NCBI GenBank assembly: GCA_021801925.1 | Contig: JAKABH010000002.1 | Span: 4,560 to 68,559, forward strand | Direction: 5' to 3' | Source: Thermoplasmata archaeon | GTDB taxonomy: Archaea > Thermoplasmatota > Thermoplasmata > Lutacidiplasmatales > UBA184 | DNA length: 64,000 bases | Shown: one piece after another, positions 1 through 64,000 of the stretch | Numbering within the stretch: the first letter of the stretch is position 1 | How the letters are laid out: each line of letters opens with the position of its first letter | Translations under genes and position numbers: made by a program | The notes under the pieces: generated by a model | Databases searched by the model: none | The model's input: only the letters and a program-made list of their open reading frames with translations | What the model was told of the DNA's origin: nothing

Positions 1-307
1 GGGCCCATCTCGATGCGGACCGGCCCGGGGGGATCCTGCCGGAAGCGTCGGCGGGCACCGAGGGGAGCGGGTGGCAGTCCGCCCGCCTCGGGGACGACCA
101 CGAACGGTATCGCACTTCCCTCGAGCAGCTGCGCTGGTTCCTGGCGGTGGTCCAGAAGGAGGACCACGGGGGCCATCGCCAGGCGCTGGGCCAGTACGCC
201 CGGCTGGTCGCCGAGTCGCTCCGCCGCCACCGGGCCGAGGAGGGGGGGAGCGGAGGCGGGGCTCGGAAACCCTAATGAGCGGCCTCCGGCACCGCGGGTT
301 GGACAGC

Positions 308-1291
308 ATGGCGGCGCGGGCGTCGGAGGCGGTCTGGGTCGAGAAGTACCGGCCGACCTCCCTCGGGGAGATGGTCGGCCAGGAGCAGATCGTCCCCCTG
401 CTGCGCTCGTACGCCGAACAGCGGTCGATGCCCCACCTCATGTTCGCCGGCCCGCCGGGGACCGGCAAGACGACGGCGGCGCTGGCGCTCGCCCGGGACC
501 TGTTCGGTCCGTCCTGGCGCCAGAACTTCCTCGAGTTGAACGCGAGCGACGAGCGGGGGATCGAGACCGTCCGCGGGACGATCAAGCAGTACGCCCGGAC
601 CTCCCCCATCGGCGAGGTCAGCTTCAAGATCCTGTTCTTGGACGAGGCGGACAACCTCACCGCCGAGGCGCAGGCCTCGCTGCGCCGGCTGATGGAGCGC
701 TACTCCGGTTCGTGCCGGTTCATCCTCTCCTGCAACTACTCCTCCCGGGTGATCGATCCGATCCAGTCCCGCTGCGCGGTGTTCCGGTTCCGGGCCTACA
801 GCGCCGATGCGATCCGCGCCCAGCTCGGGCGGATCGCCGCGGCCGAGTCGAAGCGGGTCGACCCCGAGGCCTACGAGGCGATCCTGGTCGCGGCCGACGG
901 CGACATGCGGCGGGCGATCAACCTCCTCCAGCTCACCGCCACCCACGCGGCGCACGTCACCGCCCGCACCGTCCAGGAGCACGCCTCGACCCCGCTCCGC
1001 CGCGAGGTCGAGGGGATGCTGTCGGCGGCGGTCGCCGGCCGTTTCCGCGACGCCCGGAGCCAGCTCTATGCGCTGCTCGTGGACCGCGGGGCGGCCGGCG
1101 AAGAGATCCTGCATGCGATCCACAGCTACCTCCCCGAGATGGACGACCGGACCGTCCCGGCGCGGGAGAAGATCCGGCTGATCGAATACCTCGGGGAGCT
1201 CGACTTCCGCCTCGCCCAGGGGGCCTCGGAGCGGATCCAGCTGGAGGCGCTCCTCGCCCATCTCGCCGCGGTCGGCGCCGGCGGGCGCTGA
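308..1291 (+). CDS. rfcS: Replication factor C small subunit (AAA+ clamp loader)
   Basis: ORF 71..1291 trimmed to ATG 308 because the upstream part is R/G/P-rich noise. N-terminal WVEKYRP, Walker [10 protein letters not shown], Walker [12 protein letters not shown] motif QSRCAVFRF. Confidence 0.9.
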
Positions 1292-1298
1292 GGGGCCC

Positions 1299-1748
1299 GT
1301 GGCGCGGCAGCGGGACGTCGGGGGAAAGCCGAAGGTCGCGCGCCGCGCCGTTGTCGAGGGGGAGCTCGCCGTGGCGGCCTCCACCCGGCGGGCGATCGCC
1401 TCCCGGTCGGTCGAGAAGGGCGACCCCCTCGCCGCCGGCGAGCTCGCCGGCCTGCTGGCGATGAAGCGGACCCCCGACCTGATCCCGCACTGCCATTCCG
1501 TCCCGCTCACGTCGAGCTCGGTCGCCCTGCGCCTCGGGCGGCGGGGGGTGCGGGTCCACGCCGAGGCCGGGACGGTCGACCGGACGGGGGTCGAGATGGA
1601 GGCCCTGGTCGGCGCGACGGTCGCCCTGCTGACCGTGTGGGACATGGTCAAGTACCTCGAGAAGGATGCCCGCGGGCTCTACCCCCACACCGCCCTCGGC
1701 CCGGTCCGGGTCGTGGTGAAGCGCAAGGGAGCGAGCCTCGTTCCATGA
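1299..1748 (+). CDS. moaC: Cyclic pyranopterin monophosphate synthase MoaC
   Basis: GTG start 8 nt after the rfcS stop. Motifs KRTPDLIPHCHSVPL and TGVEMEALVGATVALLTVWDM align with the E. coli MoaC core as I remember it. Confidence 0.88.
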   Translation: MARQRDVGGKPKVARRAVVEGELAVAASTRRAIASRSVEKGDPLAAGELAGLLAMKRTPDLIPHCHSVPLTSSSVALRLGRRGVRVHAEAGTVDRTGVEMEALVGATVALLTVWDMVKYLEKDARGLYPHTALGPVRVVVKRKGASLVP

Positions 1749-2266
1749 CCGAACCGCAACCGTCGACCGCGAGCCGCCACCACCTCGGGGGAGATCGCGT
1801 GCTCTCCTTCGGGGTCCTCTCCGTCTCCGACACCCATACCGAGAGCGACGATCCGTCGGGCCATCTCGCCCGGGATCTCCTCACGGCCGGGGGCCACCGG
1901 GTCCTCCACTACCGCCTCGTGGCGAACTCGGTCGCCGACGTGCGCGACACGCTCGAGCCGTGGCTCGCCGAGATCCCGCTCGAGGTGGCGATCACCGTCG
2001 GCGGGACCGGGGTGAGTTCGCGGGACCTGACGGTCAACGCCCTCGAGGCGATGGGCGGCCGGCGCCTCGAGGGGTTCGGGGAGATCTACCGCGCCCTGAG
2101 CTTCCAGGAGGTCGGCCCGCTCGCCTTCATCAGCCGGGCGGCGCTCTTCGTCGTGAACGGCAAGCCGGTCTTCGCCCTGCCGGGCAGCGAGCGGGCGGTC
2201 CGCACGGCCGTCGAGAAGCTGATCCTGCCGGCCGCCATCCACTTGGTCGAGGAGCTCGAGCGCTAG
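1745..2266 (+). CDS. moaB: Molybdenum cofactor biosynthesis protein MoaB/Mog family
   Basis: ATG 1745 overlaps the moaC stop (ATGA). MoaB-type motifs ITVGGTGVSSRDLT and ALPGSERAV. ORF 1637..2266 trimmed. Confidence 0.8.
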   Translation: MTEPQPSTASRHHLGGDRVLSFGVLSVSDTHTESDDPSGHLARDLLTAGGHRVLHYRLVANSVADVRDTLEPWLAEIPLEVAITVGGTGVSSRDLTVNALEAMGGRRLEGFGEIYRALSFQEVGPLAFISRAALFVVNGKPVFALPGSERAVRTAVEKLILPAAIHLVEELER

Positions 2267-3051
2267 GCGCGCGGGTCGGACCGGCGCCCGACCGCGAGCG
2301 CCCCCATCGGTGGGGGGCCCGCGTCGAAGAGCTGGGGCGGGAGCCCTTGGGCCCGGCAGAAGGCGTCCCACGCCGCGGTCGCGTCGACGTGGTGGCAGAG
2401 CAGGATCCCGCGCCCGGAAAGGCGCTCCCATGCCGCGTGGAGCTCGAACCGGGCGCGAGCCGGGTTCGGCCCGTTGTCGTAGAAGAACAGGTCGATCGGG
2501 TCGGAATCGCCGAGGATCTCCCGAAGCCGCTCTTCGGAGTTCCCGAGGGCGAGGGTCCATCGGGTCCGGAGCGGGGGCGGCACGAACTGGCCGACCTCGA
2601 CCTCCCGGACCCCGGCGGACCGGCCCGCCGTCGGCCCGGGTCCCAGGGAGACGAGCTCGCCGCGTCCGTTCGCCGCGAGGGCGGAGAGGATCCACGCCGT
2701 CGAATAGCCGGGCCGGACGCCGGTCTCGACGACCCGATCCGGCCGTTGGCTGCGGACGAGCAGGTAGAGGAGCGCCCCCTGGGGGAGTTCGTGGGCGAAG
2801 GCGATCCCCGCCCCGCGCTCGAGCAGGAGGTCGGGGAGCGCCCCTTCCCGCAGCTCGCGACGAAACGTCGTGAGCTCGGGGTCCGACACCCCGGTCATCG
2901 CCCGGATCCGGTCGAGCGCGCTCTGGCGGAGGAGGAGCATCCGCTGCCGGATCGCCCGCCGGGCGGCCGGGGAGACGAGGGAGCGGCGACGGGACGTCCG
3001 GTCGACCATCGGCACCGACTCCCCGGCGACGGTCGTAGGTTTCGGTACCAT
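2263..3051 (-). CDS. Class I SAM-dependent methyltransferase (O-methyltransferase-like)
   Basis: SAM motif I VVETGVRPGYS and the later motif DLFFYDNGP. The 428-aa ORF is trimmed to ATG 3051 (MVPKP...) because its upstream part runs antisense through trx. Confidence 0.6.
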   Translation of the reverse strand: MVPKPTTVAGESVPMVDRTSRRRSLVSPAARRAIRQRMLLLRQSALDRIRAMTGVSDPELTTFRRELREGALPDLLLERGAGIAFAHELPQGALLYLLVRSQRPDRVVETGVRPGYSTAWILSALAANGRGELVSLGPGPTAGRSAGVREVEVGQFVPPPLRTRWTLALGNSEERLREILGDSDPIDLFFYDNGPNPARARFELHAAWERLSGRGILLCHHVDATAAWDAFCRAQGLPPQLFDAGPPPMGALAVGRRSDPRA

Positions 3052-3166
3052 AGGGTCAGCTCCTCCGGTCCCGGTCCGGAGGTCTAGCCCATCGAGGGGC
3101 GCCGACCTATACAAACCCTGTGCGTCGACCCCCGCGCCACGGGGTGGCGGGCGGGCCAGCGCACGA

Positions 3167-3173
3167 TTTAATA
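3167..3173 (+). promoter_or_regulatory. TATA-like box (TTTAATA) upstream of trx
   Basis: The only AT-rich heptamer in a GC-rich spacer, about 38 nt upstream of ATG 3208, with GAGG in between. Confidence 0.35.
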
Positions 3174-3207
3174 GGCCGACCGGCTCCGGACCGGCGAGGC
3201 GGTCACG

Positions 3208-3525
3208 ATGGCGGTTCAGGAAGTCGGAGGAGCCAACTACGACAAGTTCGCGAACGAGAACGGCGCCGCGGTGGTCGACATCTGGGCGCCGTGGTGCGGA
3301 CCGTGCCGGATGGTCTCCCCGATCGTCGACCGGCTGAGCGAGAAGTACCGCGGCAAGGTGGCGTTCGGGAAGATGAACTCGGACGAGAACGGCGAGAAGG
3401 CCGGGGCGCTCGGGATCATGAGCATCCCGACCTTGCTGTTCTACAAGCAGGGCAAGCTCGTCGACCGGATCGTCGGGGCGTATCCCGAAGAGGTCATCGA
3501 CGAGCACATCCGCCGCCTGCTCTGA
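3208..3525 (+). CDS. trxA: Thioredoxin
   Basis: Active site WAPWCGPC, 105 aa, typical thioredoxin length and pattern (GIMSIPTLLFYKQG). Confidence 0.92.
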   Translation: MAVQEVGGANYDKFANENGAAVVDIWAPWCGPCRMVSPIVDRLSEKYRGKVAFGKMNSDENGEKAGALGIMSIPTLLFYKQGKLVDRIVGAYPEEVIDEHIRRLL

Positions 3526-3626
3526 CTCTCCCGCCCCGGGGACGGGCACCGCGCCCCCGCGGGGGGGCCCGGCCGCATCGGGGCGCTGTGCACCGGCGCG
3601 CGCCCCGTCCCCGTTGAGGTGGCGGC

Positions 3627-4919
3627 ATGAGCGCGCCGGCGCCCGACGTGCAGCTGGCGCGCTACGTCTTCCGCCGGAAGCTGGACGAGATCGCGCAGAG
3701 CCGGGGGCGCGCGACGGAGCTGATCTCGCTCTACGTCTCCCCGACGCGCCAGATCCCGGACGTCCTAAGCTATCTGCGGAACGAGTACGCCCAGAGCTCG
3801 AACATCAAGAGTCGCACGACCCGCAAGAACGTCATGTGGGCGATCGACTCGCTGATGAACCGGGTCCGCGCCTACAAGGCGCCGCCGCCGAACGGGGTGG
3901 CGTTCTTCGTCGGGAACAAGGCGGTCGGCGCCGACAAGTCGGAGCCGGTCACCTACATCCTCGAGCCGCCCGAGCCGCTGAACACGTTCCTCTACCGGTG
4001 CGACTCCACGTTCTACCTGGACCCGCTGCTCTCGATGGTCCACGAACCGGACCTCTGGGGGCTCCTCGTCATGGACCGCGCCGAGATGACGATCGGCTTC
4101 CTCCGCGGCAAGCGGACGGAGGCGCTGCGCAACAAGCAGTCGATGGTGCCGAGCAAGCACGGACGGGGGGGCCAGTCGGCGCACCGGTTCGAGCGGCTCA
4201 TCGAGCACGCGGCGCACGACTTCTTCGTGCGCACCGCCGAGATCGCCGCCGAGCTCTTCCTGCCGAAGAAGGACCAGCTCAAGGGGATCCTCCTCGGCGG
4301 CCCCGGGGCGACGAAGGAGTTCTTCTACCACGAGGCCTACCTTCACTACGAGCTCCAGCAGAAGGTCGTCCAGCCGCTGTTCGACGTCGGCTACACCGAT
4401 GAATACGGCCTCAAGGAACTGGTCGAGAAGGCGTCCCAGACGCTCCACGGCCTCGAGCTCACGGAGGAGAAGCGGCTGATGCGCCGCCTGATGGCGGAGG
4501 TGCGGCGGGCGGAGGCCGGCCTCGCCGCCTACGGCGAGGCCGATGTCGCCCGCGCGCTCGAGCTCAACTCCGTCGACACCCTCCTCATCTCCGAGGCGCT
4601 CCGCCGACAGCGGGTGACGTTCCGCTGCACCGCCTGCGCCCAGGAGTTCGTCCGGACCGTCTCCGATGCGGAGATCGACCCGATCCTCGACGGGCCGTGC
4701 CCGAGCTGCGGCCAGCGGCAGGTCACGGAGGTCGCCCGCGAGGACTACGTGGAAGGCCTCTTCCGCCGCGCCGCGGAGTCGGGGGCGACGGCCCGTTTGG
4801 TCTCCGGGGAGAGCGAGGAAGGGGAGATCCTCTCGAAGGGACTCGGGGGGATCGCGGCGCTGCTCCGCTACCCTCTACCCCGGACCGCCTGGACGCGGCC
4901 GGCCGGACCCCCCGGCTGA
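3627..4919 (+). CDS. prf1: Peptide chain release factor subunit 1 (aRF1)
   Basis: NIKS stop-codon recognition motif (SSNIKSRTTRKN), GGQ motif (GRGGQSAHRFERL), GAGGTG Shine-Dalgarno-like run 5 nt upstream of the ATG. Confidence 0.93.
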   Translation: MSAPAPDVQLARYVFRRKLDEIAQSRGRATELISLYVSPTRQIPDVLSYLRNEYAQSSNIKSRTTRKNVMWAIDSLMNRVRAYKAPPPNGVAFFVGNKAVGADKSEPVTYILEPPEPLNTFLYRCDSTFYLDPLLSMVHEPDLWGLLVMDRAEMTIGFLRGKRTEALRNKQSMVPSKHGRGGQSAHRFERLIEHAAHDFFVRTAEIAAELFLPKKDQLKGILLGGPGATKEFFYHEAYLHYELQQKVVQPLFDVGYTDEYGLKELVEKASQTLHGLELTEEKRLMRRLMAEVRRAEAGLAAYGEADVARALELNSVDTLLISEALRRQRVTFRCTACAQEFVRTVSDAEIDPILDGPCPSCGQRQVTEVAREDYVEGLFRRAAESGATARLVSGESEEGEILSKGLGGIAALLRYPLPRTAWTRPAGPPG

Positions 4920-4930
4920 CGTCGGATCCT

Positions 4931-6418
4931 TCACCAGAGGTGCCCGAGGGGGTCGTCCTCGGAGTCGGAGGGGGCCGGCGGGGTCGGGTCGTGCGGGCCG
5001 GCCCGACCGGTCGTCGGCCCGCCGGGCGGGTAGAGGGGGGCGTTCGGATACACGGGCGGCGGGAGGCGGCGGCGCACGGCGACGACCGCGACCATGGCGA
5101 CGACGGTCCCCACCCCGGCGACCGCGACCGCCGGCCCCACGAGGTCCCGCAGGGTCGAGGCGGTCGGGAGACCGGCTCCGGGGCAGGCCGATCCGTAGAG
5201 GAGGCATCCCTGGACCGAGGCGGATTGTGTCGGCGACTGGGGCTCGCCCTGGACCGCCGTCTGGGCCGGGGTGTCGGGGGTACCCGTACCGGCGAGGTCG
5301 GTCAGGCCGCTCGCCGAGCCCGAGGTCGCGTACGTCGGCTCGAGCGTCTGGAGGCCGAAGACCCAGCGGGAAGCCCCGACCCCGAAGTGCGCCCGATCGA
5401 CGGTGCGGACATCGAGGAACGACATCCCGGCGTTCACGGCGCCGGATTCGTTCCCCGCCCACGGTCGGGCGGTCGTCGTGGCGAACAACTGGGCGCCGGT
5501 CGGGACCAGGACGATCCCGTCGACGAGGCCGAACGGTCCGCTGGGGGCGAGCGCGACCTCGGGGAACGGCACGCCGCCCAAGCGGATCGAGTTCGCGGAG
5601 GAGTAGGCTCCCAGCAGAGACTCGGTCCCGTTCGAGGGGAGCGGGAGGGAGCCGGACCCCGAAACCGAGCCGGTCACCGCACCGCTGCGGCTCAGGAAAT
5701 ACCGGTATCCGGTCTCGCCGGTCGACCGGAAGCCTGCCTCGGACGACCAGCCCTGGGAGTCGGTGAGGTTCTCCGGCAGGATCCCGAGGGGGCGGGGGAA
5801 CGTGACCGACGAGTTGGAGAAGATATCAGCGGAGAGGTAGCCGCTTCGGGCGACCGGCACCGACCCGGCCACCGGTAGGTAGCTCGAGGTCGACTCCGTC
5901 TCGTTCGCTCGGGTGACGGTCGTCGAGCTTTCGAGGGCGATCGCCGCCACCGGTCCGCCGGATTCGTTCACCGCCCCGGCGGTCGTCAGGAGCGAAACGG
6001 TCCGGTCGGACTCCCAGAAGCGGGCCTGGAGGGACGACCGATACACCGGCGTCTGGCAGTTCGGGGTGCAGTACTCGATCGCGAACGCCGCCCCCGACGT
6101 GCGGGTGACGTTGAGCGAGAAGGAGGTGCCGCTCACGTTCTGTTGCGCGAGCTCCACCGTGAATCCGTCCGTGAGATTGCCGACGTACGGGATGCCCGCG
6201 CGGGAGACGCCCGAGAAGTGGATTGTACCGACCCCGCCGTAGGCCCAGGTGGCGGACGGAGCGTTCGCGTCGGGCGCCGGGGCGGCGCGGGCGATTCCCC
6301 CGGAGCCGACCGTCGCGAACAGGGTCCCGAGGACGACGACGCCGACCGCCAAGGCGATCGCCCGTCCCCACGGTCGGCCCCTGATCGACCGCATCGCCCG
6401 TTCCTCGCCCCGTGCCAT
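4931..6418 (-). CDS. Secreted, C-terminally membrane-anchored glycoprotein (hypothetical)
   Basis: N-terminal signal/TM segment (AIALAVGVVVLGTLFATV), at least 9 N-x-S/T sequons, C-terminal TM (VAVAGVGTVVAMVAVVAV) followed by RRR and a Pro-rich tail. Start is uncertain (ATG 6418 or 6394). Confidence 0.55.
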   Translation of the reverse strand: MARGEERAMRSIRGRPWGRAIALAVGVVVLGTLFATVGSGGIARAAPAPDANAPSATWAYGGVGTIHFSGVSRAGIPYVGNLTDGFTVELAQQNVSGTSFSLNVTRTSGAAFAIEYCTPNCQTPVYRSSLQARFWESDRTVSLLTTAGAVNESGGPVAAIALESSTTVTRANETESTSSYLPVAGSVPVARSGYLSADIFSNSSVTFPRPLGILPENLTDSQGWSSEAGFRSTGETGYRYFLSRSGAVTGSVSGSGSLPLPSNGTESLLGAYSSANSIRLGGVPFPEVALAPSGPFGLVDGIVLVPTGAQLFATTTARPWAGNESGAVNAGMSFLDVRTVDRAHFGVGASRWVFGLQTLEPTYATSGSASGLTDLAGTGTPDTPAQTAVQGEPQSPTQSASVQGCLLYGSACPGAGLPTASTLRDLVGPAVAVAGVGTVVAMVAVVAVRRRLPPPVYPNAPLYPPGGPTTGRAGPHDPTPPAPSDSEDDPLGHLW

Positions 6419-6507
6419 GCGGGGGGGTACACTTAAGCGGAAGTGCTGAAAAGATGGGAATGGTCTGGACTGCGTGCCACGGTCTAGCATGGGTGGAGTG
6501 AAGTCTC

Positions 6508-7590
6508 GTGCGAACTCTGACCGAATCCGAAGCGCGGGTGATTGCCGTCATGCTCGCCGCCCGGCCGGACCGGGAACGCGAGCGCCTGCGGCAGGTGCAG
6601 GTACCCCGTTCGACCTACCATGCGATCCGCCGGCGCGCCTATACGGAGGCGTGGTTGCGCGATCGGTACATCCCGCACCCGGGCCCCCTCGGCCGCCCCT
6701 GGGTGACGTTCATCCTGCTCCGCCCGTTCGCGGACCGCTTCGAGGAGTTCGCCGCCGCCGCGGCGGCCGACCCCGGCACGGTCGGCCTGTGGACAGGCAC
6801 CCAGGTCGCCCTCGCGATCCTGTTCCAGCCGAAGCCGACCGACCGCGCGAAGTGGGCGAACCGCATCGAGCGGGAGCGGCTCGGCGCCCATCCGCTGCTG
6901 CTCACCGTACGGGCCGATGCGCCCTCGGTCCCGGTCTACTTCGACTTCGAGGGCCTCTGGTGCCATCTGGTCGGGTTGCCCGGCACCCTGGCCTATCCCC
7001 ACGGGCTCGGAGGGGAGCTGGCGCCGACCCCCGGTGAATCCGATCCCCGGCTGACTCCGCACCGGCGGTGGGCGATCTCCGAACTCGTCCATCGGCCGTT
7101 CGTCGGATCCGCGGACGGGCGGGGCGATCATCTCGTCGGCCCGTTCGGACTTCCGTTCACCCAGCGCCGGATGCTCGCGAAGGGATGGGTCGACCACCGC
7201 ACGCTGCTCGACCCGGCCCGCCTGCCCCCGTACCAGGGTCGGAGCCCGGATCAGGTCGTGCTGCTGTCGGGCACGCCGCGGGCCGGGGCCCGCCCCGAGC
7301 AGCTGTTCGCGTTGCTGACGCGGGAGTGCCGGGTCTTCCCGTTCCTGCTGGTCGTCGGCGACGACCGGTGGCTCGTCGGGGCCCTCGGATCGGCCTCGCC
7401 CCCGCCGGAGCTGGGGAGCGATCGACGGCCGGTGCTCGGCACCTTCCGGGAGTTCCTCGAAGGAATCGAGATCGTCCAGGAACCGGCGGCCCGCTTTGTC
7501 GCCCGGGTCGATCACCGGTACGACCGCCTCCTCCCTCCGGCCCGCCCGCCGGCGGCCCCGACCCGGGAGCCCGCCGACCCGACCGACTGA
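6508..7590 (+). CDS. Hypothetical protein with an apparent internal duplication
   Basis: GTG start and protein-like composition. The two halves share a pattern (see finding). No family recognised. Confidence 0.45.
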   Translation: MRTLTESEARVIAVMLAARPDRERERLRQVQVPRSTYHAIRRRAYTEAWLRDRYIPHPGPLGRPWVTFILLRPFADRFEEFAAAAAADPGTVGLWTGTQVALAILFQPKPTDRAKWANRIERERLGAHPLLLTVRADAPSVPVYFDFEGLWCHLVGLPGTLAYPHGLGGELAPTPGESDPRLTPHRRWAISELVHRPFVGSADGRGDHLVGPFGLPFTQRRMLAKGWVDHRTLLDPARLPPYQGRSPDQVVLLSGTPRAGARPEQLFALLTRECRVFPFLLVVGDDRWLVGALGSASPPPELGSDRRPVLGTFREFLEGIEIVQEPAARFVARVDHRYDRLLPPARPPAAPTREPADPTD

Positions 7591-7699
7591 GTCCGGCCGC
7601 GGGTCCACCCCTCGGGCCGCCCGACGACCGGGCCCGCCCTCCTGCGCCGAAGGTTCCGGCAGTGAGAAGCCATATGTGGCCCGGGGTGCGATTCCTGTG

Positions 7700-7774
7700 G
7701 GGCGCGTAGCCTAGCTTGGATAGGGCACCGGGTTCCTAACCCGGCGGTCGAGGGTTCAAATCCCTCCGCGCCCG
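7700..7774 (+). tRNA. tRNA-Arg (anticodon CCU)
   Basis: Hand-folded cloverleaf. Acceptor GGGCGCG/CGCGCCC, D stem GCCT/GGGC, anticodon stem CCGGG/CCCGG with loop TTCCTAA, T arm GAGGG-TTCAAAT-CCCTC. 75 nt, no encoded CCA. Confidence 0.9.
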
Positions 7775-7949
7775 TCGCTCGCCAGGGGAATCCGGAGGGC
7801 GCGCGGGAACCGGGAGCCGGACGTCACCGGCGACCCCTCCGCCCAGGTCGGCGGTCACCGGGCGGGCTACCGGCAAGCGAGCGGGCGGGGATCGCACCGC
7901 CCGATCGGGCCCGATCCGCCGGTTCCCCCCGGGTGGGCCGACGGATCGG

Positions 7950-8351
7950 TCAGCCGGTCGTGACGAGATAGATCGCGAGCCCCACCCCGATGGCGACCAT
8001 GGTGAGGGTGAGCGCCCACTCGAGGGCGGTATGGACCCGATACTCTCCCGCCTCCAGCTCCTGCCGCGCGGTGCGGAACCGGGCGAATCCGAGCAGGAGC
8101 ACCGCCGCGCCCGCGAGGACGAGCAGCACTCCGGTCGCCTCGGAAAGGGGGGCTGGGGCCGCCGTTCCCACCGTCCCGCCCGAGAGTTCGCGAAGCAGCA
8201 GGCCGAATTTCGCGACCACGAAGCCGAACGCCATGATCGTGATCGCCGTCCGTACCCATGCCAGAAACGTACGCTCGTTGGCAAGATGGTCCGTCGGCGA
8301 GGCGCGATGGACCGGCCCGGCCGCGGCGTCGGCATGGTCCGTTCCGCTCAT
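7950..8351 (-). CDS. DUF202 (YidH-like) membrane protein
   Basis: LANERTFLAWVRT signature followed by three hydrophobic helices. The 267-aa ORF is trimmed to ATG 8351. Confidence 0.75.
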   Translation of the reverse strand: MSGTDHADAAAGPVHRASPTDHLANERTFLAWVRTAITIMAFGFVVAKFGLLLRELSGGTVGTAAPAPLSEATGVLLVLAGAAVLLLGFARFRTARQELEAGEYRVHTALEWALTLTMVAIGVGLAIYLVTTG

Positions 8352-8868
8352 CGCCTCCCCACGGACACGCGGGCCGTTGATGAAGGACGCGGTCGAGCCG
8401 CGGACCCGCCGCCGGCGTCGCCACCGGGGGCCGGAACACCCCGCCTCATTTTCGCCTCGGGCGGGCTCGAGCCCAATCCCGCGCGGGTTCGGAACGTGGC
8501 GGTCGCGGTCCGGATGCCGGCCGCCCCGCAGGCGACGGGCCCCTGCCTCCGGTCGAGTTCGAAGGCGACTCGGCCTCGGACCCGGCGATCCGTCGGACCC
8601 CGGCGCCGCTGTCGATCCGGACCCCCTCCAGCGAGAGCCGTCCCCCCCTGGCGAGATCTCGGGCACTTCCCCGGGGGGGAGACGGGGAGCAGAGTCGAGC
8701 CCATTTGCCGAGCCCGCGCGGGCGCCTAAACATGGCGTGTCGGTTCCCGACATTCTGACCCCACTTCTTCCCGAAATTATGGCCCCCTTTCTACCTCGAA
8801 CGGGGGTGGCGCCTCATGACGGACATGTATCCCCCCAATCCTCGGTCACTTCGGTGGGAGGGCCCCCA

Positions 8869-9615
8869 GTGTACGACCGAGTGAAGCGCCACGAGATTCT
8901 CGTTCTGCGTCGAGCGGGCCTGACCCTGCGAGAAGTCGCACGGAAGGCCGGTGTGGGTGTGAGGACGGTCCAACGCATCCTCCAGCAGGGTGACCTCGAC
9001 CCTCCGTCACGACACGCTGTCGGCCGGCCTCCGGTCGCGGTGGCCTTCGAAGAAGAGGCCCGACGGATCCTGGCGACCGACGGGGAACTACCGACCGTCG
9101 AGGTCCTCCGTCGGCTACGGCAGAACGGCTACTCGGGAGGCAAGAACCCAGTCTACCAACTGGTCCGTCGCCTGCGAGCTACGGTGACCCCTCCGTTGGT
9201 GAGGTTCGAGGGCGTCGCCGGAGAGTTCTGTCAGTGCGACTTCGGCCACGTACGGGTCCACTACGACGACGGCACCGAGGAGCTGCTCCACTTCTTTGCC
9301 GCTCGGCTGAAGTGGTCGCGCTGGGTGCAGGTCGAACTCGTTCCCAACGAACAGGTGGAGGCGCTGGCCCGGTCGCTGCTCGCCGCCTTCGCCTCCTTCG
9401 GGGGCGTGCCCCTCGTGGGCGTCTTCGATAACCCGAAGACGGTCGTGATCTCGCGCCAGGGCGGCCAGATCCAGTGGAACGACACCTTCGCCCAAGTTGC
9501 CCTCGACTACCGCTTCGCCCCCGAGCTCTGTACGCCGCGCCGCGGCAACCAGAAGGGGAGTGTCGAAAATCGGGTGGGCTTTGTGAAGAACGGGTTCTTC
9601 AAAGTCCGCCGGTAA
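8869..9615 (+). pseudogene. IS21-family transposase IstA, C-terminally truncated, no istB
   Basis: N-terminal HTH (GLTLREVARKAGVGVRTVQRIL). First two DDE acidic motifs are present (CDFGHV, VFDNPKT), but the ORF stops at FFKVRR before the third catalytic residue. No IstB ATPase gene follows. Confidence 0.8.
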
Positions 9616-9637
9616 CTGTTCACGGAGTTGAGGGGCT

Positions 9638-9661
9638 GAACGCGCGCGCACGCGCGCGTTC
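9638..9661. repeat. 24-nt alternating-CG palindrome (11-bp arms, 2-nt centre)
   Basis: GAACGCGCGCG-CA-CGCGCGCGTTC, verified by reverse-complementing. It lies at the junction between the truncated IS21 gene and the IS110 unit. Confidence 0.9.
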
Positions 9662-9848
9662 GACTTCGGGTTGACCGAAAGTACTGCTATGTACCCTCCG
9701 CTCGCGAGTTGAGCGAAGGGTCGGGATCGGGGACGTCACATGGTTGGATCTCCGAGATTGGCTTGCCCGCTCCCGCCTACTGCTATTTGCGCCCGAAGCG
9801 CACGAAGACAATTGCGGCGAGGGGCCCCAGGGCGGTGTCCTGCATTCT

Positions 9849-10907
9849 TTAGTCGTGCGACGGTCGGGGAGGCCTCGCAGTACTTGCACTGCAGCTCGGC
9901 CGCTCTGGAGCGTGAGGGAGATAGGGAGTTCCCCGTTTCAGGATTGCGTAGACCACTCTGAGGAGGGCATGTGCGGTGTCGATCGCGCCGCGCTTCGCCC
10001 CCTTCCGGCGACCACTCCGCCGGCCTACCCGGGCGATGTAGCTCGTTCGTGACTCTCTCCGGTGGGACCAGCCAGCCTCCACAAGGACCCAGCGAAGAAG
10101 GTGATTGCAGTCCGCCTTGAGGGAGCCGTGGTAGGAGTGGTTCGCTGACTGGTGGGTCGAGGGGCACAGCCCGCAGTAGGAGCTCAGTTCGTCGAACGAG
10201 CGAAAGCGCTCAATGGGACAGAGGAAGGCCACGAGGATGACCGCAGTGAGCTCTCCAATCCCCGGGATGGTCTCCAGCAGTTGAGCCTCTTCTGATCTCA
10301 GGTAGGCGGCGTGGATCGCCTTGTCGAGCTCCTTAGTGGCCCCCGAGAGGTCCTCCAGCCGGTCCAACCCCCGATCGACCTCGGGGATTCCCAGCTCTCG
10401 GAGGCTCTCTCGACGCCGCGCCCGCATCAGAATGCCCTCCTCATAATCGACGCCTTTCCCGAACAGCTGAGCGTAGGTGTGGTTGGCCACTGACTTGTTC
10501 TGCTTCCGGTAGAACACCCTCTCCCGAACCAATCGACGCAGCGCGCGAGTATCGAGGTCGGGAACGAAGGCTGTGGGCAGCGCGTTCAATCGGAGTAAGG
10601 TCGCCAGCGCTTCGGAGTCCACTTTGTCAGACTTCAGACTCGCATCGGCGATCAAACGGGTCCGAAAGGGGTGGGAGAGCACGACCTGGGCGCCCGCCGA
10701 TACGGCCGCATCGTGGTAGTGCTCCCACACCGAACACGCTTCGAGCGCGACCCGCTTGGATCCCGGAAGCGTGCGAAGGTAGTCCACCAACTCCTGATCG
10801 GAGGACCCGAGCTTCACTTGACTCAACCTCCGGCCAGAGGCGTCGAGGGCTGTGGCTACGACGAGGTCCTTGTGCACATCCAATCCGACGAAGGTCTCTG
10901 CTTCCAT
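9849..10907 (-). CDS. IS110-family transposase (DEDD recombinase)
   Basis: N-terminal FVGLDVHKD (DEDD_Tnp_IS110 signature), central IPGIGELTA (Transposase_20 helix-hairpin-helix). Start at MEAETF (10907) or at 10961. Confidence 0.9.
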   Translation of the reverse strand: MEAETFVGLDVHKDLVVATALDASGRRLSQVKLGSSDQELVDYLRTLPGSKRVALEACSVWEHYHDAAVSAGAQVVLSHPFRTRLIADASLKSDKVDSEALATLLRLNALPTAFVPDLDTRALRRLVRERVFYRKQNKSVANHTYAQLFGKGVDYEEGILMRARRRESLRELGIPEVDRGLDRLEDLSGATKELDKAIHAAYLRSEEAQLLETIPGIGELTAVILVAFLCPIERFRSFDELSSYCGLCPSTHQSANHSYHGSLKADCNHLLRWVLVEAGWSHRRESRTSYIARVGRRSGRRKGAKRGAIDTAHALLRVVYAILKRGTPYLPHAPERPSCSASTARPPRPSHD

Positions 10908-11011
10908 GGGGCGTCTCCGAGGGGAAGGGAGGAGACGCCCCGCTTGGGTCTTCCGTGGCATCGAGCGGAGGGTAACATGTCTTCTTTCCGGAGTTCGCCT
11001 ATGCCCTCGCC

Positions 11012-12127
11012 ATGGTGGTCCGGGTCCGCCCGATCACGGATGACGAGGGCAATCGACTCCGACGGATCGTTCGCCACGGGCAGAACGCCATCGAGGTGAA
11101 GCGCGCCCAGGTCATTCTCTGCTCCGCCCAGGGGTTCACCCCTCCGAAGATCGGCCTCTCCGTCCTCATGAGCGAGGACTACGTCCGACGGCTGATCCAC
11201 GAGTTCAACCTCCATGGGTTCTCGATGCTCAAGCCCCACTGGGGACCGGGACCGAAGGCCAAGTTCTCGGACGAGCAGCGCGATGCGCTGGTGGCGCTCG
11301 CCAGCAGCCGTCCGAAGGACCTTGGGCTGCCGTTCACCCAGTGGAGCCTCTCCCGCCTCCGGAAGGCGGCCATCGATCGCGGAGTGGTCCCGTCGATCAG
11401 CGAGGAGTGGCTGCGGGTCATCCTCCTCGAGGCCGACCTCAGTCACCAGTCGTTGCGGACGTGGAAGAAGAGCACCGACCCGGAGCGGGAGCTGAAGAAG
11501 GAATACATCGAGAAGCTCACCCGGCAGCCGCACAACCCCCCGGTCGTACTGAGCGCGGACGAGATCGGACCGATCCAGCTGGTGCCGCAGGGCGGCGCGG
11601 GGTGGTTCCCGCGCAAGACGCCGGGGCGGATCCCGGCCGAGTACCCTCGGGAGTTCGGGACGGCCTACTACTTCCTGATGTTGAACGTCTACCACCAGAC
11701 CCTCTCGGGGCAGGTCTATCGAACCAAGCACTCCACGAACTGGCAGGAGTTCGTGGCGGAGGAGCGGGCGAAGTATCCCCTCGATCAGCCGGTCTACCTG
11801 ATCCAGGACGGGCTTTCCACGCACTGGACCCCGGCGGTGCGCCAGTGGGCGCGGGAGCACGAGGTGATCCTCGTGCCGACGGCGACCCACGCGAGCTGGA
11901 TGAACCCCGTGGAGACCCATGCGAAGGGGATCGAGGAGCTGGCGCTCCCCGGGACGGAGTTCACCTCGGTGGGGGAGCTCGGGGAGGCGCTGGACCGAGC
12001 GGTCGAGTACCGGAACGAGGAGCGGAAGGCGCGAGGGAAGAGGTTCCGGGACACGGTACGCGCCGATCGACGGCACGCGTCCAAGGTGCCCCTCTGGCTG
12101 CGGGCTACCGTACCCGATGTTTCCTGA
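11012..12127 (+). CDS. IS630-family transposase (apparently intact)
   Basis: HTH/winged-helix N-terminus, DDE_3-type core (VLSADEIGP ... YLIQDGLSTH ... SWMNPVE). 371 aa, uninterrupted. Confidence 0.88.
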   Translation: MVVRVRPITDDEGNRLRRIVRHGQNAIEVKRAQVILCSAQGFTPPKIGLSVLMSEDYVRRLIHEFNLHGFSMLKPHWGPGPKAKFSDEQRDALVALASSRPKDLGLPFTQWSLSRLRKAAIDRGVVPSISEEWLRVILLEADLSHQSLRTWKKSTDPERELKKEYIEKLTRQPHNPPVVLSADEIGPIQLVPQGGAGWFPRKTPGRIPAEYPREFGTAYYFLMLNVYHQTLSGQVYRTKHSTNWQEFVAEERAKYPLDQPVYLIQDGLSTHWTPAVRQWAREHEVILVPTATHASWMNPVETHAKGIEELALPGTEFTSVGELGEALDRAVEYRNEERKARGKRFRDTVRADRRHASKVPLWLRATVPDVS

Positions 12128-12161
12128 TGGCCGCTCCACTAGCTCCACTGAAATCGTCCTC

Positions 12162-12389
12162 TCAGCTAAGATGTACTGCCGAGCCGCTCAGACGACGCTG
12201 AACCATGACCGAGACGAGGACGCCTACCGCCCCGAATGCAATCAAGCCCGGCCCGAGCAGCGACGCCGGAAACAGCAACAGGGCCAGCAGCCCTGCGGTG
12301 TCGGCAACTACGACCCAGATGACCCCAATGACTCTACAAGTTTTCCACCATGCACTCGTCTTGCCGAGGTTCCGGGGCAAAGGATTCAT
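12162..12389 (-). CDS. Possible small two-TM membrane protein
   Basis: Two hydrophobic stretches (VIGVIWVVVADTAGLLALLLF, LIAFGAVGVLVSVMV) in the AT-richer spacer between two IS. No homology recognised. Confidence 0.3.
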   Translation of the reverse strand: MNPLPRNLGKTSAWWKTCRVIGVIWVVVADTAGLLALLLFPASLLGPGLIAFGAVGVLVSVMVQRRLSGSAVHLS

Positions 12390-12556
12390 CCCTCCCTCAT
12401 GAAGCTCACTTCAGTCGGAGTTGGATGCTCAATCAGAACCCGTAAGGGGCGCCGCCACACCACAGACCCCATGCGAAGTAGACTGTCCAACTCCAGCAGT
12501 ATATCCACCAGCAACTCCCCAAGCTAATCGAATCGCCTAGAATCGTAAAACGGTTT

Positions 12557-13844
12557 GCTACTGAATAGGTGAGTTAGATATCCGGAAACCATTTCGGGCT
12601 CGGGCGTGGAGCTCGCGGCCGTCGGGGCCAAGTATGCCTCCCTCGCCCCGGAACTCACCGAGAGGTCCCGTCGGTACTGGGCGGCGACGGAGGCGCTCTC
12701 CCTTGGCCATGGAGGGATCGGTCTCGTCGCGCGGGCCGCCGGTCTCTCTCGCTCTACGATCTCCCGAGGGCTCCGGAAGGTCCGGTCCGGGGAGCGGCTG
12801 GAGCCCGGGCGCATCCGATGACCCGGCGGGGGACGGACGCCCACCGCCCGGAAGGACGCGAAACTGGTGGCGGACCTGGAGGCGCTCGTTGAGCCCACCG
12901 ACGCGGGCCGCCCCCAGTCTCGGGTGCGGTGGACCTCGCGGAGCACCCGGCGCCTGGCCCGAGAGTTGGAAACCCTCGGGCACAACGTCAGTTCCCATCT
13001 GGTCGCGGATCTGCTCCATGCCGCTGGCTACAGCCTCCAGTTGAACCAGAAGACCCGCGAGGGGACCACCCATCCGGACCGTGATGCCCAGTTCCGGTAC
13101 CTGAATGCCGAGGTGGTCCGCCACCAGCGCCGTCACCAGCCGGTGGTCTCGGTGGACACGAAGATGAAGGAGCTGGTGGGGGACTTCAAGAACGGCGGAC
13201 GCGAGTGGCGGCCATGGGGCAAGCCCGCGCCGGTTCGGGTCCACGACTTCCTCATTCCCCAGAAGGGGATGGCGATCCCCTACGGAGTGTACGACCTGAA
13301 CCGTAACGAGGGGTGGGTGAGTGTCGGGAGCGACCACGACACGGCGACGTTCCCGGTGCGCGCGATCCGACGGTGGTGGGAGGTAATGGGCCGCCCCTCC
13401 TACCCCCACGCGACCTCGCTGCTCATCACGGCGGACTGCGGAGGCAGCAACGCGGCGAGGGTTCGGCTCTGGACGTGGGAATTCCAGCAGTTCGCCGATC
13501 GGACGGGATTGACGCTCACGGTGTGCCACTTTCCTCCGGGGACGGGCAAATGGATTCGAATCGAGCACCACCTGTTCTCCCACATCGCCATGAAATGGCG
13601 AGGGGAACCCCTCGTGAGCCTAGCGGTCATCGTCAGTCTGATCGGGGCCACTACCTCGACCGCCGGACTTCGAGTCCGATCGGAGTTCGACAAAGGGCGG
13701 TATCCCGATGGGGTCGAGGTGTCCCATGAGCAGATGGCAAGGGTCCTCCTCGAACCCCACGAGTTCCATGGCGACAGGAACTACACTGTCCGACCCCACC
13801 GGGCTCGGGCCAAATCAGTCAGCTATTCAGTAGCGATGCCTTAG
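12557..13844 (+). mobile_element. ISAzo13-family insertion sequence
   Basis: Perfect 12-bp terminal inverted repeats, GCTACTGAATAG (12557-12568) and CTATTCAGTAGC (13823-13834), bracket the transposase reading frame. The ORF stop lies 8 nt beyond the right repeat. Confidence 0.75.
12606..13844 (+). pseudogene. ISAzo13-family transposase interrupted by one in-frame TGA
   Basis: ORFs 12606..12821 and 12867..13844 are in the same frame. Reading through TGA 12819-12821 gives ...GRIR*PGGGRTPTARKDAKLVADLEALVEP..., continuous with the family pattern. DDE core present (VSVDTK, ITADCGGSN, IEHHLFS). Confidence 0.85.
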
Positions 13845-15036
13845 GGGGATGGCCGTCGGGGCCCCCGATGGGTGGGAAAGGGACGCGGTCCCGGCCGCGA
13901 TCGGCAGGCGCCACCCGCGAGGCTCTGGCCGCCGCGGCCCGCCGCCTCCCGCCCGGGCACAGCGGCCCACAGCCAACGAGCTACCCGATCTTCCGGTCGG
14001 CCCGCACCCCTCCACCGTTCGTCCGACGCCGGCAACGGACCCTCGGATCCCTGGGGTCGTTGGCCGGTGAGTGGTCGCACTCGGGCGGGGCCCCCCCCGG
14101 TGGCGCGCGAACGGCGGGGTCGGCCGGGAGAAGCTCTCGTGGGCTGCCTCGGGGAGAAATTTCGACCGGGGCGCCTGCGATAGCCGCGCGGGCCCTCCAA
14201 TCGAGCGCCCGAGGTTCACGGGCGCGGAACGGAACACGGGCTCGGATGCGCCGAGCGTCGCCGAGCGGGCGCCCGCCCTGCCCACGCGGATCTTGGGGCC
14301 GTAGCGCTCGCGCCAGGATCTCGATCGGCTGCGAGATCGCCCCCGCGGGTCGACCCCGGCCCAGCGATTCAGAAGGCAACGCGACTCGTACTCGGCCGAA
14401 AGTACTCCGCTGGCTTCTCCCTCCGGCGATGTCGAACCCAGCCGACCACGTGCCGTCCGCTCCCCCCGCGCCGGCCCGCAAGGTCTGCTATCTGAGCCGT
14501 CGGCGGGGATGGACCGACCCGGCGAGCCCCCATCGCCCGGTCTCGGAGGTCAACCTCCTCGCCGTCTACCAGGGGCATGCGATGTGGACGCTGCAGACGA
14601 CGTGGGCCTGGGCGTTCGGCACGATGATCCCCCGGGAGATCGAACGGGCCTACGTGAACGCGAGCGCCCGGGTGCCGATTTCGGAAGGGGAGGTCAGCCT
14701 GCTTCGGCTGGTCGCGGAACGTCTCGGCGTTGAACTGCGGGTCGTCGACTGACCGCCCGGCCCCGCGCCCGTCCGTACCGGGTCCACCCCCGGGCTCCCC
14801 CCGTCCGTCCCTCGCCAGTCTCGGGCCATCGCCGGCGCTCCGTCAGATGCCGGGCCCTACCCCCGTCGCACGGAGCCGTCCGGGGGTGACCGACGGCGTC
14901 TCGATCGCCGGTCCATCCGTCCGAGTGGGGGGGCGCCGGCCCCCCGGGGGCGCGACCTACGCCTTCGACGTCCGTACGGGGGGCCGCAGTTTGGACCTGC
15001 TGGTTTAGCCCGCCGAGCCTTGGGAGGCCGGATGCC

Positions 15037-15534
15037 ATGCTCGCGGACCACCAGGTCGGTTGGGTCCTCGTCGCTTATCCGGACGAACGGTTCGGATCGA
15101 GGCTACGGGCCGGCCGCGATTCCAACTGGTCCGACGCCCGGACGACCTCCATGGAACCGGGGCAGCCGGTCCTGTTCCTTCAGCTCGGCCCGCCGTCTCC
15201 GCGCTGGGCCGGTGTCGGGCGAATCGTAGGGGTCCAGGAACGCTGGCGGATGTTCGGGGTGGTCGTCCGCTGCCTCGAGCGATTCGCACCCCCGCTGCCC
15301 GCCGTCCCCGGGCGGAGCCCGAGGGCGACGGCGGCGGCTCGATCCCTCGCCGACGAGCTCGACAACGCGCCGGTCTGGGAGAACCGCACCCTGGCGGAGG
15401 TGTTGGGTCTGCACCGCTCGCCGTACCGGACCCCGTATCTCGGCGAGGGCCGCGTCGTCCGGGTCACCGCCGGCGACCTCGGCCTCGTGCGCCAGCTCCA
15501 GCCGTCCCTCGCCCGGGTCTGGCCCGAACGGTAG
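15037..15534 (+). CDS. Hypothetical protein, possible PUA-like/EVE-type fold
   Basis: The pattern GWVLVAYP...W...M.PGQPVLFLQ....AGVGRIVGV resembles EVE/ASCH-type beta-barrels. This is pattern recognition only. Confidence 0.45.
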   Translation: MLADHQVGWVLVAYPDERFGSRLRAGRDSNWSDARTTSMEPGQPVLFLQLGPPSPRWAGVGRIVGVQERWRMFGVVVRCLERFAPPLPAVPGRSPRATAAARSLADELDNAPVWENRTLAEVLGLHRSPYRTPYLGEGRVVRVTAGDLGLVRQLQPSLARVWPER

Positions 15535-15621
15535 CCGATCGCGGTCGCCCGCGGGCCCGGGTTCGGTGCCTCCGGGCGGATCGACCGCGGGCTCGCGCCC
15601 TCGCCTCCGATCGGGATCCGA

Positions 15622-16680
15622 TCAGAATTGGGGGCGAGGGCCGTCCGCCCCCGGCCGTTCGCGGGGGTGACCTCGCTCGATCAGGATCGAGCACGGGGCG
15701 TGGTGCAGGAGGGCGCTCGACACGCTGCCCAGGAGGAGTTCCCGCGGAAGCGTGCGCCCGCGCGAGCCGACGACGAGGAGGTGGGCATCCCCCTCGTCGA
15801 GGTAGTCGAGGATCGTCTCGGACGGCGGGCCCCGCAGCAGTTCCGTGGTCGTCTCCGCGACGCCGCCTTCCGAAGCCCGCTGCCGGGCCCGGGCGAGCTG
15901 GTCCTCGGCCGCGAGAAGCAGTTCCGCCTGCCGCCGCTGCGCCTCGTGCGAGCGGAGCCCGCCGGCCACCAGCGGGGGGACGACCGAGATCACCGTCAGC
16001 GGAACGGCGAGTCCGCGGCTGAGGGCGACGGCCCGCCGGAGGGCGGCGGTCGAGTCTCCCGAGGGATCGACGGCGGCGACGATGCGGTCGAACGGGGGCG
16101 GACGCCCGGCGGGGCCGGTGGGCGGCCTCCCCCGCGCGACGAGGACCGGCGCGGCCGAGAGCGCGGCGACGGCGGAGGAGGTGCTGCCGACCAGCACCCG
16201 ATGCACGGTCGACAGGTCGCGGGCCCCGAGGACGATGAGATCGGCCCGGGTCCGCTCGACGGCGGCCAGGATCGCCTCCGCCGGACGACCGACCGGCGTC
16301 TCGCGGGTGACGGAGACGATCCCGTCCCGGACCGCCCGCTCGCCCTGCCGGGCCGCGATCTCGCGATAGTACTTCTCCTCCCCTTCGGACTCGGGGAGGG
16401 GGGGCTCGGGCGCGGGGGCGACGACGGCATAGTACCCGAGATCGAGGTGGGTCGGGGTGACGACCAGGAGATGGAGCCGTGCGCCGAACGCGCGGGCGAT
16501 CGAGGTGGCGGCCTCGTAGGCGCGTTCGGAGCGGGGGAGACCGTCCGTCGCGAGCCCCACCAGGCGGAACGCGGGGTCCGTGCCGTCGTCGTGGCCGCCG
16601 GCAACCCCGGGCGGGCCGGGTGCCCGCTGGGCTTGTACGGCGGGGGTCGGCTCCGGAACGGCGAGGGGTGGGGGTGTCAT
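15622..16680 (-). CDS. Tandem universal stress protein (2 x UspA domain)
   Basis: Two Usp repeats, each ending with the ATP-binding G-x2-G-x9-G(S/T) region (VLGARDLSTVHRVLVGSTSSAV and VVGSRGRTLPRELLLGSVSSAL). Trimmed to ATG 16680. Confidence 0.85.
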   Translation of the reverse strand: MTPPPLAVPEPTPAVQAQRAPGPPGVAGGHDDGTDPAFRLVGLATDGLPRSERAYEAATSIARAFGARLHLLVVTPTHLDLGYYAVVAPAPEPPLPESEGEEKYYREIAARQGERAVRDGIVSVTRETPVGRPAEAILAAVERTRADLIVLGARDLSTVHRVLVGSTSSAVAALSAAPVLVARGRPPTGPAGRPPPFDRIVAAVDPSGDSTAALRRAVALSRGLAVPLTVISVVPPLVAGGLRSHEAQRRQAELLLAAEDQLARARQRASEGGVAETTTELLRGPPSETILDYLDEGDAHLLVVGSRGRTLPRELLLGSVSSALLHHAPCSILIERGHPRERPGADGPRPQF

Positions 16681-16831
16681 CGGTGCGGCTCGCTCCGCCC
16701 GCAGAGGGCGGCCGCCCGCCCATGAACGGGCCGTCGAAGCCGATTGACGGAACCCGTCGCCGGTCGGAGCCTTGGTCAACGCCGGTTCACCTGACCGCTA
16801 TCGGGGGCGACCGACCCCGACGGACGAGGGC

Positions 16832-18313
16832 ATGCAGTACAAGTGGCTCGCCCCCTCGAACACGACCGTCTCGACCCTGATGGCGTCGATCGATTCGAAC
16901 ATCGTCCTCATCGCCCTCCCGACGATCGGACGGGAGCTGCCGGCGACGTCGGCGACCGACCTTCTCTGGATCCTGCTCGGCTACTCGATCATCACCGCCA
17001 CCCTGCTGCTCAACTTCGGCCGCCTCTCCGACATGTTCGGCCGGGTCCGGCTGTACGTGATGGGGTTCGCGATCTTCACGGTCGGATCCCTGCTCTGCGG
17101 ATTCTCCCAGACGGGGACCGAACTCGTCCTCCTGCGACTCGTCCAGGGGGTCGGGGCGGCGTTCCTGTTCTCGAATTCGGCGGCGATCCTGACCGACGCC
17201 TTCCCGCCCGGGGAGCGCGGCGAGGCGCTCGGCATCAACCAGATCTCGATCGTGGCGGGGGCGGTCGTCGGGCTCGTGCTCGGCGGGGCGATCACCACGA
17301 CGATCGGCTGGCGCTGGATCTTCTTCGTCAACGTCCCGATCGGGGCGGTCGCCACCTGGCGCGCCCATGCGGACCTGCGCGAACTGGTCCGGCCCGAGAC
17401 CCGGCCGCCCTTCGACTGGATCGGGAACCTCGTCTTCGCCGGCGGGTTGACCGTCCTGCTGCTCGGGATCACCCTCGGGGCGCTCGGGGATCTCTCGCTG
17501 CCCGGCGCCCTATGGGCCGTCGGGGCCGGGATCGCGCTCCTCGTGGCGTTCCCGTGGCTCGAACGGCGGATGCGGGATCCGATGCTCGACCTCTCCCTGT
17601 TCCGGAGCCGGATCTTTTCCGGCTCGGTCGTCGCCATGCTCCTGAACGCGCTCGCCCGCGGGGCCTTCACCTTCATCCTGGTCTTCTATCTCCAGGGGCC
17701 CCCCCGCTTCCTCGACCCGTTCGCCGCGGGCCTCTACCTCATCCCGACCTCCGCCTCGATGGTCGCCGTGGCCCCCGTAAGCGGGTGGCTCTCGGATCGG
17801 TACGGCTCGACCCCGTTCCTGGTCGCGGGGCTCGCGCTCTCCGCCGGGGGATTCTTCTGGCTCGCGACGATCCCTCCCGCCGCCTCGATCTGGACGCTCA
17901 CGCCGCACCTCGTCCTCGTCGGGGCGGGGATGGGCCTGTTCGCCTCGCCGAACCGGGCGGCGATGATGACGGCCGTGCCGGACCATCGGCGGGGGGTCGC
18001 GGCGGGGATGGGGACCACGCTCACGAACACCGGGGCGGCCGTCAGCCTGGGGGTGACGCTGGCGTTGATGGCGAGCGTGATGCCCCAATCGATGATGGTG
18101 GCGATCCTGCTCGGCACGGCGGCCTCGGGTACGGCGGCCGCCGGGTTCCTGAACGCCATCCACCTGATCTTCCTCGTCTCCGCGCTCCTCTGCTTGGTCG
18201 CGATCGGCCCGTCCTTGCTCCGCGGCGACACGCGGCTGCGGAGCGCGGGCCGAAGCGGTGCCTCCAGCGTTCGGGAGCCCGTTACCGATCTCACCGTCGG
18301 GCCCGCGGCGTAG
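16832..18313 (+). CDS. MFS transporter, DHA2/EmrB-like (14-TMS type)
   Basis: MFS motif A region GRLSDMFGRVRLY, many TM helices, GAGGG Shine-Dalgarno-like run before ATG 16832. ORF 16772 trimmed. Confidence 0.88.
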   Translation: MQYKWLAPSNTTVSTLMASIDSNIVLIALPTIGRELPATSATDLLWILLGYSIITATLLLNFGRLSDMFGRVRLYVMGFAIFTVGSLLCGFSQTGTELVLLRLVQGVGAAFLFSNSAAILTDAFPPGERGEALGINQISIVAGAVVGLVLGGAITTTIGWRWIFFVNVPIGAVATWRAHADLRELVRPETRPPFDWIGNLVFAGGLTVLLLGITLGALGDLSLPGALWAVGAGIALLVAFPWLERRMRDPMLDLSLFRSRIFSGSVVAMLLNALARGAFTFILVFYLQGPPRFLDPFAAGLYLIPTSASMVAVAPVSGWLSDRYGSTPFLVAGLALSAGGFFWLATIPPAASIWTLTPHLVLVGAGMGLFASPNRAAMMTAVPDHRRGVAAGMGTTLTNTGAAVSLGVTLALMASVMPQSMMVAILLGTAASGTAAAGFLNAIHLIFLVSALLCLVAIGPSLLRGDTRLRSAGRSGASSVREPVTDLTVGPAA

Positions 18314-18606
18314 CGGCGGGACGGCTCCCGCCCTGTCCCGCCGGTCCCCGTTGCGGGGAGATCGCTCCGGCTGGGCCGGGGCGGATCGGCCACCGCCCCG
18401 ACGCCCACGCGGCGCGCCGGCCGCGATCCGGCGGGCGTCCCGCCCCGACCTCCCTCCGCGCGGGCGGGGACCGTTGAGGGGCTGGCGCCCCTCGCGGAGC
18501 CGGTCGATGGAAGGGGGGTCCGTTGGGGCGCCGACGGGTTCCCGCTCAAGCGCCGTTGACGGATGGGTTAGATGGAACGGCCTCCGTTCCCCTCCCGAGG
18601 CAGCAT

Positions 18607-18966
18607 ATGGCGTCGCACATGGAGGAACGGCTCGGGGAATTCCAAGGACTGGTCGCGTCGTTGCAGAAGGAGTATCCGGCGGAGATCGCCGGCTTCCTTA
18701 ACTTCATGAAAGCCGCCGAGAGCGGTCCGTCGCTCTCGGCGAAGCAGAAGGAGGTCATCAGCGTCGCCCTCGCCGTGGCGGCCCAGTGCGAGTGGTGCAT
18801 CGCCTTCCACGTGAAGACGGCCGCCGGGCTGGGCGCGACCCGCGGCGAGCTCATCGAGGCGGGGTTCGTGGCGGTCGTGATGCACGGCGGCCCGGCCCTC
18901 ACCTACCTGAAGCCGCTGGTCGATGCCGTGAACGAGTTCGTCCGTCCGGCGGCCGGAACCCGCTGA
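18607..18966 (+). CDS. Carboxymuconolactone decarboxylase (AhpD-like) family protein
   Basis: AhpD-type CxxC in ALAVAAQCEWCIAFH, about 120 aa. Trimmed to ATG 18607. Confidence 0.85.
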   Translation: MASHMEERLGEFQGLVASLQKEYPAEIAGFLNFMKAAESGPSLSAKQKEVISVALAVAAQCEWCIAFHVKTAAGLGATRGELIEAGFVAVVMHGGPALTYLKPLVDAVNEFVRPAAGTR

Positions 18967-19080
18967 ACCGGTCCGGCCTCCGCCCCCGACCCACCCCCTT
19001 CCCCGCCGCGGGCCGCTCGGCCACGGTCCGCGGCGAAACCCGGGGCGGAGGAGGCCGGCTCCGGGGGAACCGTCCGGGCG

Positions 19081-19515
19081 CTACGGCGCCGACACGGGGC
19101 GTCGCCGTCCGCTCGCCCCGCCGAACACCATCATCAGGAGCCCGCCCAGGAGGCCGAGCCCGCCCAAGCCCTCCATGGCGTAGAGCGCCGCCGAAGAGTG
19201 GCCGGCGAGCAGGTAGACCGTGCCGGCGATCGTGGCCCCGAGGGCGGCCACGGCGGCGAGCGCGGCCGAAGTCCGGGGAAGCGGGAGGTACGTCCGGCCG
19301 ATGGCGGAGGTGGCGTAGCCGGCGACGGCGAGGGTGACCAACGCGAGTCCGATGTGGCTCGCCAGGGTGACCAGCAGGTAGCTGCCCTCGAGCGCCAGCG
19401 ATCCCCCGATCGCCGAGGTCAGCAGGAAGAGCACGAAGACGACGACTCCCCAGCGGCGCAGCGACGGGGGGGTCGGGGCGGGCGGTGCGGTGGACGGAAC
19501 GGACGTCGCGGTCAT
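19081..19515 (-). CDS. Hypothetical integral membrane protein (4 predicted TM)
   Basis: Four hydrophobic helices. Trimmed to ATG 19515 (MTATSVP...). Confidence 0.5.
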   Translation of the reverse strand: MTATSVPSTAPPAPTPPSLRRWGVVVFVLFLLTSAIGGSLALEGSYLLVTLASHIGLALVTLAVAGYATSAIGRTYLPLPRTSAALAAVAALGATIAGTVYLLAGHSSAALYAMEGLGGLGLLGGLLMMVFGGASGRRRPVSAP

Positions 19516-19827
19516 AGGATCCGGCCCGTCACCCCGTACGCCCCTTATCACGGCTTCCCCGCGGAACGTTCGGGCCGTCACCGACCCTCGGTCCGCCGGC
19601 CTCCGGAAACGGGGAGCCGCGGATTCGGGTTCTGGGCGTCCCCCGGAGGGCCCGGCGGGGGGGCCTCGCCGAACGATCGGCCCGATGGGTCGGACGATCC
19701 GCAGCCGGCCGGGACGGTGGAGTCGCCTCCGCCCGGATGCCAAATCCTCGCAGGCCTTCCGTGAAGCCTATAGGGGGGTTCGGGGTCCGTCTGCCGCTCC
19801 ATTGCCGAGTGGACCCACGGTACGAAC

Positions 19828-21258
19828 ATGGACCGGTACGAACGAGTCCCCATTCGCGAAGAGTCGCGCGAGGATCGCCTCGAGCGGTTCGCGCTCATCG
19901 ACCATCCGTACCTTCTCGAGGAGGCCGTCCTCGAGGGCCAGCGGTGCCTCGAGTGCGCGATGCCGTACTGCGTGCAGGGATGCCCGATCACCCAGGATTG
20001 CCGGGGCTACAATGTCCTGATCGGCCAGCGCGATTTCGACGGCGCCGCGCGGCTGACGCTGCGGGACAATCCGCTCGCCAACGTGCTCTGCAAGACCTGC
20101 TACCACTTCTGCGAGGACGACTGCATCATGGCGGGACGGGGGATCCCGATCGCCATCCGGCACCTGAAGCAGGCCGCGCTCCAGTACGGGAAGTCCGACC
20201 TCCAGTACGTCCCCGCCAAGCGGAAGGAGGAGCGGATCGCGATCGTCGGCGGCGGCCCGACCGGCCTCATGGCGGCGTGGGACCTCGCCGTCCGGGGCCA
20301 TCCCGTCACCCTCTTCGAGCAGGAAGGATTCGTCGGCGGTCAGATCAACACGATCCCCCGGTACCATTTGGACGAGGAGTCGCTCAAGATCGATCTGGCG
20401 CGGTGGCGGAACCTCGACATCACCTGGGTGACGGGGAGGCGGGCCGGCGTCGATTTTACCCCGAAGGGCCTCCTGGCCGAGGGGTACGAGGCGGTCCTGG
20501 TCTCGATCGGGGCCTCCAAGCCCCGCGAGCTCAACATCCCGGGAGAGGAGCTTCCCGGGGTCTACCACGCGCTGCCGTTCCTCCTCGCGATGAACGCCCA
20601 GCCGGGGGGCCTGTTCGGCCGGACCGGTCGCCGGGTCGTCGTCATCGGCGCAGGCGACGTCGCGCTCGACGCGGCCCGCTCCGCGCGACGGCTGACGAAG
20701 GGCGGCGAGGTGCTCCTGGTCTACCGCCGGGGTCCCGAGGACATGAAGGCGACCCCCGAGGAGCGGAGCGGCGGGGAGATCGAGGGGGTCCGGTACATCT
20801 TCTACCGGGCGCCGAAGGCGATCCTCGGGGAGGATCACGTGGAGGGCCTGGTCGTCGAGCGCACGGCCCACGGCCCCCCCGATGCCAAGGGCCGTCGGAC
20901 GCTGGTCACGGTGCCGCACTCCGAGGAGACGATCGAGTGCGACATGATCGTCGTGGCGGTCGGCGAGGTCGCGGATGTCTCGGGATTCGATCCGGATTAC
21001 GATTTCAAGTTCTCGTCGATGGGCTGGCCCGAGGGGAAGCGCCCCGATTGGATGACGGACGTCGAGGGGGTCTTCGCGACGGGCGGCCGCTCGGTCGTCC
21101 ACGCCATGGGCGCCGGCGAACGCGCCGCGGCCGCGATCGACGCCTATCTGGCCAAGAAGCACGGTCGGGCCCCCGAACCGCGGCCGGACCCGTTCGGAGG
21201 GGCGGATCCGCCGCCCCCGACCCCGCCCGGCTACGGCGGGGCGACCTGGACCCCGTGA
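19828..21258 (+). CDS. Glutamate synthase small-subunit-like NAD(P)H-dependent FAD/Fe-S oxidoreductase
   Basis: N-terminal Fe-S cysteines (CLECAMPYCVQGCP, CKTCYHFCEDDC), dinucleotide folds IVGGGPTGL and VVVIGAGDVALD. GltD/SudA-type order. Confidence 0.85.
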   Translation: MDRYERVPIREESREDRLERFALIDHPYLLEEAVLEGQRCLECAMPYCVQGCPITQDCRGYNVLIGQRDFDGAARLTLRDNPLANVLCKTCYHFCEDDCIMAGRGIPIAIRHLKQAALQYGKSDLQYVPAKRKEERIAIVGGGPTGLMAAWDLAVRGHPVTLFEQEGFVGGQINTIPRYHLDEESLKIDLARWRNLDITWVTGRRAGVDFTPKGLLAEGYEAVLVSIGASKPRELNIPGEELPGVYHALPFLLAMNAQPGGLFGRTGRRVVVIGAGDVALDAARSARRLTKGGEVLLVYRRGPEDMKATPEERSGGEIEGVRYIFYRAPKAILGEDHVEGLVVERTAHGPPDAKGRRTLVTVPHSEETIECDMIVVAVGEVADVSGFDPDYDFKFSSMGWPEGKRPDWMTDVEGVFATGGRSVVHAMGAGERAAAAIDAYLAKKHGRAPEPRPDPFGGADPPPPTPPGYGGATWTP

Positions 21259-21289
21259 GCGGCGCGGTCACGCCCTCGGGCGGGCCGGG

Positions 21290-21580
21290 TCAGCGCAGGA
21301 CGATCTCGTAGGCCGTGCCATGGGCTTCCCCCGGGGTGGCGCCGGCGTGCGCGTGGGCCTCCCGGAACGCGGGGGAGGCGAGCCAGGCCGTGAAGTCCTC
21401 GCGCCGCGCCCATCGGGTGGCGACGACGACCTCCCGGCCGTCGTCCGCCCGCCAGACCTCCAGCCCTTCGAACCCGGGGGCCCGGTCGACCTTCCCGGCC
21501 CGGTGCCGGAAGGCGTCGATCACCCGGTCGGCGTCGGCGGGGGAGTCGACAGAGATCCGGTTCACGAGCATCCACGTCAT
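21290..21580 (-). CDS. Antibiotic biosynthesis monooxygenase (ABM) domain protein
   Basis: About 96 aa with ferredoxin-like ABM pattern (GFEGLEVWRADDGREVVVATRWARREDFTAW). Trimmed to ATG 21580. Confidence 0.7.
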   Translation of the reverse strand: MTWMLVNRISVDSPADADRVIDAFRHRAGKVDRAPGFEGLEVWRADDGREVVVATRWARREDFTAWLASPAFREAHAHAGATPGEAHGTAYEIVLR

Positions 21581-21650
21581 CGCGCGAGCACCGCGGCCCG
21601 GGTAGTTAACCCCGCCTCCGCCCGCACCCCCCCGCCGGCCCGTTCGATCG

Positions 21651-24600
21651 CTATCCCGTCCGATCCGTCGGAGAGGGGTTCGCCTCGTCGGGGCGGGTCC
21701 CGTAGAGCGCCGGGGCGTCGTCGGTCCGAGGCGCGGACGGCTCGGCACGGGCCGGGGCGGCGCGTCGCGGTCGCTGACGGAGGAGGACGGCGACGACGAT
21801 CACGGCCCCGGCGGCGACCAGCCCCACGATCGGGCCGAGGGTCAGCCACGGGGAGGGCGTCGGGGCCGCGGGGGCCGGCTGGACCTCCACGGCTGCGATC
21901 CGCAGGACGGACGCCCCCGTGCTGTCGTTGACCCAGACGGAGACGAACTGACGCCCCGCGGCCGGGAAGGTGAAGTTCGCGACCGGGCCGGTCTCGAACC
22001 GGGCGGGAGGAAACTCCCACGTCACCGAGATCGGCCGGGCGCCTCCGGTGAGCTCAATCCCGAACTCGGTGGCCGTGCCGGCGACCGGGGACGTCGGCGT
22101 CACGGTGACCGTCGCATTCAGCGCGGGCCAGACCGACAGCGTCGCCGCCCCAACCGAGGTGGCGGAGCCGCCGACCGAGTCGGTCACGGTCGCCCGCACG
22201 TCGAAGACCCCGGGGCCCGTCGGGACGCACGGCAGGATCTCGGTCGTCCCGGCGCAGCCGGGCGGGAGCCCCTGCCACAGGACCTGATAGCCCCCCGCCC
22301 CGCCCGAAATCGCCGCGACCAGATCGACCGTCTCGCCGACGTCCAGACTCGTCCGCCCGAGGGTGACGGCCACGGTCGGCGCCGGAAAGACCCGGAGGGA
22401 GATTGGAAGTCCGCTGACCGTGAAACCGTGGTCGTCCGTCACCTGCACCACCACCGAATAGTTCCCCGCCGCGGTCGGGAGGCAGACGACCGTAGACCCG
22501 GCGACCGGGCAGCCCGAAGGCAAGCCCTGCCACCGGTAGACGTAGCCTCCGGCGCCGTCCTCGGCCGCGGCGCGGAAGGTCACCGACTGCCCGAGATCGA
22601 TGGACGGGGCGCTGGCGTTCGACACGACGACGATCGGATATTGAACGACCGTGTAGTAGAACCCCGGGCTCGTGCGCCGGAGGCCGTTGGCATCGGTGAC
22701 GGTGGCGTACACCGTGCTCGCTCCCGGCGCGGTCGGGGTACAGTTCAGCGGGTCGCCTTCGGTCGGACATCCGGCGGGGAGGCCCTCCCACGCGACCGAA
22801 TAGGGAGCGGCTCCCCCCGCGATCGGCACCGAGAACGACACGGTGCCCCCCAGCGAGAGCCACGGCGAGGAGGCGGTGATGTTGCCGATCGTCGGATCCG
22901 ACTCCACGGAGAGCGTGAGGTTGGACCCCGCCCCCGACACTCCGTTCGCGTCGACCACGGTGGCGGAGATGGTGTAGGTCCCGGCCCGGGTCGGCACGCA
23001 GCTCGCGTTCGGGCCGGAGACCGAGCATCCGACCGGCAGTCCCGACCAGGCGATCGAGTAGGGGGGGCTTCCGTAGGTCACGGTAACGGAGAGGTTGACC
23101 GTCTGGCCGAGGTCGACCGACGATCGGGAGGCGACCGGCCCCGATACGGTGGGGGGCGGGGTCACCGTTTCCGTCAACGTCGCCGAATCACCGTCGGTGT
23201 CCGTGAGCCGGAGGGGGTAGGTCCCCGGCCGGGCGACCGGGGGGACGACGAAGCTCCCGAGCAGCGATCCGTTGGACGCCGTCGTCAGCGTACCGGACGA
23301 GCAGGTGCCGACCGTCGCCCCCGTGCACGCGACCGCCGAGCCGTTGAGCGTGAACGAGACGATCGCCGCGGCCGCGCCGAAGCCGAACGCCGAGAACGTC
23401 GCGTTCTGCCCCGACTCCACCGCCCGGAGTCCGACCAGCGAGGGATCGATGCGCAGCGGCGTCGTAGCGGCGAGCGCGGGGTCGATCCGGGCCAGCGCCC
23501 GCGAGTACTCGAGGGCGACCACGGCCTCTCCTGGGATCGGGTCGAAGGCGACCCCGACGGCCCCACTCCCCGGGGAGACCGTGGCAAGGAGGGAGTCGGA
23601 GGACAGGCTCACGACGGCGACCCCCGTCTCGTAGTAGTACCCGTACCCCCCGAAATACCCATACGTCGCAAACAGCTCCCCGAAGGTCGGGTCGAGGGCG
23701 AGGCCCACGATCGTGATCGCGTTCGGAATCGTGAGGTTGCCGAGGTCCGTCCCGTTACCTGCCGAGCGGATCGCGATCGTCCCGCCGTCCGACTCTCCGA
23801 CCAGCGTCTCGTTCAGGGCGGGGTCGGCCAGGATGGGCGCCGGGCCGAATCCGAGGGGGACCGAGCGGACCTCCGAAAGGTTTCCGGCGTCCAAGACCGT
23901 GAGGTTGTCGCTGTACTGGTTCGAGACCCAGATCTGGTTCGAACCGGGGTCGTAGGCGATCTGTTCGGCCCCGCTCCCGACCGGGGCGGTCGCCACCACC
24001 GAGTCGTTTCCGAGGGCGATCGCCACCACCTCGTCGGCGCTCGGGCAGGTCGCGAACAGGAGGGAGTCGTTCGCGGCCACCGCTATCGCCGCCGGCGCGG
24101 ACGAGAGCGTCAGGTTGCCGACCAGCGCGCCGGACGAGGCGTTGAACACCGAAATGTTGTCGGCGGCCGGGAGGGTCACGTACAGGCGGTCGAGCCCGGG
24201 ATCGACGGCGAGTCCCTGCGGCGTGGTCGTAAGGTTGAGCTGGCCGACCTTGGTGAAGTTGGTGGCGTTCACGACGTCGACTCGACTGTCGACCGGGTCG
24301 AGCACGAACAGCCGGTCGGCCGTCGGATCGACGACGACCTGTTCCGGCTGCCCGCCGATGTTGACTCGGTCGCCGACCCTGGTCCCACCGGTTACCGCCC
24401 TCGCCGTCCGGTTGCCTCCCGGTACGGCCGGGATCCGGACGGTACAGGGACCCCCGGCGGGGCTCGTCAAGGCGCCCGCGGCGGAAACGACGCAGCTGCC
24501 GTTCACCGGCGCGGAGTCGACGGTAATGTTGGCGGTGGAGTTCGGGAGGAAACCGGAACCCGTCGCGACGACCGAAGCGCCGACCGGGGCGGCCGACACG

Positions 24601-24848
24601 TTGAGATGGAACGAGGGCGTGGAGACGTTCGTCGCTCCGACCCGCACGGGGGCCACCCCGATCCCGGAGACGCCCCCGAACGTCGAAGCTCGGGTACCGG
24701 CCGCCGGGACGGGCCCGACCCCCCCCTGGCCCAAGACCGCGGACGTCACGAGCACCAGGGCGATCGCGACTCCGATGCCGAGCGCGCGACGCCCGGGACG
24801 CCGGCTCGCCGAAATCTGCGTCCGTACCACGTCCCCATCTAGCACCAT
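21651..24848 (-). CDS. Large cell-surface protein: signal peptide, YVTN beta-propeller repeats, tandem PKD/Ig-like modules, C-terminal TM anchor
   Basis: N-terminal TM/signal (LGIGVAIALVLVTSAVL). YVTN-type repeats (DRLFVLDPVDSRVDVVNATN, DRLYVTLPAADNISVFNASS, NQIWVSNQYSDNLTVLDAGN). Four repeats with the signature Y-x-[VI]-x-W-x-GLP-x-GC. C-terminal TM LTLGPIVGLVAAGAVIVVAVLL. Confidence 0.85.
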   Translation of the reverse strand: MVLDGDVVRTQISASRRPGRRALGIGVAIALVLVTSAVLGQGGVGPVPAAGTRASTFGGVSGIGVAPVRVGATNVSTPSFHLNVSAAPVGASVVATGSGFLPNSTANITVDSAPVNGSCVVSAAGALTSPAGGPCTVRIPAVPGGNRTARAVTGGTRVGDRVNIGGQPEQVVVDPTADRLFVLDPVDSRVDVVNATNFTKVGQLNLTTTPQGLAVDPGLDRLYVTLPAADNISVFNASSGALVGNLTLSSAPAAIAVAANDSLLFATCPSADEVVAIALGNDSVVATAPVGSGAEQIAYDPGSNQIWVSNQYSDNLTVLDAGNLSEVRSVPLGFGPAPILADPALNETLVGESDGGTIAIRSAGNGTDLGNLTIPNAITIVGLALDPTFGELFATYGYFGGYGYYYETGVAVVSLSSDSLLATVSPGSGAVGVAFDPIPGEAVVALEYSRALARIDPALAATTPLRIDPSLVGLRAVESGQNATFSAFGFGAAAAIVSFTLNGSAVACTGATVGTCSSGTLTTASNGSLLGSFVVPPVARPGTYPLRLTDTDGDSATLTETVTPPPTVSGPVASRSSVDLGQTVNLSVTVTYGSPPYSIAWSGLPVGCSVSGPNASCVPTRAGTYTISATVVDANGVSGAGSNLTLSVESDPTIGNITASSPWLSLGGTVSFSVPIAGGAAPYSVAWEGLPAGCPTEGDPLNCTPTAPGASTVYATVTDANGLRRTSPGFYYTVVQYPIVVVSNASAPSIDLGQSVTFRAAAEDGAGGYVYRWQGLPSGCPVAGSTVVCLPTAAGNYSVVVQVTDDHGFTVSGLPISLRVFPAPTVAVTLGRTSLDVGETVDLVAAISGGAGGYQVLWQGLPPGCAGTTEILPCVPTGPGVFDVRATVTDSVGGSATSVGAATLSVWPALNATVTVTPTSPVAGTATEFGIELTGGARPISVTWEFPPARFETGPVANFTFPAAGRQFVSVWVNDSTGASVLRIAAVEVQPAPAAPTPSPWLTLGPIVGLVAAGAVIVVAVLLRQRPRRAAPARAEPSAPRTDDAPALYGTRPDEANPSPTDRTG

Positions 24849-25262
24849 GACGCTTATCCCTTCCGGAGGTTCGCGGGCGCCACTCGGAGGCCCGACGTGA
24901 CGGTCAAACCCCGCACCAGACCCTCTCCCGCGGCGAAGAAGCGCGACCGGAAAGCCCGCCAGATGCGGATCGCCCGCCGCCGACGCCGGGCGTCGCGGGC
25001 CTGAACCGTCGCGTTCCCGGCTCCGCCGGAGCCGACCGACGCGATTCGACCTTGGAGCTCGGGCCGCGCGCTCGTCGGCTTGCGCGGTCGGCCGTCTCGG
25101 GGCCGCTGTGCGACCCGCCCCGGTCCCCCTCGGTCCGAGGCCCGGCTCGGGTTCGATCTGGGAAGGGCGGCGCGGCTAAGCCGCGGGGGCGCAGCCGAGC
25201 CCGGCGGCTTCGGAGAGGCGCGACCGCGCCGGAAACGCGCGAGGGACCGGGCGAGCTTTCCG

Positions 25263-25269
25263 TTATATC
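25263..25269 (+). promoter_or_regulatory. TATA-like box (TTATATC) 28 nt upstream of the padR ATG
   Basis: AT-rich island in GC-rich DNA at the distance expected for a leaderless archaeal transcript. Confidence 0.45.
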
Positions 25270-25281
25270 GAACTAGATATA
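25264..25281. promoter_or_regulatory. Palindrome TATATC-N6-GATATA overlapping the padR promoter (candidate operator)
   Basis: 6-bp perfect inverted arms (25264-25269 and 25276-25281), verified by hand. Confidence 0.4.
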
Positions 25282-25290
25282 GACGGCGTC

Positions 25291-25824
25291 ATGCCCTCTC
25301 GTTCGGCGGCCCGTCCCGGCCGGCTCCTCGGCCTCTATGCCCTCACGGTCATGGCGCGGGAGGGCCCGCTCCATGGGTATGCGTTGTCGGAGCGGATCGC
25401 CGAGCGGACCGGGGGATCGTGGCGGCCGGGCGCCGGGGCCGTGTATCCGGCGCTCCGCCGGCTCGAAGAGCGTGGGCTCGCCGTGGGCCGCCGGGACGGG
25501 GTGCGCCGGCCGTTCTCGATCACGCCCCGGGGCCGGGCCCTGCTCCGGCAGTTTGCGGCCCGTCCCGCCGACCGATCGGCCGCGGGGCCGGACACGACGG
25601 CCCTCTGGATGGAGATCGTCGGCGAACGCGACCGGGGCCAGTTCCTGTTGCGACGTCTCCGCCGGCATCTCGACGAGGCGCTTCGCTACGCCGAGGCGAC
25701 CCGGGGGACGGTGGCGGGGCGCGCGTTCGACCGGGCGATGGGGATCGAGATCGAGCGGGTGCGCCTCGCCGTCGGGGTCCGTTCCCGGCCGAGGGGCCGG
25801 GGACGTCGACCGGAGGCCGCATGA
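25291..25824 (+). CDS. PadR-family transcriptional regulator
   Basis: The winged-helix pattern HGYALSERIAERTGGSWRPGAGAVYPALRRLEERGL is the PadR signature. Confidence 0.88.
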   Translation: MPSRSAARPGRLLGLYALTVMAREGPLHGYALSERIAERTGGSWRPGAGAVYPALRRLEERGLAVGRRDGVRRPFSITPRGRALLRQFAARPADRSAAGPDTTALWMEIVGERDRGQFLLRRLRRHLDEALRYAEATRGTVAGRAFDRAMGIEIERVRLAVGVRSRPRGRGRRPEAA

Positions 25825-26891
25825 GCGCCCCGACCCCCTCGACGGCGCCGATCGGCGAGGAGTTCGCGGTGCGCGCCGTCCCGGAAGCCCTCGCGGGAGC
25901 CCCCGCCGGAGGGATCGAGGTCCGGGGGGTCACCAAGCGGTACGGCAGCGCCGAGAAGGGGATCCTGGCGCTGGAGGGGGTTTCCCTGTCGGTCGAGCCC
26001 GGGACGATCTTCGGGCTCCTGGGGCCGAACGGCGCCGGGAAGACGACCCTCATCAAGGTCCTCACCGGTATCGCCCCGATCACCGAGGGGTCGGCGAGCG
26101 TCGCCGGGTTCGATGTCCGGCGCGACCCGATGGAGGTGAAGCGACGGATCGGCTGGGTCGCCGCCGAGGTGATCCTCGACGACGACATCACCGCCCGCGA
26201 GAACCTCTGGCTGCAGGCCCGGCTCCAGTCGTTGCACGACTGGAAGGAGCGGTCGGAGGCGTTGCTCGCCTACTTCGGGCTCACCGACCGGGCGGACGAC
26301 CGGGTCGGGCGGTACTCTACCGGGATGCGGAAGAAGCTCGAGATCGCGCTCGCGCTCTTGCACCAGCCCGCGGTGATCTTCATGGACGAGCCGACGATCG
26401 GCCTGGATGCGAGCACCCGCCGGGGACTCTGGGAGCTCGTGACCGGGGTCCGACGGGAGTTCGGCATCACGGTCCTCCTGACCACCCACTACATCGAGGA
26501 GGCGGATGCCCTCTGCGACCGCATCGCGATCATCGACCACGGCCGCATCATCGCGGAAGGTACGCCGAACGAGCTCAAGGCCCGCGTGCACGCGGACCTC
26601 GTCCGCCTGGAGACCGAGGAGCGGCTCGATCCGGCCCGCCTCCAAGCGCTGCCGGGCGTCCAGCAGGTTTCGCCGATCGGCACCGGCTGGCAGATCCGCG
26701 TCGCCGCCGCGGAGGCGTTCCTCCCGCGGCTGTTCGCCACGATCGACACGACCCGGGTGCAACGGATCAGCGTCGACAAGCCGAGCCTCGAGACGGTCTT
26801 CCTCCAGCTCACCGGGCGCAGCATGGACGCCGACGAGGGGAAGGCCGACTTCCGCAAGTTCTACGTCCAGATGCGGAGGCTCCGCCAATGA
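25821..26891 (+). CDS. ABC transporter ATP-binding protein (DrrA/ABC-2 type)
   Basis: ATG overlaps the padR stop (ATGA). Walker A GPNGAGKTT, signature YSTGMRKKL, Walker B VIFMDEPTIGLD. The 603-aa ORF is trimmed. Confidence 0.92.
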   Translation: MSAPTPSTAPIGEEFAVRAVPEALAGAPAGGIEVRGVTKRYGSAEKGILALEGVSLSVEPGTIFGLLGPNGAGKTTLIKVLTGIAPITEGSASVAGFDVRRDPMEVKRRIGWVAAEVILDDDITARENLWLQARLQSLHDWKERSEALLAYFGLTDRADDRVGRYSTGMRKKLEIALALLHQPAVIFMDEPTIGLDASTRRGLWELVTGVRREFGITVLLTTHYIEEADALCDRIAIIDHGRIIAEGTPNELKARVHADLVRLETEERLDPARLQALPGVQQVSPIGTGWQIRVAAAEAFLPRLFATIDTTRVQRISVDKPSLETVFLQLTGRSMDADEGKADFRKFYVQMRRLRQ

Positions 26892-27646
26892 TGAGCCAGC
26901 TGTGGGGGCTCTACGCGCGCGAGGTGCTCCGGACGTTCCGCAACCCGTTCGTGCTCGCCTTCACGGTGATCTCGCCGTTCATGTGGCTCGTCTTCTTCGG
27001 CTCCAGCTTCGCGAGCGACGCCCAGTACCTGCACCTCGGGACCAACAACTACATCGCCTTCCTGCTGCCGGGCGTCCTCTCCACGTCGATGCTCTCGATC
27101 GGGATGTTCGGCTCGATGAGCACGATCCAGGACAAGCGGTTCGGATTCATGAAGCGCATCTTGATCACTCCGACCTCGAAGGGAACGGTCTTCCTCGCGA
27201 AGGCGTTCGGGGCGGCGACCCGCGGCCTCATCCAGATCCCCATCATGATCGTCGCCGCGCTCGTCTTCGGGGTCACCTTCCCGCTCTCCGTGCTCGACTG
27301 GGTCGCCTGGATCGTCGGCCTCATGTTCCTCGGGATCGGCTTCTGCAGCCTCTTCCTCGCGATGACGGCGTCGAGCACCGACTGGCAGACCCCCGGGGTC
27401 GTCTCGAACTTCATCACGCTCCCGCTGATGTTCTCGAGCAGCTACCTGGTCCCGAACACGACGTTCCCGCCGTGGCTGCGCGCCCTGTCGGACGTGAACC
27501 CGATCACGTTCGCGACGGAACTCGGCCGCTCGTTCGTGATCGGCGGCGGCACGCCGGGGATCGACCTCGGATACCTCGCGATCTGGGCGGCGGTCCTGGG
27601 CGGGATCGGCTACGTCGTTTCGGCGCGCTACCTCAAGGTCGAGTAG
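26888..27646 (+). CDS. ABC-2 type transporter permease
   Basis: ATG overlaps the ATPase stop. Six hydrophobic helices, ABC-2 membrane-domain pattern. Confidence 0.85.
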   Translation: MMSQLWGLYAREVLRTFRNPFVLAFTVISPFMWLVFFGSSFASDAQYLHLGTNNYIAFLLPGVLSTSMLSIGMFGSMSTIQDKRFGFMKRILITPTSKGTVFLAKAFGAATRGLIQIPIMIVAALVFGVTFPLSVLDWVAWIVGLMFLGIGFCSLFLAMTASSTDWQTPGVVSNFITLPLMFSSSYLVPNTTFPPWLRALSDVNPITFATELGRSFVIGGGTPGIDLGYLAIWAAVLGGIGYVVSARYLKVE

Positions 27647-30065
27647 CCGGCGGGGGGACCGTCTCGGCGACGATCCGGTAGTCGCGCCCCTCCCACCGGT
27701 CGCCGTCCGTCCACCGGAAGGTGAAGACCCAGCCCGGCGCCCCGGTCGCGAGGGGCTCGAGCGGCACGACGTGCAGCCCCGGGACGATCGCCGTCGACTC
27801 GACGTCGCGGACGTGGGCCCAGTTGTCCCCCGACACGTGGAGAACGAACGGGGCGCCGGCGGCGACCCGAAGTCCGATCCCGGGGGGGATCCGCTGGAGC
27901 TGCCGCTGGAACGTCCAGAACTCGGGGGGCGGCGGCCGCGGCCGGCCCCCGAGATAGCGCTCCGCGACCTCGGGGATCCGGTCGAAGACCGCCCGCTCGC
28001 TCGCCGAGCGCAGCAGTTTCACGTACTCGGCATGGGCCCAGACGAGGGGCGTCGCCGACTCGGTGGGCCGGCCCCGGTAGAGGTGGCGCGCGGGCCGGTC
28101 CTCCTCGTCCCAGACCTGTTCCGGGAGCAATCCGGTGGACGTCGCGAGACGCTCGAGCGCGGCGAGATACGGGTGGGGGTCGGCGCCCCGGGCGAGCTCG
28201 TAGTGGCCGCGTTCCCCGACCAGGAGCGGCCAGGCGCGGCCGATCCCCCAGCCGTCGAAGGCGCTCCCGTCCGGGCGTTCGCCGTACCCGTCGTGGTTGT
28301 ACCGCCGCCAGACCGGCCCCGCCGGGGTGTCGACCTTCAGCACGCGGTCGACCACGCGCAGGGAGTCCCGGATCAGCGGGTCGTCGGGGGACCGGATGCC
28401 GAACCGGACCAGATCGAGGAAGCCGGCGCCGACGATCTCGTCGGCCGGGAAGGTATTCGGCGTCCCGGGCTCCAGGTTCGGCAGGCGGACCGTCCCGAGC
28501 TCCGGCCCCTCGTGCGGGATCGGGTCCGAGGTGTCGGCCGGCCGGATCCGGACGAAATGCCGGCGTACGTCCGGATGGAGCGTGCCGGCCGAGGTGACCG
28601 TCCACGCCTCCACGTGGGCTTCCAGGAAGTCGGCGTACTCCTGGAAGAGGGCCCCGGCCTCCGGGCGGCGGTCCCGACGGGCGAGGCCGGCGGCGGTCGT
28701 CAGGGCCGCGATGGAGGCGGCGAGGGTCGACGGCGAGTAGCCGCTGACCTCCTCCCAGCGGTCCTGCTGGGTGACCGGACCGTGGAGGATCAGGAAGCGC
28801 GCCCCCCCGTAGACCATCGGGGCCGGGTCGAACTCCGCAAGACCGCCGACCCGGTGCAGCGCTCCCGCAAGCAGGATCGGGAAGGCGACCTCGTCGAGCT
28901 GGAGCCCCCGCCAGTACGGTCGGCCGTCGATCCAGAAGTTCTGGGGGAAGCCGCCGTCCGGTTGCTGTCGGGTCGCGAGGTAGATGAGGGCGCGGAGGGG
29001 CGCCTCGGTCGAGCCGGTCGCCAGGAGGCCGGTCGCGGCGTGGAACAGGTCGCGGACCCAGACGAGGTGGTAGCCCCCCCGGTCCTCGTCCCCTTGGGCG
29101 GCCCCCCACGGGATCGACAACGACGCGACGAACCCTCCGGGGTAGGTCTTGTCCTCGTGGGCGAAGAGGACGGCCCGGCTGGCCCGGTACAGCCGGCCGC
29201 CATCCCCGGCCCGGGACGGCCCGGGCTCCTCGCCGTGGGCGGTGCGACGCCATTGCGCCAGGAAGCGTCGTTCGTGGACGTCGAACGGGGTGCCGAGCGA
29301 CTGAAAGAGGGTCGTGATCGCCGCGGAGGGGCTCTCCCCGAGGGCGACGCCGATCGTGAACTCGTTCTCCGCGCCCTCCAGCGGGATCTCGCCGGTGAGG
29401 GCGACGTTGCCGTCGGGGGCGCGGTCGAACTGCCAGGTGAGGTCGTGGTGGCGGTTGAGGTCGGTCCAGCCGTCGCTGGCGCCGACATAGCCGACCGAGG
29501 TGCGGACGAACGGGCGCGAGGCGGCGATCGCGAGGGCGATCCCGTCCTTCTCCGCCAGCAGGATCGACCGGCCGACGACGGAGCGGACCGACGCGGAGTT
29601 TCCCCATCCGCCGACGGCGAGGTGCGGGGCGGCGAGGAGGAACGGGCGCAGGCGGCCGACGAGCGACCGGTCGGTCACGTCGAGATGGACCCGCATCAGC
29701 AGGCACGGCAGGTGGGGATCCGTGAGGATCGTCTTTCGGAGCCGGAACCGGCCCTCCGGCGCCTCCGCATGCACCCGGTAGGCGAGCGCGTCCTCGCCGA
29801 TGCGGGTGGTGGAGGCCGCAAGGTCGCGCTTCTCCTCGTAGAAGAGCGATGCCCCGTCGGTGAACAACAGCTCGAGGTCCCGGAGCTGGGGGCGGTCGAG
29901 CGTCGGAAAGTAGAGTTCCGTGACGATCCCTTTCCACAGGGTGAACCAGAGCCGCGAGTCGCCCGCATAGGCGGTACCGAGCCCGTCCTTGTTCGAGTGC
30001 GACCAGCGGGGCGGGAGCCCGGGGGCGCCGAACGCCTCCCCGCCGCCGATCGGAAGCGCGACCAT
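27633..30065 (-). CDS. Glycoside hydrolase family 15 (glucoamylase/trehalase type) with N-terminal glucodextranase-like domain
   Basis: N-terminal PPRWSHSNKDGLGTAY and LWFTLWKGIVTELYFP. Catalytic (alpha/alpha)6 region with RWEEVSGYSPSTLA and LLPEQVWDE. Start at 30065 or 30083. Confidence 0.88.
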   Translation of the reverse strand: MVALPIGGGEAFGAPGLPPRWSHSNKDGLGTAYAGDSRLWFTLWKGIVTELYFPTLDRPQLRDLELLFTDGASLFYEEKRDLAASTTRIGEDALAYRVHAEAPEGRFRLRKTILTDPHLPCLLMRVHLDVTDRSLVGRLRPFLLAAPHLAVGGWGNSASVRSVVGRSILLAEKDGIALAIAASRPFVRTSVGYVGASDGWTDLNRHHDLTWQFDRAPDGNVALTGEIPLEGAENEFTIGVALGESPSAAITTLFQSLGTPFDVHERRFLAQWRRTAHGEEPGPSRAGDGGRLYRASRAVLFAHEDKTYPGGFVASLSIPWGAAQGDEDRGGYHLVWVRDLFHAATGLLATGSTEAPLRALIYLATRQQPDGGFPQNFWIDGRPYWRGLQLDEVAFPILLAGALHRVGGLAEFDPAPMVYGGARFLILHGPVTQQDRWEEVSGYSPSTLAASIAALTTAAGLARRDRRPEAGALFQEYADFLEAHVEAWTVTSAGTLHPDVRRHFVRIRPADTSDPIPHEGPELGTVRLPNLEPGTPNTFPADEIVGAGFLDLVRFGIRSPDDPLIRDSLRVVDRVLKVDTPAGPVWRRYNHDGYGERPDGSAFDGWGIGRAWPLLVGERGHYELARGADPHPYLAALERLATSTGLLPEQVWDEEDRPARHLYRGRPTESATPLVWAHAEYVKLLRSASERAVFDRIPEVAERYLGGRPRPPPPEFWTFQRQLQRIPPGIGLRVAAGAPFVLHVSGDNWAHVRDVESTAIVPGLHVVPLEPLATGAPGWVFTFRWTDGDRWEGRDYRIVAETVPPPATRP

Positions 30066-30163
30066 CGTCGGCCGAGACGGCAACGACCTAAGAGGTTTCA
30101 GTTCGACCGCGCCCGCGGCCGGTGCCCCCGCCGGCTTTTCTTATCGACTGGCTCCCGTGGGCC

Positions 30164-31018
30164 ATGCAACTCGAACTCGCGCTGCCGTTGCTGCTGCTTC
30201 TCGCGGTCGCCGCGGGGCTGGTCGGGGCGCTCACGGGGCTCGGCGGCGGGGTGGTCGTGATCCCGGCCCTGGTCCTCCTGTTCGGGGTCCCGGTCCCGGA
30301 CGCGATCGGGGTCGGGGCCGTCACGATCCTCGCGAGCTCGAGCGCCGCCGGTGCGGCCTACGTCCGGGAGCACCTCAGCGACCTGCGGATCGGAATGTTC
30401 CTCGAGATCGCCACCGTGCCGGGCGCTCTGATCGGCGCCTCCACGACCGTCATCCTGACCCACGCCTCCCTCGACTCGATCCTGCTGGTCGCGCTCGGCA
30501 TCGTCCTCCTCCTGATCGTCCCCGGCACGCTCTCCCGACGCCACGTCGAGATCCCGGAGGCGGTACAGCCGGACGCCCGTTCGCAGCGCCTCGGCCTGAG
30601 CGGCGAGTACCACGACCATGTCCTGGACCGGGACGTCGAGTACCACGCCGCGCGAACGACCCCCGCCCTCGGGGTGATGTTCGGCGCCGGTCTTGTCTCG
30701 GGGATGTTCGGGATCGGCGCCGGGGTCTTCAAGGTCCTCGCCCTCGAGAAGTACCTGAGCCTGCCGATGAAGGTCGCCACGGCGACCAGCAACTTCATGA
30801 TCGGCGTCACCGCCGCCGCCGGGACCGGCATCCTGTTCGCCGCCGGGTTCATCGACCCCGTGATCGCCGCGCCGGTCGCGCTCGGCACGGCGCTCGGGGC
30901 GTTCGGAGGGAGCCGGCTGCTCCCCCACCTCCGCAACCGGACGGTCCGGTGGGTCTTCGTCCCGTTCATCATCCTGCTCGCCATCGAATCGATCCTGCGG
31001 GGGTTCGGGATCGGATGA
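30164..31018 (+). CDS. Sulfite exporter TauE/SafE family membrane protein
   Basis: TauE pattern LTGLGGGVVVIPALVL and a second half-repeat FGIGAGVFKVLAL. Trimmed to ATG 30164. Confidence 0.85.
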   Translation: MQLELALPLLLLLAVAAGLVGALTGLGGGVVVIPALVLLFGVPVPDAIGVGAVTILASSSAAGAAYVREHLSDLRIGMFLEIATVPGALIGASTTVILTHASLDSILLVALGIVLLLIVPGTLSRRHVEIPEAVQPDARSQRLGLSGEYHDHVLDRDVEYHAARTTPALGVMFGAGLVSGMFGIGAGVFKVLALEKYLSLPMKVATATSNFMIGVTAAAGTGILFAAGFIDPVIAAPVALGTALGAFGGSRLLPHLRNRTVRWVFVPFIILLAIESILRGFGIG

Positions 31019-31416
31019 CGACTCCCGCGGACGGCCCGCAGCTGCCCGACGTCGAGTACCGCCGGATGTCGCTCATCCTGCGCCTCGGGCTCTCGACCTC
31101 CCTCGTGCTCCTGATCGGCGGCCTGCTCGTCTACCTGGTTCAGCACCCCTACCTCGGTTTCGACCAGGCGCTCGCGCACAACCCGATCCTCCAGTATCTC
31201 GGCTTCACGGGGCTCGTCGACGGCCTGGCGGCGGGGAACATGGCGGCGGTACTGACGCTCGGGCTCCTCGCCCTGGTCGCAACGCCGATCCTGCGCGTGA
31301 TGACCGGGTTCTACTATTTCCGCCACGGCGGCGAGCGCACGATGGCGCAGGTCACCCTCACGGTGCTGATCCTGCTGCTGTTCGGGATCCTCGTCCTCGG
31401 CCCGATCCTGCGGTAG
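31015..31416 (+). CDS. DUF1634 membrane protein (usual TauE partner)
   Basis: ATG overlaps the tauE stop (ATGA). Three TM helices, 133 aa. Adjacency to TauE is typical for this family, as I recall. Confidence 0.7.
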   Translation: MTTPADGPQLPDVEYRRMSLILRLGLSTSLVLLIGGLLVYLVQHPYLGFDQALAHNPILQYLGFTGLVDGLAAGNMAAVLTLGLLALVATPILRVMTGFYYFRHGGERTMAQVTLTVLILLLFGILVLGPILR

Positions 31417-31444
31417 GCCGGCCGCCCCCGCGGGCGGCCCCGAC

Positions 31445-32821
31445 TCACGCCGAGGCGGTGAGGTCCCGCACGGCGGCGTCGACCGCCGCCCGCCCTTGGT
31501 CGGCGAGGCGTCGGGCGGTCGCCGGATCCGTCGCCTCGGCGAAGAGGCGGAGGAGCGGTTCGGTCCCGGACGGGCGGAGGAGGATCCAGCCGTCGTCCGA
31601 GTAGGCCTTCACGCCGTCGATCGTCACGAGGCGCCGCCCGGCCGCCTCGAATCCCGCGGCGACCCGGGCAACGACCGCGCTCCGCAGGTCGACCGGGCAG
31701 GCGAGCCGCTCCTTCACCAGCGCGTAGCGGGGCAGCTCGGCGAGGAGCTCGGCGAGCGGACGGCCGGTCCGGGTCAGGAGGTCGAGCAGACCCGCGGCGG
31801 TCATCGCCCCGTCCCGCGCGAACTGGAACGTCGGGGTGATGATCCCCCCGTTCTCCTCGCCGCCGAAGACCGCGTGCTGCTCGACCATGGCCCGCGCCAC
31901 CGCCGGCGAGCCGACGCGGGTGTAGTGGACGGTCCCCCCGACGGGCCGGATCGCGTCCTCGAGGCTCCGCGACGCCGAGACGGGGCTCACGACCACGCCG
32001 CCGTGCGCCCGGGCGACCGCGTCGCGGGCGAGCAGCGCCAGCGTCTCCTCGCCCGGGACGTACCGCCCCGCATGATCGATGAACACGGCCCGGTCGGCGT
32101 CCCCGTCGTGCACGATCCCGAGGTCGGCGTGGAGCGCGGCGACGGCGTGCTGGGCATCCAGCGTGTGCGCTTCCGTCGGCTCCGACGGATGCCCGGGGAA
32201 CGTCCCGTCGAGATGCCCGTTCAGGGTCACCACCCGGCAGCCCAGGCGGCGGAGCAGCGCGGGGCTCGTCACCGCGCTGGCGCCGTTCCCGCAGTCGAGG
32301 ACGACCGTGAACGCCCGCCGCCGGATGCGCGGGGCGTCGACCTGGGCCACGATCCCGTCGACGTACTGCTGGGCCCCGTCCCGGAGCTCGTGGGACGAAC
32401 CGACCTCGTCGTACGGCACCGCCCGGGTCGTTTGGGCCGCGACCCCCTGTTCGATCGCCTCTTCGACGGCGCGGGGGACTTCGAGCCCGTCCGCCGCGAT
32501 GCACTTGAGGCCGTTGAACTCGGGGGGATTGTGGGAGGCGGTGACGATCACCCCAAGCTGGGCGCCGACTCGGGGCACGAGGTACTGGACCGCGGGGGTC
32601 GGCAGGACGCCGAGGTCGACGACCCGATGGCCCCCGAGGATCAGCGTCCCCTCGACCAGGCGCGAGAACGCCACGCTCGAGGTCCGGCCGTCCCGTCCGA
32701 CGGCGATCGGGGCGCCGACCGGGAACTGCGCGGCGATCGCCCCGGCGACCCGGGTGACGAAGCCCGCGGTCAGCTCCCGCCCCACCACCTCGCGGATCCC
32801 GTTGGTGCCGAACAGCCGCAT
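31445..32821 (-). CDS. glmM: Phosphoglucosamine mutase / phosphohexomutase
   Basis: MRLFGTNGIRE N-terminus, active-site loop TASHNPPEFNG, metal loop HDGDADR. Confidence 0.9.
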   Translation of the reverse strand: MRLFGTNGIREVVGRELTAGFVTRVAGAIAAQFPVGAPIAVGRDGRTSSVAFSRLVEGTLILGGHRVVDLGVLPTPAVQYLVPRVGAQLGVIVTASHNPPEFNGLKCIAADGLEVPRAVEEAIEQGVAAQTTRAVPYDEVGSSHELRDGAQQYVDGIVAQVDAPRIRRRAFTVVLDCGNGASAVTSPALLRRLGCRVVTLNGHLDGTFPGHPSEPTEAHTLDAQHAVAALHADLGIVHDGDADRAVFIDHAGRYVPGEETLALLARDAVARAHGGVVVSPVSASRSLEDAIRPVGGTVHYTRVGSPAVARAMVEQHAVFGGEENGGIITPTFQFARDGAMTAAGLLDLLTRTGRPLAELLAELPRYALVKERLACPVDLRSAVVARVAAGFEAAGRRLVTIDGVKAYSDDGWILLRPSGTEPLLRLFAEATDPATARRLADQGRAAVDAAVRDLTASA

Positions 32822-32895
32822 CGTCGCCTCAACGCCCTCAGCCGGGCCCCGTTCTTAAGGGAAAGGTTATCGACGGCGACCGGATCGGCCCGACC

Positions 32896-33372
32896 GTGCC
32901 GCCCGAGCGCTGGCTCGCGGACGAGATGCTCGGCCGGCTCGCCGGGTACCTCCGCTTCGTCGGCTGCGATACGGCCTACGTCCGGGGCCAGGCGGACGGG
33001 GAGATCGCACGTCGGGCGGCGGAGGAGGGACGATTCCTCTTGACGCGCGACCGGGGGCTGGCGGGGCGTGTGCCCGAGAGCCTGTGGATCCGGTCCCACG
33101 AGATCGGGGCGCAGTGGGGGGAACTCATGGTGCGGTTTCCGGATCTGCCGCACGCGGTCCGCTTCGCGCGGTGCACCCGGTGCAACGGAGGGGTCCGGCC
33201 CGTAACGGATCCGCCGGGCGGGCGGTGGCCCGACGACGCGCCGGTCGACCGGATCGCCGCCGGCCTTGCCGTCTACCGGTGCGAGGCGTGCGGCCACCTC
33301 TACTGGGCCGGCACCCATTCGGCCGACGTCCAACGCCGGCTCGACCGGTGGAGCGGGGACGTGCGCCCGTGA
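32896..33372 (+). CDS. Mut7-C RNase domain (DUF82) protein
   Basis: WLADEMLGRLAGYLRFVGCDTAY, RFLLTRD, and C-terminal Zn ribbon RCTRCNG...CEACGHLYW. Confidence 0.75.
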   Translation: MPPERWLADEMLGRLAGYLRFVGCDTAYVRGQADGEIARRAAEEGRFLLTRDRGLAGRVPESLWIRSHEIGAQWGELMVRFPDLPHAVRFARCTRCNGGVRPVTDPPGGRWPDDAPVDRIAAGLAVYRCEACGHLYWAGTHSADVQRRLDRWSGDVRP

Positions 33373-34502
33373 GCCGCGCCTATGTCGAGCTCTCCGGGGA
33401 GAGTCCCGCCCTCGCCCGCGCGGAGCTCGCGGGGGCGTTGGAGGCGCTCGGCGGGGCGATCGTCGACGAGCCGGGCGTGCCCGAGCCGCTCGTGGCCGTG
33501 GCGCTGCCTGAGGGGCAGCTGCCGCAGCTCGCCGCCCGTCTCGGCCTGGCCCACCGGTGCCTGATCGACGCCCCCGACTTCGGGGCTCCGCTCGGAGCGC
33601 AGGCGCCGCGGGGGTCGGCGTCGTTCCGGCCGTTCGGACGGCCGTCCGGCGGGGGCGTGGAGCCGGCCGTCCACACAGCGGCCCGCACGTGGACGGCGGC
33701 CGGGGGGCGGATCGACCTCGCGCACCCGGAGCGCCGGTTCTGGGGAGCGGGTCTTCCCGGGGGGGTCCGGTGGTACGAAGAGGCCGCGCCGGTCGACCGC
33801 CGGGCCACGGCCGCCCGCGCGATCTCGGCGCTGCCGTTCCAGCGGCCGGTCGGGCTCGCCCCGCGGCTCGCCCGGGCCGCGGCCAACCTCGCGCGCGCCG
33901 GGCCCGGCCGCAGCGTCCTCGATCCGTTCCTCGGTACCGGCGCGCTCCTCGCCGAGGCCGGCCTCCTCGGGGGGCGCATCTTCGGGATCGACCGCGACGC
34001 TGCGATGGTCCGCGGGGCCCTCCAAAACTTCGCCTTCCTCGGCGTGGAGGCGGCCGGGCTCGCGATCGGCGATGCGGCCGAGGTCGAACCGCCGGGGACG
34101 CCGCCCCGGTTCGACGCGCTCCTCTCCGATCCCCCGTACGGCCGGGCCTCGAGCACCCGCGGCGAGCCGGCGGCCGCGCTCCTCGCCCGGGTGCTGCCGC
34201 GATGGATCGCCCGCCTTCGCCCGGACGGCGTGGCCGTCCTGGTCGTGCCGGCCGGCTCGGGGCCCGAGCTAACGGGATGCCGGCTCGAGGCGTCGGTGGA
34301 GGTCCGGGTCCACCGCAGCCTCACGCGGGAGTTCCGGCTCTATCGTCGTGGGCCCGACGGGGAGGCGGCGGCTCCCGGGTGGCGGCCGCCGGCCGGGTCC
34401 GAACGCGCGGAGGAAGGGGCGGAGGCGTCGGAGCGGCGGCCGGGCCGCTCGAGCGGGGAGGGGATCCCGCCGCGTCCCGGCCCGCCGGCTACGGCGGGAT
34501 GA
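33369..34502 (+). CDS. N2-guanine-type RNA methyltransferase (Trm11/TrmG10-like)
   Basis: GTG overlaps the upstream stop (GTGA). SAM motif LDPFLGTGALLAEA and catalytic SDPPYG. The C-terminal ~60 aa are low complexity. Confidence 0.7.
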   Translation: MSRAYVELSGESPALARAELAGALEALGGAIVDEPGVPEPLVAVALPEGQLPQLAARLGLAHRCLIDAPDFGAPLGAQAPRGSASFRPFGRPSGGGVEPAVHTAARTWTAAGGRIDLAHPERRFWGAGLPGGVRWYEEAAPVDRRATAARAISALPFQRPVGLAPRLARAAANLARAGPGRSVLDPFLGTGALLAEAGLLGGRIFGIDRDAAMVRGALQNFAFLGVEAAGLAIGDAAEVEPPGTPPRFDALLSDPPYGRASSTRGEPAAALLARVLPRWIARLRPDGVAVLVVPAGSGPELTGCRLEASVEVRVHRSLTREFRLYRRGPDGEAAAPGWRPPAGSERAEEGAEASERRPGRSSGEGIPPRPGPPATAG

Positions 34503-36066
34503 GGACGACCGAGGTGGCGGCGGTGCCGCCGCCGGCGGTGGCGCAGAACTGGTTCGCGGAGAGATGGAGGAGGACCGACGAGGCGCTCTCCGTGTCGGCG
34601 AAGGAGAACGAAAGGGCGGCGGTCGCCGAGCCGTCGATCGTGACGTAGGTGCCCCCCGGGAACGTCGCGGTGCCGCCGGTGACGGTCACGTTGGCGGCGC
34701 CCGGAACGGCGAACGTCCACGTCGCGTTCGCCACCCAGGCGGCGAACGCGGCGCCCGTGAGGTAGACGGTCGCGTTCCCGACCTGCTGGGAGACGTTCTC
34801 GACGGTCGCCGTCACGGTGTAGCCGTGGGAGACCGGGTCCTGGTTGGCCAGGTCGTACAGCACGTCGGCCCGGACCGGGGCGGCGGCGGTCCCCCCGGGA
34901 TAGTGGACTCCGGTGACGCCGACCTGCATCTCCCCGAGGGGCGTCGCGAGCGGGACGATGACGAACCCCCCGATCAGGACGGCGACGACCAGGGCGCCCA
35001 CCAGGTAGCGCTTCGTGTCGAGCGGCGAGACGTCGTTGAGGGGCGGGGGATGGCGGACGCCGAGCAGCAGGATGAGGATGCCGAAGAACAACCAGCCCGT
35101 GTAGAAGATGCCGAGCCCGAACAGCAGGAGCACCGCGGCGTAGCTCACGAACCGCGCCCGGTCCCCCGCGAGCGCACGGAAGACGTGCCCGCCGTCGAGC
35201 TGGCCGGCGGGAAGGAGGTTGATCGCCGTCACGAAGATCCCGACCCATCCGGCGAGGGCGAGGGGCTGGAGGCTCACCAGGGAGGGGGGGACGAAGTAGC
35301 TCAACAGGTGCCAGAAGAGCGGCACGCCGATCTCGAGGTTGCCGTAGCTGACCCCCAGGATCGACGGCCCGCAGTAGGTCGCCGGAACGACCGGCGCGTG
35401 GGCGGAGAGGTAGAGGCCGGCGATCGCCACGGGGATCGAGGCGACGAAGCCGACCAGGGGGCCGGCGGCGCCGATGTCGAACATCGCCTTGCGATCGGGG
35501 AACGGCTCGCGGATGCTGATGAACGCCCCGAAGGTGCCGAACAGGAACGGCGGGGGGAGCGGGATGAAGTACGGGAGCGAGGCGTCGATCCGCCGGCGCC
35601 GGGCCATGAAGTAGTGGGCGAGCTCGTGGAGTCCCAGGATGGTGAGGACGGGGATCGAGAAGTAGATCGCGCCGTTGACGAAGTCCGTCGGGGCGAGGTT
35701 CGCCGCGCCGACGTAGGTGAGCCAGATGAGCGCCCCCGCGAACGTCGTGGTGACGACCGTCGCCGCCAGGAGGGCGAGGTTGATCCAGTCGCGCCGCGAG
35801 CGGAGCTTCGGGCGGGGGATCACCTCGACGTAGTGCTCCCCCATCTGGTAGCGGAGGATCGGGATGTAGCCGGCGGCCCACATCTCCTGTCGGAGCCGGT
35901 CGAACCGGGACTCGAGGCCGTTCGGGTCGAGGTGGACGGCGAGGAGCAGCGACTGCGGGCCGATCCGCGTATCGTAGACGGGGAAGTACGTCGAGACCAT
36001 CCGGCGAAGGCGCTCGAGTTCCGTCCCCCCGCCGCCGGGCAGGGGACCCGAGGGCGGGCCGGCCAC
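34489..36066 (-). CDS. Site-2 protease family (M50) membrane metalloprotease with C-terminal extracytoplasmic domain
   Basis: HELAHY (HExxH) and NLLPAGQLDGGH motifs, multiple TM helices. Confidence 0.85.
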   Translation of the reverse strand: MAGPPSGPLPGGGGTELERLRRMVSTYFPVYDTRIGPQSLLLAVHLDPNGLESRFDRLRQEMWAAGYIPILRYQMGEHYVEVIPRPKLRSRRDWINLALLAATVVTTTFAGALIWLTYVGAANLAPTDFVNGAIYFSIPVLTILGLHELAHYFMARRRRIDASLPYFIPLPPPFLFGTFGAFISIREPFPDRKAMFDIGAAGPLVGFVASIPVAIAGLYLSAHAPVVPATYCGPSILGVSYGNLEIGVPLFWHLLSYFVPPSLVSLQPLALAGWVGIFVTAINLLPAGQLDGGHVFRALAGDRARFVSYAAVLLLFGLGIFYTGWLFFGILILLLGVRHPPPLNDVSPLDTKRYLVGALVVAVLIGGFVIVPLATPLGEMQVGVTGVHYPGGTAAAPVRADVLYDLANQDPVSHGYTVTATVENVSQQVGNATVYLTGAAFAAWVANATWTFAVPGAANVTVTGGTATFPGGTYVTIDGSATAALSFSFADTESASSVLLHLSANQFCATAGGGTAATSVVLIPP

Positions 36067-36070
36067 GCCG

Positions 36071-36397
36071 CTACGCCCCCGTGCCGCCGGCGAGGGCGGA
36101 CTTCCGCAGGCGTTTCGCCCGTTCCTTGGTCGAAAAGCCGGTCGCCGCCTCGAGGAACCGGTTGTAGCGCGCGATCGTCTCCCGCGCGACCTCCTCCGGG
36201 ACCTTGGGATTCATCGTGACGTCGACCTGGAGTTCCTTCCCCGCGGCCCGAACGACCAGCCGGGAGAGCGCCCCCCAGCTCGCGATGCGGTCGGTGCCGC
36301 TCGCCGTCGCGGAGCCGAAATGCTCGACCAGCAGCGCCTCGAGCCGCTCCGGGGCAAGACAGGGCCGGTGGCTCGCCCGGACGGGATAGTTCTGCAC
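36071..36397 (-). CDS. Conserved-looking hypothetical protein
   Basis: GTG start preceded by a TATA-like box at -26 to -31. Protein-like composition, 108 aa. Confidence 0.55.
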   Translation of the reverse strand: MQNYPVRASHRPCLAPERLEALLVEHFGSATASGTDRIASWGALSRLVVRAAGKELQVDVTMNPKVPEEVARETIARYNRFLEAATGFSTKERAKRLRKSALAGGTGA

Positions 36398-36422
36398 GAC
36401 GGACGCTTGAGCCGGCCGCTCG

Positions 36423-36428
36423 ATAAAA
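36423..36428 (-). promoter_or_regulatory. TATA-like box (TTTTAT on the minus strand)
   Basis: 26-31 nt upstream of GTG 36397. Confidence 0.4.
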
Positions 36429-36473
36429 CGTCTGGTCTACCCGGCGGTCCCCACTCGGGCGGAGAACCGGCCC

Positions 36474-36695
36474 CTAGACCGTTTCGATCTCGAAGAGGAA
36501 CCGGAACCCGCGCAGACGCCGCGTCAGCTCGTCCGACAGGTCGAGCACCTGGTCGTGGGTCGCGCTCCCCTGCCAGTCGTAGACGAAGTCGTAGTTCCCC
36601 TGCGTCGGGACGAACCCGAGGGCATTCAGCCGGGCGGCGATCTCCGAAGGGCTCGCCCCTTCGCTGTCGAACGTCACGCGCAGGTACGTCTCCAT
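36474..36695 (-). CDS. Small hypothetical protein (73 aa)
   Basis: ATG 36695 preceded by ATTTAA 26-31 nt upstream. Balanced composition (METYLRVTFDSEG...). Confidence 0.5.
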   Translation of the reverse strand: METYLRVTFDSEGASPSEIAARLNALGFVPTQGNYDFVYDWQGSATHDQVLDLSDELTRRLRGFRFLFEIETV

Positions 36696-36720
36696 CGGCC
36701 CCGCGAGGTCCGGCGGAAGG

Positions 36721-36726
36721 TTAAAT
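36721..36726 (-). promoter_or_regulatory. TATA-like box (ATTTAA on the minus strand) overlapping the PPAT stop codon
   Basis: 28 nt upstream of ATG 36695. Confidence 0.4.
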
Positions 36727-37500
36727 CCTTCCGGCGCGGGCGGCCGCCGGCCGCAGCACGGCGCCCAGCGCCCGCTCCCGCTCCCGCTCCGACCGCCCCG
36801 GCAACCGACGCGGATCGAGCCGTACTTCGGCGGAGCGCAGCCGGACCGACCATCGCCCGTCGGCCCCCGTCCGAACCTCGACCGCCAGCCCCCCCTTCGG
36901 CGCGGCGAGCTCCCCCCGCCCGGGGTCTGCGGCGTGGCGCACCCGGGCCGGGGGGAACGCCGTGCGGACGGCCCGGGCGACCCACCGCCGGCTCCGCACG
37001 TCGGGGGCGGCGATCGCGACCGGCAGCGGGGCCGTGCGCCGGCCGCTCGGATCGATCTCGCCGGCCCGGATCCGCCGGGAGCTCACCGGCCGCAGGTCGT
37101 CGGCGAGGACGATCGGGACGACCGCCACGGGGACCGGTCGGCGGCCGAGGCGGGCGCGCTCCCGGTTCACGGCCCGGCCCCCCTCGGCGGTCTCGGCCGA
37201 GACGATCAGCACGCCGACCTCGGGGGCGAGCGAGCCGCCGAAGCGGTCCGCGAGCGGCACGATCCGCACCGGCCGACCGGGGAACCGGCGGGCGACCCAT
37301 CGGGCGACCGCCGCCCGGCGCCGGCGGTACGGCTGAAGGCGCGGGGCGGCCGGCTTCGGATGCGCCGCCAGGTAGGCGTCCGTGGTGACCCCGATCGCCA
37401 CCGTCCGGCCGAGGGCGAAGGCGGTGCGCAGCAGCGCCTCGTGCCCCCGGTGCAGGTGGTCGAACGTCCCCCCGACGACGGCGAGCGCGTAGCGCGGCAT
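36721..37500 (-). CDS. coaD: Archaeal-type phosphopantetheine adenylyltransferase (cytidylyltransferase fold) with a C-terminal extension
   Basis: VVGGTFDHLHRGHEALL (GxFxxxHxGH nucleotidyltransferase motif). Trimmed to ATG 37500. Confidence 0.8.
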   Translation of the reverse strand: MPRYALAVVGGTFDHLHRGHEALLRTAFALGRTVAIGVTTDAYLAAHPKPAAPRLQPYRRRRAAVARWVARRFPGRPVRIVPLADRFGGSLAPEVGVLIVSAETAEGGRAVNRERARLGRRPVPVAVVPIVLADDLRPVSSRRIRAGEIDPSGRRTAPLPVAIAAPDVRSRRWVARAVRTAFPPARVRHAADPGRGELAAPKGGLAVEVRTGADGRWSVRLRSAEVRLDPRRLPGRSERERERALGAVLRPAAARAGRI

Positions 37501-37510
37501 CGGTCGACCG

Positions 37511-37699
37511 TCAGAGGTAGTGGGAGAAGAGGAGGATCGCCACCAGGGCGATCGTCCCGTAGAGCAGATAGGTGTAGTTCCGCCGGCTGCGCTCGAGCTC
37601 GGCCCGCTTCTCGGCGCAGGCCGCACTGCACGTCCACTCGTCCGGCGCGCACGGCCGGCCGCAGCTGCGGCAGTGGCGGTGGGGGATCACGGCGGCCAC
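37511..37699 (-). CDS. DUF2116-type Zn-ribbon protein with C-terminal TM helix
   Basis: CRSCG...CSAAC cysteines, C-terminal YLLYGTIALVAILLF, GTG start. Confidence 0.7.
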   Translation of the reverse strand: MAAVIPHRHCRSCGRPCAPDEWTCSAACAEKRAELERSRRNYTYLLYGTIALVAILLFSHYL

Positions 37700-37723
37700 G
37701 CTCCGGCGAGCCGACGCGGCCGC

Positions 37724-40567
37724 TTAGCGTTGTGCCCCCCGGCCGCGGGCGGCCGGGCGGCGGCGTCCCGTCGTCGGGCTCCCCGTCAGGTCCGGGTCGG
37801 GCGGGGTCGGCGGGAACTCCTCGGTCTCGAGAAACGGCTCCGACCCCTCCGGGTCTCCGCTCCGGGGCTCCGGGACGTCGACGTCGTCGGCGGTCCGCCG
37901 ACCGGCCGGCGTCTCGTCAAGCTCCGGCACGAAGCCGGCGCCGGACTCCGAGAGCTGGCGGACGAGGTTCATCCAGACCTTGCTCTGGGTCGTCATCGTG
38001 TGCTCGAGGCGTCGGCGGAGGACGGCCTGCTCGTCGCGCAGCTCCGTCTCGACGCGGCGGAGCTCGCGGCCGAGGTCGCGGCGGAGCTGGCCGAAGCGGG
38101 CCTCGGTGTCGTCGGAGCGGGCGAGCATCTTCTCGATCTCCTCGATCCGCACCCACGTCTTGCGGACGAGCGGGAGCATCTTGTCGGAAAGTACCTGCGT
38201 GCGGCGGTCGAGTTCGTCCAGGTCCCGCCGGACCTTCGCCTCCATCGTACCGATCGCCTCCGCCCGCTCGGCGAGCTTCTGCTCGACCGCATCGAGGCGG
38301 TCCGCGTCCGGGCCCCGGTCGCGCGCGAGGCGCGACTCGAGCTCCCCCATCGCGCGGAGGTAGTCGCGCCGGGTCTCCTCGGCGGCCCGCTCGACCCGCT
38401 CGCGGACCGCGGCGTCGAACCGGGTCGAATCGATCGTCCGGGCGAGGGCCTGGTCGACCTCCCCCTTGAGCCGAGCGAGGAGCTCGACGTACTTCGCCCG
38501 CTCCTGATCCCCCTCCTCCCGGAGCTTCTGGTCGAGGTACGATTGCATCCGGACCTGGAGGCCGGCGAGCGATTTCGACTGGGTGTCGGCCATCTCGGCG
38601 AGGCGGGCCTCGCGCTCGACGTCGCTCCGATGCACGGATTGGGCGAGCCGCTCGTCGGTCGCCGCCCGGGCCTGGGCCAGCTCGTGATCGATGCGGGAGG
38701 CGGCTTCCTTCGCCCGCGTCTCGACGACGACGTCGAGGCGCGCCTCGAGATCCTTCGCCCGGCCTTCGACGAGCGCCGCCAGCCGCTGCTCGAGCTCGCG
38801 CCCTTCCTTCGCGCGCTTCGTATCGAGCTCCTGGGCGAGGCGGTCGACGATCGCGCGCACGTTCGCCTCGACCTGCTCGCGCAGGGCGGTACCCTGCTCC
38901 TTCACCTCGCGGAGCTCGAGGTCGAGCTGGGCCGCCAGCGACGCCCGGAGCTCCTCCTCCGACATCGCCCCGCGGGCCGCCGCCTCCTGGGCGATCCGAT
39001 CGAGCTCGCTGCGGAACGACGCCGTCCACTGCTCGGAGGCCGCCCGGACCGCCTGCCGCGCCAGCTCGGGAAGGCCGGCGATCGACGGGTCGACCGCGGC
39101 GCGCACCCGTTGTTCGACGGCGCGGCCGAGCGCCGCCTCGTCCGCGACCGGCCGGGCCTCGAGCGCCGCCAGCCGGGTCGAGAGGTCGTGGCGGCTCTGG
39201 GCGAGCGCGCGGGCCGCGCCCTCGCTCGCCTCGGCGAGGCGGGCGTCGAGCGTGGAGCGCAGCCGGTGCTCGACCTCCTCGGGGAGGGCGGCCGGGGGCT
39301 CCGCCGGCGGGGTCGGGGCGTGCACGGACGGGTCGTTCTGGACGGGAACGGGCACCTCGCCGGCCGGGGAGGCGGCCCCGTCGACCTCGACCGGGGCCGC
39401 GAGCCAGGGGGGGAGCGGCGCGGCGGCCGCGGAGACCGGGTCCCCCGGCGGCGCGGTCGACGGCGCGGGCACCGCCCCGCCGCTCCGGGGCGAGGCGGCG
39501 ACGTATTCCTGGGCACGTCGGGCCGCCTCCCGGCTCGTCGGCACCGTCCGGCCCCGGGGCCGGCTGAGCAGGAGGGCCGCCGTCTCCATGGCGGTGCCGA
39601 TCCGCCACATCTCCTTGCGACGATCCCGCCCGGCCTGCCGATCCGGGTCGGTCAATAGGGCGCCGAGGCGGGGCCCCTCGACGAGGTCGACCCGCCGGGC
39701 GATCTCCGCGAGGCGATCGTCCGCCCGGTCGCGGGCGTACTGCAGCACGAGCGGGAGGGCATCCTTGCTGGCGCGGGCCGTCGTCGGGCGGGTGAGGTCC
39801 CGGAGCGTCACGGACGCCGCGTCCCAGCCGGCGACCCGCTTCTGGTGCCGCTCGCCGGCCGCCTCGCCTTTCGGGACGCGCATCACCGCCAGGGCAAGCG
39901 GCAGCTGTTCGGTGAGCTGGTGGAGGTCGACCTTCGCCACCGGCAGGAAGTACGGGAAGACGAGGACGGCCCCGAGGGCCACGAGGGCCGTCGGAAGCTC
40001 GGCGACCAGCTGCAGGGCGACGCGGTTCACGGCCTCCCACTGGTCGGAGGCGATGAGGACGACCGGCTCCGTCGACCCCCGGTGGAAGAGGAACCCCTCC
40101 CCGACGCCCTGGTAGACCGACTGGTCGGGGTCGGCGGCGGGCCGTTCGTCGGCCGATCGGCCGCCCATCGTCGCGTGCGCCCGGAGCACGGTGGCGTTGA
40201 AGTCGCCGCTCGCGACGAGCCGGGCCGTGTCGAAGACGAGGGTCTTCATCCCGATGCGGGGGCGGTCCTCGGTGGAAAGGAACATCCGGCCGACGCACGT
40301 GTAGCGCCCCCCGGCGGCCGGGTAGAGGAAGAGGTTCGGATAGTAGGAGAGCGGGGAGGCCGGATCGGGGTCCCAGTAATCGTGCGTGTCGGCGACGTTG
40401 ACGGTGAGGTTGCCGACGATCCGGATCGTCTCGAGCGTCTCGCGCCGGCCCGGGAACTCCTCCGGGATGGTCGTGTATCCCGGGCTCTCCGCCTCGTTGT
40501 CGACCTGCCGGCACCAGACGACGGCGACCGGGGCGTGGCCGGCCGCGGCCGTCTCCGAGCCCCGCAT
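37724..40567 (-). CDS. 947-aa protein: globular N-terminal domain + Pro/Ala linker + ~460-aa coiled coil + acidic tail (function unknown)
   Basis: This is the last 947 codons of the 1707-aa ORF. ATG 40567 overlaps the upstream stop (TGATG). Composition changes from R/G/P noise to protein-like exactly here. The long E/R/A/L helical region runs from EVEHRLRSTLDARLAEA to VWMNLVRQLSES. Confidence 0.8.
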   Translation of the reverse strand: MRGSETAAAGHAPVAVVWCRQVDNEAESPGYTTIPEEFPGRRETLETIRIVGNLTVNVADTHDYWDPDPASPLSYYPNLFLYPAAGGRYTCVGRMFLSTEDRPRIGMKTLVFDTARLVASGDFNATVLRAHATMGGRSADERPAADPDQSVYQGVGEGFLFHRGSTEPVVLIASDQWEAVNRVALQLVAELPTALVALGAVLVFPYFLPVAKVDLHQLTEQLPLALAVMRVPKGEAAGERHQKRVAGWDAASVTLRDLTRPTTARASKDALPLVLQYARDRADDRLAEIARRVDLVEGPRLGALLTDPDRQAGRDRRKEMWRIGTAMETAALLLSRPRGRTVPTSREAARRAQEYVAASPRSGGAVPAPSTAPPGDPVSAAAAPLPPWLAAPVEVDGAASPAGEVPVPVQNDPSVHAPTPPAEPPAALPEEVEHRLRSTLDARLAEASEGAARALAQSRHDLSTRLAALEARPVADEAALGRAVEQRVRAAVDPSIAGLPELARQAVRAASEQWTASFRSELDRIAQEAAARGAMSEEELRASLAAQLDLELREVKEQGTALREQVEANVRAIVDRLAQELDTKRAKEGRELEQRLAALVEGRAKDLEARLDVVVETRAKEAASRIDHELAQARAATDERLAQSVHRSDVEREARLAEMADTQSKSLAGLQVRMQSYLDQKLREEGDQERAKYVELLARLKGEVDQALARTIDSTRFDAAVRERVERAAEETRRDYLRAMGELESRLARDRGPDADRLDAVEQKLAERAEAIGTMEAKVRRDLDELDRRTQVLSDKMLPLVRKTWVRIEEIEKMLARSDDTEARFGQLRRDLGRELRRVETELRDEQAVLRRRLEHTMTTQSKVWMNLVRQLSESGAGFVPELDETPAGRRTADDVDVPEPRSGDPEGSEPFLETEEFPPTPPDPDLTGSPTTGRRRPAARGRGAQR

Positions 40568-41733
40568 CACGCCCCCTGGGTCGCCCGACGCTCGAAGATC
40601 CGCTCGCACGCCCGCGCCAGCGGGAGCGTCGTGTTGACCATCACGGGGACGCCGAGGGTCGGCGAGCCGACCGTCGGGGCCTCCTCGCCGCCCTCGCCGA
40701 TCAGCATCGGGTGGCCGCCGCCCGACGAGACGGCGCTCGACACCAGGAAGACGTCCTGCTTCACGGAGATCCCGCGTCCCTCCTGGGCGACCAGGATCGT
40801 CCCCATGGCGCCGCCGTCGCGGCGGAGGAGGAAGTCGGTCGGATCGAACGTGCTCCGATAGGAGCGCTCCCGGACCGACTGCTCGATCTCCCCGTAGAAC
40901 TCCGGGAGCTTGTCGGCCTTCGACACCGCGATGACGAGGGGCAGGTTGCGGGTCCGGACGTACTTGAAGACGCCTCGGGCGAGGTTCACCTGCTGCGCCT
41001 GCTCGTGGAGCGACGCGAGCGCCGGGGAGAGGAGCAGGATCACCGCGTCGGCCCCTTGGACGAATCGACCGAGCAGCGTGAGCCCGCGGCGCCAGAGATC
41101 GCGGCGATCGGGCCGCCAGGAGTCGAAGTGGGGGATGACGCGGCAGTTCCGTTCGGCGACCTCCGCCTCCTCCGAATCGATCCAGAGCCGGTCGTAGGTG
41201 AAGTAGTCGGCGATGATCCCGCCGGCCTCGTCGATCGTCTGAAGTTCCATCGGTCGGGAGCCGACCTCGCCGTCCGGCGCGCCGTAGCGGAACCGCATCC
41301 GCATCTCGACGAACTGGTTGAACTTGGTCGGGAGGGGGTACTTCGTGAGCACGCCCTGCTCCTCGCGCCCGGCGGCGAGCTCGACCCAGAGCTTCTTGCG
41401 GTCCTCCATCGGTCGGTTTACGTAGTAGCGGGTCGTCGTCTCGAGGCCCCCTTCGGGGTCGGTCGGGTCGGTCGTCTCGTACGTCGTTTCCTCGAGGGCG
41501 ACGTCGTGCTCCAGATCCCCGAACAGCGGCAGCGCGCCGCGGTCCGGTCGGGCCGGCACGTAGAGGATCGGCAGGTTGAGCCCAAAGTGGCCGGCGAGGA
41601 ACCGGAAGTACGTCGTCTTCCCCGAGGCGGGAATGCCGACCACCGCGATGCGGGCCGATTCCGGCGTCTTCTTCGTCTCGCGCTTCGTCCCCGGCGCGCG
41701 CCGGCTCTTCGTCGTGACCTTGACCTCTCCCAT
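40567..41733 (-). CDS. Atypical P-loop GTPase-like protein
   Basis: G1 GIPASGKT (res 33-40), G3 DEAG (168-171), G4 SKAD (271-274), G5-like SSA (332-334). About 125-aa insertion between G1 and G3. Confidence 0.8.
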   Translation of the reverse strand: MGEVKVTTKSRRAPGTKRETKKTPESARIAVVGIPASGKTTYFRFLAGHFGLNLPILYVPARPDRGALPLFGDLEHDVALEETTYETTDPTDPEGGLETTTRYYVNRPMEDRKKLWVELAAGREEQGVLTKYPLPTKFNQFVEMRMRFRYGAPDGEVGSRPMELQTIDEAGGIIADYFTYDRLWIDSEEAEVAERNCRVIPHFDSWRPDRRDLWRRGLTLLGRFVQGADAVILLLSPALASLHEQAQQVNLARGVFKYVRTRNLPLVIAVSKADKLPEFYGEIEQSVRERSYRSTFDPTDFLLRRDGGAMGTILVAQEGRGISVKQDVFLVSSAVSSGGGHPMLIGEGGEEAPTVGSPTLGVPVMVNTTLPLARACERIFERRATQGA

Positions 41734-41748
41734 GTGGAATTCCCCTGG

Positions 41749-43248
41749 CTACCGCATCTCCGCGAGGCAGACCTCGATGAAATCGAGGGCCCCCTCCGCC
41801 ACCGGCCCGGCCGCGGCGAGCTCGAGCCGGGCGTCCTGGAGCCGGCCGAAGACCGCCTCGACCGCCGCCTCGTGCTGGATCGCCGCGTCCTGGAGGTCCG
41901 CCTCCCCGGCGAGCTGCGTGAGCTGGTAGGTCCCCCGCAGTTCCATCAGCCGGGCGAAGAGGTCGAGCACCCGGTGGCGGACCGCGGCATCGGCCCCGCC
42001 GAGCCGATGCTCCGTCTCGTCGATGAACCGGACGAGCGTCTCCGTCTCCTTGTCGTTCTGCATTCGGGCCTGGAGGAGCGCGAGCCGCCGCACGACCCGG
42101 GCCCGCGCGGGCTCGGGGATCTGCTCGACCTCGACCCACGCCTGGATGAGCGAACGGGCCGCCTCCACGATCGCCCGGCGGGCGAACTGGACGCGCGCCT
42201 CCCAGTAGAGCCGGGTCACCGGCGGGAGGACCCCGCCGGAGCGTCGGACGAGCTCCAGGGCCCGGTCGAACTGGCCCGCGAGGTAGGCGTCGACGATCTC
42301 GCCCAGCGGGCCGTACCGCTCCGAAAGGTTCGCCGGAGCCGGGCCGGATCCGCTCGGGGAGGCGACCACCCCGACCTCGAACTCCGGTGCCTCGGTATAC
42401 GCCTCCTCCGCGTTCGGGCCCACCGTCGCGAGGCGCGAGACGGTCGCATGCTGCTGCGGCTCCTTGAGCGCCCGCGCCGCGCTCGCCGCGTGCCGGGCGA
42501 GTTCCTCCGGGTGGAGATCCTCGATCGGCCGGGCCTCCTCGTACTCGACGTCGAGGAAGGCATGGACCATCTGGGCGAAGAGGGCACTGCCGGTCGTGAC
42601 CTCCTGGTAGCTGAACGCCGCCGGCAGCCCGAGCGCCTGGGCCCGGTGGGTCAGCCGTCCGAGGAACTCCTGCATCCGCGCCCCGTCGACGCCCTTGTCC
42701 CGCTCCATGCCGCTGCCGATCCCGATCACCCGGAGCGAGAGCGCCGACTGCGCGGGCAGCATGTACTCGACGAGATCGGGGCGTCCGTTCGGCGGGGCAT
42801 CCGCCCCCGGGGCCGCGACGGCGAACCGGGTCGATGCGTTGTCCCACCCGTCGGTGACGAGGACGAGGGTGCCGTGGACGCCGCGGGAGCCGATCCGCAG
42901 GAGGTCGGCCCCGGCGGCGAGGGCGTCCCAGATCGCCGACCGGCCGCTCGGGGCGAGCATCGAGATGAGGTTCTCGATGTACGGGAGCTGCTCGGGGTGG
43001 ATCTCCGCGAGCGGCACGGGCGCCCGGACGCTCTCGGTGAACGTGACGAGGCCGAACCGCGCCCCCGAATGCGCCGCGTCCTGGAGGATCCGGAAGACCG
43101 CGGTACGGGCGACCTCGATCTTCGGTCGCTCGCCGCGGGGGGAGTCGGGATCCGGCAGCGGCGCGAGCATGCTCTTCGACAGATCGAGGACGAGGACGTT
43201 CCGTTCGCGGCCCAGTTCGGCGGGAGGAACGTCGGTGGGACCTTCCAT
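41749..43248 (-). CDS. von Willebrand factor A (vWA) domain protein with helical C-terminal half
   Basis: MIDAS residues D22-L-S-K-S26, T in VTFTES, D in LVTDGWDN. The C-terminal ~270 aa are helical-looking. Confidence 0.85.
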   Translation of the reverse strand: MEGPTDVPPAELGRERNVLVLDLSKSMLAPLPDPDSPRGERPKIEVARTAVFRILQDAAHSGARFGLVTFTESVRAPVPLAEIHPEQLPYIENLISMLAPSGRSAIWDALAAGADLLRIGSRGVHGTLVLVTDGWDNASTRFAVAAPGADAPPNGRPDLVEYMLPAQSALSLRVIGIGSGMERDKGVDGARMQEFLGRLTHRAQALGLPAAFSYQEVTTGSALFAQMVHAFLDVEYEEARPIEDLHPEELARHAASAARALKEPQQHATVSRLATVGPNAEEAYTEAPEFEVGVVASPSGSGPAPANLSERYGPLGEIVDAYLAGQFDRALELVRRSGGVLPPVTRLYWEARVQFARRAIVEAARSLIQAWVEVEQIPEPARARVVRRLALLQARMQNDKETETLVRFIDETEHRLGGADAAVRHRVLDLFARLMELRGTYQLTQLAGEADLQDAAIQHEAAVEAVFGRLQDARLELAAAGPVAEGALDFIEVCLAEMR

Positions 43249-43459
43249 CTACCCGCTCCGCCCCGGTTCGGTCGCCCGCGCCCCGGGCCGACCGTCGGCC
43301 GGCTCCCGGGGGACGCTCGCCGCAGCATTTACCCCGGGTGGGGTATTTCTGGCTTCCGCCGGCGCGAGGGCGTATAACCGGGGCCGGGCCGCCGACGACG
43401 CCGCCGGTTCCCCCCCTCGCTCACGGCGGGGCGACCGTGACGGACGCCCGGAGCCATCG

Positions 43460-43466
43460 TTATAAA
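43460..43466 (+). promoter_or_regulatory. TATA-like box (TTATAAA) 30 nt upstream of the rps17e ATG
   Basis: The only AT-rich heptamer in the spacer. The distance fits a leaderless mRNA. Confidence 0.45.
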
Positions 43467-43489
43467 CGGTCAACCCTCGGGCGGCGCGC

Positions 43490-43714
43490 ATGGGCAACAT
43501 CCGCCAGACGTACATCAAGCGGGTCGCGATCGAACTGATCCGCACGCACCCCGAGTCGTTCGACGGGGACTTCGCGCACAACAAGGCGAAGGTCCTCGAG
43601 CTGACCGACCTCGGCGTGGTCGTCGACGGGCAGATGCAGGTCCATTACAAGAAGCTCGCCAACCGCATCGCGGGTTACGCGACGCGGTACATGAAGCGCA
43701 AGCGGGGCACGTAG
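43490..43714 (+). CDS. rps17e: 30S ribosomal protein S17e
   Basis: MGNIRQTYIKRVAIELI...DF..NKAKV pattern, 74 aa. Confidence 0.9.
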   Translation: MGNIRQTYIKRVAIELIRTHPESFDGDFAHNKAKVLELTDLGVVVDGQMQVHYKKLANRIAGYATRYMKRKRGT

Positions 43715-43753
43715 CGCCTTCGCCCGCCGGCGGCGCGGGCCCCCGATGGGCCG

Positions 43754-44419
43754 TCAGTCGAACAGCGCGAGTCCTTCCTGCAGGTGGACGATCTCCACCG
43801 GGGTCGTCGGGCGCCCGACCAGCATCCCGCGGGCGTTCGCGACGAGGCAGGCGCCGACGATCGGCACCCCGAAGTTCGCCGTCGACCGGTGCACCGGCAC
43901 CCCGAGCTGGGAGGCGACCAGCTCCGCCTCGGCCTCCGTGGCGCGCGGGTGGAGGACGACGCCCCGGTTGGTCGCGACCCCCGCCATCCCGACGGTACCG
44001 AGGCCCGCCACGGTCCCCCGCCGGACCGGCACGCCGAGGCCCCGCGCGATCGCCTGCAGCGCCGTGTCGGAGAACTCCGGATGGACGATCGCCCCGTGGT
44101 CGTTCGCCAGGATGTTGTTCCCGAGGGCGTTCTGGCGGGTGCGGACGACCGTCACCGGGCCGACCGCCTCGAGGGAGACCCGCTCCTCGTCGGCGAGGTC
44201 GTCCCCCACGACGACCCCGGAGGCGGTGAGCGCGACGAGCGCGCCGACGACCTCGCTCTCGCCGACGTTGGTGCGGACGACCGTGACCGAGAGGAGGCGG
44301 GCGATCTCGCGGGCAAGCGCCGCCGGGACCGCGGCGGGAACGATCGCGAACCGGTCGTCGACGCGGAGGTAGACCCCGAGATAGGGGCTCCCCCCGTAGA
44401 GGGTGCGACCGACCGGCAC
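43754..44419 (-). CDS. eif6: Translation initiation factor 6 (aIF6)
   Basis: Five-fold pseudo-repeat with NVGESEVVGALVALTASG, GNNILANDHGAIVHP, GTVGMAGVATNRG. Confidence 0.92.
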   Translation of the reverse strand: MPVGRTLYGGSPYLGVYLRVDDRFAIVPAAVPAALAREIARLLSVTVVRTNVGESEVVGALVALTASGVVVGDDLADEERVSLEAVGPVTVVRTRQNALGNNILANDHGAIVHPEFSDTALQAIARGLGVPVRRGTVAGLGTVGMAGVATNRGVVLHPRATEAEAELVASQLGVPVHRSTANFGVPIVGACLVANARGMLVGRPTTPVEIVHLQEGLALFD

Positions 44420-44441
44420 GGAGCGGAGGCTCCTCGTCCGG

Positions 44442-44747
44442 CTACTCGGTGTCGAGGAGGTCGACCTCGATGAGGCCGTCCTCGAACCGGATCGCCTTGA
44501 CCCGGACCCGGCTCGGGATGTGCTGGATCCCCCGCTCCCAGACGTGCTCGTTCAGCCGCGGGTCGATCCAGACGTCCTCGGGGCGGCCCTTCATGTGCCG
44601 GACGACGAACCGGCGGACGGTCTCGAGCGCGTGGCCGGCGCGGCGGCGCCGGGACGGCTGGTGCTGGCTCGCCCGCAGGGGGATCACGTACTCGCGCTCC
44701 AGTTCCTCGCCGCGGCGGGCGCTCGGGGTCTTCGCCTTGGATGCCAT
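44442..44747 (-). CDS. rpl31e: 50S ribosomal protein L31e
   Basis: EREYVIPLR...VWIDPRLNEHVWERGIQHIPSRVRV pattern. Confidence 0.9.
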   Translation of the reverse strand: MASKAKTPSARRGEELEREYVIPLRASQHQPSRRRRAGHALETVRRFVVRHMKGRPEDVWIDPRLNEHVWERGIQHIPSRVRVKAIRFEDGLIEVDLLDTE

Positions 44748-44762
44748 CGATCGCTCCCCTTC

Positions 44763-44921
44763 CTACTTGTGGAGATGCCCGCGCTTCCAGGTGTGGCGCT
44801 TCGGATGCCGGGTGACCCGGCGTTCGGTCCGCTGCATCACCCAGGCCGGCACACGGCGGTTCTGCCGCACGACGCGGAACAGACGGATCTTCCGGGCCAA
44901 GCTCTTCCTGCGATTCGCCAT
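44763..44921 (-). CDS. rpl39e: 50S ribosomal protein L39e (52 aa; absent from the supplied ORF track)
   Basis: My hand translation of the minus strand gives [52 protein letters not shown]. It sits in the conserved position between the PDCD5-like gene and L31e. Confidence 0.88.
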
Positions 44922-44936
44922 CTTATCGTCCCTCGA

Positions 44937-45293
44937 TCAGCGTCGGGTGATCTTGATCTCGCGCCGCTCGGGCATCACCCGCTCGAGCAACGCGCGGAGG
45001 GAAGCGTCGTCGATCTGGCGCTGGAGCCGACCGGAGGCGGCCAGCGAGATCAGCTGCTGCTCGACGGAGCCGGCGACCTCGGGCTTCGCCAGCCGGATGC
45101 GGCCGAGCCGCTCCCGCGCCTCGGGCGTGAGGATCCGACGCAGGATCTCGGCCCGCTCCGCCTCGCGGCGTTGCATCTCGGCGTCCTGCTGCGCATACGC
45201 GGCCTGCGCCGCGCCGTAGTCGGCAGGACCCTGCGATTCCTGCAGCTGCTGGAGCCGGCGGCGCCGCAGTTCCTCGAGTTCCGAGTCGCCCAT
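44937..45293 (-). CDS. PDCD5/TFAR19-like DNA-binding protein
   Basis: Pattern LTPEARERLGRIRLAKPEVAGSVEQQLISLAASGRL. Conserved neighbour of rps19e and rpl39e in archaea. Confidence 0.8.
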   Translation of the reverse strand: MGDSELEELRRRRLQQLQESQGPADYGAAQAAYAQQDAEMQRREAERAEILRRILTPEARERLGRIRLAKPEVAGSVEQQLISLAASGRLQRQIDDASLRALLERVMPERREIKITRR

Positions 45294-45326
45294 GCCTCTC
45301 CACTCCCCGGCCCCGCGGCAATGGCG

Positions 45327-45782
45327 TCAGAGATACTTGGCGAGTTCGGGTCGTTCGGCGACGAGGCTCTTCATCGTCGCGGCCGAGACCTGGTCCAGCA
45401 ACTGGAGCCCCTTCGGGGTGATCCGCCGACCCTGGTTCTTGTACGCCTGGACCAGGCCCGCCTTCTCGAGCTGCTGGACGATCTCCCGCAGCACCGCGCG
45501 GGAGCCCGAGCGGGCGTGATACGGGGCGCTGCCCCGGTCGCGCTTGCCTCCGTATTCCGCCGCGAGCCGCTCCGTGCCGACGATGCCGAGCACGAAGATC
45601 TTGCGGAGCACCGAGGCGCTCCGCAGGTACCACCAGTCCGGAGAGGTCGGTCCCCGCTGCTTGTGGACGCCGGTCTTGACGAACGTCGCCCACGGCGGGG
45701 GCGCGACCGCGTGGCGACTCTTCAGTTCCGCCGCGAGCGGCGGGAGGAGCTTCGAGGGCGGGACGTCGTGGGGATGGGTCAT
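45327..45782 (-). CDS. rps19e: 30S ribosomal protein S19e
   Basis: PPWATFVKTGVHKQRGPTSPDWWYLRSASVLRKI pattern. Only the last 151 codons of the 662-aa ORF. Confidence 0.9.
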   Translation of the reverse strand: MTHPHDVPPSKLLPPLAAELKSRHAVAPPPWATFVKTGVHKQRGPTSPDWWYLRSASVLRKIFVLGIVGTERLAAEYGGKRDRGSAPYHARSGSRAVLREIVQQLEKAGLVQAYKNQGRRITPKGLQLLDQVSAATMKSLVAERPELAKYL

Positions 45783-45808
45783 GGAGCGGCGCGGCCACCC
45801 GGCCCGCC

Positions 45809-45815
45809 TATTTAA
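45809..45815 (-). promoter_or_regulatory. TATA-like box (TTAAATA on the minus strand) about 30 nt upstream of the rps19e ATG
   Basis: AT-rich heptamer in a GC-rich spacer at the distance expected for a leaderless mRNA. Confidence 0.45.
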
Positions 45816-45939
45816 CGAGCCACCCTCGGGGAGCCCTCCGGCGACCGAGGTGCAGGCGAGCCGGACCGGGCCCTCGCACCGGGCGGCCCTTAAGAGGCAC
45901 CTGCCGGTGGGCCGAGGGGCCCGCGGGGAGGTTCGACCG

Positions 45940-46548
45940 ATGGCGACGGCTGCGATCCTGCTGAGCGGCGGCGCTTCGACCCGATTCGGGGACCGTCCGA
46001 AGGCGCTTCTCTCGACCGGCGAGCGCTCCTCCGTCCGGCGGCTCGCCGAGGTCGCCCTCGCCGCCCGGCTCGACCCGGTCGTCGCGGTCGTCGGGACCCA
46101 TCGCGGCCCGATCGCGCACGAGCTCCGGGGGCTCCCGGTCGAGATCGTCGAGGCGACCGAGTGGTACGAAGGTCGGACGGCGTCGGTCCAGGCCGGCCTC
46201 CGGGCGCTGCCCGCCGACCGGGACGTCCTTCTCTGGCCGGTCGACCATCCGTTCGTCGCCGCGCGGACCGTCGACCGCCTGCTCGCCGTCCGGGACCACG
46301 ACCCCCTCGCGGTCTGGTTCATCCCGACGTTCGAGGGGCGGGGGGGCCACCCGGTCCTCTGGCGGGCGGGGCTCCGCGACGACCTCCTCGAACTGCGGGC
46401 GGACGCCTCCCTCCGCCTCCTGCTCCCCGAGCTCGGCCCCCAGGTGCGCCGCATCGGGGTCGACGATCCCGGCGTCGTCGCGAACGTCGACACCCCGGAC
46501 CAGTATCGCGCCGCCTTCGACCTGTGGCGGCAGCGGTCGGAGGAGTGA
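45940..46548 (+). CDS. mocA: Molybdenum cofactor cytidylyltransferase (MocA-type nucleotidyltransferase)
   Basis: AILLSGGASTRFG..PKALL N-terminal motif, GGAGGT Shine-Dalgarno-like run upstream. ORF 45544 trimmed. Confidence 0.8.
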   Translation: MATAAILLSGGASTRFGDRPKALLSTGERSSVRRLAEVALAARLDPVVAVVGTHRGPIAHELRGLPVEIVEATEWYEGRTASVQAGLRALPADRDVLLWPVDHPFVAARTVDRLLAVRDHDPLAVWFIPTFEGRGGHPVLWRAGLRDDLLELRADASLRLLLPELGPQVRRIGVDDPGVVANVDTPDQYRAAFDLWRQRSEE

Positions 46549-47393
46549 TGGATCGCCGGCTGCTCCGCGAGGCGCTCCGCCTGCTCGATGCCCGCGCGTC
46601 GTTCGTCCGGGCGACCGTCGTGGAGACCCGCGGCTCGGTCCCGGGGAAGCGCGGGGCGTCGATGATCGTGCGCGCCGACGGGTCGACCGTCGGGACCGTC
46701 GGCGGCGCCGCGCTCGAGGAGCGGGTGAAGGAGCTCGCCGCCCGCGCCTTCGAGACCCGGCAGGGGGGGCTCCACCACTTTGACCTCAAGGCCTGGGCGC
46801 CCGGGGGCCTCCCGAGCCTCTGCGGCGGCTCCGCCGAGATCGCCCTCGAGTACGTCCCGAGCCGGCCGAACCTGCTGCTCTGGGGCGGCGGCCACGTCGC
46901 GCAGGCGCTGGCGCATCTCCTCCCGACGCTCGACTACGACTACAGCGTCGCCGACGACCGGCCGGAATGGATCGGGGCGGAGCGGTTCCCCGAGGCGGAG
47001 CGCCGCGAGGTCGTCGACGCGTCCCGCCTCTGGGAGGTCTTCGCGCCGGAGGCGTTCACCCACCTCTACGTGCTCGGCTACGACGCGGGCCGGGACCTCG
47101 AGGTCCTCGCGACGTCGCTCGACCGGTTCCCGAACACGATCGGCCTCATCGCCAGCGCCTCGAAGCGGGCGCACCTCTTCGCCCAGCTGCGCGCCCGGGG
47201 ATTCCCGCGGGAGCGCCTCGCCCGGATCCGCTCTCCCGTCGGGCTCCCGATCGGGTCGGAGACGCCCCCGGAGATCGCCGTCAGCATCGTCGCCGAGATC
47301 GTCCGGGACCGGCACCCCTCGTCCTTACGTACTTCCGCGCCTGCTGGCTCGGCCGCCGAGGATCCCCACGATGCCGTCCCCTCCGCCCGTTAG
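46548..47393 (+). CDS. xdhC: XdhC/CoxI-family Mo-enzyme maturation protein
   Basis: ATG overlaps the mocA stop (TGATG). VVETRGSVPGKRGASMIV (XdhC N-domain) and LLLWGGGHVAQAL Rossmann-like C-domain. Confidence 0.8.
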   Translation: MDRRLLREALRLLDARASFVRATVVETRGSVPGKRGASMIVRADGSTVGTVGGAALEERVKELAARAFETRQGGLHHFDLKAWAPGGLPSLCGGSAEIALEYVPSRPNLLLWGGGHVAQALAHLLPTLDYDYSVADDRPEWIGAERFPEAERREVVDASRLWEVFAPEAFTHLYVLGYDAGRDLEVLATSLDRFPNTIGLIASASKRAHLFAQLRARGFPRERLARIRSPVGLPIGSETPPEIAVSIVAEIVRDRHPSSLRTSAPAGSAAEDPHDAVPSAR

Positions 47394-47844
47394 GTTCCGG
47401 TTGAACGGCCAGCCGACCGAGGTCGCGGTCGAGCCCGCCCGCGTCCTGCTCGACCTGCTGCGGGACGACCTCCGTCTCACCGGGACGAAGCGCGGCTGCG
47501 ACCTCGGTACCTGCGGCTGCTGCACCGTCCTGGTCGACGGACGGCCCAGCTTGAGCTGCCTCACCCTCGCCCGGCTGGTCGACGGCCGGGAGGTGACGAC
47601 GATCGAGGGGGTCTCGCCGCCCCAGGGGCTCTCGCCGCTGCAGCGGGCGTTCGTCGAGGTCGGCGCCACCCAGTGCGGGTTCTGCACGCCGGGATTCGTC
47701 GTGACCGCGACCGCCTTCCTCCGGGACCACCCCCACCCGTCGCGCGAGGAGATCGTCCGGGCGATCTCGGGGAACCTCTGCCGCTGCACGGGCTACCTCA
47801 AGATCATCGAGGCGATCGAGCGCGCCGCGGCGGGAGGCGCCTGA
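47371..47844 (+). CDS. (2Fe-2S)-binding small subunit of a xanthine-dehydrogenase-family enzyme
   Basis: CDLGTCGCCTV and CGFCTPG...CRCTGY cysteine motifs. Confidence 0.9.
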   Translation: MPSPPPVRFRLNGQPTEVAVEPARVLLDLLRDDLRLTGTKRGCDLGTCGCCTVLVDGRPSLSCLTLARLVDGREVTTIEGVSPPQGLSPLQRAFVEVGATQCGFCTPGFVVTATAFLRDHPHPSREEIVRAISGNLCRCTGYLKIIEAIERAAAGGA

Positions 47845-50168
47845 TGGCGACCGGCCCCGCGACCGACTACCGGCTCATCGGCGGGCGGATCCCGTACGTC
47901 GAGGGCCCGCTCAAGGTCACCGGCCGGGCCGAGTACACCGACGACCTCTCCCGCCCGAACCAGCTCGTCGGGCGGCTGCTGCGGAGCCCCTGGCCGCACG
48001 CCCGGCTCCGATCGATCGACGTGCGCGCGGCCCGAGAGCTCCCCGGGGTCTACGCGGTGCTGACCGGCGAGAAGTATCCGACGCCGTTCGGCGTGCTGCC
48101 GATCACGCACGACGAGACCGCGATCGCCGTCGGGAAGGCCCGGTACATCGGCGACATCATCGCGGCGGTCGCGGCGCAGGACGAACGGACCGCCGAGCGG
48201 GCGCTCGCGCTGATCCGCGTCGACATCGAGCCGCTCCCCGACTACGCCGACCCCCGGGACGGGGTCGGGAAGGTCGCGGAACCGATCCACGCCCGGGGAC
48301 TGAACGGCTCCAACATCCAGAAGGAGGTCGTCCAGCATTTCGGGGACGTCGACGCTGCGTTCGCGCGCGCCGCCCACACCGTCCGGGTGAAGGGGACGTT
48401 CGCGGGGGTCACCCACGCCTTCACGGAGCCGATGGCGACGATCGCGGAGGCGACCCCGGACGGCCGCCTGACCGTCTGGAGCGCGACGCAGGTCCCCCAC
48501 TACCTGCACCGGGCGCTCAGCGAGGTGCTGGGGATCCCGATGCACCGGATCCGGGTGATCAAGCCCGAGGTCGGCGGCGGCTTCGGCGGGAAGTCCGATC
48601 CGCTCCCCCACGAGATCGTCTGCGCGGCGCTCGCGATCGAGACCGGCCGTCCCGTCAAGATCCTCTTCGACCGCGAGGACGTCTTCTACACGAACCACGG
48701 CCGCCACCCGACGCAGAACGACATCCGCATCGCGGTCGACGCCGACGGCCGGATCCTCGCCTACGACATCGACGCGACGATCGACGGCGGCGCCTGGAGC
48801 TCCTTCGGCACCGTCACCACGTACTACAACGGCGTCCTCTCGATGGGGCCGTACCGGGTCCCGAACTTCCGCTACCACGGCCGGCGGGTCTACACGACGA
48901 AGCCGCCGAACGGGGCGATGCGCGCCCACGGCGGCACGAACCTCCGGTACTCGGTCGAGGTCGGCCTCGACCGGCTCGCCGAAGCGACGGGGATCGACCC
49001 GTTCGACCTCCGGGACCGCAACGCGCTCCCGCCGAACTCGACGACGGTGAACCAGTTCCGCATCACGTCGACGTCGTTCCGCGCCTGCCTCGCCGCCGCC
49101 CGCGCGCGGAGCGGCTGGGACGAAAAGTTCCGCCGCCTGCCGTACGGGAAGGGGATCGGCCTCGGCTGCGGCTTCTACATCTCCGGCTCGAACAGCCCGA
49201 TCCACTTCACCCCCGTGATGCCGCAGTCGACCGTCCACCTGAAGGTCGACATGGACGGGGGCATCGCGGTCCACTCGATGCAGGCGGACATCGGGCAGGG
49301 GTCGAACACGCTCCTCGCCGTGATCGTTGCCGAGGTGCTGGGGGTCGACCTCGCACGGGTCCACGTCCAGCGGGTCGACTCGGACGTGAGCCCGGTCGAC
49401 CTCGGCTCGTATTCGAGCCGCGTCACCTTCATGATGGGGAACGCCGCCCGGGAGGCGGCCCAGCAGCTGCTGGGCCAGCTCCTGCGGGCCGCGGCGGCGC
49501 TCACCGGTCGGCCGGTCGACGACCTGGCGGTCGGCCGGGAACGGTACTGGAGCCGCACCGACCCGTCCGTCGGCGTCTCGTTCGAGGAGGCGCTCCGCAA
49601 GGCGATGGAGGAGTCCGGCGCCCTCGTCGCGAGCGGCGCCTACCGCTCCCCGAAACTCGGGGGCTCGTTCAAGGGGGCCCGCGCCGGCACCGCGCCCGCC
49701 TACTCGTTCGCGGCGTACGTGGCGGAGGTCGACGTCGACGTGGAGACCGGCGTCTACGGGGTCTCCCGCGTCTGGGCCGCCTTCGACTGCGGCCGGGCGC
49801 TGAACCGCCTCGCCGTCGAGGGCCAGATCGAAGGGTCGATCCACATGGGCCTCGGCCAGGTGATGGGGGAGACGATGAGCTACCGCGGGACCCGGCTCAT
49901 GAACCCGTCGCTGCTCGACTACAAGATCCCGATGCCGCAGCAGATGCCGAAGGTCGAGATCCTGCTCGTTGGCGACGACGACCCCGAGGGGCCGTTCGGG
50001 GCGAAGGAGGCGGGCGAAGGGCCGCTCATCGCCACGCTGCCGGCCGTCGGCAACGCGCTCTACGACGCGATCGGGGTCCGCTTTACCGACCTCCCGATCA
50101 CGCCGGACAAGGTCCTCAAGGGCATCGACCAGCGGACGAAGGAGGGCCGCCCCTGGAAGGGGGCGTAG
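47844..50168 (+). CDS. Molybdopterin-binding large subunit, xanthine dehydrogenase/aldehyde oxidoreductase family
   Basis: ATG overlaps the upstream stop. GGGFGGKS motif, MRAHGG loop (no CODH-type AYxCSFR motif seen), C-terminal GAKEAGEGPL. Confidence 0.92.
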   Translation: MATGPATDYRLIGGRIPYVEGPLKVTGRAEYTDDLSRPNQLVGRLLRSPWPHARLRSIDVRAARELPGVYAVLTGEKYPTPFGVLPITHDETAIAVGKARYIGDIIAAVAAQDERTAERALALIRVDIEPLPDYADPRDGVGKVAEPIHARGLNGSNIQKEVVQHFGDVDAAFARAAHTVRVKGTFAGVTHAFTEPMATIAEATPDGRLTVWSATQVPHYLHRALSEVLGIPMHRIRVIKPEVGGGFGGKSDPLPHEIVCAALAIETGRPVKILFDREDVFYTNHGRHPTQNDIRIAVDADGRILAYDIDATIDGGAWSSFGTVTTYYNGVLSMGPYRVPNFRYHGRRVYTTKPPNGAMRAHGGTNLRYSVEVGLDRLAEATGIDPFDLRDRNALPPNSTTVNQFRITSTSFRACLAAARARSGWDEKFRRLPYGKGIGLGCGFYISGSNSPIHFTPVMPQSTVHLKVDMDGGIAVHSMQADIGQGSNTLLAVIVAEVLGVDLARVHVQRVDSDVSPVDLGSYSSRVTFMMGNAAREAAQQLLGQLLRAAAALTGRPVDDLAVGRERYWSRTDPSVGVSFEEALRKAMEESGALVASGAYRSPKLGGSFKGARAGTAPAYSFAAYVAEVDVDVETGVYGVSRVWAAFDCGRALNRLAVEGQIEGSIHMGLGQVMGETMSYRGTRLMNPSLLDYKIPMPQQMPKVEILLVGDDDPEGPFGAKEAGEGPLIATLPAVGNALYDAIGVRFTDLPITPDKVLKGIDQRTKEGRPWKGA

Positions 50169-50172
50169 GCCG

Positions 50173-51156
50173 ATGCACCTGGACCCGTTCGAGCTCCACC
50201 GGCCGACGTCGGTCGACGAGGTCGTCGGCCTCGCCCGCGACCTCGCGGGCCGCTTCGACTATCTCGCCGGGGGGACCGACCTCCTGCCGAACTACAAGAT
50301 GCACCTGAACCTGCGGCCCCACCTCATCGCCCTCGAGGGCGTACGGGAGCTGCGCGGGCGTTCCCTCGAGCGGATCGGCGCGATGGAGCGGCTCGCCGAC
50401 GTCGAGGCCGAATCCGCCCTGCTCGCCGCCTACCCGCCCCTCGGCGATGCGGTGCGCGAGATCGCGACGCCGCTCGTCCGGGCGAGCGGGACGGTCGGCG
50501 GCAACCTCCTGGTCGAGACCCGCTGCTTCTTCTTCAACCAGAGCCAGTTCTGGCGGCAGAGCCTGGGGTTCTGCCTGAAGGCGGACGGCGACCGCTGCCA
50601 CGTGGTCCCGCAGAAGCAGAAGTGCTACGCCACGTTCTCGGGGGACCTCGCCCCCGCGCTGATGGCCGTCGACGCGGAGGTCGAGGTCGCCGGTGCCGAT
50701 GGGCGCCGCCGGCTCCCGCTCGAGGCGCTCTACGACCCGGAGGGGGACGGGATCCGCCGCCTCCGACTGCGCCCGGGGGAGCTCCTCACCGCCGTCCACC
50801 TCCCGGCCGCCACGCGCGGCGACCCGGGCGCCTACCTCAAGCTGCGGGTCCGGCCGTCGTACGACTTTCCCGAGCTCGGCGTCGCCGCCTCCGGGGCGCT
50901 CGACGGCGGGCGGGTGCGCCGGCTGACGATCGCCGTCGGCGGGGCGGAGATGCGTCCGGTCCGCCACGACTCCCTCACGGCGGCGCTCGTCGGCGAGCGG
51001 CTCTCCGACGACCGGATCCGCGCGCTCGCCGACGCCGTCGAGCGCGCGACCCGCCCCGTCCACAACACCTTCCTCCTCCCCGACTACCGGCGGCGGATGG
51101 TCTCGGTCTTCGTCCGCCGGGCCGTGGAGCGGCTCCGCGAAGGGACGGCGGGATGA
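50173..51156 (+). CDS. FAD-binding medium subunit (CoxM/XdhB-like)
   Basis: FAD_binding_5 pattern YLAGGTDLLP and TVGGNL. Confidence 0.88.
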   Translation: MHLDPFELHRPTSVDEVVGLARDLAGRFDYLAGGTDLLPNYKMHLNLRPHLIALEGVRELRGRSLERIGAMERLADVEAESALLAAYPPLGDAVREIATPLVRASGTVGGNLLVETRCFFFNQSQFWRQSLGFCLKADGDRCHVVPQKQKCYATFSGDLAPALMAVDAEVEVAGADGRRRLPLEALYDPEGDGIRRLRLRPGELLTAVHLPAATRGDPGAYLKLRVRPSYDFPELGVAASGALDGGRVRRLTIAVGGAEMRPVRHDSLTAALVGERLSDDRIRALADAVERATRPVHNTFLLPDYRRRMVSVFVRRAVERLREGTAG

Positions 51157-51650
51157 CGTCCACGATCGTCTTCCGGCTCGTGCCGCTCGACACGCTCCTC
51201 GAGCACGAGGAGATCGACCTAGAGGGGGTCGACGCGCTCGCCGAGCGGATCCGGCGCGACGGCGTCGTCGTCGACCCGATCTGGGTCGCCGCGGGATCGA
51301 ACGTGATCCTGAACGGCCACCATCGCGTCGCCGCGCTCCGGCGGCTCGGCGCGAGGCGGGCCCCCGCGTGGGTCGTCGACTTCCACTCCGACCTCGTCCG
51401 CCTGGAGCGGTGGAACGACGGGCCGCCGATCCCGAAGGCGGAGGTGATCGAGCGCGCGCGTTCGGGCCGCCTCTTCACGCCGAAGACGACCCGCCACGTC
51501 CTCGCCACCGAGCTCCCCGCCCGGCCGACCCCGCTCGCGGAGCTCCTTGACGGGCCGCCGCTGGCGGCCGCCCGCCCCGCCGGTCAGCGCCGCGCGTCCG
51601 GTCGGTCGCGCCGGCCGGACGGACGCGCCCCCGACGCCGACGGCTCGTAG
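51153..51650 (+). CDS. ParB/sulfiredoxin-like N-terminal domain protein
   Basis: ATG overlaps the upstream stop (ATGA). LNGHHRVAALRRLG resembles the ParB/Srx-fold GxxR core. The tail is low complexity. Confidence 0.6.
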   Translation: MTSTIVFRLVPLDTLLEHEEIDLEGVDALAERIRRDGVVVDPIWVAAGSNVILNGHHRVAALRRLGARRAPAWVVDFHSDLVRLERWNDGPPIPKAEVIERARSGRLFTPKTTRHVLATELPARPTPLAELLDGPPLAAARPAGQRRASGRSRRPDGRAPDADGS

Positions 51651-52249
51651 GGGAGGGGGAGGCTCCCCTCCGCGAACCGCCGGACGGTTTCCGCCAACAG
51701 TTCGACCTCGACCGGGCGCTGCCGCGCCCGGAGGCTCTCCACGGTGTCGTCCGGCGCGACCGGCACCCGCTCCTGGGCGATCGGAACCCCGCCGTCCACC
51801 TCCGCGCTCACGAGGTGCACGGTCGCCCCGGTCGTCCCCTCGTGCGCCGCCAGCACCGCCTCGTAGACCCTCCGGCCGTACATCCCGGGCCCCCCGTGGC
51901 GGGGGAGCAGCGACGGGTGGAGGTTGACGGCCCGGCCGCGCCAGCGCGCGACCCATTCGGGCGGAAGGATCGAGAGGAACCCGGCGAGGACGACGAGCTC
52001 CGTCCCGTGCGCTTCGAGCGCCTCCGACAGCGCCGCCGCCCAGCGGGCCGGATCGACCCCGCGGGACGGCAGGAGGAGGGTCGGAAGGTCCCGCCGGCGG
52101 GCCCGTTCGATCGCCGGCGCGCCCGGCCGGTCGGCGACGACGAGCACGATCCGCACCGGCAGGCCGCCGCCGGTCGCCCGCTCGGCCAGGCCGTCGAGGG
52201 TCGTCCCCTCGCCCGAGACCAGGACGGCGATCGGGAGGGGCCGGCTCAC
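51584..52249 (-). CDS. purN: Phosphoribosylglycinamide formyltransferase
   Basis: IAVLVSGEGT, NLHPSLLP, and the H...D catalytic pattern (ATVHLVSAEVDGG). Confidence 0.9.
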   Translation of the reverse strand: MSRPLPIAVLVSGEGTTLDGLAERATGGGLPVRIVLVVADRPGAPAIERARRRDLPTLLLPSRGVDPARWAAALSEALEAHGTELVVLAGFLSILPPEWVARWRGRAVNLHPSLLPRHGGPGMYGRRVYEAVLAAHEGTTGATVHLVSAEVDGGVPIAQERVPVAPDDTVESLRARQRPVEVELLAETVRRFAEGSLPLPYEPSASGARPSGRRDRPDARR

Positions 52250-52372
52250 GGCCGGGCGAGCGGCGCGGAGGATTTAGCGCGGAGGCGTACCCCGATCGGA
52301 GGACGGGCCGACCGGCCGGGGCGCGCCCGGTACGGGGCGTGGGGGGGCCGCCGGCGGCCGAGCCCCGCTCGC

Positions 52373-53341
52373 TCAGAGCATGACGCGCAGGTTGAGCTTC
52401 TCGGTGAGCTCCTTGTAGCGGTTGCGGATCGTCACTTCGGTGACCCCCGCGACCTCGGCGACCTCGCGCTGGGTCCGCCGTTCGCCGCACTGGACGCTCG
52501 AGATGTAGATCGCCGCCGCCGCGACCCCCGTCGGCCCGCGGCCGCTCGTCAGCTCGCGGTCGGTCGCCTGCTTCAGGATGTCGTTCGCCCGCGACTGGAT
52601 CTCGCCCTTCAGCTTGAGCTCGGAGCAGAACCGCTGGATGTAGTCCTGGGGCCGCGTCGGCATCAGCCGAAGGTGGAGCTCCCGGGTCATGAACCGGTAC
52701 GTGCGGCCGATCTCCTTCCGGCCGATGCGGGACTTGGAGGCGATCTCGTCGAGCGTGCGCGGGACGTTGCACTGCCGGCAGCTCCCGTAGAGCGACGCCG
52801 CGACGACCCCTTCGATCGACCGGCCCCGGATCAGGTTCTTCGTGACGGCCTTACGATAGATCATCGCCGCCGTCTCGCGGACGTTGCGCGGGAGCGCCAT
52901 GCCCGAGGCGATCCGGTCGAGCTCCGCCAGCGCGAAGGCGAGGTTCCGCTCCGTCGCGTTGGAGACCCGGATCCGCCGCTGCCATTTCCGCAGGCGGTAG
53001 AGCTGGGCCCGGTTGCGCGTCGGGATCGACTTTCCGTACGGGTCGCGGTTCTTCCACCCGATCTCGGTCGAGAGTCCCTTGTCGTGGATCGTGAGGGTCG
53101 ACGGCGCGCCGGTCCGGGCCCGCTTCTCCCCCTGCTCGGCGTCGAACGCCCGCCAGTCGGGGCCTTGGTCGATCATCGCCTCCTCGAGGACGAGCCCGCA
53201 CTCGTCGCAGACGAGCTCGCCGCGCTCGTAGTCGCGCGTCAGGTGGTTGGATCCGCAGCTCGTGCAGCGGGTCGGGACGACCAGGTCGCCCGGCCGCGCG
53301 GTCGGCTTTTCGCCCGTCGTCGGCGCCTCGGGTTCCGTCAC
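52373..53341 (-). CDS. tfb: Transcription initiation factor IIB (TFB)
   Basis: N-terminal Zn ribbon CTSCGS...CDECG and two cyclin-fold repeats ([28 protein letters not shown] / [13 protein letters not shown]). Confidence 0.95.
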
Positions 53342-53598
53342 GGTTCGTTCCCCCGGTCGATCCCCACGGTCGCGCCGACCAGCCGCACGGCCTCCGCGGG
53401 CGAGATCGGGCGTCGGGGCCGGACGCTGAGGTAGGGCTGGGCGACCGGACCGAAGAGCCGGACCACTACCCCGCGCAGGTGCGTGCGCGGCTCCCGCACG
53501 GGCGTACCTTCCGGGGGGACCTCCGCCCCCGCGGCGCGTACGGTGAGCGACCCGGCGGGCGTGACGGCGAGAATCGTCCCGACCGCCGGCGGTGCCAC
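53338..53598 (-). CDS. gar1: H/ACA RNP component Gar1
   Basis: The pattern [17 protein letters not shown] is the Gar1 core. Gene overlaps the tfb start, which is the conserved gar1-tfb pair. I prefer GTG 53598 (28 nt after a TATA box) over TTG 53619. Confidence 0.8.
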
Positions 53599-53623
53599 CC
53601 TCGCGAGCCCCCGCGACAAGTGG

Positions 53624-53629
53624 TATAAA
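53624..53629 (-). promoter_or_regulatory. TATA box (TTTATA on the minus strand) upstream of gar1-tfb
   Basis: Consensus archaeal TATA hexamer, about 28 nt upstream of GTG 53598. Confidence 0.5.
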
Positions 53630-53653
53630 GCACTTGCGATGGCTACTTAAGCC

Positions 53654-54904
53654 TTACGGGGGCAGCCTCGGCCGGAGTCGCGGGCGCGTGGCGGGGGCCG
53701 GGACGGACGGGCCGACGGCCGGCGGCATCTCGGGCAGCACGTAGGGCGGCAGGTAGCCCCGGCGCCGTCGCGGGGTGTCGTCCTCCGTCGGCTCGCCGTC
53801 CGATTCGGCGGGTTCCGGCTCCGCGGGCGACGGGACCTCCGGGGCGGTTCCTTCCTCCTCGGCCGGGGTGTCGGTCTCCTCCCCCTCCACGGGGCTCCCC
53901 TCGGCCGGGGACGGCGCCTCCATACCGGCGGCCGGCCCTTCGGCGCCCTTGGGGTGGGCCGGTTCGCCCGGCGGACCCGCCGGCCCGCCGAGGGCTCCGG
54001 CGGGGATCACCTCGTTGGGCCTCCGTTCGTCCCGCGCGGGGGCGGCGACCGGAGGGGCCTCGGCGGCGCGCCGCCGCTCGCGGGTGATCCGGTCGACCTC
54101 GAGCCAGAGCGCCTCGATCTCCTCCTCGGGGGTCCCGAAGCGTCGGTCCTCCGCCAGCGCCTGACGGACCTGGGACATCAGCCGGGCGGCGCTGTGGGCG
54201 TCGTGCGCCTTGGTCTTGATCCGCTGGAGCCTCCGGGCGAGGTTCCGGGCCTCGAGGAGGATCTCCTCCTCCTCCTCGCCGGAGATCGGCGCCATCGGGG
54301 GGGCCCGGGGGATCCGGGCGACCGCCCGTCGCACCTCGACCAGCCGCTGGGCGGCCGTGGGCAGGTGCTCGTCCTGGAGCGCCTGCAGGAGGCGCGAGAA
54401 CGCCGCCGCCACCTCCCGGACCTCCTCGCCGCGGTCGCGGGCGGCGCGGATCGACGCCCCGAGCTTCTGCGCCTCCTGGACGCAGAACTTCGGCACGGCG
54501 TCGTTCAGGACGGCGAGCGCCAGCGAGGCGCTGGCGGCGGCCTTCTCGAGCGCCCCCGCGCTCAGCGGCTCGGCGAGGAGCCGCGTGCGGGGGTTGCCGA
54601 CCCGGGCGTCGAGGATGCTCAGGTCGACCCCGATCGTCGCGGAGATCGACCGCAGCTCGTCGGCCCGCTTCAGCAGCTCCTTCACCCACGTCCAGTCCCG
54701 GGTGACGCGCTCCATCAGCGCTTCGCCGCGCTTCAGCACCTGGGCGGCGTTCTCCGGCTGGTTCGATCGGATCGCCTGGGCGACCGCGCCGCGGATCTGC
54801 TCGATCGGGAACCCGGGCAGCCCGTCGACCTCGAGGGTCCGGGCGCGCTGGATCAGCACCTCCAGGCGCAGGCGGTTGTCGCTTCCCTTCGGTGGTGCCG
54901 GCAC
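53654..54904 (-). CDS. Helical protein with acidic Pro-rich C-terminal tail (function unknown)
   Basis: 416 aa with a long helical N-terminal ~270 aa. Tail EGEETDTPAEEEGTAPEVPSPAEPEPAESDGEPTEDDTPRRRRGY. Starts 4 nt after the upstream gene. Confidence 0.65.
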   Translation of the reverse strand: MPAPPKGSDNRLRLEVLIQRARTLEVDGLPGFPIEQIRGAVAQAIRSNQPENAAQVLKRGEALMERVTRDWTWVKELLKRADELRSISATIGVDLSILDARVGNPRTRLLAEPLSAGALEKAAASASLALAVLNDAVPKFCVQEAQKLGASIRAARDRGEEVREVAAAFSRLLQALQDEHLPTAAQRLVEVRRAVARIPRAPPMAPISGEEEEEILLEARNLARRLQRIKTKAHDAHSAARLMSQVRQALAEDRRFGTPEEEIEALWLEVDRITRERRRAAEAPPVAAPARDERRPNEVIPAGALGGPAGPPGEPAHPKGAEGPAAGMEAPSPAEGSPVEGEETDTPAEEEGTAPEVPSPAEPEPAESDGEPTEDDTPRRRRGYLPPYVLPEMPPAVGPSVPAPATRPRLRPRLPP

Positions 54905-54908
54905 GATC

Positions 54909-56129
54909 TCATTCCCCCGTCTCGGCCCCGGAGAGCAGCCGCATCAGCCGCGCGAGGATCTCGTCCGCCGTCGCGAGGTCCCGCGCGCGCAGCGCCTCGG
55001 TCGCGCTGCGGATCTCCATCGCCGCATCCCGGGCGGTCTCGCTCTCCGGCGGCAGGGTCCGCACCCGGCCCGCGAGCGCCCGCGCCTTCTTCAGCAGCCG
55101 GTCGAGCGTCTCGCCTTCGCTCTCTTCCGCCTCCGACGACCGGGGGGACGGGGGCGGCGGCGAGAGCTCGGCCGCCTGGCGGAGCATGGTGATCTGGGCC
55201 CGGAGCTCCCGCACGCTCTGGATCGCCTCGGGCAGGCGGCCCTTCTTGAGGTGGCGGCTCGCCTCCCCGTGCAGCCGACGGGCGACGGCGCTCGGCACGT
55301 GTTCGTCCGGGTACCGGTCGAGCGCCTGGGCGTGGCGCCCGAGTTCCTCTTCGAGGGAGGAGGGGATCGCCTCGTGGAGGAGCATCAGCGCCTGGGCGGC
55401 GTCCTGGGCGAGCTCGTCGAGGGTCTCCTCGGTGAGTCGCGGCTGGGCCAGCCGGTCGCGGATCTGCTCGATCTCCCCGGAGATCTCCCCCAGGGGAAGG
55501 CCGAGTTCGGTCGCCTCGTTCCGCAGGCTCTCGATCTGGCCGAGGAGCCCCTGGAGCCCCTTCCAGTCGGACTCGAGCTGATCGAGCCGCCGCTCCGCCT
55601 CCAGGAGGCGGGCGGTCGCCTCCTCCCGATGGGTCGCCTGCAGCTCTTCCGCGATCCGGTCGAGCTCGGGGCCGAGGGCGAGGCGGATCCCCTGCTGGAG
55701 GAGGGCATCCCGACGGGCGATCAACGACCCGTAGCGTCGGTCGAGGAGTTCGTCGAGCTCCCGCTCGAGGCGCGCCTGGGCGCCCCGCAGCGTCTCGAGC
55801 GCCTCCCCTTCGCGCCCCTCCGCCTCGCTGAGCGCCGCCTGGCAGAGCTCGCTCGTCGCGTCCGGCAGCGATCGACCGAGTTCCCGAACGATCTCCATCT
55901 TGCCGCGGAGGTCGCGGCTGATTCGATTCGTGAGCTCGGCCTGCGGCGACGCGGCTCGGGCGGGCCGGCGCGGCCCGGCCGGAGCGCCGGGGTCGCCGTT
56001 CGGGGCCGCCGGCACCGGCTCGATGGAGCGGAGCCCCTCGAAGGCGAGGGCGGTCGGGAATCCGCAGACGGTGCAGTGCTGGCTGGTCGCGCTGATCGCC
56101 TGTTCGCAGATGGGGCAGTTCGACGGCAC
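54909..56129 (-). CDS. Zn-ribbon protein with long helical body (function unknown)
   Basis: GTG start. CPICEQ-x10-CTVCG ribbon, then about 330 aa of helical sequence. Confidence 0.65.
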   Translation of the reverse strand: MPSNCPICEQAISATSQHCTVCGFPTALAFEGLRSIEPVPAAPNGDPGAPAGPRRPARAASPQAELTNRISRDLRGKMEIVRELGRSLPDATSELCQAALSEAEGREGEALETLRGAQARLERELDELLDRRYGSLIARRDALLQQGIRLALGPELDRIAEELQATHREEATARLLEAERRLDQLESDWKGLQGLLGQIESLRNEATELGLPLGEISGEIEQIRDRLAQPRLTEETLDELAQDAAQALMLLHEAIPSSLEEELGRHAQALDRYPDEHVPSAVARRLHGEASRHLKKGRLPEAIQSVRELRAQITMLRQAAELSPPPPSPRSSEAEESEGETLDRLLKKARALAGRVRTLPPESETARDAAMEIRSATEALRARDLATADEILARLMRLLSGAETGE

Positions 56130-56197
56130 GTCGCCAACCTTGGACCGAAGAGACGTTCGCCGTGGGTTTAATTGCTTGGGGTCCGCCCCCCTCCGGG

Positions 56198-56446
56198 TTA
56201 TCCGCCGGAAAACGTCGGGACGACCAGCAGGCGGCCCCCCCTCGGGATCGGCTCGTCCATCGGGACCGGCCGGTCGTCGACGAGGACCACGGCGCCCTCC
56301 GGCGCGAGGCCGACCGCCCGCACCGCATCCCGGACCCGGCCTCCGGCCGGGAAGGGGATCCGGTGCGTCGCCGAGCGGCCGGCGCGGACAACCTCGATCA
56401 CGACAGCGCCGTCCCCCGGGGCGTCGGTCGCGTCGCGGCCGTCCAT
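56198..56446 (-). CDS. ThiS/MoaD-family ubiquitin-like protein (SAMP-like), C-terminal Gly-Gly
   Basis: 82 aa ending ...GGRLLVVPTFSGG*, the beta-grasp family C-terminus. Confidence 0.75.
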   Translation of the reverse strand: MDGRDATDAPGDGAVVIEVVRAGRSATHRIPFPAGGRVRDAVRAVGLAPEGAVVLVDDRPVPMDEPIPRGGRLLVVPTFSGG

Positions 56447-56562
56447 GTCGGAGCCGGGAGGCGGCCGGTTCCTTATCCGTTGCCGTTCCCGCCCGACCCG
56501 CCGAGGTTCGCCACCCTCGTCTCCGTCCGACTCCCCCGCCGACCGGAGCGGCCCAGGGGAGG

Positions 56563-56648
56563 CGCTGAGGGGGAGATTTGAACTCCCGCGACGGAAACCG
56601 TCACCAGATCTCGAATCTGGCGCCTTGGCCGAGCTAGGCTACCTCAGC
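56563..56648 (-). tRNA. tRNA-Ser (anticodon CGA), class II with long variable arm
   Basis: Hand-folded. Acceptor GCTGAGG/CCTCAGC, D stem GCCT/AGGC, anticodon stem CCAGA/TCTGG with loop TTCGAGA, variable-arm stem GACGG/CCGTC, T arm GGGAG-TTCAAAT-CTCCC. 86 nt. Confidence 0.9.
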
Positions 56649-56849
56649 ACCCTATCGCGGGGAGTTGCGCCCGCTTTTAGCGATTTGCGGGCAGCCGAGC
56701 TCCGCCGGACTCGCCGCGTGCGACCGAACATTCGCCGCTCTCGCCCGCCGTACTTGTCTCGACTCGAACCTCCGACCGACTGCCCAACCGGGTGAGTTCC
56801 TGACTCCTGCGTAAATAGGTTGTTATCCGGGATCCCTCTGCCTCTCTGC

Positions 56850-57888
56850 ATGGGCCGATGGGCACAGCGCCATCGGGGTGCCGCCACCCTCGAAGAACGT
56901 CGATTGACGGGCCTCGCGCTCCTGCACTCCGGCCACTCGCAGGCCGACGTCGCTCGCCGCCTCGGAGTTACTCCCGTAGCGGTGTGTCACTGGAAGAGTG
57001 CCCTCGACGAAGGCGCCCCGCGGCGCTGCGCGCCATCCCTCGGCCCGGCCGGCCCCCGCTGGTGTCGAAGGACCACCAAGCCGCTCTCCCCGAGATGCTC
57101 GCGAAGGGAGCGCTCACCTACGGGTTCTCCACCGACCTCTGGACGAACCCACGCATCGTGAAGGTCGCCGAGGCCCAGTGGGGAGTTCGGTACTCCGAGA
57201 CAGCGATGTGGCGGATGCTCAAGCGCCACGGACTCTCCTGGCAGCGGCCTCGGAGGCAGGCCCGAGAGAAGGACCTCCGGGCCGTCTACAACTGGCGCCG
57301 TCGCTCCTGGCCTCGCTCTAAAAAAAACCCCGACACCGAAGAGCCGTAGTGGTCTTCGTGGACGAGAGTGGGTTCTCTCTCATCCCCTATGTCGCGAAGA
57401 CCTGGGCCCCCGTTGGCCAAACCCCGGTGCAGATCCACCAAGGACTGTGTCCGAAGTTCTCGGCGATCAGCGGCGTGACTCCCCCATGGAAGCTCTACAT
57501 CCAGGTCCACAAGGACACGATCGCCACCGACCAGCCTGTGGAGTTCCTCCAGCATCTCTTGCGACACATTCGCCGGCGACCCATCATGGTCTTCTGGGAC
57601 GGAGGTCGTCCCCACCACTCTGACGAGACTCGCGCCTTCCTCCGAGCCCACCCTCGGATCGAGGCGCAGCGGTTTCCGGGCTACAGCCCCGAGCTCAACC
57701 CCGATGAGTAGGTCTGGAGGCACCTGAAGAACCACGAACTCGCCAGCTACGCTCCGCACGACGTGAAGGAACTGAGCCGGGAACTCCGGCGTGCGGTCGT
57801 TCGAATGCGGGTCCGGCCCAAGCTGCTCTGTTCGTTCGTCGCGGCGACTCACCTCTACGATTCAGCACCTGACGACGGTGCGGGATGA
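56850..57888 (+). pseudogene. IS630-family transposase, disrupted (one indel, one A8-run frame change, one in-frame TAG)
   Basis: The HTH (frame of 56820) joins the frame of 56858 near 57015-57030 (...LDEG|PAALRAIPRPGRPPL). The frame changes again at A8 57320-57327 into VVFVDESGF. TAG at 57709-57711 lies inside ...SPELNPDE*VWRHLKN. Confidence 0.8.
57320..57327 (+). repeat. A8 homopolymer (slippery run) inside the IS630 remnant
   Basis: The only long homopolymer I saw in the window. A -1 slip here joins ...WPRSKKK to PRHRRAVVVFVDESGF. Confidence 0.85.
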
Positions 57889-58388
57889 GACGAACGGAGG
57901 ATTCTCCTCGGTAAGTGTTAAGCTATTTCGTCCGGCATCAGTAACTCGGTCCGGGCCGCCGCCCGGCCATCCGCGAGGTGACTCCGAGCTCTTGGAGAAG
58001 GTCTGGGGGCTACTGGAGGAACGTCACCTTGACTGGTCGCAAATCGCCCAGAACCGCCACGTCCCGGCAAGTAGCTGCCGAAAGTGGGTCTCCTACGCAG
58101 CTCGGGCTAAGGCGGTTACAGCCAACGGCCCGGTGACCAGGGCCTCCCCGAAGGGAGCCTGAAGACTGACCGCGGCGCCTCAATGGCGAAGGCTATTTGC
58201 CGCGGCCGTTGGGCCGGCCACCCCCCTACTGCCTAGACCCTCAGGAAGGCGGTCCGAGCGCGTGGAGAAACACGGCGGAGCCCGTCAAGGGGGTCGATTT
58301 GGGAGAAGCCAAACTTCTCAGATGAAGCGTGTTACTTCGAACTACACGAGCGACACTATCAAGTAGCAAAGCATCCGTGGCATCCCGC

Positions 58389-58712
58389 ATGAAGGGTGTC
58401 CTCTCTGTCCTGGGTAAGAAGAGGGCTCTGGACGTCTTGGACTTCCTTGAGTCCGAACCGCGGGGCGCACGATTCATCGACGTCCAACGATGGGCGGTGA
58501 ACGGGGTTCCATCGGTCACGACAGGCCTACTCAAGGACCTCAGGCAGTGCGGCGCAGTCGTCCGCGATGGCTCCGGGGACCTGCCCAGATACCGGATCAC
58601 CGACGCTGGAAAGGAGGCACGAACACATCTACACCAAGCCCTCGCCGCGCTGCATGGTGCGCGAGACAAGCGCCAGCCTCGTCAGGATTTGAGGAGAAGA
58701 ATGGGAGGGTGA
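58389..58712 (+). CDS. Small winged-helix DNA-binding protein
   Basis: LGKKRALDVLDFLESEPRGARFIDVQR...LKDLRQCGAVVRD...RYRITDAG follows a wHTH (HxlR/MarR-like) pattern. Trimmed to ATG 58389. Confidence 0.6.
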   Translation: MKGVLSVLGKKRALDVLDFLESEPRGARFIDVQRWAVNGVPSVTTGLLKDLRQCGAVVRDGSGDLPRYRITDAGKEARTHLHQALAALHGARDKRQPRQDLRRRMGG

Positions 58713-59494
58713 ACTGCGTGAAGGACCAGTACTTCGGTGACGTGAACGATTATCGCAAGTTCGGGCTTCTAAGGGGGTTGACCAGTGAGAGAGACCTTCG
58801 GCTGTCTATTTGCTGGGCACTGACCCGCTCAGATGGGCGGACTGACGGGTCCAAAACTCAGTACCTCGAGAACCCGAGCATCTGGAGGAGATTCGATCCC
58901 GAGCTCTTTGCCTTCCTTCGGCAACAGGTGGTCGATCGCGGCGACCGCCGAGTGGGTGCCATCGAAGGCACGCGAGTGCTTGGAGACTGCAACTTTTTCA
59001 GCGAGACCCTCCCGCGAGAGGAAGCGGCTCGAGACGGCTACTTCGAGAGACTTTGCGACCTTGCCGCCCGCACCGATCTCGTGTTCTTCGACCCAGACAA
59101 TGGCCTAGGTGTCAAGTCGACACCGAGAGGATGCCCGAACTCTGAGAAGTACGTGTACCCGTCGGAACTGGCGTCCGTCTTCTCACTGGGACCATCGATT
59201 CTCCTCTACCAACATTTCCCGAGGAGGCCACGAACCCAGTTCACCCAATGGTTGGCACGCTCACTTTGTGAGTTGCTTGGAAGCGAACGGGCGGTGGCCT
59301 TCATTACACCCCACGTGCTCTTCCTCCTCGTGCCGAACCGTCGTCACTGGGCCGCACTGAGGGCGGGCGCCGAGCGGGTCGCTGGGAGATGGAGCGGCCA
59401 GATTGGAGTGGTCCACCTCAGTCGACTTGGGAATCTCCGCCCGGTCCCATTCGATGCCTTTGGGCCCCGCGAAGCCGCCCCCGTTGCGGCGTGA
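58709..59494 (+). CDS. Hypothetical protein with GDVNDYRKFGLL and FFDPDNG motifs
   Basis: GTG 58709 overlaps the wHTH stop (GTGA). 261 aa, protein-like composition. No family recognised with confidence. Confidence 0.6.
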   Translation: MNCVKDQYFGDVNDYRKFGLLRGLTSERDLRLSICWALTRSDGRTDGSKTQYLENPSIWRRFDPELFAFLRQQVVDRGDRRVGAIEGTRVLGDCNFFSETLPREEAARDGYFERLCDLAARTDLVFFDPDNGLGVKSTPRGCPNSEKYVYPSELASVFSLGPSILLYQHFPRRPRTQFTQWLARSLCELLGSERAVAFITPHVLFLLVPNRRHWAALRAGAERVAGRWSGQIGVVHLSRLGNLRPVPFDAFGPREAAPVAA

Positions 59495-59505
59495 GATCGC
59501 CGGGC

Positions 59506-60189
59506 CTATGCGCTCCAGAGCGGTCGAACGAGGCTTGATGGCTGTTTCCACCCTGCGCAGACTCTAACCTCCGCGGACGCCGCAACCGATAGCACGTTTT
59601 CCACCCCCCGGTCCACCGCCACCTCGACGACCTGTCCGGATTCAGGGAAGCGATCTATTGCCTGGAACGTGTCCGCCCCCCTCGGTGGCGGATCCTCCCC
59701 GTTAGCGCGCCTGAAAGTGCTGCCGGAGTTCATCGAGGTGAGCGCGATCCGGGCGGAGCACTGATCGAGCAGCAACCGCGTGTTCACCTTCAGGACGACG
59801 TGTTCAAAACCTCTGTAGAACTTCGCTCCGAGAAGCATCTCGAGCCGAGACCACTCCGCCCAGAAGAACACCTTGGCATTGATCAAGCGATACCAGTCCT
59901 CCACAGACATCCCCTGCTCCAGCAGGGGGCGGAGCTCGGCCGGGGGCATGGGTTGCTGGTCCCGGATCCAAGCAGGGGGAAGGCCTGTCTTCTCGATCTT
60001 GACCATCGCTGGCCTCCACCTGGACTCGATCAGCTCCCTGCGCCCTCCAGTGTATCCGTAGAGGTCAAGCAATGCGGAAGTGCTGAGGAGCCCCCTGGCC
60101 TGTATCCCGGGCCAGTTCGGGACCTCGGCCATATGGTAGAGAGTCGGGTAGCGCTCTATCAGCACCCCAATCCTCAAGCTCCCTCCCAA
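59506..60189 (-). CDS. Putative ADP-ribosyltransferase-fold protein (DarT/DUF4433- or DUF7002-like)
   Basis: N-terminal LYHMAEVPNWPGIQARGLLSTSALLDL and C-terminal QVVEVAVDRGV resemble the H...E elements of DarT-type ARTs as I remember them. Start is TTG 60189 (16-nt overlap) or GTG 60165. Confidence 0.55.
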   Translation of the reverse strand: MGGSLRIGVLIERYPTLYHMAEVPNWPGIQARGLLSTSALLDLYGYTGGRRELIESRWRPAMVKIEKTGLPPAWIRDQQPMPPAELRPLLEQGMSVEDWYRLINAKVFFWAEWSRLEMLLGAKFYRGFEHVVLKVNTRLLLDQCSARIALTSMNSGSTFRRANGEDPPPRGADTFQAIDRFPESGQVVEVAVDRGVENVLSVAASAEVRVCAGWKQPSSLVRPLWSA

Positions 60190-61784
60190 GCTCTCCGGTC
60201 GATGACGCTGCGGTGGTTGAACCCGACTGCCACCATTGTCACGGGAACTCCCGCGACGCGGCCCACCTCGTCGATGAACTGTATGGTCTCCTTGGAGAGT
60301 TGGTCGAAGCGGACGGCCCTCCTATTTCCCGAGGTGATGTAGTCAGCAAACGTCAGCGCGATGTCGGTCGCGCCGTTCAGGAGCGAGGCTCGATGCAGGA
60401 GAGCCCAATCGAACTCGCCGACCCTCCTGCGGCGATTCGTGGTCGAAGTTCGCTCGTGCTGTCTGAGTTCATCGACCGGAATTCCAGACCGCCTGGAGAT
60501 CTCGGCCCAGCCGATCTCGTTCAGTGGACCTGACGTGCCTCCCTCGGGACTCTGCACTCGGATAGGGTAGGTTCGGACGACCATCAGAACGCGACGTACC
60601 CACTTCGGTGGTATGCCAGCCTCGGCAAGACACCCTCCTGCCGTCGTGTCGCGGCTCGTGACGAACGGAAACTCCCCGTGGTAGATGCTCAGCCCGGTCC
60701 CCTGGGTCCCTTCAAGGAGGACGCGCCTGCCGTTGAGGTAGGCATCCTCGAGCTGTGTGAAGGCGTCTCCTAGAAAGGGCTTGAGCTCCGGGACCGCCCC
60801 AGCCAGACGGGTCGTGGAGTTTCGCCCCATTATTCGGCGCGCGGTCGCAGCGCCGGTGCCGCTCCCCGTCGAGCCGATATCTTTCTTCAGCTTCAGCTCG
60901 TCATGGATGTCCTTGGGGTCGATTACCATCGCATTGCGGTCGATGACGAGCCGTTGGGCGTCCACCTGACAGTCGGCGATCTCCTGGAGCAGCTTTGGGA
61001 TGTTGAGGACGGCCCCCGGGCCAATCAGCAGCTTCGCTAGGGGGTTGTACCTTGTCCCAGAAGGAAGCTGGTGGTGCGTGTACGGTGGATTGCCGAAGAC
61101 CTTGTGCCCCGCGTTTGGCCCCCCCACGCGGACCAACAGGTCGTACTCGCGCGCGATGTAGGATGCGATTTGGCCCTTTCCCTCGCTACCGAATTGTCCG
61201 CCGACGACGACGTCCACGTACCCTAGCCCCTTGTGGGGGTGCGCCCGGATCAGGCTGGCGGCGCGAGCGGCGACATCCGCCTCGGTACAACGGTCCGTGT
61301 CGATGACCGCGTCCGCGAGGTCCCGGAGCGTCTCCACTTGGGCCTCCGTGGGATCGGCCTTCGCCTGGGCATATGTAATGGCCATGTCCTTCGATTGCTG
61401 ACGGCGCTTAGCAAAACGCATGGCGAGGACCTCAGGAGGGGCCGTCAGGTGGATGTGTACGACTTTGGACCCAAACGCCTCCCGGAGGGCCCTCACTTGG
61501 TTCTCTATCCGCACGGCGTCCACCACGATGCACGTGCCTCTGTCCTCTTCGCCCAACCATCGGTAGAGCTCCTGCACCACCCATCTTCCCCCGGTCGACT
61601 TGTCCAGGTCCGCGCCTCGTTTCTGGAGCAGCCTTCGGTCGGAGATTGGCACCCGCATGATCCGCTTCGTTAGAGACTCCTTAGTCCTGAACACCGACAT
61701 CTGGTAGCGGTCCTCCAGGCGGCGGGCAAGCGTCGACTTGCCGGAGTAAATCTGTCCCGATAGGGCGATGATTCGGTCAGCCAC
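60174..61784 (-). CDS. Fusion protein: N-terminal P-loop kinase-like domain + C-terminal adenylosuccinate synthetase (PurA)-like domain
   Basis: Kinase P-loop ALSGQIYSGKSTLA (res 7-20). AdSS motifs GGQFGSEGKGQ, GGPNAGH, GSTGSGTGAATARR, LLEGTQGTGLSIYHGEFPFVTSRDTTAGG, TSTTNRRRRVGEFD. GTG start overlaps the upstream stop by 8 nt. Confidence 0.85.
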   Translation of the reverse strand: MADRIIALSGQIYSGKSTLARRLEDRYQMSVFRTKESLTKRIMRVPISDRRLLQKRGADLDKSTGGRWVVQELYRWLGEEDRGTCIVVDAVRIENQVRALREAFGSKVVHIHLTAPPEVLAMRFAKRRQQSKDMAITYAQAKADPTEAQVETLRDLADAVIDTDRCTEADVAARAASLIRAHPHKGLGYVDVVVGGQFGSEGKGQIASYIAREYDLLVRVGGPNAGHKVFGNPPYTHHQLPSGTRYNPLAKLLIGPGAVLNIPKLLQEIADCQVDAQRLVIDRNAMVIDPKDIHDELKLKKDIGSTGSGTGAATARRIMGRNSTTRLAGAVPELKPFLGDAFTQLEDAYLNGRRVLLEGTQGTGLSIYHGEFPFVTSRDTTAGGCLAEAGIPPKWVRRVLMVVRTYPIRVQSPEGGTSGPLNEIGWAEISRRSGIPVDELRQHERTSTTNRRRRVGEFDWALLHRASLLNGATDIALTFADYITSGNRRAVRFDQLSKETIQFIDEVGRVAGVPVTMVAVGFNHRSVIDRRAWEGA

Positions 61785-63159
61785 CGGACCAGTCCTCCGA
61801 GAGGCAGCTCTGGCGCTCCCCCTTCGCAGACGTTGCGCGAGAAGTCCTGGCCGGCGGCGTGTACACCGTCACCGGGACACCCCGGCTTGATAGATGCTCG
61901 TCAATCAGCTCGGAGATGACGCTCCAGTTTCCCCCAGCCATACCCGCCCCGATGCGCGGCATGTGAATGCTCGCTCCCGCCCGGAGCGCCTCATCGCGAA
62001 CCGTTGCGAGGCAGGCGTTGAGGGCGGCGTACCTGATTCTGGGTTTGTCGCTGGGACCGTACCCATGCTGGGCCACCATGCTCGCGATGGATAGTCCCTC
62101 AGAGACTTGGGCGATCCGGGTCCTCCCGAGCGACAGGTTGCGGTGACCCTCGCTCGCCCAGCGCCGAAAGTCTTCCTGCGCTTGAGGGAACTTCCCTCTG
62201 ACCGCCTTCGAGAACGCCCCTCCCCAGTTCGCGGTCTTGTCGTTCACGACCTGGGCGACTATTTTTGGGCCTGCCCCGCGGGGTTGCAGGGCGTCCCCAC
62301 GGAGCTCTAGAGTGGTGCTGGGCCGGTCTTTCGAGGGCACCGTCATGCGGCAGAGGCCCAACACTCTGGGAAGGGCTTTCCCGGGATAGGGGGGAAGGCC
62401 CACGCACTCCCAATAGAGAGAGGGTACCACTCCTTTGGAGGGCTCGCGCCCTTTGGCGGTGCAACCGACGGCAATGCACTGGGAGAACACCGAGCCCTCT
62501 AGGAGTGCCCCAGGGCCGAACGGAGGTGCCCCCGCACGGGAAGTGACCACGTAGTCTGCCCGGAAGGTTCGCTCTCCGACCCCTTCGTTCACTCGAGAAG
62601 CCACGGCCACGGCGCACGGGTAGCGGGCCGAGCGAACGAGGCGTAGGGCCGCCGCCTCTACCGAGACCTGGCACGCCTCCTGGATCTTGAGAAGGGAGTC
62701 GATGGTGGGCGGAGCGGCGGGATCCACCGCGAAACCGGTGGGCATGAGGATCTCCGACGCCGCTATGTTGCACAGCATCTCGAGTTCCCAGTCGTCGCCC
62801 CGGGGGTTCGCCTCTCTGTTGCGAACCGTCTGGAGATGGTCGTCGAACAGCGTGTGCGCTATCTCATGGGCGAGAGAGAAGCGGATCCTGTTCCGGGGCC
62901 GGTTCGGATTGAACTCGATCTCTGGATGCTGGCCTCGGGGCACAATCTTCGCGTCCAGGACATCCTCCTTGGGGACCACGGAGATGCCGAGGAGCTCCGC
63001 GAGGCGGAACGGGTCGAACGGAGGCCCCTCCCACCCCCTTTGTACTGCCTCAAGTACGACGTCTCTGGCCCTCCGAGTCACGGCCACGACAGGGTCTCGA
63101 CCCTCGGCCAGCCTCTTCACGCTGGGGTTGGTCCAAACAACGGTAGTTTGTGGCGCCAT
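61777..63159 (-). CDS. Fusion protein: ImmA/IrrE-type Zn metallopeptidase + middle region + C-terminal Macro domain
   Basis: FSLAHEIAHTLF (HExxH, 62854-62868) with downstream ELEMLCNIAASEILMP. Macro motifs IVAQVVNDKTANWGGAFSKAV and IHMPRIGAGMAGGNW (about 61855-62307). Confidence 0.85.
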   Translation of the reverse strand: MAPQTTVVWTNPSVKRLAEGRDPVVAVTRRARDVVLEAVQRGWEGPPFDPFRLAELLGISVVPKEDVLDAKIVPRGQHPEIEFNPNRPRNRIRFSLAHEIAHTLFDDHLQTVRNREANPRGDDWELEMLCNIAASEILMPTGFAVDPAAPPTIDSLLKIQEACQVSVEAAALRLVRSARYPCAVAVASRVNEGVGERTFRADYVVTSRAGAPPFGPGALLEGSVFSQCIAVGCTAKGREPSKGVVPSLYWECVGLPPYPGKALPRVLGLCRMTVPSKDRPSTTLELRGDALQPRGAGPKIVAQVVNDKTANWGGAFSKAVRGKFPQAQEDFRRWASEGHRNLSLGRTRIAQVSEGLSIASMVAQHGYGPSDKPRIRYAALNACLATVRDEALRAGASIHMPRIGAGMAGGNWSVISELIDEHLSSRGVPVTVYTPPARTSRATSAKGERQSCLSEDWSGG

Positions 63160-63528
63160 GCTTGGTCACACTCGTACGCGGATTTCCCTGCTTCGAAGGT
63201 CCCCGCTACGTCGACCCAAGAGGAGACTCGGGCGAGCGTGACTCGCAGCAAACCCTCCCGTGCTTCTCGGTTCGGCCCTTGTCTTTGGTCCCCCCCATCG
63301 AACTATGTCCCCCTGCCCTCCACCATAATCGCCAAGAGGATTAACGCTCAGCGATGGTGTGTCGCGGCCTACTCGATAGGACCGAAATCCAGGGAGGGAA
63401 AGGCAACGGACCCGATTCGAGAAACGGCCCCTGAGAAGATGAATTCCGGGGACACCCCCTGAATCAAGGTCCCACCGAGGGCCACATTCCCGCCGCACAT
63501 CCGGCCATCTTGCGAGAAACGTGCTCGA

Positions 63529-63729
63529 TTATCGCCGTCCGCGGCGGCTTCCGCTCCCTGAGAAGAAGTTGATAACGATTACCACCGCTGTCAGCCCGAA
63601 GACCGCAGCGACGACTTCCACGATGTAGCCTGTGAACTCAAGGAGGACTGACGGGAGGAAGAACGCCACGAAAATGAAACCTACAATCAATACGAGAAGC
63701 ACCGTGACGATTCCGTCCCACTTGTTCAT
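63529..63729 (-). CDS. Possible small two-TM membrane protein (66 aa)
   Basis: IVTVLLVLIVGFIFVAFFL and VVAAVFGLTAVVIVINFF, with a basic C-terminus. AT-richer codon usage like the surrounding island. Confidence 0.4.
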   Translation of the reverse strand: MNKWDGIVTVLLVLIVGFIFVAFFLPSVLLEFTGYIVEVVAAVFGLTAVVIVINFFSGSGSRRGRR

Positions 63730-64000
63730 TCAGTTGCTCCCATCGGGCCGATTTGGGGCTGCTGGAACAGGGGGACGGCGGTCATGACGTGAGCTCGGCG
63801 GTCGAAGCGGGCAGGCGCTCGTCCTTCCACCAGCGGCGCACGACCCGTCTGGCTCTCCATGCTCGCAAATCGCCGGTGTAGGTCACGTCCATGTGTTTTC
63901 GGTTAACGACCCCTTCCACTCGAGCCGAGTAGGCTCATGAGGGGCGTCCCACGTCAGTGCGATGTCGCATCCGTCGAAGAAGACACGAGTCCGTCACCGC

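Follow-up and report, generated by a model that had tools for sequence, protein, structure and literature searches.

A conserved vWA, P-loop and helical-stalk gene trio of Thermoplasmatota archaea, with a putative GTPase-regulator head

Gene organization and junctions

The window, a 64,000-nucleotide stretch of DNA from a Thermoplasmata archaeon, contains three consecutive minus-strand genes (the trio) encoding a vWA protein, a P-loop protein and a large helical protein, referred to here as genes 1, 2 and 3 (Table 1). Re-reading of the sequence confirmed the coordinates, strand and sizes given for these ORFs in a first-pass annotation. The host-like base composition and the lack of tRNA genes at the borders, both described earlier, were also observed, with a GC content of 0.71 to 0.755 matching that of the window and with window tRNAs only at 7.7 and 56.5 kb. 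Genuine islands were present elsewhere in the window, and their appearance was quite unlike that of the trio locus.

The gene 1 stop codon (TAG, 41751-41749) is followed by a short spacer and the gene 2 ATG at 41733, while the TGA of gene 2 (40569-40567) and the ATG of gene 3 (40567-40565) have one base in common. Among 73 related loci, 69 had a spacer of 7 to 15 nt. Of 84 related loci, 74 retained TGATG or ATGA at the gene 2/gene 3 junction, the overlap being 1 nt in 71 of them and 4 nt in the other 3, and a stop/start overlap was present too in the divergent lineages L081, L082 and L084. Because both the overlap and the spacer were kept across related loci, these junctions are beyond chance, and the earlier proposal of a coupled operon was upheld.

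Four of the seven A/T-only runs of at least five bases detected between 33 and 47.5 kb lie in the divergent region between gene 1 and rps17e (43327-31, 43344-48, 43373-77 and 43460-66). The last of these, TTATAAA, is 24 to 30 nt upstream of the S17e ATG; judging from the sequence, TTATA (43377-73, minus strand) or TAAAT (43331-27) could act as the gene 1 promoter. A search of positions 36727-43326 detected no A/T runs, and the transcription unit probably extends from the trio into the DUF2116 and PPAT-type genes, the latter probably being its last gene. The first-pass annotation had placed a CoA gene next to the trio, but the DUF2116 gene intervenes, starting 24 nt past the gene 3 stop; the PPAT-type gene starts 10 nt past the DUF2116 stop. 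The DUF2116 protein consists of a zinc-binding treble clef and a C-terminal hydrophobic helix. A gene of this type also follows gene 3 in the divergent loci, and the PPAT-type gene is the same neighbour in L081 and L084.

Table 1. Features of the trio locus (window positions)
Feature	Position	Strand	Basis
PPAT-type cytidylyltransferase-like gene, 259 aa	36721..37500	-	Pfam CTP_transf_like, aa 8-146
DUF2116 protein, 62 aa	37511..37699	-	Pfam DUF2116, E 1.7e-11
Gene 3, 947 aa: head, linker, stalk, C-terminal module, tail	37724..40567	-	ORF
Variable acidic/Pro-rich tail, basic tip RRRPAARGRGAQR	37727..37942	-	Identity 0.11-0.21
Conserved C-terminal helical module, aa 761-875, heptad-like periodicity	37943..38287	-	Alignment to short homologues
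Helical stalk, aa 431-725, 26-residue periodicity	38393..39277	-	Periodicity analysis
Pro/Ala-rich linker, aa 351-430, motifs PPW and VPV..(Q/S)xDPS	39278..39517	-	Identity, dN/dS, motif counts
Predicted alpha/beta (aa 165-280, no Walker A) and helical (aa 283-340) subdomains	39548..40075	-	AlphaFold model
Longin-like subdomain, aa 13-160	40088..40531	-	AlphaFold model; motifs
TGATG stop/start overlap, genes 2 and 3	40565..40569	-	Read directly
Gene 2, 388-aa orphan P-loop protein, GTPase-type motifs	40567..41733	-	Invariant motifs
15-nt spacer CCAGGGGAATTCCAC, gene 1 stop to gene 2 ATG	41734..41748	-	Read directly
Gene 1, 499-aa cytoplasmic vWA/MIDAS protein, helical C-terminal domain	41749..43248	-	ORF; Pfam VWA_2, VWA
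Helical C-terminal domain, aa 240-499, possibly TPR-like	41752..42531	-	Conservation; sub-threshold TPR matches
vWA domain, about aa 17-232	42553..43200	-	Pfam match aa 18-138; conservation
Divergent intergenic region, gene 1 (minus)/rps17e (plus), probable operon promoter region	43249..43489	.	A/T runs

The vWA and P-loop proteins

The vWA/MIDAS domain first reported for gene 1 is real, with matches above the Pfam gathering thresholds for VWA_2 (32.4 bits; threshold, 27) and VWA (27.7 bits; threshold, 23.8). MIDAS residues D22, S24, S26, S104 (in PSGRSA) and D133 were each at least 97% conserved among 76 orthologues. By the spacing of integrin I domains, S104 sits at the canonical MIDAS Thr position, which had previously been assigned to a Thr of VTFTES. 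A conserved IGIGSG...GVD...F pattern suggests the approximate extent of the domain past the Pfam match. Since the vWA domain spans about residues 17 to 232, the remaining helical part has a size of about 260 rather than 270 residues. Identity of this C-terminal domain to the window copy was 0.60 to 0.78, except in a linker at residues 276 to 300. It is possibly TPR-like; TPR matches, all sub-threshold, occurred at equivalent positions in three of four diverse orthologues. Wherever the flank was long enough to tell, a gene 1 orthologue adjoined the GTPase gene.

The gene 2 protein matched no family at threshold in Pfam, NCBIfam, PADLOC or PDB, and its only relatives among 1.84 billion representative proteins were 13 members of the same family. 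The GTPase-type motifs noted earlier were invariant in 40 homologues, comprising GIPxSGKTT (G1, residues 33-41), DEAGG (G3, 168-172), SKxD (G4, 271-274) and SA (333-334), and the G1, G3, G4-like and G5-like motifs are in the right order for a GTPase. The G4 motif differs from the canonical [NT]KxD, and no G2 motif was identified. The protein begins with a basic tail, and about 90 residues with many beta strands are inserted at the place of switch I. Identity between species was 70% to 91%. Below threshold, 35 of 40 members matched the GTP_EFTU model precisely over the G4 region, and the P-loop matched FeoB, Der and MMR_HSR1. The fold was argued from the motifs alone because the structural model was of low confidence (pLDDT, 44). 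The order of elements in this model (b1-P-loop-a1-...-b2/b3 hairpin-DxxG-a2-b4-a3-b5-SKxD-a4-b6-SA-a5) fits a GTPase reading, and the top weak Foldseek matches were nearly all TRAFAC proteins (Rag/Gtr, YcjX, EF-Tu/eEFSec, PH1320, LRRK2, Rab and MglA), none at an E value of 1e-3 or below.

The head and stalk of gene 3

Complete gene 3 orthologues were mostly 930 to 1250 residues long, and those of divergent lineages 555 to 690. The head confidently models (pLDDT, 85.8; pTM, 0.87) as longin, alpha/beta and helical subdomains in a DENN-module layout, and an earlier statement that none of the proteins had an assignable function was in this respect too pessimistic. Longin/DENN-type modules are a domain class that binds and regulates small GTPases, and the modelled head resembles eukaryotic regulators of this kind. 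The longin-like subdomain (b15-20, b30-34, a41-58, b73-75, b79-84, b89-98, b104-113, a114-133 and a149-160) carries the nearly invariant motifs VWCRQVDNEAESPGYT, ADTHDYWDP and GRMFLSTEDRPRLGMKT. Its b1-loop-b2 element is the most conserved stretch of gene 3, and residues 26 to 100 showed an identity of 0.85 to 0.94. The alpha/beta subdomain (b169-173, a177-190, b200-203, a215-221, b224-230, a233-249 and b254-257), which is followed by helices a283-306 and a313-335, had weak matches to a designed minimal P-loop fold and to viral AAA ATPases. This P-loop-less domain agrees with published work in which the DENN core is described as an alpha/beta domain of minimal P-loop-like type (PMC3521125).

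The best PDB match of the head was C9orf72 (7mge_C; 360 columns; E, 3.3e-3), which was sub-significant, as were those to a Lokiarchaeal longin (8yqg), Lst4 (4zy8), a GATOR1 chain (6ces_N) and TagF. TM-scores were low, being 0.19 for C9orf72 and 0.35 to 0.38 when normalised to the longin targets. Foldseek with the head model gave no match at an E value of 1e-3 or below, and Pfam searches at an E value of up to 10 with 25 diverse head homologues detected no longin, DENN or GAP1 domain. Overall, no structural or sequence match for the longin/GTPase reading reached significance. In longin GAPs, the b1-loop-b2 site bears WD/GP motifs beside an arginine finger (PMC12290439); the gene 3 head has PG instead of GP, and no arginine finger was located in it.

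The linker had a low identity (0.29 to 0.41) and a dN/dS of 0.5 to 0.8. Of 74 homologues, 55 had PPW, divergent ones among them, and 33 had [VI]P[VI]..D[DE]PS. An uninterrupted helix of about 460 residues, forming a continuous coiled coil of 70 nm, had been proposed for the region beyond it. This helical part is instead a segmented stalk, broken by 22 Gly/Pro positions (including P473, P494, P500, G752-P753 and P799) and mostly lacking heptad periodicity. In its main part, a strong signal, reaching a z of +6.4, was detected at 3.67 to 3.73 residues per turn, along with autocorrelation peaks at lags of 26, 52 and 78, with no heptad signal (z of about -1 at 3.5). The best period was 3.70 to 3.73 in all 63 orthologues, a 26-residue periodicity corresponding to 3.72 residues per turn; the dN/dS of the stalk was 0.31 to 0.67. 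The C-terminal module (period, 3.57; dN/dS, 0.19 to 0.42) aligned in every short homologue to the last 100 to 170 residues (E, 1e-12 to 1e-19), and the divergent short-gene-3 lineages matched only this C-terminal portion of the helical part. In many long orthologues the tail contains a ...DPANPLDP... motif of acidic/aromatic character and has a basic RR..R..GAQR/GSQS end.

Inheritance and proposed role of the trio

The trio recurred in identical order in about 110 Thermoplasmatota species; none was found outside this phylum, the gene 2 search having covered 1.84 billion representative proteins. Order was the same in all 80 species-level loci, the count being restricted to loci with enough flank, and also in L081, L082 and L084, where the upstream neighbours differ. 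The trio was single copy and fixed in position. Identities of the three proteins co-varied (rho, 0.70 to 0.84), and trio divergence co-varied with that of eIF6, L31e and S2P (rho, 0.41 to 0.81). The dN/dS of gene 2 was 0.08 to 0.16, compared with 0.08 to 0.21 for L31e and 0.21 to 0.44 for eIF6, and that of gene 1 was 0.20 to 0.29. With its vertical inheritance and the strong purifying selection acting on it, the trio is a core module of the cell rather than a recently acquired island. The earlier suggestion to this effect was borne out by the fixed synteny, co-varying divergence, ribosomal-protein-like dN/dS, the absence of matches in a PADLOC defence-system search and the difference from real islands.

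Of the known systems to which the trio had been likened, the conflict systems of Kaur et al. are linked to it only by gene order, a Walker B Glu and P-loop matches to DO-GTPase2 that were below threshold, and that parallel held to this extent; Pfam gave no GAP1 match. An analogy with Sec23/24-Sar1 is speculation. Nothing was found that ties the trio to MoxR-vWA.

The best reading is a GTPase switch combined with a stalk-borne, dimeric regulator of longin type and a vWA adaptor. The trio, probably with the two small downstream genes, would be transcribed from the region shared with rps17e, and coupled translation would yield matched protein amounts. Gene 2 would be a divergent TRAFAC-type GTPase, its motifs suggesting nucleotide binding. 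Gene 3 may dimerise via its stalk and bring two longin and DENN-like heads together, an arrangement similar to the longin-DENN pairs C9orf72-SMCR8 and FLCN-FNIP. The near-invariant longin sheet and the b1-b2 and b4-b5 loops could bind the switch regions of gene 2, with the head either setting its nucleotide state as a GAP or GEF or reading that state out. More speculatively, the gene 1 MIDAS metal might hold a partner protein by an acidic residue (a guess), candidate ligands being the short, conserved acidic motifs of the gene 3 linker and tail, and the helical, possibly TPR-like domain might bind a second peptide motif. In this scheme, GTP would control how a stalk measuring tens of nanometres is assembled or positioned. 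The gene set is undescribed, and its hosts are uncultured soil and peat archaea (Thermoplasmatota); with a probability of about one-half, the locus represents a housekeeping GTPase switch module particular to a single clade of this phylum.

The three-gene locus and its probable transcription unit

Re-reading of the ORFs confirmed the coordinates and sizes that the first-pass annotation had given for three genes on the minus strand. Gene 1 encodes a vWA/MIDAS protein, gene 2 encodes a P-loop protein with GTPase-type motifs and gene 3 encodes a protein consisting of a head, a Pro/Ala linker, a helical stalk, a C-terminal helical module and a tail. The window has a G+C content of 72%, and the junctions between the three genes are tight: CCAGGGGAATTCCAC separates the TAG stop of gene 1 from the ATG of gene 2, and the TGA of gene 2 has one A in common with the ATG of gene 3 (GTGATG). 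Comparison with related loci from other Thermoplasmatota genomes detected a 1-nt overlap at the gene 2/gene 3 junction in 71 of 84 loci (4 nt in 3 of 84) and a spacer of 7 to 15 nt between genes 1 and 2 in 69 of 73.

Features of the window and predicted longin elements of the gene 3 protein
Feature	Coordinates	Strand	Description
rve-like integrase with HTH domains	7990-9612	+	
IS110-family transposase	9849-10958	-	
Two ORFs without a Pfam match	10856-12145, 12558-13580	-	
Cytidylyltransferase-like (PPAT-type) gene	36721-37500	-	259 aa; starts 10 nt past the DUF2116 gene
DUF2116 gene	37511-37699	-	62 aa; starts 24 nt past gene 3
Gene 3	37724-40567	-	ORF, 947 aa
Gene 2	40567-41733	-	ORF, 388 aa
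Gene 1	41749-43248	-	ORF, 499 aa
HTH_33/HTH_32 transposase-like fragment	56858-57346		
DUF7002	59506-60186		
AAA_18 kinase-like and adenylosuccinate-synthetase-like fusion	60174-61781		
M78/IrrE-like peptidase	61777-63156		
Longin elements of the gene 3 head (residues)	b15-20, b30-34, a41-58, (b73-75) b79-84, b89-98, b104-113, a114-133, a149-160		head model

As the host is archaeal, promoters were sought by mapping of A/T-only runs rather than with a bacterial promoter/terminator scanner. Seven runs of at least 5 bases were detected between 33 and 47.5 kb, four of which lie in the 240-bp gap separating gene 1 from the divergent rps17e gene, and none was present from 36727 to 43326. Because this interval has no A/T run and the gaps to the DUF2116 and PPAT-type genes are short, the transcription unit is predicted from spacing and A/T runs to comprise, probably, five genes. 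The DUF2116 protein has a CxxC...C treble-clef zinc site and a hydrophobic C-terminal helix, and its gene lies 3' of gene 3 in all three of the divergent Thermoplasmatota lineages examined (loci L081, L082/83 and L084/85). This protein could be a membrane anchor of the module or could simply belong with the PPAT-type gene. In the PPAT-type protein, the Pfam domain covers aa 8 to 146 and about 110 C-terminal residues are without assignment; in L082, a 357-aa NTPase_I-T protein occupies the position of this gene.

Two A/T-rich elements were observed at the neighboring genes. The sequence TTATAAA lies 24 to 30 nt upstream of the rps17e ATG (43490, plus strand; window 43460-43490), a spacing that suggests a leaderless or near-leaderless mRNA, and TTTTAT (36428-36423, minus strand) lies 26 to 31 nt upstream of the start of the DUF5611 gene (36397). 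In two divergent loci, a small ORF of 79 to 87 aa without a Pfam match runs 4 nt into the beginning of the vWA gene (L081, 6243-6506; L084, 3850-4089), which suggests a fourth coupled gene in these lineages. The window has no convincing counterpart; an ORF of 111 aa (43249-43584) that looks spurious shares part of its length with rps17e, which is on the opposite strand.

Distribution, synteny and selection

When one genome of each GTDB species was scanned, relatives of gene 2 were detected in 110 species, with 70 to 91% identity. All of the carriers are Thermoplasmata metagenome-assembled genomes, chiefly from soil and peat, and no cultured organism was found among the carriers in a search of 1.84 billion representative proteins. 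The neighborhoods of 80 loci retrieved from the 110 carrier species were compared. Every sufficiently flanked locus had the order dsDNA_bind - L31e - eIF6 - [S17e] - vWA - P-loop - gene 3 - ... - DUF5611 - M50 protease. In the three more divergent Thermoplasmatota lineages, where gene 2 is 57 to 62% and the head of gene 3 is 38 to 46% identical, the vWA - P-loop - gene 3 order and the same overlap are kept. The trio is followed in these lineages by DUF2116, a cytidylyltransferase-like or NTPase gene, a 73-aa ORF and M50, and the upstream neighbors are entirely different in two of the three. Co-occurrence, which the first-pass annotation had proposed as a check on its grouping of the genes, was found in the same order in 80 loci and three divergent lineages.

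Selection was examined by the method of Nei and Gojobori, using the window copy and five orthologues. The dN/dS values were 0.08 to 0.16 for gene 2, 0.20 to 0.29 for gene 1 and 0.15 to 0.23 for the gene 3 head; the comparators L31e, eIF6 and the M50 protease had values of 0.08 to 0.21, 0.21 to 0.44 and 0.25 to 0.32, respectively. The fixed order, conserved junctions and low dN/dS values indicated that the trio consists of real, co-inherited genes under purifying selection. Chance ORFs in GC-rich DNA were rejected on the basis of dN/dS values well below 1 in all three genes and of the conserved orthologues. Across 38 loci, the identities of the trio proteins co-vary with those of eIF6, L31e and the M50 protease (Spearman rho, 0.41 to 0.81) and with each other (Spearman rho, 0.70 to 0.84). 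The trio is present as a single copy in the window, its G+C content is host-like, no integrase, transposase or tRNA was found at the borders of the locus and PADLOC gave no significant match to the trio. A recent island or defense system was rejected on the basis of the host-like GC, the lack of a PADLOC match, the fixed locus and a housekeeping-like divergence; the co-varying divergence and single copy likewise support the preference of the first-pass annotation for a core machine.

Two islands are present elsewhere in the window. The region at 7600-14300 has a G+C content of 0.65 to 0.68, versus 0.72 to 0.75, begins right past tRNA-Arg(CCT) (7700-7774) and is probably an integrated mobile element. 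The region at 56500-64000 (G+C, 0.62 to 0.67) adjoins tRNA-Ser(CGA) (56561-56648) and looks like an island with possible defense or prophage-control genes. The trio is unlike both islands, which are low in G+C, lie beside tRNAs and contain integrase or transposase genes.

Assemblies of 10 related loci (L002, L013, L019, L037, L038, L040, L045, L047, L050 and L053) break inside gene 3 just past the head, many gene 3 proteins are labeled "partial" and several database entries are frameshifted past the head. The linker and repeat stalk appear to be hard to assemble, and gene 3 is for this reason underrepresented in protein databases, with 25 to 37 matches for its head versus 353 for the adjacent GTPase. 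The trio proteins are named "hypothetical protein" in all sources except for one NCBI record, in which a gene 2 homologue is a "GTPase domain-containing protein," and no vWA-GTPase-longin operon was found described in the literature for the Thermoplasmatota. The trio represents three protein families that carry only the label "hypothetical." A GTPase with a longin/roadblock-type partner is a known kind of system; this version is new in its orphan GTPase, its DENN-like head on a stalk of 26-residue repeats, its vWA partner and a conservation like that of ribosomal proteins in an archaeal clade outside Asgard.

Predicted architecture of the three proteins

Sequence searches of the trio against Pfam, NCBIfam, PADLOC and PDB recovered the vWA domain and named nothing else. 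Gene 1 matched Pfam VWA_2 (32.4 bits; cutoff, 27) and VWA (27.7 bits; cutoff, 23.8) at aa 18 to 138, and the domain reaches approximately residue 232. Across 76 orthologues, conservation is 97% or higher for each residue of the MIDAS set (D22, S24, S26, S104 and D133). The MIDAS Thr had initially been placed in VTFTES. This motif lies in the second strand, and its Thr is taken not to be a MIDAS residue; the conserved S104 (in PSGRSA), 78 residues past S26 and 29 before D133, fits the spacing instead and presumably stands in place of the integrin-type Thr. The MIDAS is complete, with a conserved Ser at the Thr position, and is predicted to bind metal. Residues 240 to 499 are helical and conserved, with TPR hints, all of them subthreshold, that fall in the same places in three of the four diverse orthologues scanned. 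The N terminus has no hydrophobic signal-like segment by eye, and the protein is taken to be cytoplasmic.

Gene 2 has the Walker A GxxxxGK[ST] and Walker B DxxG motifs of TRAFAC-class GTPases. In 40 homologues, G33-IPxSGKT-T41, D168-EAG-G172, S271-K-x-D274 and S333-A334 are invariant. The SKxD motif, in which Ser stands for the Asn/Thr of [NT]KxD, follows a predicted strand at 266 to 270, and SA follows one at 328 to 331. Nothing above threshold was found for gene 2 in Pfam, NCBIfam, PADLOC or PDB sequence searches. A HMMER search of 1.84 billion representative proteins yielded 13 matches, all to its own family or fragments thereof with at least 53% identity, and no nonfamily match; such isolation is unusual for a P-loop GTPase. 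Below threshold, the P-loop had weak recurrent matches to FeoB, Der, MMR_HSR1, GPN-loop and DO-GTPase2 models, and GTP_EFTU matched residues 253 to 293 (the G4 region) in 35 of 40 members. When the 40 homologues were scanned singly against Pfam at E values of ≤10, no recurrent Ras, Arf, Rag or septin match was detected.

The AlphaFold model of gene 2 was poor (pLDDT, 44; pTM, 0.49) because the alignment is shallow, most sequences being at least 79% identical. The order of secondary-structure elements in this poor model fits a TRAFAC GTPase, with approximately 90 extra residues, beta-rich and very conserved, between helix 1 and the b2-b3 hairpin and approximately 30 extra residues after switch II. 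A Foldseek search with the same model gave nothing significant (best E value, 0.013), and the top weak matches, which are indicative only, were almost all TRAFAC proteins. Overall, gene 2 probably encodes a divergent GTPase-fold NTPase whose family is not nameable.

The head of gene 3 was modeled from its first 350 residues with 25 homologues of 37 to 79% identity, and the AlphaFold model was confident (pLDDT, 85.8; pTM, 0.87; pLDDT of about 90 in the longin part). Residues 15 to 160 have the b-b-a-b-b-b-a-a order of the longin topology, with a five-stranded antiparallel sheet, and are followed by four beta-alpha units at 169 to 280 and long helical hairpins at 283 to 335. No Walker A GxxxxGK[ST] motif is present in the head at aa 165 to 280. 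The DENN module has three parts, namely, a longin domain, a sandwich of the alpha/beta type described as "similar to a minimal P-loop NTPase domain" but devoid of its motifs and an all-alpha d-DENN domain (PMC3521125); in architecture, the order of elements in the head model fits this tripartite layout. Foldseek searches of the head against PDB detected nothing at E values of ≤1e-3, with low TM scores. The best match was C9orf72 (7mge_C, from the C9orf72-SMCR8-WDR41-ARF1 complex; 360 columns; E value, 3.3e-3; probability, 0.44; TM score, 0.19). The Lokiarchaeal longin 8yqg matched weakly (probability, 0.63 to 0.66; E value, 0.06 to 0.1; TM score on the target, 0.35 to 0.38), and the Lst4 longin domain, a GATOR1 chain and TagF were then among the top matches. 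The alpha/beta part weakly matched a designed minimal P-loop protein and viral AAA ATPases, and a search against viral structures gave only weak ATPase-like matches to this part. The 25 head homologues, scanned singly against Pfam at E values of ≤10, had no longin, DENN-family or GAP1 match. In the model, the head appears to be built, and would work, like a longin-DENN module, with membership below significance in both sequence and structure.

Conservation of the head is highest in the longin part (0.85 to 0.94 identity at residues 26 to 100). The near-invariant VWCRQVDNEAESPGYT extends from strand 1 through the loop into the first part of strand 2; W18, R20 to D23, E25 and E27 to P29 of the loop are invariant, and C19, N24 and A26 are at least 90% conserved. 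An essential WD motif of C9orf72 and the GP motif beside the arginine finger of GAP longins occupy the same place (PMC12290439). The head reads SPG, i.e., PG where GAP longins have GP. The invariant residues R20, R94, R102 and R104 are candidate arginine fingers by sequence, none of them placed in three dimensions.

The remainder of gene 3 is less constrained. The Pro/Ala linker (residues 351 to 430) is nearly neutral (dN/dS, 0.5 to 0.8), with a PPW motif in 55 of 74 homologues, divergent ones included, and a VPV..DDPS-type motif in 33 of 74. For residues 431 to 700, the periodicity z score is approximately -1 at 3.5 residues per turn and up to +6.4 at 3.67 to 3.73; the best period is 3.70 to 3.73 in all 63 full-length orthologues, and hydrophobic autocorrelation peaks at lags of 26, 52 and 78. 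The stalk has a 26-residue (11 + 15) repeat of seven turns each, and the structure predicted from it is either a coiled coil of the right-handed type or a long amphipathic helix lying on a surface. Repeats of 11 and 15 residues are found in right-handed coiled coils such as the E-G peripheral stalk of A/V-type ATPases. The gene 3 stalk resembles the latter in having 3.7 rather than 3.5 residues per turn and in the sum 26 = 11 + 15 but is several times longer, and it has no sequence similarity to any solved chain in PDB.

The first-pass annotation had described an uninterrupted charged helix and a coiled coil of about 70 nm if continuous. This description did not hold, as residues 431 to 700 have no heptad period, the helical region contains 22 Gly/Pro positions and the C-terminal module is separate. 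A continuous heptad coiled coil was rejected because 3.5 periodicity is absent and a period of 3.70 to 3.73 is present in all 63 orthologues. A heptad-like period (3.57) is limited to the C-terminal part (residues 761 to 875 or aa 725 to 850), and this module is kept by all short homologues (555 to 690 aa), in which most of the repeat region is absent. With a rise of 0.15 nm per residue, the estimated lengths are approximately 44 nm for the repeat part and approximately 22 nm for aa 726 to 875, if extended and continuous. The tail is variable, with an acidic DPANPLDP-like motif and a basic tip in many long orthologues.

Proposed working, alternatives and significance

We favor, with a probability of about one-half, a module in which a GTPase switch acts with a dimeric longin-DENN-like regulator carried on a stalk and with a vWA adaptor. 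Coupled translation would provide matched amounts of the GTPase, the stalked protein and the MIDAS adaptor. The gene 2 protein would bind GTP and the gene 3 protein would dimerize; the paired longin-DENN-like heads may then contact the GTPase, either to control its nucleotide state or to read it. The ligand of the vWA domain would be an acidic motif that the MIDAS adaptor clamps and that may lie in the gene 3 linker or tail.

The longin-DENN regulators (C9orf72-SMCR8, FLCN-FNIP, GATOR1 Nprl2/3 and DENND1B-Rab35) have the same domain order as the head model. The likeness extends to the translational coupling of gene 3 to a GTPase gene and to a peak of conservation in the b1-b2 loop, the site of the WD and GP motifs in GAP longins. 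Known longin-DENN complexes are longin-longin dimers, and the gene 3 stalk could supply the dimer. However, the head has PG rather than GP with no arginine finger located, no search found gene 2 to resemble Rab, Arf or Rag, the head carries a stalk of 450 to 800 residues and the host belongs to the Thermoplasmatota, outside Asgard archaea and eukaryotes. We know of no vWA partner in longin-DENN complexes. Full DENN-type modules have so far been considered eukaryotic, and to our knowledge, longin-type GAP candidates have been reported only from Asgard archaea.

MglA-MglB and Rag-Ragulator likewise have a switch GTPase gene beside a roadblock/longin-superfamily partner acting as a dimer, and pairs of this kind are widespread in archaea and bacteria (PMC3521125). 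They differ in that gene 2, with 388 aa and large insertions, is not MglA-, Arf- or Rag-like by search and that the partner here is a multidomain protein of 947 aa rather than a roadblock protein of 120 to 160 aa. The COPII core (Sar1, the Sec23/24 vWA-like trunk and Sec22) also combines a GTPase, a vWA fold and a longin domain on a coiled coil. This is an analogy of parts: Pfam detected no Sec23_trunk, Sar1/Arf or synaptobrevin match in the trio, and, unlike in COPII, no trio protein has a membrane anchor.

An unlikely alternative is a structural tether or filament, in which gene 3 forms a right-handed coiled coil whose assembly is controlled by gene 2 as a septin-like dimerizing or polymerizing GTPase and nothing regulatory follows from the longin likeness of the head. 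The stalk is long and periodic, varies from approximately 100 to 170 to more than 500 helical residues between lineages and is under a weaker but real constraint, its periodicity being kept in 63 of 63 orthologues. Gene 2 has a basic tail right before G1 and an xKxD G4 motif (SKAD); the septin counterparts are AKAD and a polybasic region in the equivalent location. The strongest constraint in gene 3, however, falls on the head, chiefly the longin sheet, and not on the stalk; short homologues lacking most of the stalk still keep the head and C-terminal module, and gene 2 has no match to Pfam septin PF00735 at E values of ≤10.

It is quite unlikely that the trio is a domesticated system with a distant relationship to the DO-GTPase-GAP1 conflict systems (Kaur, Burroughs, Iyer and Aravind 2020; eLife 9:e52696), in which a TRAFAC GTPase with a Walker B Glu is followed by a three-domain partner and which include some members with vWA and coiled-coil proteins (PMC7159879). 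Here too, a Glu follows the Walker B Asp (DEAGG), the gene 3' of the GTPase encodes three globular subdomains and a polar extension like that of GAP1 and a vWA gene adjoins, as in some GAP1-N2 systems with vWA and coiled-coil proteins. A weak DO-GTPase2 match was detected in 18 of 40 gene 2 members (best E value, 0.033), but in 5 of 8 members examined singly this match covered model positions 3 to 16 (the P-loop) alone, with E values of 0.033 to 0.28, and fell well short of the threshold. The 25 head homologues had no recurrent GAP1-N, -M, -C, GASH, GAAD or EAD match. No effector was found in 80 loci and three divergent lineages, and an FNIII array and another copy of the GTPase are likewise absent. 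In contrast to the conflict systems, the module has no effectors or variability and is vertically inherited in archaea: the locus is fixed and single copy, with gene 2 about as conserved as the neighboring translation genes. PADLOC gave no significant match, and the described systems are overwhelmingly bacterial.

A factor linked to the ribosome or translation, acting for example in subunit biogenesis or eIF6 handling, is very unlikely. Eukaryotic 60S maturation uses MIDAS-dependent steps and GTPases, and the operon lies beside S19e-PDCD5-like-L31e-eIF6 genes and S17e in most genomes, with a NOG1 GTPase gene nearby in one divergent lineage. The evolutionary rate is about that of ribosomal proteins, the N-terminal tail of gene 2 is rich in Lys/Arg and the tip of gene 3 is rich in Arg/Gly. 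Against these points, L081 and L084 lack the eIF6/L31e adjacency, yet the downstream DUF2116-PPAT-M50 genes persist; no RNA-binding or ribosome-associated domain was detected in the trio, and all other archaea do without the module.

Cofactor insertion by a CoxD/CoxE- or chelatase-type vWA-NTPase pair for nearby molybdo-enzyme genes is highly improbable: a MIDAS-bearing vWA gene beside a P-loop NTPase gene recalls MoxR-vWA and CoxD-CoxE, gene 1 weakly matched an NCBIfam cobaltochelatase subunit (E value, 4.5e-5; 22 bits against a cutoff of 779) and plus-strand ORFs at 45544-47844, upstream of the ribosomal-protein cluster, resemble the NTP_transf_3 (MobA-like), XdhC/CoxI-type and 2Fe-2S (CoxS-like; Fer2) genes lying 3 to 5 kb upstream in L082, but gene 2 is not an AAA+/MoxR ATPase and has GTPase-type G4/G5 motifs without AAA+ features, the vWA gene comes first and has its own helical domain, the cofactor genes, which five translation genes separate from the trio, are encoded on the opposite strand and are missing near the L081 and L084 trios, and gene 3 is left unexplained. 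A CoxE-like role of the vWA protein via the upstream cofactor genes was considered and rejected. The comparison with MoxR-vWA drawn in the first-pass annotation was likewise abandoned, as no MoxR-type AAA+ family (AAA_3 or AAA_5) matches gene 2; its single "AAA" match is to AAA_18, a nucleotide-kinase-like model, at a subthreshold E value of 0.031.

A more far-reaching reading, that a complete longin-DENN-type regulator occurs in a lineage other than the eukaryotes and Asgard archaea, where it is paired with an orphan GTPase of its own and a vWA/MIDAS protein and is fixed as an essential-looking module of this clade, is doubtful. If true, such a regulator would either have arisen independently or be an older prokaryotic relation of the C9orf72-SMCR8, folliculin and GATOR1 complexes, with a parts list that echoes the COPII core. 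A GTPase switch with a longin/roadblock partner is a theme joining prokaryotic polarity modules, eukaryotic membrane traffic and nutrient signaling. Should the head truly be of the DENN type, this machinery would extend to the Thermoplasmatota, the trio would offer a simple, probably homodimeric, three-gene model for how such a regulator works and the 26-residue-repeat stalk would enlarge the range of coiled coils described. Should the fold assignment prove wrong, the three families are still about as conserved as the neighboring translation genes and hence point to a so far unrecognized core function in approximately 110 species of abundant soil and peat archaea.

Follow-up and report, generated by a model that had tools for sequence, protein, structure and literature searches.

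Organisation of the locus

The window, by which we mean the whole 64,000-nucleotide stretch analysed from a Thermoplasmata archaeon contig, contains an operon whose middle gene encodes the GTPase-like protein considered here, P0001. Its components are as follows.

41749..43248, minus strand: gene 1, encoding a 499-residue protein with an N-terminal vWA domain (Pfam and alignment)
40567..41733, minus strand: GTPase-like protein P0001, 388 residues, middle gene of the operon (ORF translation)
39503..40567, minus strand: gene 3, conserved head domain, residues 1-355
37724..39502, minus strand: remainder of gene 3, comprising linker, rod, tail and stop codon

The vWA/MIDAS protein, the GTPase and the head-plus-rod protein, in that order, form a fixed, translationally coupled operon; the TGA stop codon of the GTPase gene overlaps the ATG of gene 3 by one base (TGATG). 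The neighbouring genes belong to a conserved cluster of translation genes (S17e, aIF6, L31e, L39e and S19e), of which S17e is transcribed divergently from the cassette. In the four genera whose fetched loci extended to both flanks (the window's own genus and g18-g20), the same three genes occupy the same locus between S17e and a Zn-ribbon gene. The triad was also seen in g15-g17, accompanied by the downstream flank in two of these three.

Gene 1 matches the Pfam families VWA_2 (E=1.5e-7) and VWA (E=3.8e-6), and alignment shows its MIDAS site to be intact, with D22-x-S24-x-S26, S104 and D133 all invariant. The C-terminal half of the protein is helical and its C-terminus (...CLAEMR) is invariant. 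The 950-residue product of gene 3 begins with the globular head domain, in which residues 187-213 (39929-40009) form a hydrophobic stretch. Searches with the head against Pfam (including Robl_LC7, Longin and DENN) and the PDB gave no match, and hhalign comparison with a Roadblock alignment yielded a probability of 0.1-0.3%. There follow a Pro/Ala linker (residues 356-430), an amphipathic helical rod of around 450 residues (431-880), the length of which varies between genera, and a disordered acidic/Pro tail.

Motifs of the GTPase-like protein

Re-translation of 40567-41733 on the minus strand places the G1, DEAG, SKAD and SSA motifs at the very residues given in the original prediction. Across 150 homologues of 55-91% identity, all four show little or no variation, more than chance would give.

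41614..41637, minus strand: G1/Walker A motif GIPASGKT, residues 33-40, invariant (alignment)
41326..41328, minus strand: candidate G2 threonine T136, in the invariant motif LTKYPLPTK (alignment, AF2 and hhalign)
41221..41232, minus strand: G3/Walker B motif DEAG, residues 168-171 (alignment and AF2 strands)
40912..40923, minus strand: G4 variant SKAD, residues 271-274, directly after the strand PLVIAV (alignment and AF2 strands)
40732..40740, minus strand: G5-like SSA, residues 332-334, after the strand VFLV (alignment and AF2 strands)

Invariant positions in the 150 homologues include G33, S37, G38, K39, T40 and T41 around the P-loop, D168, E169, A170, G171 and G172 at G3, and S271, K272, D274, S333 and A334 towards the C-terminus. 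The sole other DxxG in the protein, DPEG at residues 92-95, lies within a hairpin loop. The presence of G172 after DEAG means that there is no catalytic Gln, and the P-loop Asn is likewise missing from G1. Around G4, hhalign or hmmscan aligns the protein locally with the NKxD region of EF-1alpha, aIF5B and GTP_EFTU.

Since the G4 Asp is invariant, P0001 most likely binds a guanine nucleotide and, to judge from the same residue (D274), is unlikely to use ATP in place of GTP. Hydrolysis of GTP would probably need a partner or dimerisation, given the lack of both the Gln after DxxG and the P-loop Asn.

Fold and class

An AF2 model of P0001 was obtained from a 150-row alignment (pLDDT 71.9, pTM 0.76). 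In the model each motif is preceded by a predicted hydrophobic β-strand, as in GTPases, and every one sits at the end of the expected TRAFAC strand, strand pairing being deduced from the order of secondary structure elements. The candidate T136 lies four residues ahead of β2, although the switch I region as a whole (114-136) is of low model confidence. Between strands 140-151 and 159-169 there is only a seven-residue loop and no helix, and DEAG lies at the end of this hairpin. A β2-β3 hairpin without an intervening helix is a hallmark of the TRAFAC class. The G domain would thus run from β1, G1 and helix 1 through switch I with T136 to the β2/β3 hairpin leading into DEAG, and then through β4, β5 leading to SKAD and β6 leading to SSA, to a C-terminal helix.

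Foldseek comparison with the PDB returned TRAFAC-class NTPases (G-alpha, kinesin Eg5, IRG) as 48 of the 50 top matches, the best being G-alpha (E=5e-3, probability 0.87), with kinesin Eg5 motor domains at E=1e-2; all matches had E-values of 5e-3 or above and none was significant, with TM-scores of 0.2-0.3 and RMSD values around 10 Å. Against BFVD, the two best matches were an EF-like and a Rab-like GTPase. The full-length profile aligns at the P-loop only. When the insert described below was deleted, hhalign against 30 MMR_HSR1 GTPases gave a probability of 91% (E=1e-6), the alignment spanning G1, YPLPT with the YPFTT motif of Obg/Drg-type GTPases, DEAGG with DxPG, and β4; the corresponding control probabilities were 58-72% for AAA+ and 1-2% for SIMIBI proteins. 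Against Pfam, insert-deleted constructs had best matches solely among GTPase families, all below threshold: MMR_HSR1 scored 14.6-16.5 bits, where the cut-off is 21.9, and did so only with the insert removed. No GTPase-family match of P0001 reaches a curated or conventional significance threshold, and searches of the intact protein against Pfam, NCBIfam, PADLOC and PDB sequences gave no match. The comparison with TRAFAC GTPases proposed in the original prediction is favourable in motif order, which fits the predicted strands, and in the top fold matches, but all database matches are below significance.

The insertion and other family-specific regions

Four family-specific additions decorate the G domain, the main one being a module of about 85 residues containing a conserved acidic β-hairpin. 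The positions of this module and its hairpin, and of two variable regions of the protein, are given here.

41329..41577, minus strand: insertion peculiar to the family, residues 53-135 (about 85), lying between helix 1 and switch I (AF2 strands and conservation)
41419..41502, minus strand: conserved acidic, Thr-rich β-hairpin inside the insertion, residues 78-105
40654..40731, minus strand: variable Gly-rich loop, residues 335-360 (conservation)
41653..41733, minus strand: basic, variable, low-confidence N-terminal tail, residues 1-27

An insertion of some 125 residues between G1 and G3 had been proposed. The spacing is indeed 127 residues, but around 40 of these represent the canonical helix 1, switch I, β2 and β3, so the true insertion measures only about 85. 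The extra segment does lie between helix 1 and switch I, as does the helical domain of G-alpha; the notion of a G-alpha-like helical lid of 125 residues is not supported, the insertion being both shorter and β-rich. Its acidic, Thr-rich stretch is present as described (EETTYETTDPTDPEGGLETTTRYY, residues 81-104), and the model places hairpin strands at residues 78-87 and 97-105. Nor is the insertion a low-complexity expansion absent from homologues, as it has the same length in all of them. In conservation the hairpin roughly equals the core: its entropy is 0.44, where G1 and the switches have 0.12-0.15 and the variable tails 1.4-1.7. The insertion alone had no match in Pfam or the PDB, and one can only speculate that it might act as a lid or effector-binding domain.

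The C-terminal 50 or so residues, earlier taken to be Gly-rich throughout, are so only at 335-360, where they are also variable; the last 28 residues (GVPVMVNTTLPLARACERI...) comprise the conserved motif GVPVMVNTT and a C-terminal helix. In other genera the N-terminal tail is longer and Pro/Lys-rich.

Distribution and conservation

A search of 1.84 billion representative proteins found only close relatives of the GTPase. The 353 homologues are 386-390 residues long, and the gene is restricted to a single family of Lutacidiplasmatales-type Thermoplasmata, a family made up of uncultured soil archaea, being absent from all other families across 401 Thermoplasmata genomes. In these 401 genomes of the class, the presence or absence of the GTPase and of the gene 3 head is identical. 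Where the GTPase is lacking, the whole cassette is cleanly missing as a block; at least two independent losses are indicated, and part of the genus can do without the cassette. Several complete relatives without it keep their translation genes intact. No paralogue exists in the window's genome, where the gene is single-copy, and inheritance of the cassette appears vertical. Genes 1 and 3, raised originally as possible partners of the GTPase, emerge as obligate ones from the joint locus, joint loss and, for the gene 3 head, joint presence or absence.

Identity to orthologues is 67-87% for the GTPase, compared with 77-89% for S17e, 61-71% for aIF6, 56-74% for the vWA protein and 42-58% for gene 3. 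The slow evolution of the GTPase is on a par with that of ribosomal proteins.

Proposed role and alternative explanations

On balance we favour, with some reserve, reading P0001 as a highly divergent TRAFAC-type GTPase that founds a previously unclassified, lineage-restricted family and provides the nucleotide switch for a cellular module of three proteins; that the module is obligate and encoded by one operon is shown by the genomics. Binding of P0001 to the rod protein's head would depend on its GTP state, with the switch regions and the hairpin insert next to them mediating this control, and the MIDAS of gene 1 might clamp an acidic residue of one partner, a candidate ligand being the invariant Glu/Asp of the insert hairpin.

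An ASCE-type ATPase (AAA+- or STAND-like), with TIDE (DE at 168-169) as the Walker B hhhhDE and SKAD and SSA as coincidences, seems unlikely. The candidate catalytic Glu, E169, does not vary and comes after a hydrophobic strand, the Walker A-Walker B spacing of around 130 residues would fit some ASCE or ABC ATPases, and the AAA+ alignment scores noticeably in hhalign (E=3.5e-5 to 1e-4) because TIDE resembles hhhhDE. However, the GTPase profile E-value is some 30-100 times better, the top fold matches are TRAFAC rather than AAA+, and Pfam reveals no AAA lid, sensor or Arg-finger. In the model, moreover, two consecutive long strands form a hairpin before DEAG with no helices between helix 1 and it, and the residues at which strands 5 and 6 end (S271, K272, D274, S333 and A334) show no variation. 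A motor NTPase of kinesin/myosin type working on or with the rod protein is the least probable reading of all. It would accommodate the Eg5 matches, the domain size of about 390 residues, the extra β elements that separate the P-loop helix from switch I, and the long helical partner, but P0001 has neither the switch I SSR nor the switch II DxxGxE (position +5 is I173), TM-scores are about 0.2 and the operon holds no filament partner. Motors lack the G4 and G5 guanine-recognition motifs, which in P0001 are conserved.

As improbable as the ATPase reading is one in which the operon serves NTP-dependent conflict or defence, in the manner of the DO-GTPase/GAP1 or vWA-ternary systems. The sensor switch would then be the GTPase, with gene 3 supplying a GAP1-like partner and the vWA protein acting as co-chaperone. 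The gene order (GTPase, then a large partner, with vWA nearby) resembles that of the systems in PMC7159879, and there is a weak P-loop-only match to DO-GTPase2 (E=0.06-0.2). Beyond the P-loop, no GAP1-N, GAP1-M, GAP1-C, GASH or DO-GTPase model matches, the cassette has no effector domain, and a PADLOC search of it gave nothing but one weak match, of gene 3 to PD-T4-6 (E=0.12). Conflict systems tend to be mobile, patchily distributed and quick to evolve. Here the S17e/Zn-ribbon locus is fixed in the four genera covered to both flanks, the gene is single-copy in the window's genome, descent appears vertical and conservation resembles that of ribosomal proteins. These features suggest a role in cellular organisation, in tethering or at the membrane, and not in virus defence, a view to which the intact MIDAS site of gene 1 also contributes. 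A ribosome- or translation-associated GTPase, suggested by the conserved translation gene cluster and by the Obg/Drg/Nog1-type profile resemblance with its YPLPT/YPFTT-like G2, is very improbable: S17e is on a divergent transcript, relatives with intact translation genes cleanly lack the cassette, all other Thermoplasmata families lack the gene, and a vWA protein with a 950-residue rod protein is not a ribosome-factor architecture.

Comparison with known systems

With Ras-like and G-alpha proteins, P0001 shares the order of P-loop, switch I Thr, β2/β3 hairpin, DxxG, xKxD and SA. G-alpha is the best Foldseek match and the large insertion occupies the exact site of its helical domain, but that domain is helical and of 120 residues, and P0001 lacks the switch I Arg-x-x-Thr and the Gln after DxxG (DEAGG), has SKAD as its G4 and carries three further insertions; the likeness is non-significant in both sequence and structure. 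The best sequence-profile resemblance is to the Obg/Drg/Nog1/YchF-type MMR_HSR1 family (PF01926), where VVGIPASGKTT corresponds to vGxPNvGKST, YPLPT to YPFTT, DEAGG to DxPG and strand 4 to ADxvxLLLxP, and where the catalytic Gln is absent from both groups. P0001 differs in falling below the Pfam cut-off, in having no P-loop Asn, in a G4 with S in place of N or T, and in unrelated inserts and partners.

The DO-GTPase/GAP1 and the MoxR-vWA ternary conflict systems combine an NTPase, a large downstream partner gene and a vWA component (Kaur, Burroughs, Iyer, Aravind 2020, PMC7159879). The logic is similar, without detectable DO-GTPase, GAP1 or GASH homology; the present operon differs in being free of effectors, non-mobile, found once in the window's genome, vertically inherited and strongly conserved. 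Sar1, working with Sec23/24, is a small GTPase with a vWA-fold partner (the trunk domain). Here the likeness is a general one, of a GTPase with a vWA-fold partner, which no sequence or fold evidence joins to the operon, and the trunk of Sec23/24 has no functional MIDAS site, in contrast to the intact one of gene 1.

In MglA-MglB, Rag-Ragulator and Asgard or eukaryotic Rab with longin/DENN, a GTPase gene likewise lies beside that of a platform regulator. P0001 is twice the size of MglA or Rab, with a vWA/MIDAS third partner and a 450-residue rod added, and the gene 3 head gives no match at sequence level, with Robl_LC7, Longin and DENN among the Pfam models covered. Its gene adjoins that of the GTPase and strictly co-occurs with it, and the head is the obvious candidate regulator or effector of P0001. 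The GTPase, vWA protein and rod protein together look like an undescribed piece of cell machinery.

P0001 and its G motifs

P0001, a GTPase-like protein, is encoded by the middle gene of a three-gene operon, in a stretch of archaeal DNA of 72% G+C from a Thermoplasmata genome of 1.57 Mb and 94.7% completeness. The operon genes, and one downstream neighbour, are as follows.

41749..43248, minus strand: gene 1, open reading frame for a vWA protein of 499 aa
40567..41733, minus strand: P0001, open reading frame translated to 388 aa, the middle of three minus-strand genes
37724..40567, minus strand: gene 3, encoding 947 aa, whose ATG overlaps the P0001 stop codon by one base (TGATG)
37511-37699, minus strand: Zn-ribbon protein of 62 aa (CxxC...CxxxC plus a C-terminal hydrophobic helix), starting 24 nt past gene 3

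Elsewhere in the window G+C falls from ~0.72-0.75 to 0.62-0.68, at 8000-14000 and 56000-64000, suggesting that these stretches are islands of foreign origin.

The motif coordinates of the original prediction proved exact: GIPASGKT (G1) at residues 33-40, DEAG (G3) at 168-171, SKAD (G4) at 271-274 and SSA (G5) at 332-334. The acidic, Thr-rich stretch that it described is also present, as EETTYETTDPTDPEGGLETTTRYY (residues 81-104). Conservation was assessed in alignments of 21, 50 and 150 sequences (identity 55-91%), and the G-motif residues are invariant throughout all three. G1, a Walker A of the GxxxxGK[ST] type identical in 150/150 homologues, lies in the predicted structure between strand 29-33 and helix 39-52. 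Thr130 and Thr136, within LTKYPLPTK, are likewise both invariant among the 150; the latter lies four residues ahead of strand 140-151 and is paired, in the alignment, with the Thr at the G2 position of the Obg/Drg-type YPFTT. A conserved switch I Thr (G2) before strand 2 is present, Thr130 and Thr136 being the candidate Mg ligands. G3 (MELQTI-DEAG) closes a hydrophobic strand, Asp168, Glu169, Ala170, Gly171 and Gly172 being invariant in the same 150 sequences. In G4 (PLVIAV-SKAD) Lys272 and Asp274 are invariant, as is Ser271, which replaces the usual Asn or Thr; local alignments set it against the NKxD regions of EF-1alpha, aIF5B and GTP_EFTU, and SKAD corresponds to the [NT]KxD that follows strand 5 and would confer guanine specificity. 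G5 (VFLV-SSA), comparable to SA[KL], follows strand 6, with Ser333 and Ala334 invariant across the 150 homologues.

HAS-GTPases and GTPases activated by dimerisation provide the background for interpreting two absences in this motif set. No Gln follows the DxxG, the position being occupied by the invariant Gly172, and the P-loop Asn of K+-dependent GTPases is replaced by Ala. Since both are lacking, hydrolysis of GTP by P0001 may well depend on a partner or on dimerisation.

Predicted structure

An AlphaFold run on a shallow input (21 homologues, ~80% identity) gave an unusable model of pLDDT 40, and a usable one was obtained after adding orthologues from six other genera (pLDDT 71.9, pTM 0.76). 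In the latter, strand 29-33, G1 and helix 39-52 are followed by a β-hairpin (78-87 and 97-105) and by a loop at 114-136 of low confidence (pLDDT <50). Strands 140-151 and 159-169 then succeed one another through a variable linker loop of seven residues, DEAG standing at the end of the second, and no helix occurs anywhere between helix 1 and DEAG. Beyond it lie a short helix (174-179), an extra segment (180-207), helix 208-225, strand 230-235, helix 242-261, and strand 266-270 leading through SKAD into helix 277-288. A further extra segment (290-327) precedes strand 328-330, SSA, a Gly-rich loop and the closing helix 370-385. As modelled, the elements run in canonical GTPase order with every motif in its canonical position. 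The two long successive strands, lacking a crossover helix, fit the TRAFAC β2/β3 hairpin, their pairing being read from the order of elements.

Comparison of the model with the PDB by Foldseek returned nothing at E <= 1e-3. TRAFAC NTPases nevertheless make up 48 of the best 50 hits, headed by G-alpha (E=5e-3, probability 0.87) and followed by kinesin Eg5 and the IRG proteins Irga6, Irgb6 and GM4951, all with TM-scores of 0.2-0.3. An EF-like GTPase and a Rab-like one take the top two places in BFVD. The fold searches thus point consistently, if weakly, to the TRAFAC class.

Profile comparisons

Native P0001 has no match beyond the P-loop in Pfam, NCBIfam, PADLOC or PHROGs. Against PDB sequences, whether searched singly or by profile, it yields matches of the P-loop only, FeoB and Der being the best look-alikes. 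It does not match Pfam MMR_HSR1 (PF01926; gathering threshold 21.9 bits), and a scan of the whole genome with that family found four other genes without P0001. Constructs with the insert (the segment between helix 1 and switch I) deleted score 12.3-16.5 bits, below the 21.9-bit cut-off; the best alignment, also sub-threshold, extends from G1 to strand 4 (E=0.009, 16.5 bits). GTP_EFTU of Pfam aligns at the SKAD region of the insert-deleted protein.

For profile-profile comparison by hhalign, 30 MMR_HSR1 GTPases collected from relatives served as reference. The full-length P0001 profile aligned with them over the P-loop alone, and with single GTPases of its own genome over only P-loop or NKxD stretches. 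After deletion of the insert columns the match to the MMR_HSR1 set reached a probability of 91% (E=1e-6), pairing YPLPT(136) with the YPFTT G2, DEAGG with DxPG, and ADxvILLLsP with strand 4. The sequence evidence favours a GTPase, although it is not decisive by itself. Because it combines with the topology of the model and with invariant G4 and G5 motifs, we regard P0001 as probably a GTPase.

The insert between helix 1 and switch I

An insertion of ~125 aa between G1 and G3 had been proposed. The extra segment is real; given the canonical order of elements in the model, however, its true size is ~85 aa (residues 53-135), at the junction of helix 1 and switch I. The G1-G3 segment has equal length in every homologue aligned, and column entropy is 0.44 in the hairpin (78-105) and 0.52 at 106-127, as compared to 0.12-0.15 for G1 and the switches, 1.7 for the N-terminal tail and 1.4 for the Gly-rich loop. 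Its uniform length and the hairpin entropy refute the possibility, raised in the original prediction, of a low-complexity expansion: the homologues show a conserved insert of constant length (entropy 0.44-0.52). Searched alone, the insert has zero matches in Pfam or the PDB and so corresponds to no known domain there. The earlier observation is confirmed and its interpretation partly supported, with the insertion shortened from the ~125 aa proposed.

Distribution and genomic context

Searching by word index retrieved 353 homologues. Among the 120 listed, lengths are 386-390 aa and identities to P0001 79-100%; all 120 come from 'Thermoplasmata archaeon' and, where named, are called 'hypothetical protein' or, once, 'GTPase domain-containing protein'. 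Exhaustive phmmer searching of 1.84 billion representatives returned just 13 clusters, all of one family, the farthest full-length member being 57% identical to P0001. The gene is present in 155/186 genomes of the order, all in 7 genera of that family, and is absent from its two sister families among the 186 genomes searched. Across 401 genomes of the class (104 genera), full-length profile matches are confined to the same family, matches outside it being of P-loop length only. The window's own genome holds a single copy, with no paralogue. The bearers are Lutacidiplasmatales-type archaea, including 'Candidatus Lutacidiplasma silvani', a group formerly known as TMEG of acid soils (PMC9287336).

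In the genomes examined of its own genus and of g18-g20 (other genera of the family), the triad of gene 1, P0001 and gene 3 lies between a divergent S17e gene and the Zn-ribbon/TM gene. The triad is also seen in g15-g17, with the same downstream flank in g15 and g16, the regions fetched from these genera ending short of S17e. At the loci read, stop and start codons either share bases or are separated by no more than ~6 nt. Open frames of 1390-1480 aa suggested a fusion of P0001 with gene 3, but these values read through stop codons; one is present in 10/10 junctions and in the window, and a fusion was rejected.

Same-genus genomes without P0001 lack the entire cassette, ~170 bp separating S17e from the Zn-ribbon gene (loci L128, L129 and L130 of genomes G076, G005 and G002, respectively). 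A rough five-marker tree nests them at two points amid genomes that have the cassette, indicating that it was lost at least twice. The three are among the smaller genomes, at 1.4-1.6 Mb. Since they keep the Zn-ribbon gene beside S17e, it probably does not belong to the module. The gene 3 head profile and P0001 occur in an identical 66/401 genomes of the class, and P0001 is obligately coupled, at the genomic level, to the MIDAS-vWA and head-rod proteins. Orthologues are 67-87% identical for P0001, 56-74% for the vWA protein and 42-58% for gene 3, and, for the neighbours, 77-89% for S17e, 85-91% for L31e and 61-71% for aIF6. The locus appears to be inherited vertically, at a fixed position and under strong purifying selection.

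Partner proteins

Gene 1 matches Pfam VWA_2 (32.4 bits, threshold 27) and VWA (27.7 bits, threshold 23.8). Ten orthologues, representing several genera, all share the MIDAS residues of D22xS24xS26 together with Ser104 and Asp133; judged by its sequence, gene 1 encodes a vWA domain with a MIDAS. Its C-terminus, ...CLAEMR, is also invariant. The last residues, ...ALDFIEVCLAEMR (window 41749-41790), are near-invariant across genera up to the exact C-terminus, and may form a docking peptide.

In the gene 3 product a Pro/Ala linker joins the conserved head (~15-355) to a helical rod of ~450 aa, with a disordered tail beyond. Rod length varies two-fold between genera: at loci L137-L140 (genera g15-g18) the protein has just 560-870 aa, being shortened in mid-rod, and retains the head and the last ~125 rod residues. 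The g15 head is far more divergent (E ~1e-95, against ~1e-165 to 1e-185 elsewhere). Ten head sequences matched no Pfam family, Robl_LC7, Longin and DENN included, and profile searching of the PDB was also negative; a Roadblock identity likewise gained no support at sequence level, hhalign giving probabilities of 0.1-0.3% against 31 Roadblock sequences. Residues 187-213 (39929-40009) form a conserved hydrophobic stretch, LVAELPTALVALGAVLVFPYFLPVAKV, with a Kyte-Doolittle mean of 2.06 over 19 residues, in a head that otherwise looks soluble. The stretch may belong to a buried core or form a hairpin that inserts into membranes.

Hydrophobic periodicity in rod residues 431-880 (37928-39277) peaks at 3.67-3.74 residues (z=7.1 vs shuffles), against z=2.6 at the heptad value of 3.5 residues. 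A classic coiled coil is thereby weakened, and the rod is more probably an amphipathic or hendecad-type helix. Such a helix may be lipid- or bundle-forming. One gene 3 orthologue carries a precomputed Pfam Apolipoprotein match.

Alternative identities

Other P-loop NTPases were considered as identities for P0001. Kinesin is among the fold matches, but kinesin and myosin motors have NxxSSR in switch I, DxxGxE in switch II and no guanine-specificity motifs; P0001 has no SSR, DEAGGI places Ile at the Glu position, and SKAD and SSA are conserved. AAA+/ASCE ATPases have β-α-β crossovers between Walker A and Walker B, a catalytic Glu, a sensor 1 and an Arg finger. P0001 does contain a Walker-B-like TIDE, yet in the model helix 1 is followed by strands and loops up to DEAG, free of helices, and Pfam AAA does not match P0001 past the P-loop. 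In the hhalign controls AAA+ reached 58-72% and SIMIBI 1-2%, the AAA+ score being lower than that for GTPases and reflecting the mimicry of Walker B by TIDE.

Two conflict or defence system types, DO-GTPase/GAP1 and vWA-ternary (PMC7159879), offer a comparison for the operon as a whole. DO-GTPase2 does match P0001, over 15 P-loop residues only (E=0.06-0.2), and a GAP1 (N, M, C) partner in gene 3 was rejected, none of its Pfam families appearing in the 10 heads. HMM searches of the operon proteins and these heads with Pfam and PADLOC revealed neither system. Both types, usually mobile and patchy in distribution, are disfavoured because the operon is passed on vertically at a fixed locus, evolves under strong purifying selection and lacks effector domains.

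Proposed function and comparison with known systems

Our verdict is that P0001 is probably a lineage-restricted TRAFAC GTPase in a three-gene module without earlier description. Its G-motif set is conserved, its predicted fold is GTPase-like, and its conserved insert occupies the helix 1/switch I junction. P0001 would bind GTP and hydrolyse it in a partner-dependent manner. The gene 3 head might be a regulator or effector touching the switch regions and adjoining hairpin, while the MIDAS may clamp an acidic residue, possibly within that hairpin. The module's role would then be a cellular organising or membrane-associated one.

If this is right, it adds one further deep, elaborated P-loop GTPase family, missed by all current profile libraries and labelled 'hypothetical protein' in nearly every database record. 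Abundant archaea of acid soil and peat would carry a GTP-switched three-protein module conserved like ribosomal proteins. The strict set of GTPase, head-rod and vWA-MIDAS proteins offers a defined, expressible system for studying GTPase switches in the cell organisation of non-Asgard archaea.

A bolder reading, which we think improbable, is that one non-Asgard archaeal family, of Lutacidiplasmatales-type Thermoplasmata, evolved or retains a eukaryote-like, self-contained GTPase machine with a tethering or organising role. Its parts would be an insert-bearing Ras/G-alpha-like GTPase, a regulator or effector head with a hydrophobic hairpin, a rod of tens of nm formed by an amphipathic helix, and a MIDAS adaptor. 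If true, this would be a membrane-tethering or cell-organising device without a described prokaryotic counterpart.

P0001 is not itself a heterotrimeric G-alpha. G-alpha carries a helical domain at the site equivalent to the insert, which in P0001 is β-rich (strands 78-87 and 97-105); its switch I has RxxT and its DVGGQ the catalytic Gln, whereas P0001 has LTKYPLPTK, without RxxT, and DEAGG followed by Ile. Since the insert nevertheless occupies the site of the G-alpha helical domain, P0001 would represent an independent case of elaboration at the nucleotide pocket or switch I.

Follow-up and report, generated by a model that had tools for sequence, protein, structure and literature searches.

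A recurrent cassette encoding a peptidase–macrodomain fusion, a kinase–PurZ-like fusion and a predicted ADP-ribosyltransferase, with a possible role in biological conflict

The locus and its surroundings

The window, that is the whole stretch of 64,000 nucleotides of Thermoplasmata archaeon DNA analysed here, carries towards its end three overlapping genes on the minus strand (Table 1). The overlaps of 8 nt between genes 1 and 2 (61777–61784) and of 16 nt between genes 2 and 3 (60174–60189, with the TTG start of gene 3) given in the first-pass annotation agree with the ORF coordinates, and every motif quoted there for the three proteins is found in the translations. In the public annotation of this contig, gene 3 starts 12 nt later, at 60177, which gives 223 residues and a 4 nt TTGA overlap.

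Table 1. Features of the cassette and of its flank in the window
Feature	Coordinates	Strand	Details
tRNA-Ser(cga)	56561–56648	−	High-GC/low-GC boundary; ARAGORN and GC profile
IS630-family transposase remnant	56858–57711	+	Two ORFs, HTH_33/HTH_32 then truncated DDE_3; Pfam 1.2e-16, 3.6e-22
Small winged-helix (IclR-like HTH) gene	58329–58712	+	Directly 5' of the RlmJ-like gene
RlmJ-like Rossmann-fold gene	58709–59494	+	Fourth gene, convergent to the operon
Gene 3	59506–60189	−	227 residues from TTG; DUF7002/Lmac_3114 family, predicted DarT-like ADP-ribosyltransferase
Gene 2	60174–61784	−	536 residues, GTG start; P-loop kinase and PurZ-like AdSS domain; ORF call
PurZ-like adenylosuccinate synthetase (AdSS) domain	60174–61226	−	Residues 187–536 and stop codon; P-loop G-S200-E-G-K-G-Q205
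P-loop nucleotide-kinase-like domain	61227–61784	−	N-terminal, residues 1–186; Walker A G10-QIYSGKS17
Gene 1	61777–63159	−	460 residues; M78 metallopeptidase, conserved middle region and macrodomain; ORF call
Macrodomain of gene 1	61858–62337	−	Residues 275–434; SCO6735/Bt_1257 subclass of ALC1-like macrodomains
Middle region of gene 1	62338–62595	−	Residues 189–274; motifs QC.A.G.TAKG, EC.G.PPYPG...PRV; conservation profile
M78 (ImmA/IrrE/CapP-type) peptidase domain	62596–63027	−	Residues 45–188; H98-E99-x-x-H102 and E136

The longest ORF of the RlmJ-like gene opens at 58490 and its conserved core begins at about 58709. The small gene beside it matches Pfam HTH_IclR at 1.2e-3, below the cut-off. 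The same pair also lies 3' of the cassette in a 75%-identical relative (L084), where the cassette adjoins an integrase and a tRNA-Leu gene; the IclR-like HTH gene was not found in the bacterial cassette loci of the metagenomic set.

The suggestion that these genes occupy an island of low GC content with a tRNA gene and an IS remnant was confirmed by the GC profile, ARAGORN and Pfam. The GC content is 0.61–0.65 from 57 kb onwards, as far as the end of the window, compared with 0.69–0.79 over 14–57 kb, and the only other dip in the window (0.63–0.67 at 9–14 kb) is a transposase cluster.

The encoded proteins

Gene 1, previously read as a fusion of an ImmA-type peptidase and a macrodomain, combines a CapP/ImmA-type M78 domain with an SCO6735-type macrodomain. 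The peptidase carries the motifs H98-E99-I-A-H102 and E136-ILMP and matches Pfam Peptidase_M78 (PF06114; 1.1e-10), PADLOC CapP (1.3e-21), Rosmer RmrA (5e-9) and, in the PDB, IrrE 3dte and 8slm. Across the family profile, built from 116 full-length relatives with common conserved motifs, HExxH and E..MP are each kept at a level of at least 90%. No CapH/ImmR-type HTH repressor lies beside the M78 gene, and the middle region gave neither a Pfam match nor a PDB sequence match. The macrodomain matches 5e3b (SCO6735; 3.3e-30) and 2afc/2fg1 (3e-27) and, more weakly, ALC1 (7enn; 4e-10) and TARG1 (3e-3). Its key residues are N306, Q364 and the phosphate loop G404-x-G406; the equivalents of SCO6735 Asn27, Gln85, Gly126 and Gly128 are retained and those of Lys34 and Lys89 are absent. 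SCO6735 has been shown to strip DarT-made ADP-ribose (dT-ADPr) from DNA and rescues DarT toxicity. The macrodomain falls in the DarG/TARG1/SCO6735 (ALC1-like) class, in keeping with its proposed role as an ADP-ribose eraser.

The kinase domain of gene 2 matches Pfam AAA_18 (5e-9) and AAA_33 (3e-5), the PHROG dNMP kinase (3e-7) and, in PADLOC (1e-6), positions 156–326 of the 630-position model of the antiphage dCTP deaminase (dCTPase), which has a parallel architecture of kinase plus nucleotide enzyme. It is present in all 80 metagenomic relatives. The first-pass annotation had recognized the fusion of a kinase to a PurA-like domain, which stands, but had overlooked that the latter is specifically PurZ-like. 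The domain matches Pfam Adenylsucc_synt (PF00709; 5.7e-55) and is of the short archaeal type, its best PDB match being Pyrococcus horikoshii AdSS (4e-51 over residues 192–531). The catalytic Asp13 is replaced by serine in 117 of 117 relatives, as in a phage PurZ-type enzyme, and serine at this position is diagnostic of PurZ/PurZ0 (PMC12884076). Over its whole length, however, the domain scores higher against archaeal PurA (177 bits) than against the solved PurZ/PurZ0 structures (102–114 bits). It retains the equivalents of N38, H41, T129, Q224, T239, R303, R305 and D333. Against NCBIfam it reaches 276 bits for archaeal AdSS (cut-off 368) and 207 bits for PurZ (cut-off 300), and it falls below every cut-off, those of all PurA equivalogs included. 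In one locus (L074) a canonical PurA (GDEGKGK) is encoded 2.5 kb from the PurZ-like gene. These scores, the absence of Asp13 and the separate PurA of L074 argue that gene 2, judged by its sequence, is not a housekeeping PurA; given the serine, the likely substrate would be a guanine nucleotide and no longer IMP.

Gene 3, in which the motifs LYHMAE, GLLSTS and VVEVAV occur, belongs to Pfam DUF7002 (PF22531; 3e-54), and His19, Phe108-Phe109-Trp110 and Glu189 are among the invariant residues of the family. Its AF2 model (pLDDT 96.5) has the ADP-ribosyltransferase (ART) fold that had been suspected. In a Foldseek search of the PDB the nearest structure was DarT1 (8baq; E 9e-6), followed by cholera toxin A1, DarTG, pertussis S1 and Tpt1. 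The likeness to DarT is at fold level only (TM 0.35–0.38), and Pfam DarT did not match gene 3. The Lmac_3114 family has been described bioinformatically as an ART-like family associated with adenylosuccinate synthetase, for which docking put NAD+ in an atypical place and PTS_2-RNA was also among the closest relatives (PMC12522546). From its computed fold and motifs, gene 3 most likely encodes an H-Y-E type DarT-like ADP-ribosyltransferase, the target of which may be nucleic-acid bases.

The RlmJ-like protein, with the motifs YFGD.ND..KY, FFDPDNG and YQH.PR, belongs to a family of 2980 representative clusters and was not matched in sequence searches of Pfam, PADLOC and the PDB. Its AF2 model (pLDDT 91.6) resembles RlmJ (4blu; Foldseek E 1.7e-4, TM 0.42–0.44), an N6-adenine methyltransferase with the catalytic motif DPPY, where the protein has DPDNG.

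Recurrence of the cassette

The trio occurs in the same order at more than 100 independent loci, spread over many phyla of bacteria and two lineages of archaea, which is far beyond chance. The linkage expected outside this genome is tight from whichever side it is approached. Among the 80 best DUF7002 loci in genomes, about 29 have all three genes with order and strand unchanged; they span Chloroflexota, Actinomycetota, Alpha- and Gammaproteobacteria, Acidobacteriota, Verrucomicrobiota, Binatia, Thermoplasmata and Nitrososphaeria. Among metagenomic relatives of gene 2, M78-Macro lies upstream in all 61 loci with room for it and DUF7002 lies downstream in 62 of 68 (tblastn); at least two of the other six proved to have a divergent DUF7002. 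Roughly half of the best DUF7002 genome matches stand alone, in unremarkable chromosomal surroundings. There are also two-gene versions, kinase-PurZ-like plus DUF7002, and the plasmid and Xanthomonadales/Rhizobiales DUF7002 versions have no macrodomain. The solitary and macrodomain-free versions suggest that the DUF7002 ART is not obligatorily toxic or is otherwise controlled, and they make a strict role of the macrodomain as an obligate antidote doubtful.

The three-gene system first described is real but is often larger, and its fourth and fifth genes had been overlooked. About 27 loci have an RlmJ-like homologue next to the trio. It may follow the trio on the same strand, converge on it or precede it, and in three loci (L034, L115 and L150) the protein is fused N-terminally to M78-Macro. 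The fifth gene has a dUTPase/DCD fold (L055, L074, L086, L088, L096, L097 and L102). A MazG-like NTP pyrophosphatase is found in L016, a second kinase in L016, L077, L087 and L171, and NUDIX proteins at some other loci. A minority of loci have the MazG-like and dUTPase/DCD-fold genes, and the window contains neither.

Among the neighbouring genes at 17 genomic loci are integrases, transposases, type I/III R-M methyltransferases, MADS, HNH and AbiEii-like genes. Carrier strains include Roseicella frigidaeris DB1506 and Roseomonas vinacea CCM 7468. Plasmid copies adjoin transposases and a TOPRIM+UvrD pair, which from product names alone we read as Gabija-like; many cassette neighbourhoods are metabolic and not defence islands. 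High identity across domains of life indicates that the cassette is horizontally spread. As anticipated, PADLOC v2 has no model for the trio. The combination is nevertheless not wholly undescribed, as the ART–AdSS association had been reported in a 2025 survey (PMC12522546); our literature search found no experimental work on the cassette.

Possible functions

Metabolic regulation was proposed in the only paper that mentions the ART–AdSS association (PMC12522546): the ART would tune purine synthesis or NAD+ availability through the adjacent AdSS. Alternatively, gene 2 might simply be a paralogue of purA whose neighbours have no connection with it. Of the AdSS substrate-site residues, most are indeed retained. 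We consider either reading highly improbable in view of the replacement of the essential Asp13 in 117/117 relatives, the PurA equivalog scores below every NCBIfam cut-off, the canonical PurA alongside in L074, the kinase fusion in 80/80 and downstream DUF7002 in 62/68 metagenomic loci, and the identity across domains that indicates horizontal transfer. A pure addiction (toxin–antitoxin) module, stabilizing its own mobile element without an antiviral role, would suit the island and plasmid locations, the DarTG-type writer/eraser logic and the overlapping, co-translated genes. It is improbable, since five domains in three to five genes, with a signal-responsive protease, would be over-elaborate, many copies have a chromosomal, non-mobile context, and DarTG, the closest analogue, does protect against phage.

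The link between macrodomains and Tpt1, through Appr-1''-p processing, is classical and speaks for Tpt1-like chemistry. Here the kinase would phosphorylate a hydroxyl of a nucleotide or nucleic acid, DUF7002 would, like RNA 2'-phosphotransferase, add NAD+-derived ADP-ribose to the phosphate or remove the phosphate, and the macrodomain would handle the ADP-ribose-phosphate by-product. The module would serve to repair or damage RNA or nucleotides and not to ADP-ribosylate bases. Tpt1/KptA structures are among the Foldseek matches of gene 3, an RNA 2'-phosphotransferase is its weak top viral match, PTS_2-RNA is a close relative (PMC12522546), the invariant Arg51, Arg59, Arg76 and Arg170 could bind phosphate, and a kinase domain is always present, with a second in four loci. 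We find this rather improbable: the invariant Glu189, which lies on the final core strand, marks an H-Y-E transferase and not the HHh type of Tpt1, Foldseek gives 9e-6 for DarT1 against 0.2 or worse for Tpt1, the macrodomain is in the DNA-ADPr-cleaving ALC1-like class and not Poa1/MacroD, and the PurZ-like domain is left unexplained. The PurZ-type Ser13 would fit a nucleotide or nucleic-acid modification pathway, in which a modified purine (2-aminoadenine-type, N6-succinyl or ADP-ribosylated) is made and installed in host DNA or RNA. On this view the cassette would be the ancestor of the phage Z-cluster, or its counterpart in cells, and might serve self-marking, with the macrodomain and M78 in editing and regulation. 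The MazG-like and dUTPase/DCD-fold genes echo MazZ and DutZ, the RlmJ-like fold is that of an N6-adenine methyltransferase and is often linked and sometimes fused, and solitary DUF7002 genes are apparently tolerated. Such a pathway is unlikely, given that the loci showed neither a Z-specific polymerase nor a homologue of the dATPase DatZ, that the Z-cluster-like genes are confined to a minority of loci other than this one, that DPDNG replaces the catalytic DPPY, that an M78/macro/ART set is typical of conflict systems and that patchy, island- or plasmid-borne spread sits poorly with a core role in genome chemistry.

We tentatively favour the idea that the cassette is a self-contained, mobile TA-like or abortive-infection immune module, in which reversible ADP-ribosylation, as in the writer/eraser conflict pair DarTG, would be coupled to guanine-nucleotide conversion. 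DUF7002, through His19, the FFW motif and Glu189, would ADP-ribosylate nucleic-acid bases in an NAD+-dependent manner, and the macrodomain, as its class and computed catalytic residues suggest, would erase these marks and keep the resting cell safe. Their pairing is suggested by strict linkage and by the precedent of DarT/DarG and SCO6735. The M78 domain may make protection depend on a stress or infection signal by cleaving its own protein or a partner. From the PurZ-type Ser13 and the retained Asp-, IMP- and guanine-site residues, we infer that gene 2 could act on a 2-amino-6-oxopurine nucleotide, (d)GMP, joining aspartate to its C6 and taking the phosphoryl group from GTP, to give N6-succino-2-amino-(d)AMP. 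By analogy with kinase–dCTP-deaminase and dGTPase defences this might, during the response, deplete the (d)G pool or divert it; alternatively, the product may be a nucleotide used by the ART system. The RlmJ-like protein here, and the dUTPase/DCD-like, MazG and NUDIX proteins of other loci, would be accessory nucleotide- or base-modifying parts. Against this reading stand the purely fold-level likeness of gene 3 to DarT, the atypical docking of NAD+, the solitary and macrodomain-free DUF7002 versions, the absence of a CapH/ImmR-type repressor gene beside the M78 gene, the metabolic setting of many copies and the higher score of the AdSS-like domain against archaeal PurA. The linkage, the component assignments and the mobility context together suggest a role of the cassette in conflict or defence.

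The cassette and its genomic setting

ORF calling of the window returned the three minus-strand genes with the coordinates and overlaps assigned to them in the first-pass annotation, 8 nt between genes 1 and 2 and 16 nt between genes 2 and 3 when gene 3 is read from its TTG start. All three genes also appear in the public annotation of this contig (NCBI GCA_027377325.1), which starts gene 3 12 nt later and so leaves a 4-nt TTGA overlap. On the strand of gene 1, 370 nt upstream of it, is a 66-aa hydrophobic ORF with a two-helix, membrane-like sequence; the public record annotates it too, and no family matches it.

Coordinates of the cassette genes, of other features of the window and of features in related loci
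Source	Feature	Position	Strand	Remarks
Window	Gene 1, M78 peptidase, middle region and macrodomain	61777-63159	-	460 aa
Window	Gene 2, kinase and PurZ-like AdSS fusion	60174-61784	-	536 aa
Window	Gene 3, DUF7002 ART-like	59506-60189	-	
Window	HTH (IclR-like, weak) and RlmJ-like pair	58329-59494	+	Convergent to operon
Window	HTH gene of the pair	58329-58712	+	
Window	RlmJ-like (fourth) gene of the pair	58709-59494	+	Longest ORF from 58490
Window	66-aa hydrophobic ORF	63529-63729	-	
Window	tRNA-Ser(cga)			High-GC/low-GC boundary of island
Window	IS630-family transposase	56858-57711	+	Two ORFs
Window	Second lower-GC patch	7700-14800		
L016	Macro-less variant	5294-6333		Extra stand-alone kinase
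L077	Macro-less variant	5673-6308		Extra stand-alone kinase
L087	Macro-less variant	2107-2619		Extra stand-alone kinase
L171	Macro-less variant	5759-6295		Extra stand-alone kinase
L160	Divergent DUF7002, then AAA ATPase protein	8088-10397		
L166	Divergent DUF7002, then AAA ATPase protein	2786-4996		
L074	Alphaproteobacterial variant	5829-11687		
L084	Helicase gene and partner	418-4862		
L088	dUTPase/DCD-fold gene	5433-6359		

The proposed low-GC island, with its tRNA and IS remnant, is also borne out. GC content, 0.69-0.79 over 14-57 kb, falls to 0.61-0.65 in the stretch that starts near 57 kb and runs to the end of the window; at the boundary lie tRNA-Ser(cga), the 5' end of which faces the island, and a split IS630-type transposase. 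The latter comprises an HTH ORF and a truncated 120-aa DDE_3 ORF that meet at 57349; this copy has either decayed or depends on a frameshift. No att-type direct repeats were found around the island within 56-64 kb, and the island extends past the window end. The host is an archaeon: TFIIB and SAMP2 genes are found just past the tRNA-Ser, and Thermoplasmata MAGs supply the closest homologues of named source. The second lower-GC patch, with the only other dip (GC 0.63-0.67 at 9-14 kb), adjoins tRNA-Arg(cct) and is full of transposase genes of rve-type, IS110, IS630-like and ISAzo13-like DDE families; it is probably an insertion hotspot with no relation to the cassette.

Of roughly 185,000 species-representative genomes, 401 encode a relative of gene 3, and metagenomic loci of the system number in the hundreds. 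Linkage of the three genes in other genomes was recovered from both ends. Among the best 80 DUF7002 genome loci the full trio is present, in the same order and on the same strand, in about 29, drawn from Chloroflexota, Actinomycetota, Alpha- and Gammaproteobacteria, Acidobacteriota, Verrucomicrobiota, Binatia, Thermoplasmata and Nitrososphaeria; seven have just the kinase-PurZ-like gene and DUF7002, joined in two cases by an extra kinase, and about 40 have DUF7002 alone. Neighbour clustering of the solitary DUF7002 genes gave housekeeping genes and high-GC shadow ORFs only, with no conserved partner. Approached from gene 2, an M78-Macro gene lies upstream in all 61 metagenomic loci with room for it and DUF7002 lies downstream in 62 of 68, with at least two of the six apparent misses being divergent DUF7002 genes. 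Thus, by the counts on both sides, the kinase-PurZ-like gene essentially never occurs without the ART, while the ART also occurs by itself.

Taken together, the data support a cassette that is self-contained and horizontally mobile. In L084, the closest relative (75% identical), the cassette and its HTH/RlmJ-like pair adjoin an integrase and tRNA-Leu, and DUF7002 is found on 14 plasmids, usually with a gene annotated 'adenylosuccinate synthetase'. One plasmid copy adjoins transposases and a TOPRIM+UvrD pair, read as Gabija-like from product names alone. Among 134 neighbour ORFs scanned in 17 genomic loci are integrases, Mu and IS1595 transposases, type I/III methyltransferases, MADS, HNH and AbiEii-like genes, together with many housekeeping genes; other cassette loci have plainly metabolic surroundings. 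A few kb upstream of the L084 cassette, a gene for a 1181-aa DEAD/ResIII helicase and its 300-aa partner may represent a further defence-type system of this tRNA-Leu/integrase island.

The system is very rare in viruses. Only four IMG/VR contigs have DUF7002, INPHARED phages yield unfused PurZ (about 34% identity) and no kinase-PurZ-like fusion, and a BFVD fold search gave no significant match; on these grounds we reject a phage origin. Three of the four contigs (L170-L172) hold the whole system and are viral by catalogue assignment alone. A catalogued defence system is likewise rejected: as anticipated, no model of PADLOC-DB v2.0.0 covers the trio, the matches being to single domains (CapP, RmrA, a DarG fragment, the dCTPase kinase part and VakA), with none for gene 3 or the RlmJ-like gene.

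Domains and active sites of the three proteins

Both domains attributed to gene 1 are present. The M78, or ImmA-type, zinc-peptidase domain (Pfam PF06114, 1.1e-10) carries H98-E99-x-x-H102 and E136, the HExxH...E arrangement of the CapH-CapP and ImmR-ImmA switches, and its best PADLOC model is CapP (1.3e-21). A conserved middle region leads to the C-terminal macrodomain, which matches SCO6735 (PDB 5e3b, 3.3e-30) and Bt_1257 (2fg1, 3.4e-27), then ALC1 and TARG1. In experiments, SCO6735 removed the ADP-ribose that DarT attaches to thymidine in DNA and rescued cells from DarT, and N27, Q85 and G128 are essential for the removal. The equivalents of N27, Q85 and G126/G128 (N306, Q364 and G404/G406) are conserved across 116 gene 1 relatives, so that both similarity and essential residues place gene 1 in the SCO6735/Bt_1257 subclass of ALC1-like macrodomains. 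The DNA-positioning K34 and K89 of SCO6735 are not conserved in the family.

CapP/ImmA/IrrE-type proteases switch on mobile-element or defence genes upon DNA damage, and CapP is stimulated by ssDNA. Gene 1 has the M78 HExxH...E metallopeptidase in common with CapH-CapP (CBASS), ImmR-ImmA, DdrO-IrrE and Rosmer RmrA; unlike CapH-CapP, ImmR-ImmA and DdrO-IrrE, it has no adjoining HTH substrate gene and its protease has a macrodomain fused to it, and in three loci an RlmJ-like domain as well. No CapH/ImmR-like HTH gene adjoins gene 1 in the window, in the related locus L001 or in L084-L086, and the 370-nt region upstream holds the 66-aa membrane ORF and no HTH gene. The only HTH gene pairs with the RlmJ-like gene, 3 kb from gene 1, and is absent from the bacterial loci.

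Gene 2 had been described as a P-loop kinase fused to a full-length PurA-like domain. The fusion and the AdSS assignment stand, with the catalytic Asp of PurA replaced by a PurZ-type Ser. At the N-terminus, the P-loop nucleotide-kinase-like domain resembles dNMP/CMP kinases weakly and gives a weak profile match (1e-6) to the kinase portion of the antiphage dCTP deaminase. The C-terminal domain is a short, archaeal-type AdSS (P. horikoshii AdSS, 4e-51) that falls below every NCBIfam PurA equivalog cut-off (at best 276 against 368 bits; TIGR00184, 206 against 396) and below the PurZ cut-off (NF038379, 207.4 against 300 bits); by overall score it is nearer to archaeal PurA, including that of P. 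horikoshii, than to the solved PurZ/PurZ0 structures.

An alignment of 120 gene 2 relatives included E. coli PurA, the numbering of which is self-consistent, and P. horikoshii AdSS as references. In E. coli numbering, the family retains N38, H41, T129, Q224, T239, R303, R305 and D333, and the catalytic Asp13 is replaced by Ser in 117 of 117 aligned relatives (S200 in the window copy); K18 is replaced by Gln and T128 by Ser. The column of R143' holds Q/G/K in the MAFFT alignment, with invariant R316/R317 three to four residues away on the same helix. These arginines make the column ambiguous, and we did not adopt a loss of 5'-phosphate binding. Retention of the guanine-specifying Asp, D481 (E. 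coli D333), suggests GTP as the phosphoryl donor.

The same Ser is found in the phage PurZ-type enzyme gp48 of Arthrobacter phage Preamble (GGQFGSEAKGH). According to a 2026 study, 99% of PurA sequences have Asp13 and all of 147 phage PurZ/PurZ0 sequences (100%) have Ser, and a few basal archaeal sequences have Ser or Gly at this site (PMC12884076). From this shared substitution we therefore regard gene 2 as a kinase fused to a cellular PurZ-like enzyme. A housekeeping purA is rejected, since all equivalog cut-offs are missed, Asp13 is lost, a kinase is fused, and in L074 a canonical PurA coexists with the PurZ-like gene.

Gene 3 belongs to DUF7002 (Pfam PF22531, 3e-54, 184 bits against a cut-off of 27), and the suspicion that it is ART-like was supported by structure prediction. 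In a Foldseek search of the PDB, the AF2 model built from 33 homologues (pLDDT 96.5) matched nearly exclusively ART folds, with E. coli DarT1 (8baq) first at E 9e-6, followed by cholera toxin A1, DarTG complexes, pertussis S1 and Tpt1 (TM 0.35-0.38). The likeness to DarT is at the level of fold only (TM 0.35 to 8baq): the Pfam scan gives DUF7002 and no DarT/DUF4433, and the PADLOC DarT model does not match. H19, F108-F109-W110 and E189 are invariant or nearly so in the family. They fit the Hxx, FFW and xxE motifs given for the Lmac_3114 ART-like family in its section of a survey of Legionella ARTs (BMC Genomics 2025), which also names DarT and Tpt1 as nearest relatives and finds AdSS in about 60% of neighbourhoods (PMC12522546); here too an AdSS-like gene adjoins. 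Judged by motifs, relatives and neighbours as that section describes them, DUF7002 is almost certainly the Lmac_3114 family.

Accessory genes and variant loci

The RlmJ-like protein belongs to a large family (2980 representative clusters), members of which are neighbours of the trio at about 27 loci and take one of three positions relative to it. In L034, L115 and L150 an RlmJ-like domain is fused N-terminally to M78-Macro, which by a Rosetta-stone argument points to a functional link with the cassette. RlmJ is the 23S rRNA m6A2030 methyltransferase. The model (pLDDT 91.6) matches RlmJ by Foldseek at E 1.7e-4, with an N-terminal GD..D..K motif and a D-P-x-x motif on the equivalent strand. The RlmJ-like protein differs in that an invariant D128-P-D130-N-G132 (DPDNG) replaces the catalytic DPPY, or (D/N)PP(Y/F), that TM is only 0.42-0.44 and that its genes are stand-alone, island-borne and at times fused to M78-Macro. 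It has no Pfam (including methyltransferase), PADLOC or PDB sequence match, and the C-terminal extensions of long members contain no informative domains.

Two further genes resemble the DutZ (of PurZ0 phages) and MazZ pyrophosphatases that feed phage PurZ. A dUTPase/DCD-fold protein of about 300 aa (Pfam DCD, 1e-10 to 1e-11) is encoded by the last operon gene, after the cassette, in L055, L086, L096, L097 and L102 and is also present in L074 and L088, while a MazG-like gene is found in L016. Both occur in a minority of the related cellular loci and are absent from the window.

The macro-less variants with an extra stand-alone kinase come from Xanthomonadales-like genomes and a Burkholderia plasmid. 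In one of these, L016, the MazG-like NTP pyrophosphatase gene and a PT-TG polymorphic-toxin gene lie upstream of the kinase-PurZ-like and DUF7002 genes. The alphaproteobacterial L074 has a kinase-less PurZ-like gene (367 aa, GGQYGSEGKGK), which overlaps a membrane-anchored dUTPase/DCD-like gene and is divergent from DUF7002; its canonical PurA (GAQWGDEGKGK) is 2.5 kb away. L160 and L166 carry a divergent DUF7002 subfamily (LFHLT / VFFWPG) followed by a gene whose 769-aa product contains an AAA ATPase domain of the classical type and may be a further accessory component.

Possible function and significance

The reading that we prefer, tentatively and at somewhat less than even probability, is a DarTG-like writer/eraser conflict module, the eraser of which is gated by the M78 protease, coupled to PurZ-like guanine-nucleotide conversion. 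The DUF7002 ART would write, the SCO6735-type macrodomain would erase, the protease would gate the eraser and the PurZ-like enzyme would convert guanine nucleotides; we infer the targets, the direction in which control runs and a role in immunity from the observed folds, motifs and linkage. As in DarTG, an ART-fold enzyme and an ALC1-like macrodomain share one operon; the best solved relative of the ART is DarT1, the closest solved macrodomain reverses DarT DNA modification, and both systems are mobile and patchily distributed. The cassette differs from DarTG in that its ART is in a separate Pfam family with an FFW motif II, an obligatory kinase-PurZ-like gene separates the ART and macrodomain genes, and macrodomain-less versions exist. 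Its macrodomain is fused to an M78 protease, whereas the fusion of DarG is to a C-terminal toxin-binding domain; gene 1 scores 21.6 bits against the DarG model NF048014 (cut-off 250) over residues 394-447 only, the same short stretch that PADLOC DarG matches at 4e-6. This reading of the cassette has its difficulties, namely the macro-less and solitary ART versions, a protease without a known substrate and a strict PurZ-like/ART tie for which it does not account.

Alternatively, the cassette may be a purine-modification pathway akin to the phage Z-cluster, which we consider unlikely. PurZ converts dGMP and Asp to N6-succino-2-amino-dAMP. Gene 2 has in common with phage PurZ/PurZ0 the short archaeal-type AdSS scaffold, the Asp13 and Thr128 replacements by Ser, and the retained Asp-site and nucleotide-site residues, and the MazG-like and dUTPase-fold genes of related loci are candidate counterparts of MazZ/DutZ. 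The gene 2 family is cellular, in bacteria and archaea, is fused to a P-loop kinase, keeps the guanine-specifying Asp and is set among an ART and a macrodomain; the cassette has no DatZ or DpoZ, and no viral Z-cluster context (DatZ, MazZ/DutZ, DpoZ) is present in the window. Among nucleotide-depletion defences, which include dGTPase, the antiphage dCTP deaminase likewise fuses an N-terminal P-loop kinase-like domain to a nucleotide-converting enzyme; the effector domain of gene 2 is a PurZ-like ligase and not a deaminase, and the cassette is a multi-gene system. Phosphate-directed chemistry of the Tpt1 type, Tpt1 being among the fold matches of gene 3 behind DarT1, appears improbable. A pure addiction module is rated a little lower still. 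Metabolic regulation is what the Lmac_3114 section proposes for its family, described there as bacterial only, in preference to conflict (PMC12522546); together with an ordinary purA, which gene 2 is not by its scores and active site, it strikes us as highly improbable.

A reading that joins these elements, although doubtful, is that a cellular PurZ-type enzyme, possibly the long-sought non-viral source of phage PurZ, works in an immune cassette. A protease-gated signal would lead it to turn guanine nucleotides into N6-succino-2-aminopurine (Z-precursor) nucleotides, and the DarT-like ART would place ADP-ribose on G/Z-type bases or on the nucleotide so formed, from which the macrodomain would take it off again. 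If true, immunity would operate through on-demand making or marking of a non-canonical purine, which is undescribed for any defence system.

The first-pass statement that no described system with this gene combination was known needs qualification. Our search found no literature on DUF7002, on AdSS with a macrodomain and anti-phage function, or on PurZ with ADP-ribosylation, and the one relevant text was the Lmac_3114 section of PMC12522546, in which a bioinformatic note already describes the ART family and its association with AdSS. Neither the searchable literature nor PADLOC v2 contained the complete architecture, the PurZ signature, the occurrence in archaea or the fourth and fifth genes. 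Relative to the Lmac_3114 section of PMC12522546, the present survey adds Thermoplasmata and Nitrososphaeria, the M78-macro partner, the PurZ-type Ser, kinase fusion as the rule, and the RlmJ-like and DCD-like genes.

The system is widespread, spans both prokaryotic domains and is absent from PADLOC v2. Its carriers include the cultured Roseicella frigidaeris DB1506 and Roseomonas vinacea CCM 7468, as well as rhizobial and Burkholderia plasmids, the two-gene version being found on Agrobacterium/Burkholderia plasmids, which makes these hypotheses testable. The DarT/DarG paradigm of reversible nucleic-acid ADP-ribosylation would be extended to a new, M78-gated ART-macrodomain pair, and there is a realistic chance that the PurZ-like chemistry could make the cassette something new beyond ART/macrodomain conflict systems. 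Gene 2 suggests a new way to manipulate the guanine-nucleotide pool in conflict and, by placing a PurZ-type enzyme in cells for the first time, bears on the origin of the phage 2-aminoadenine pathway.
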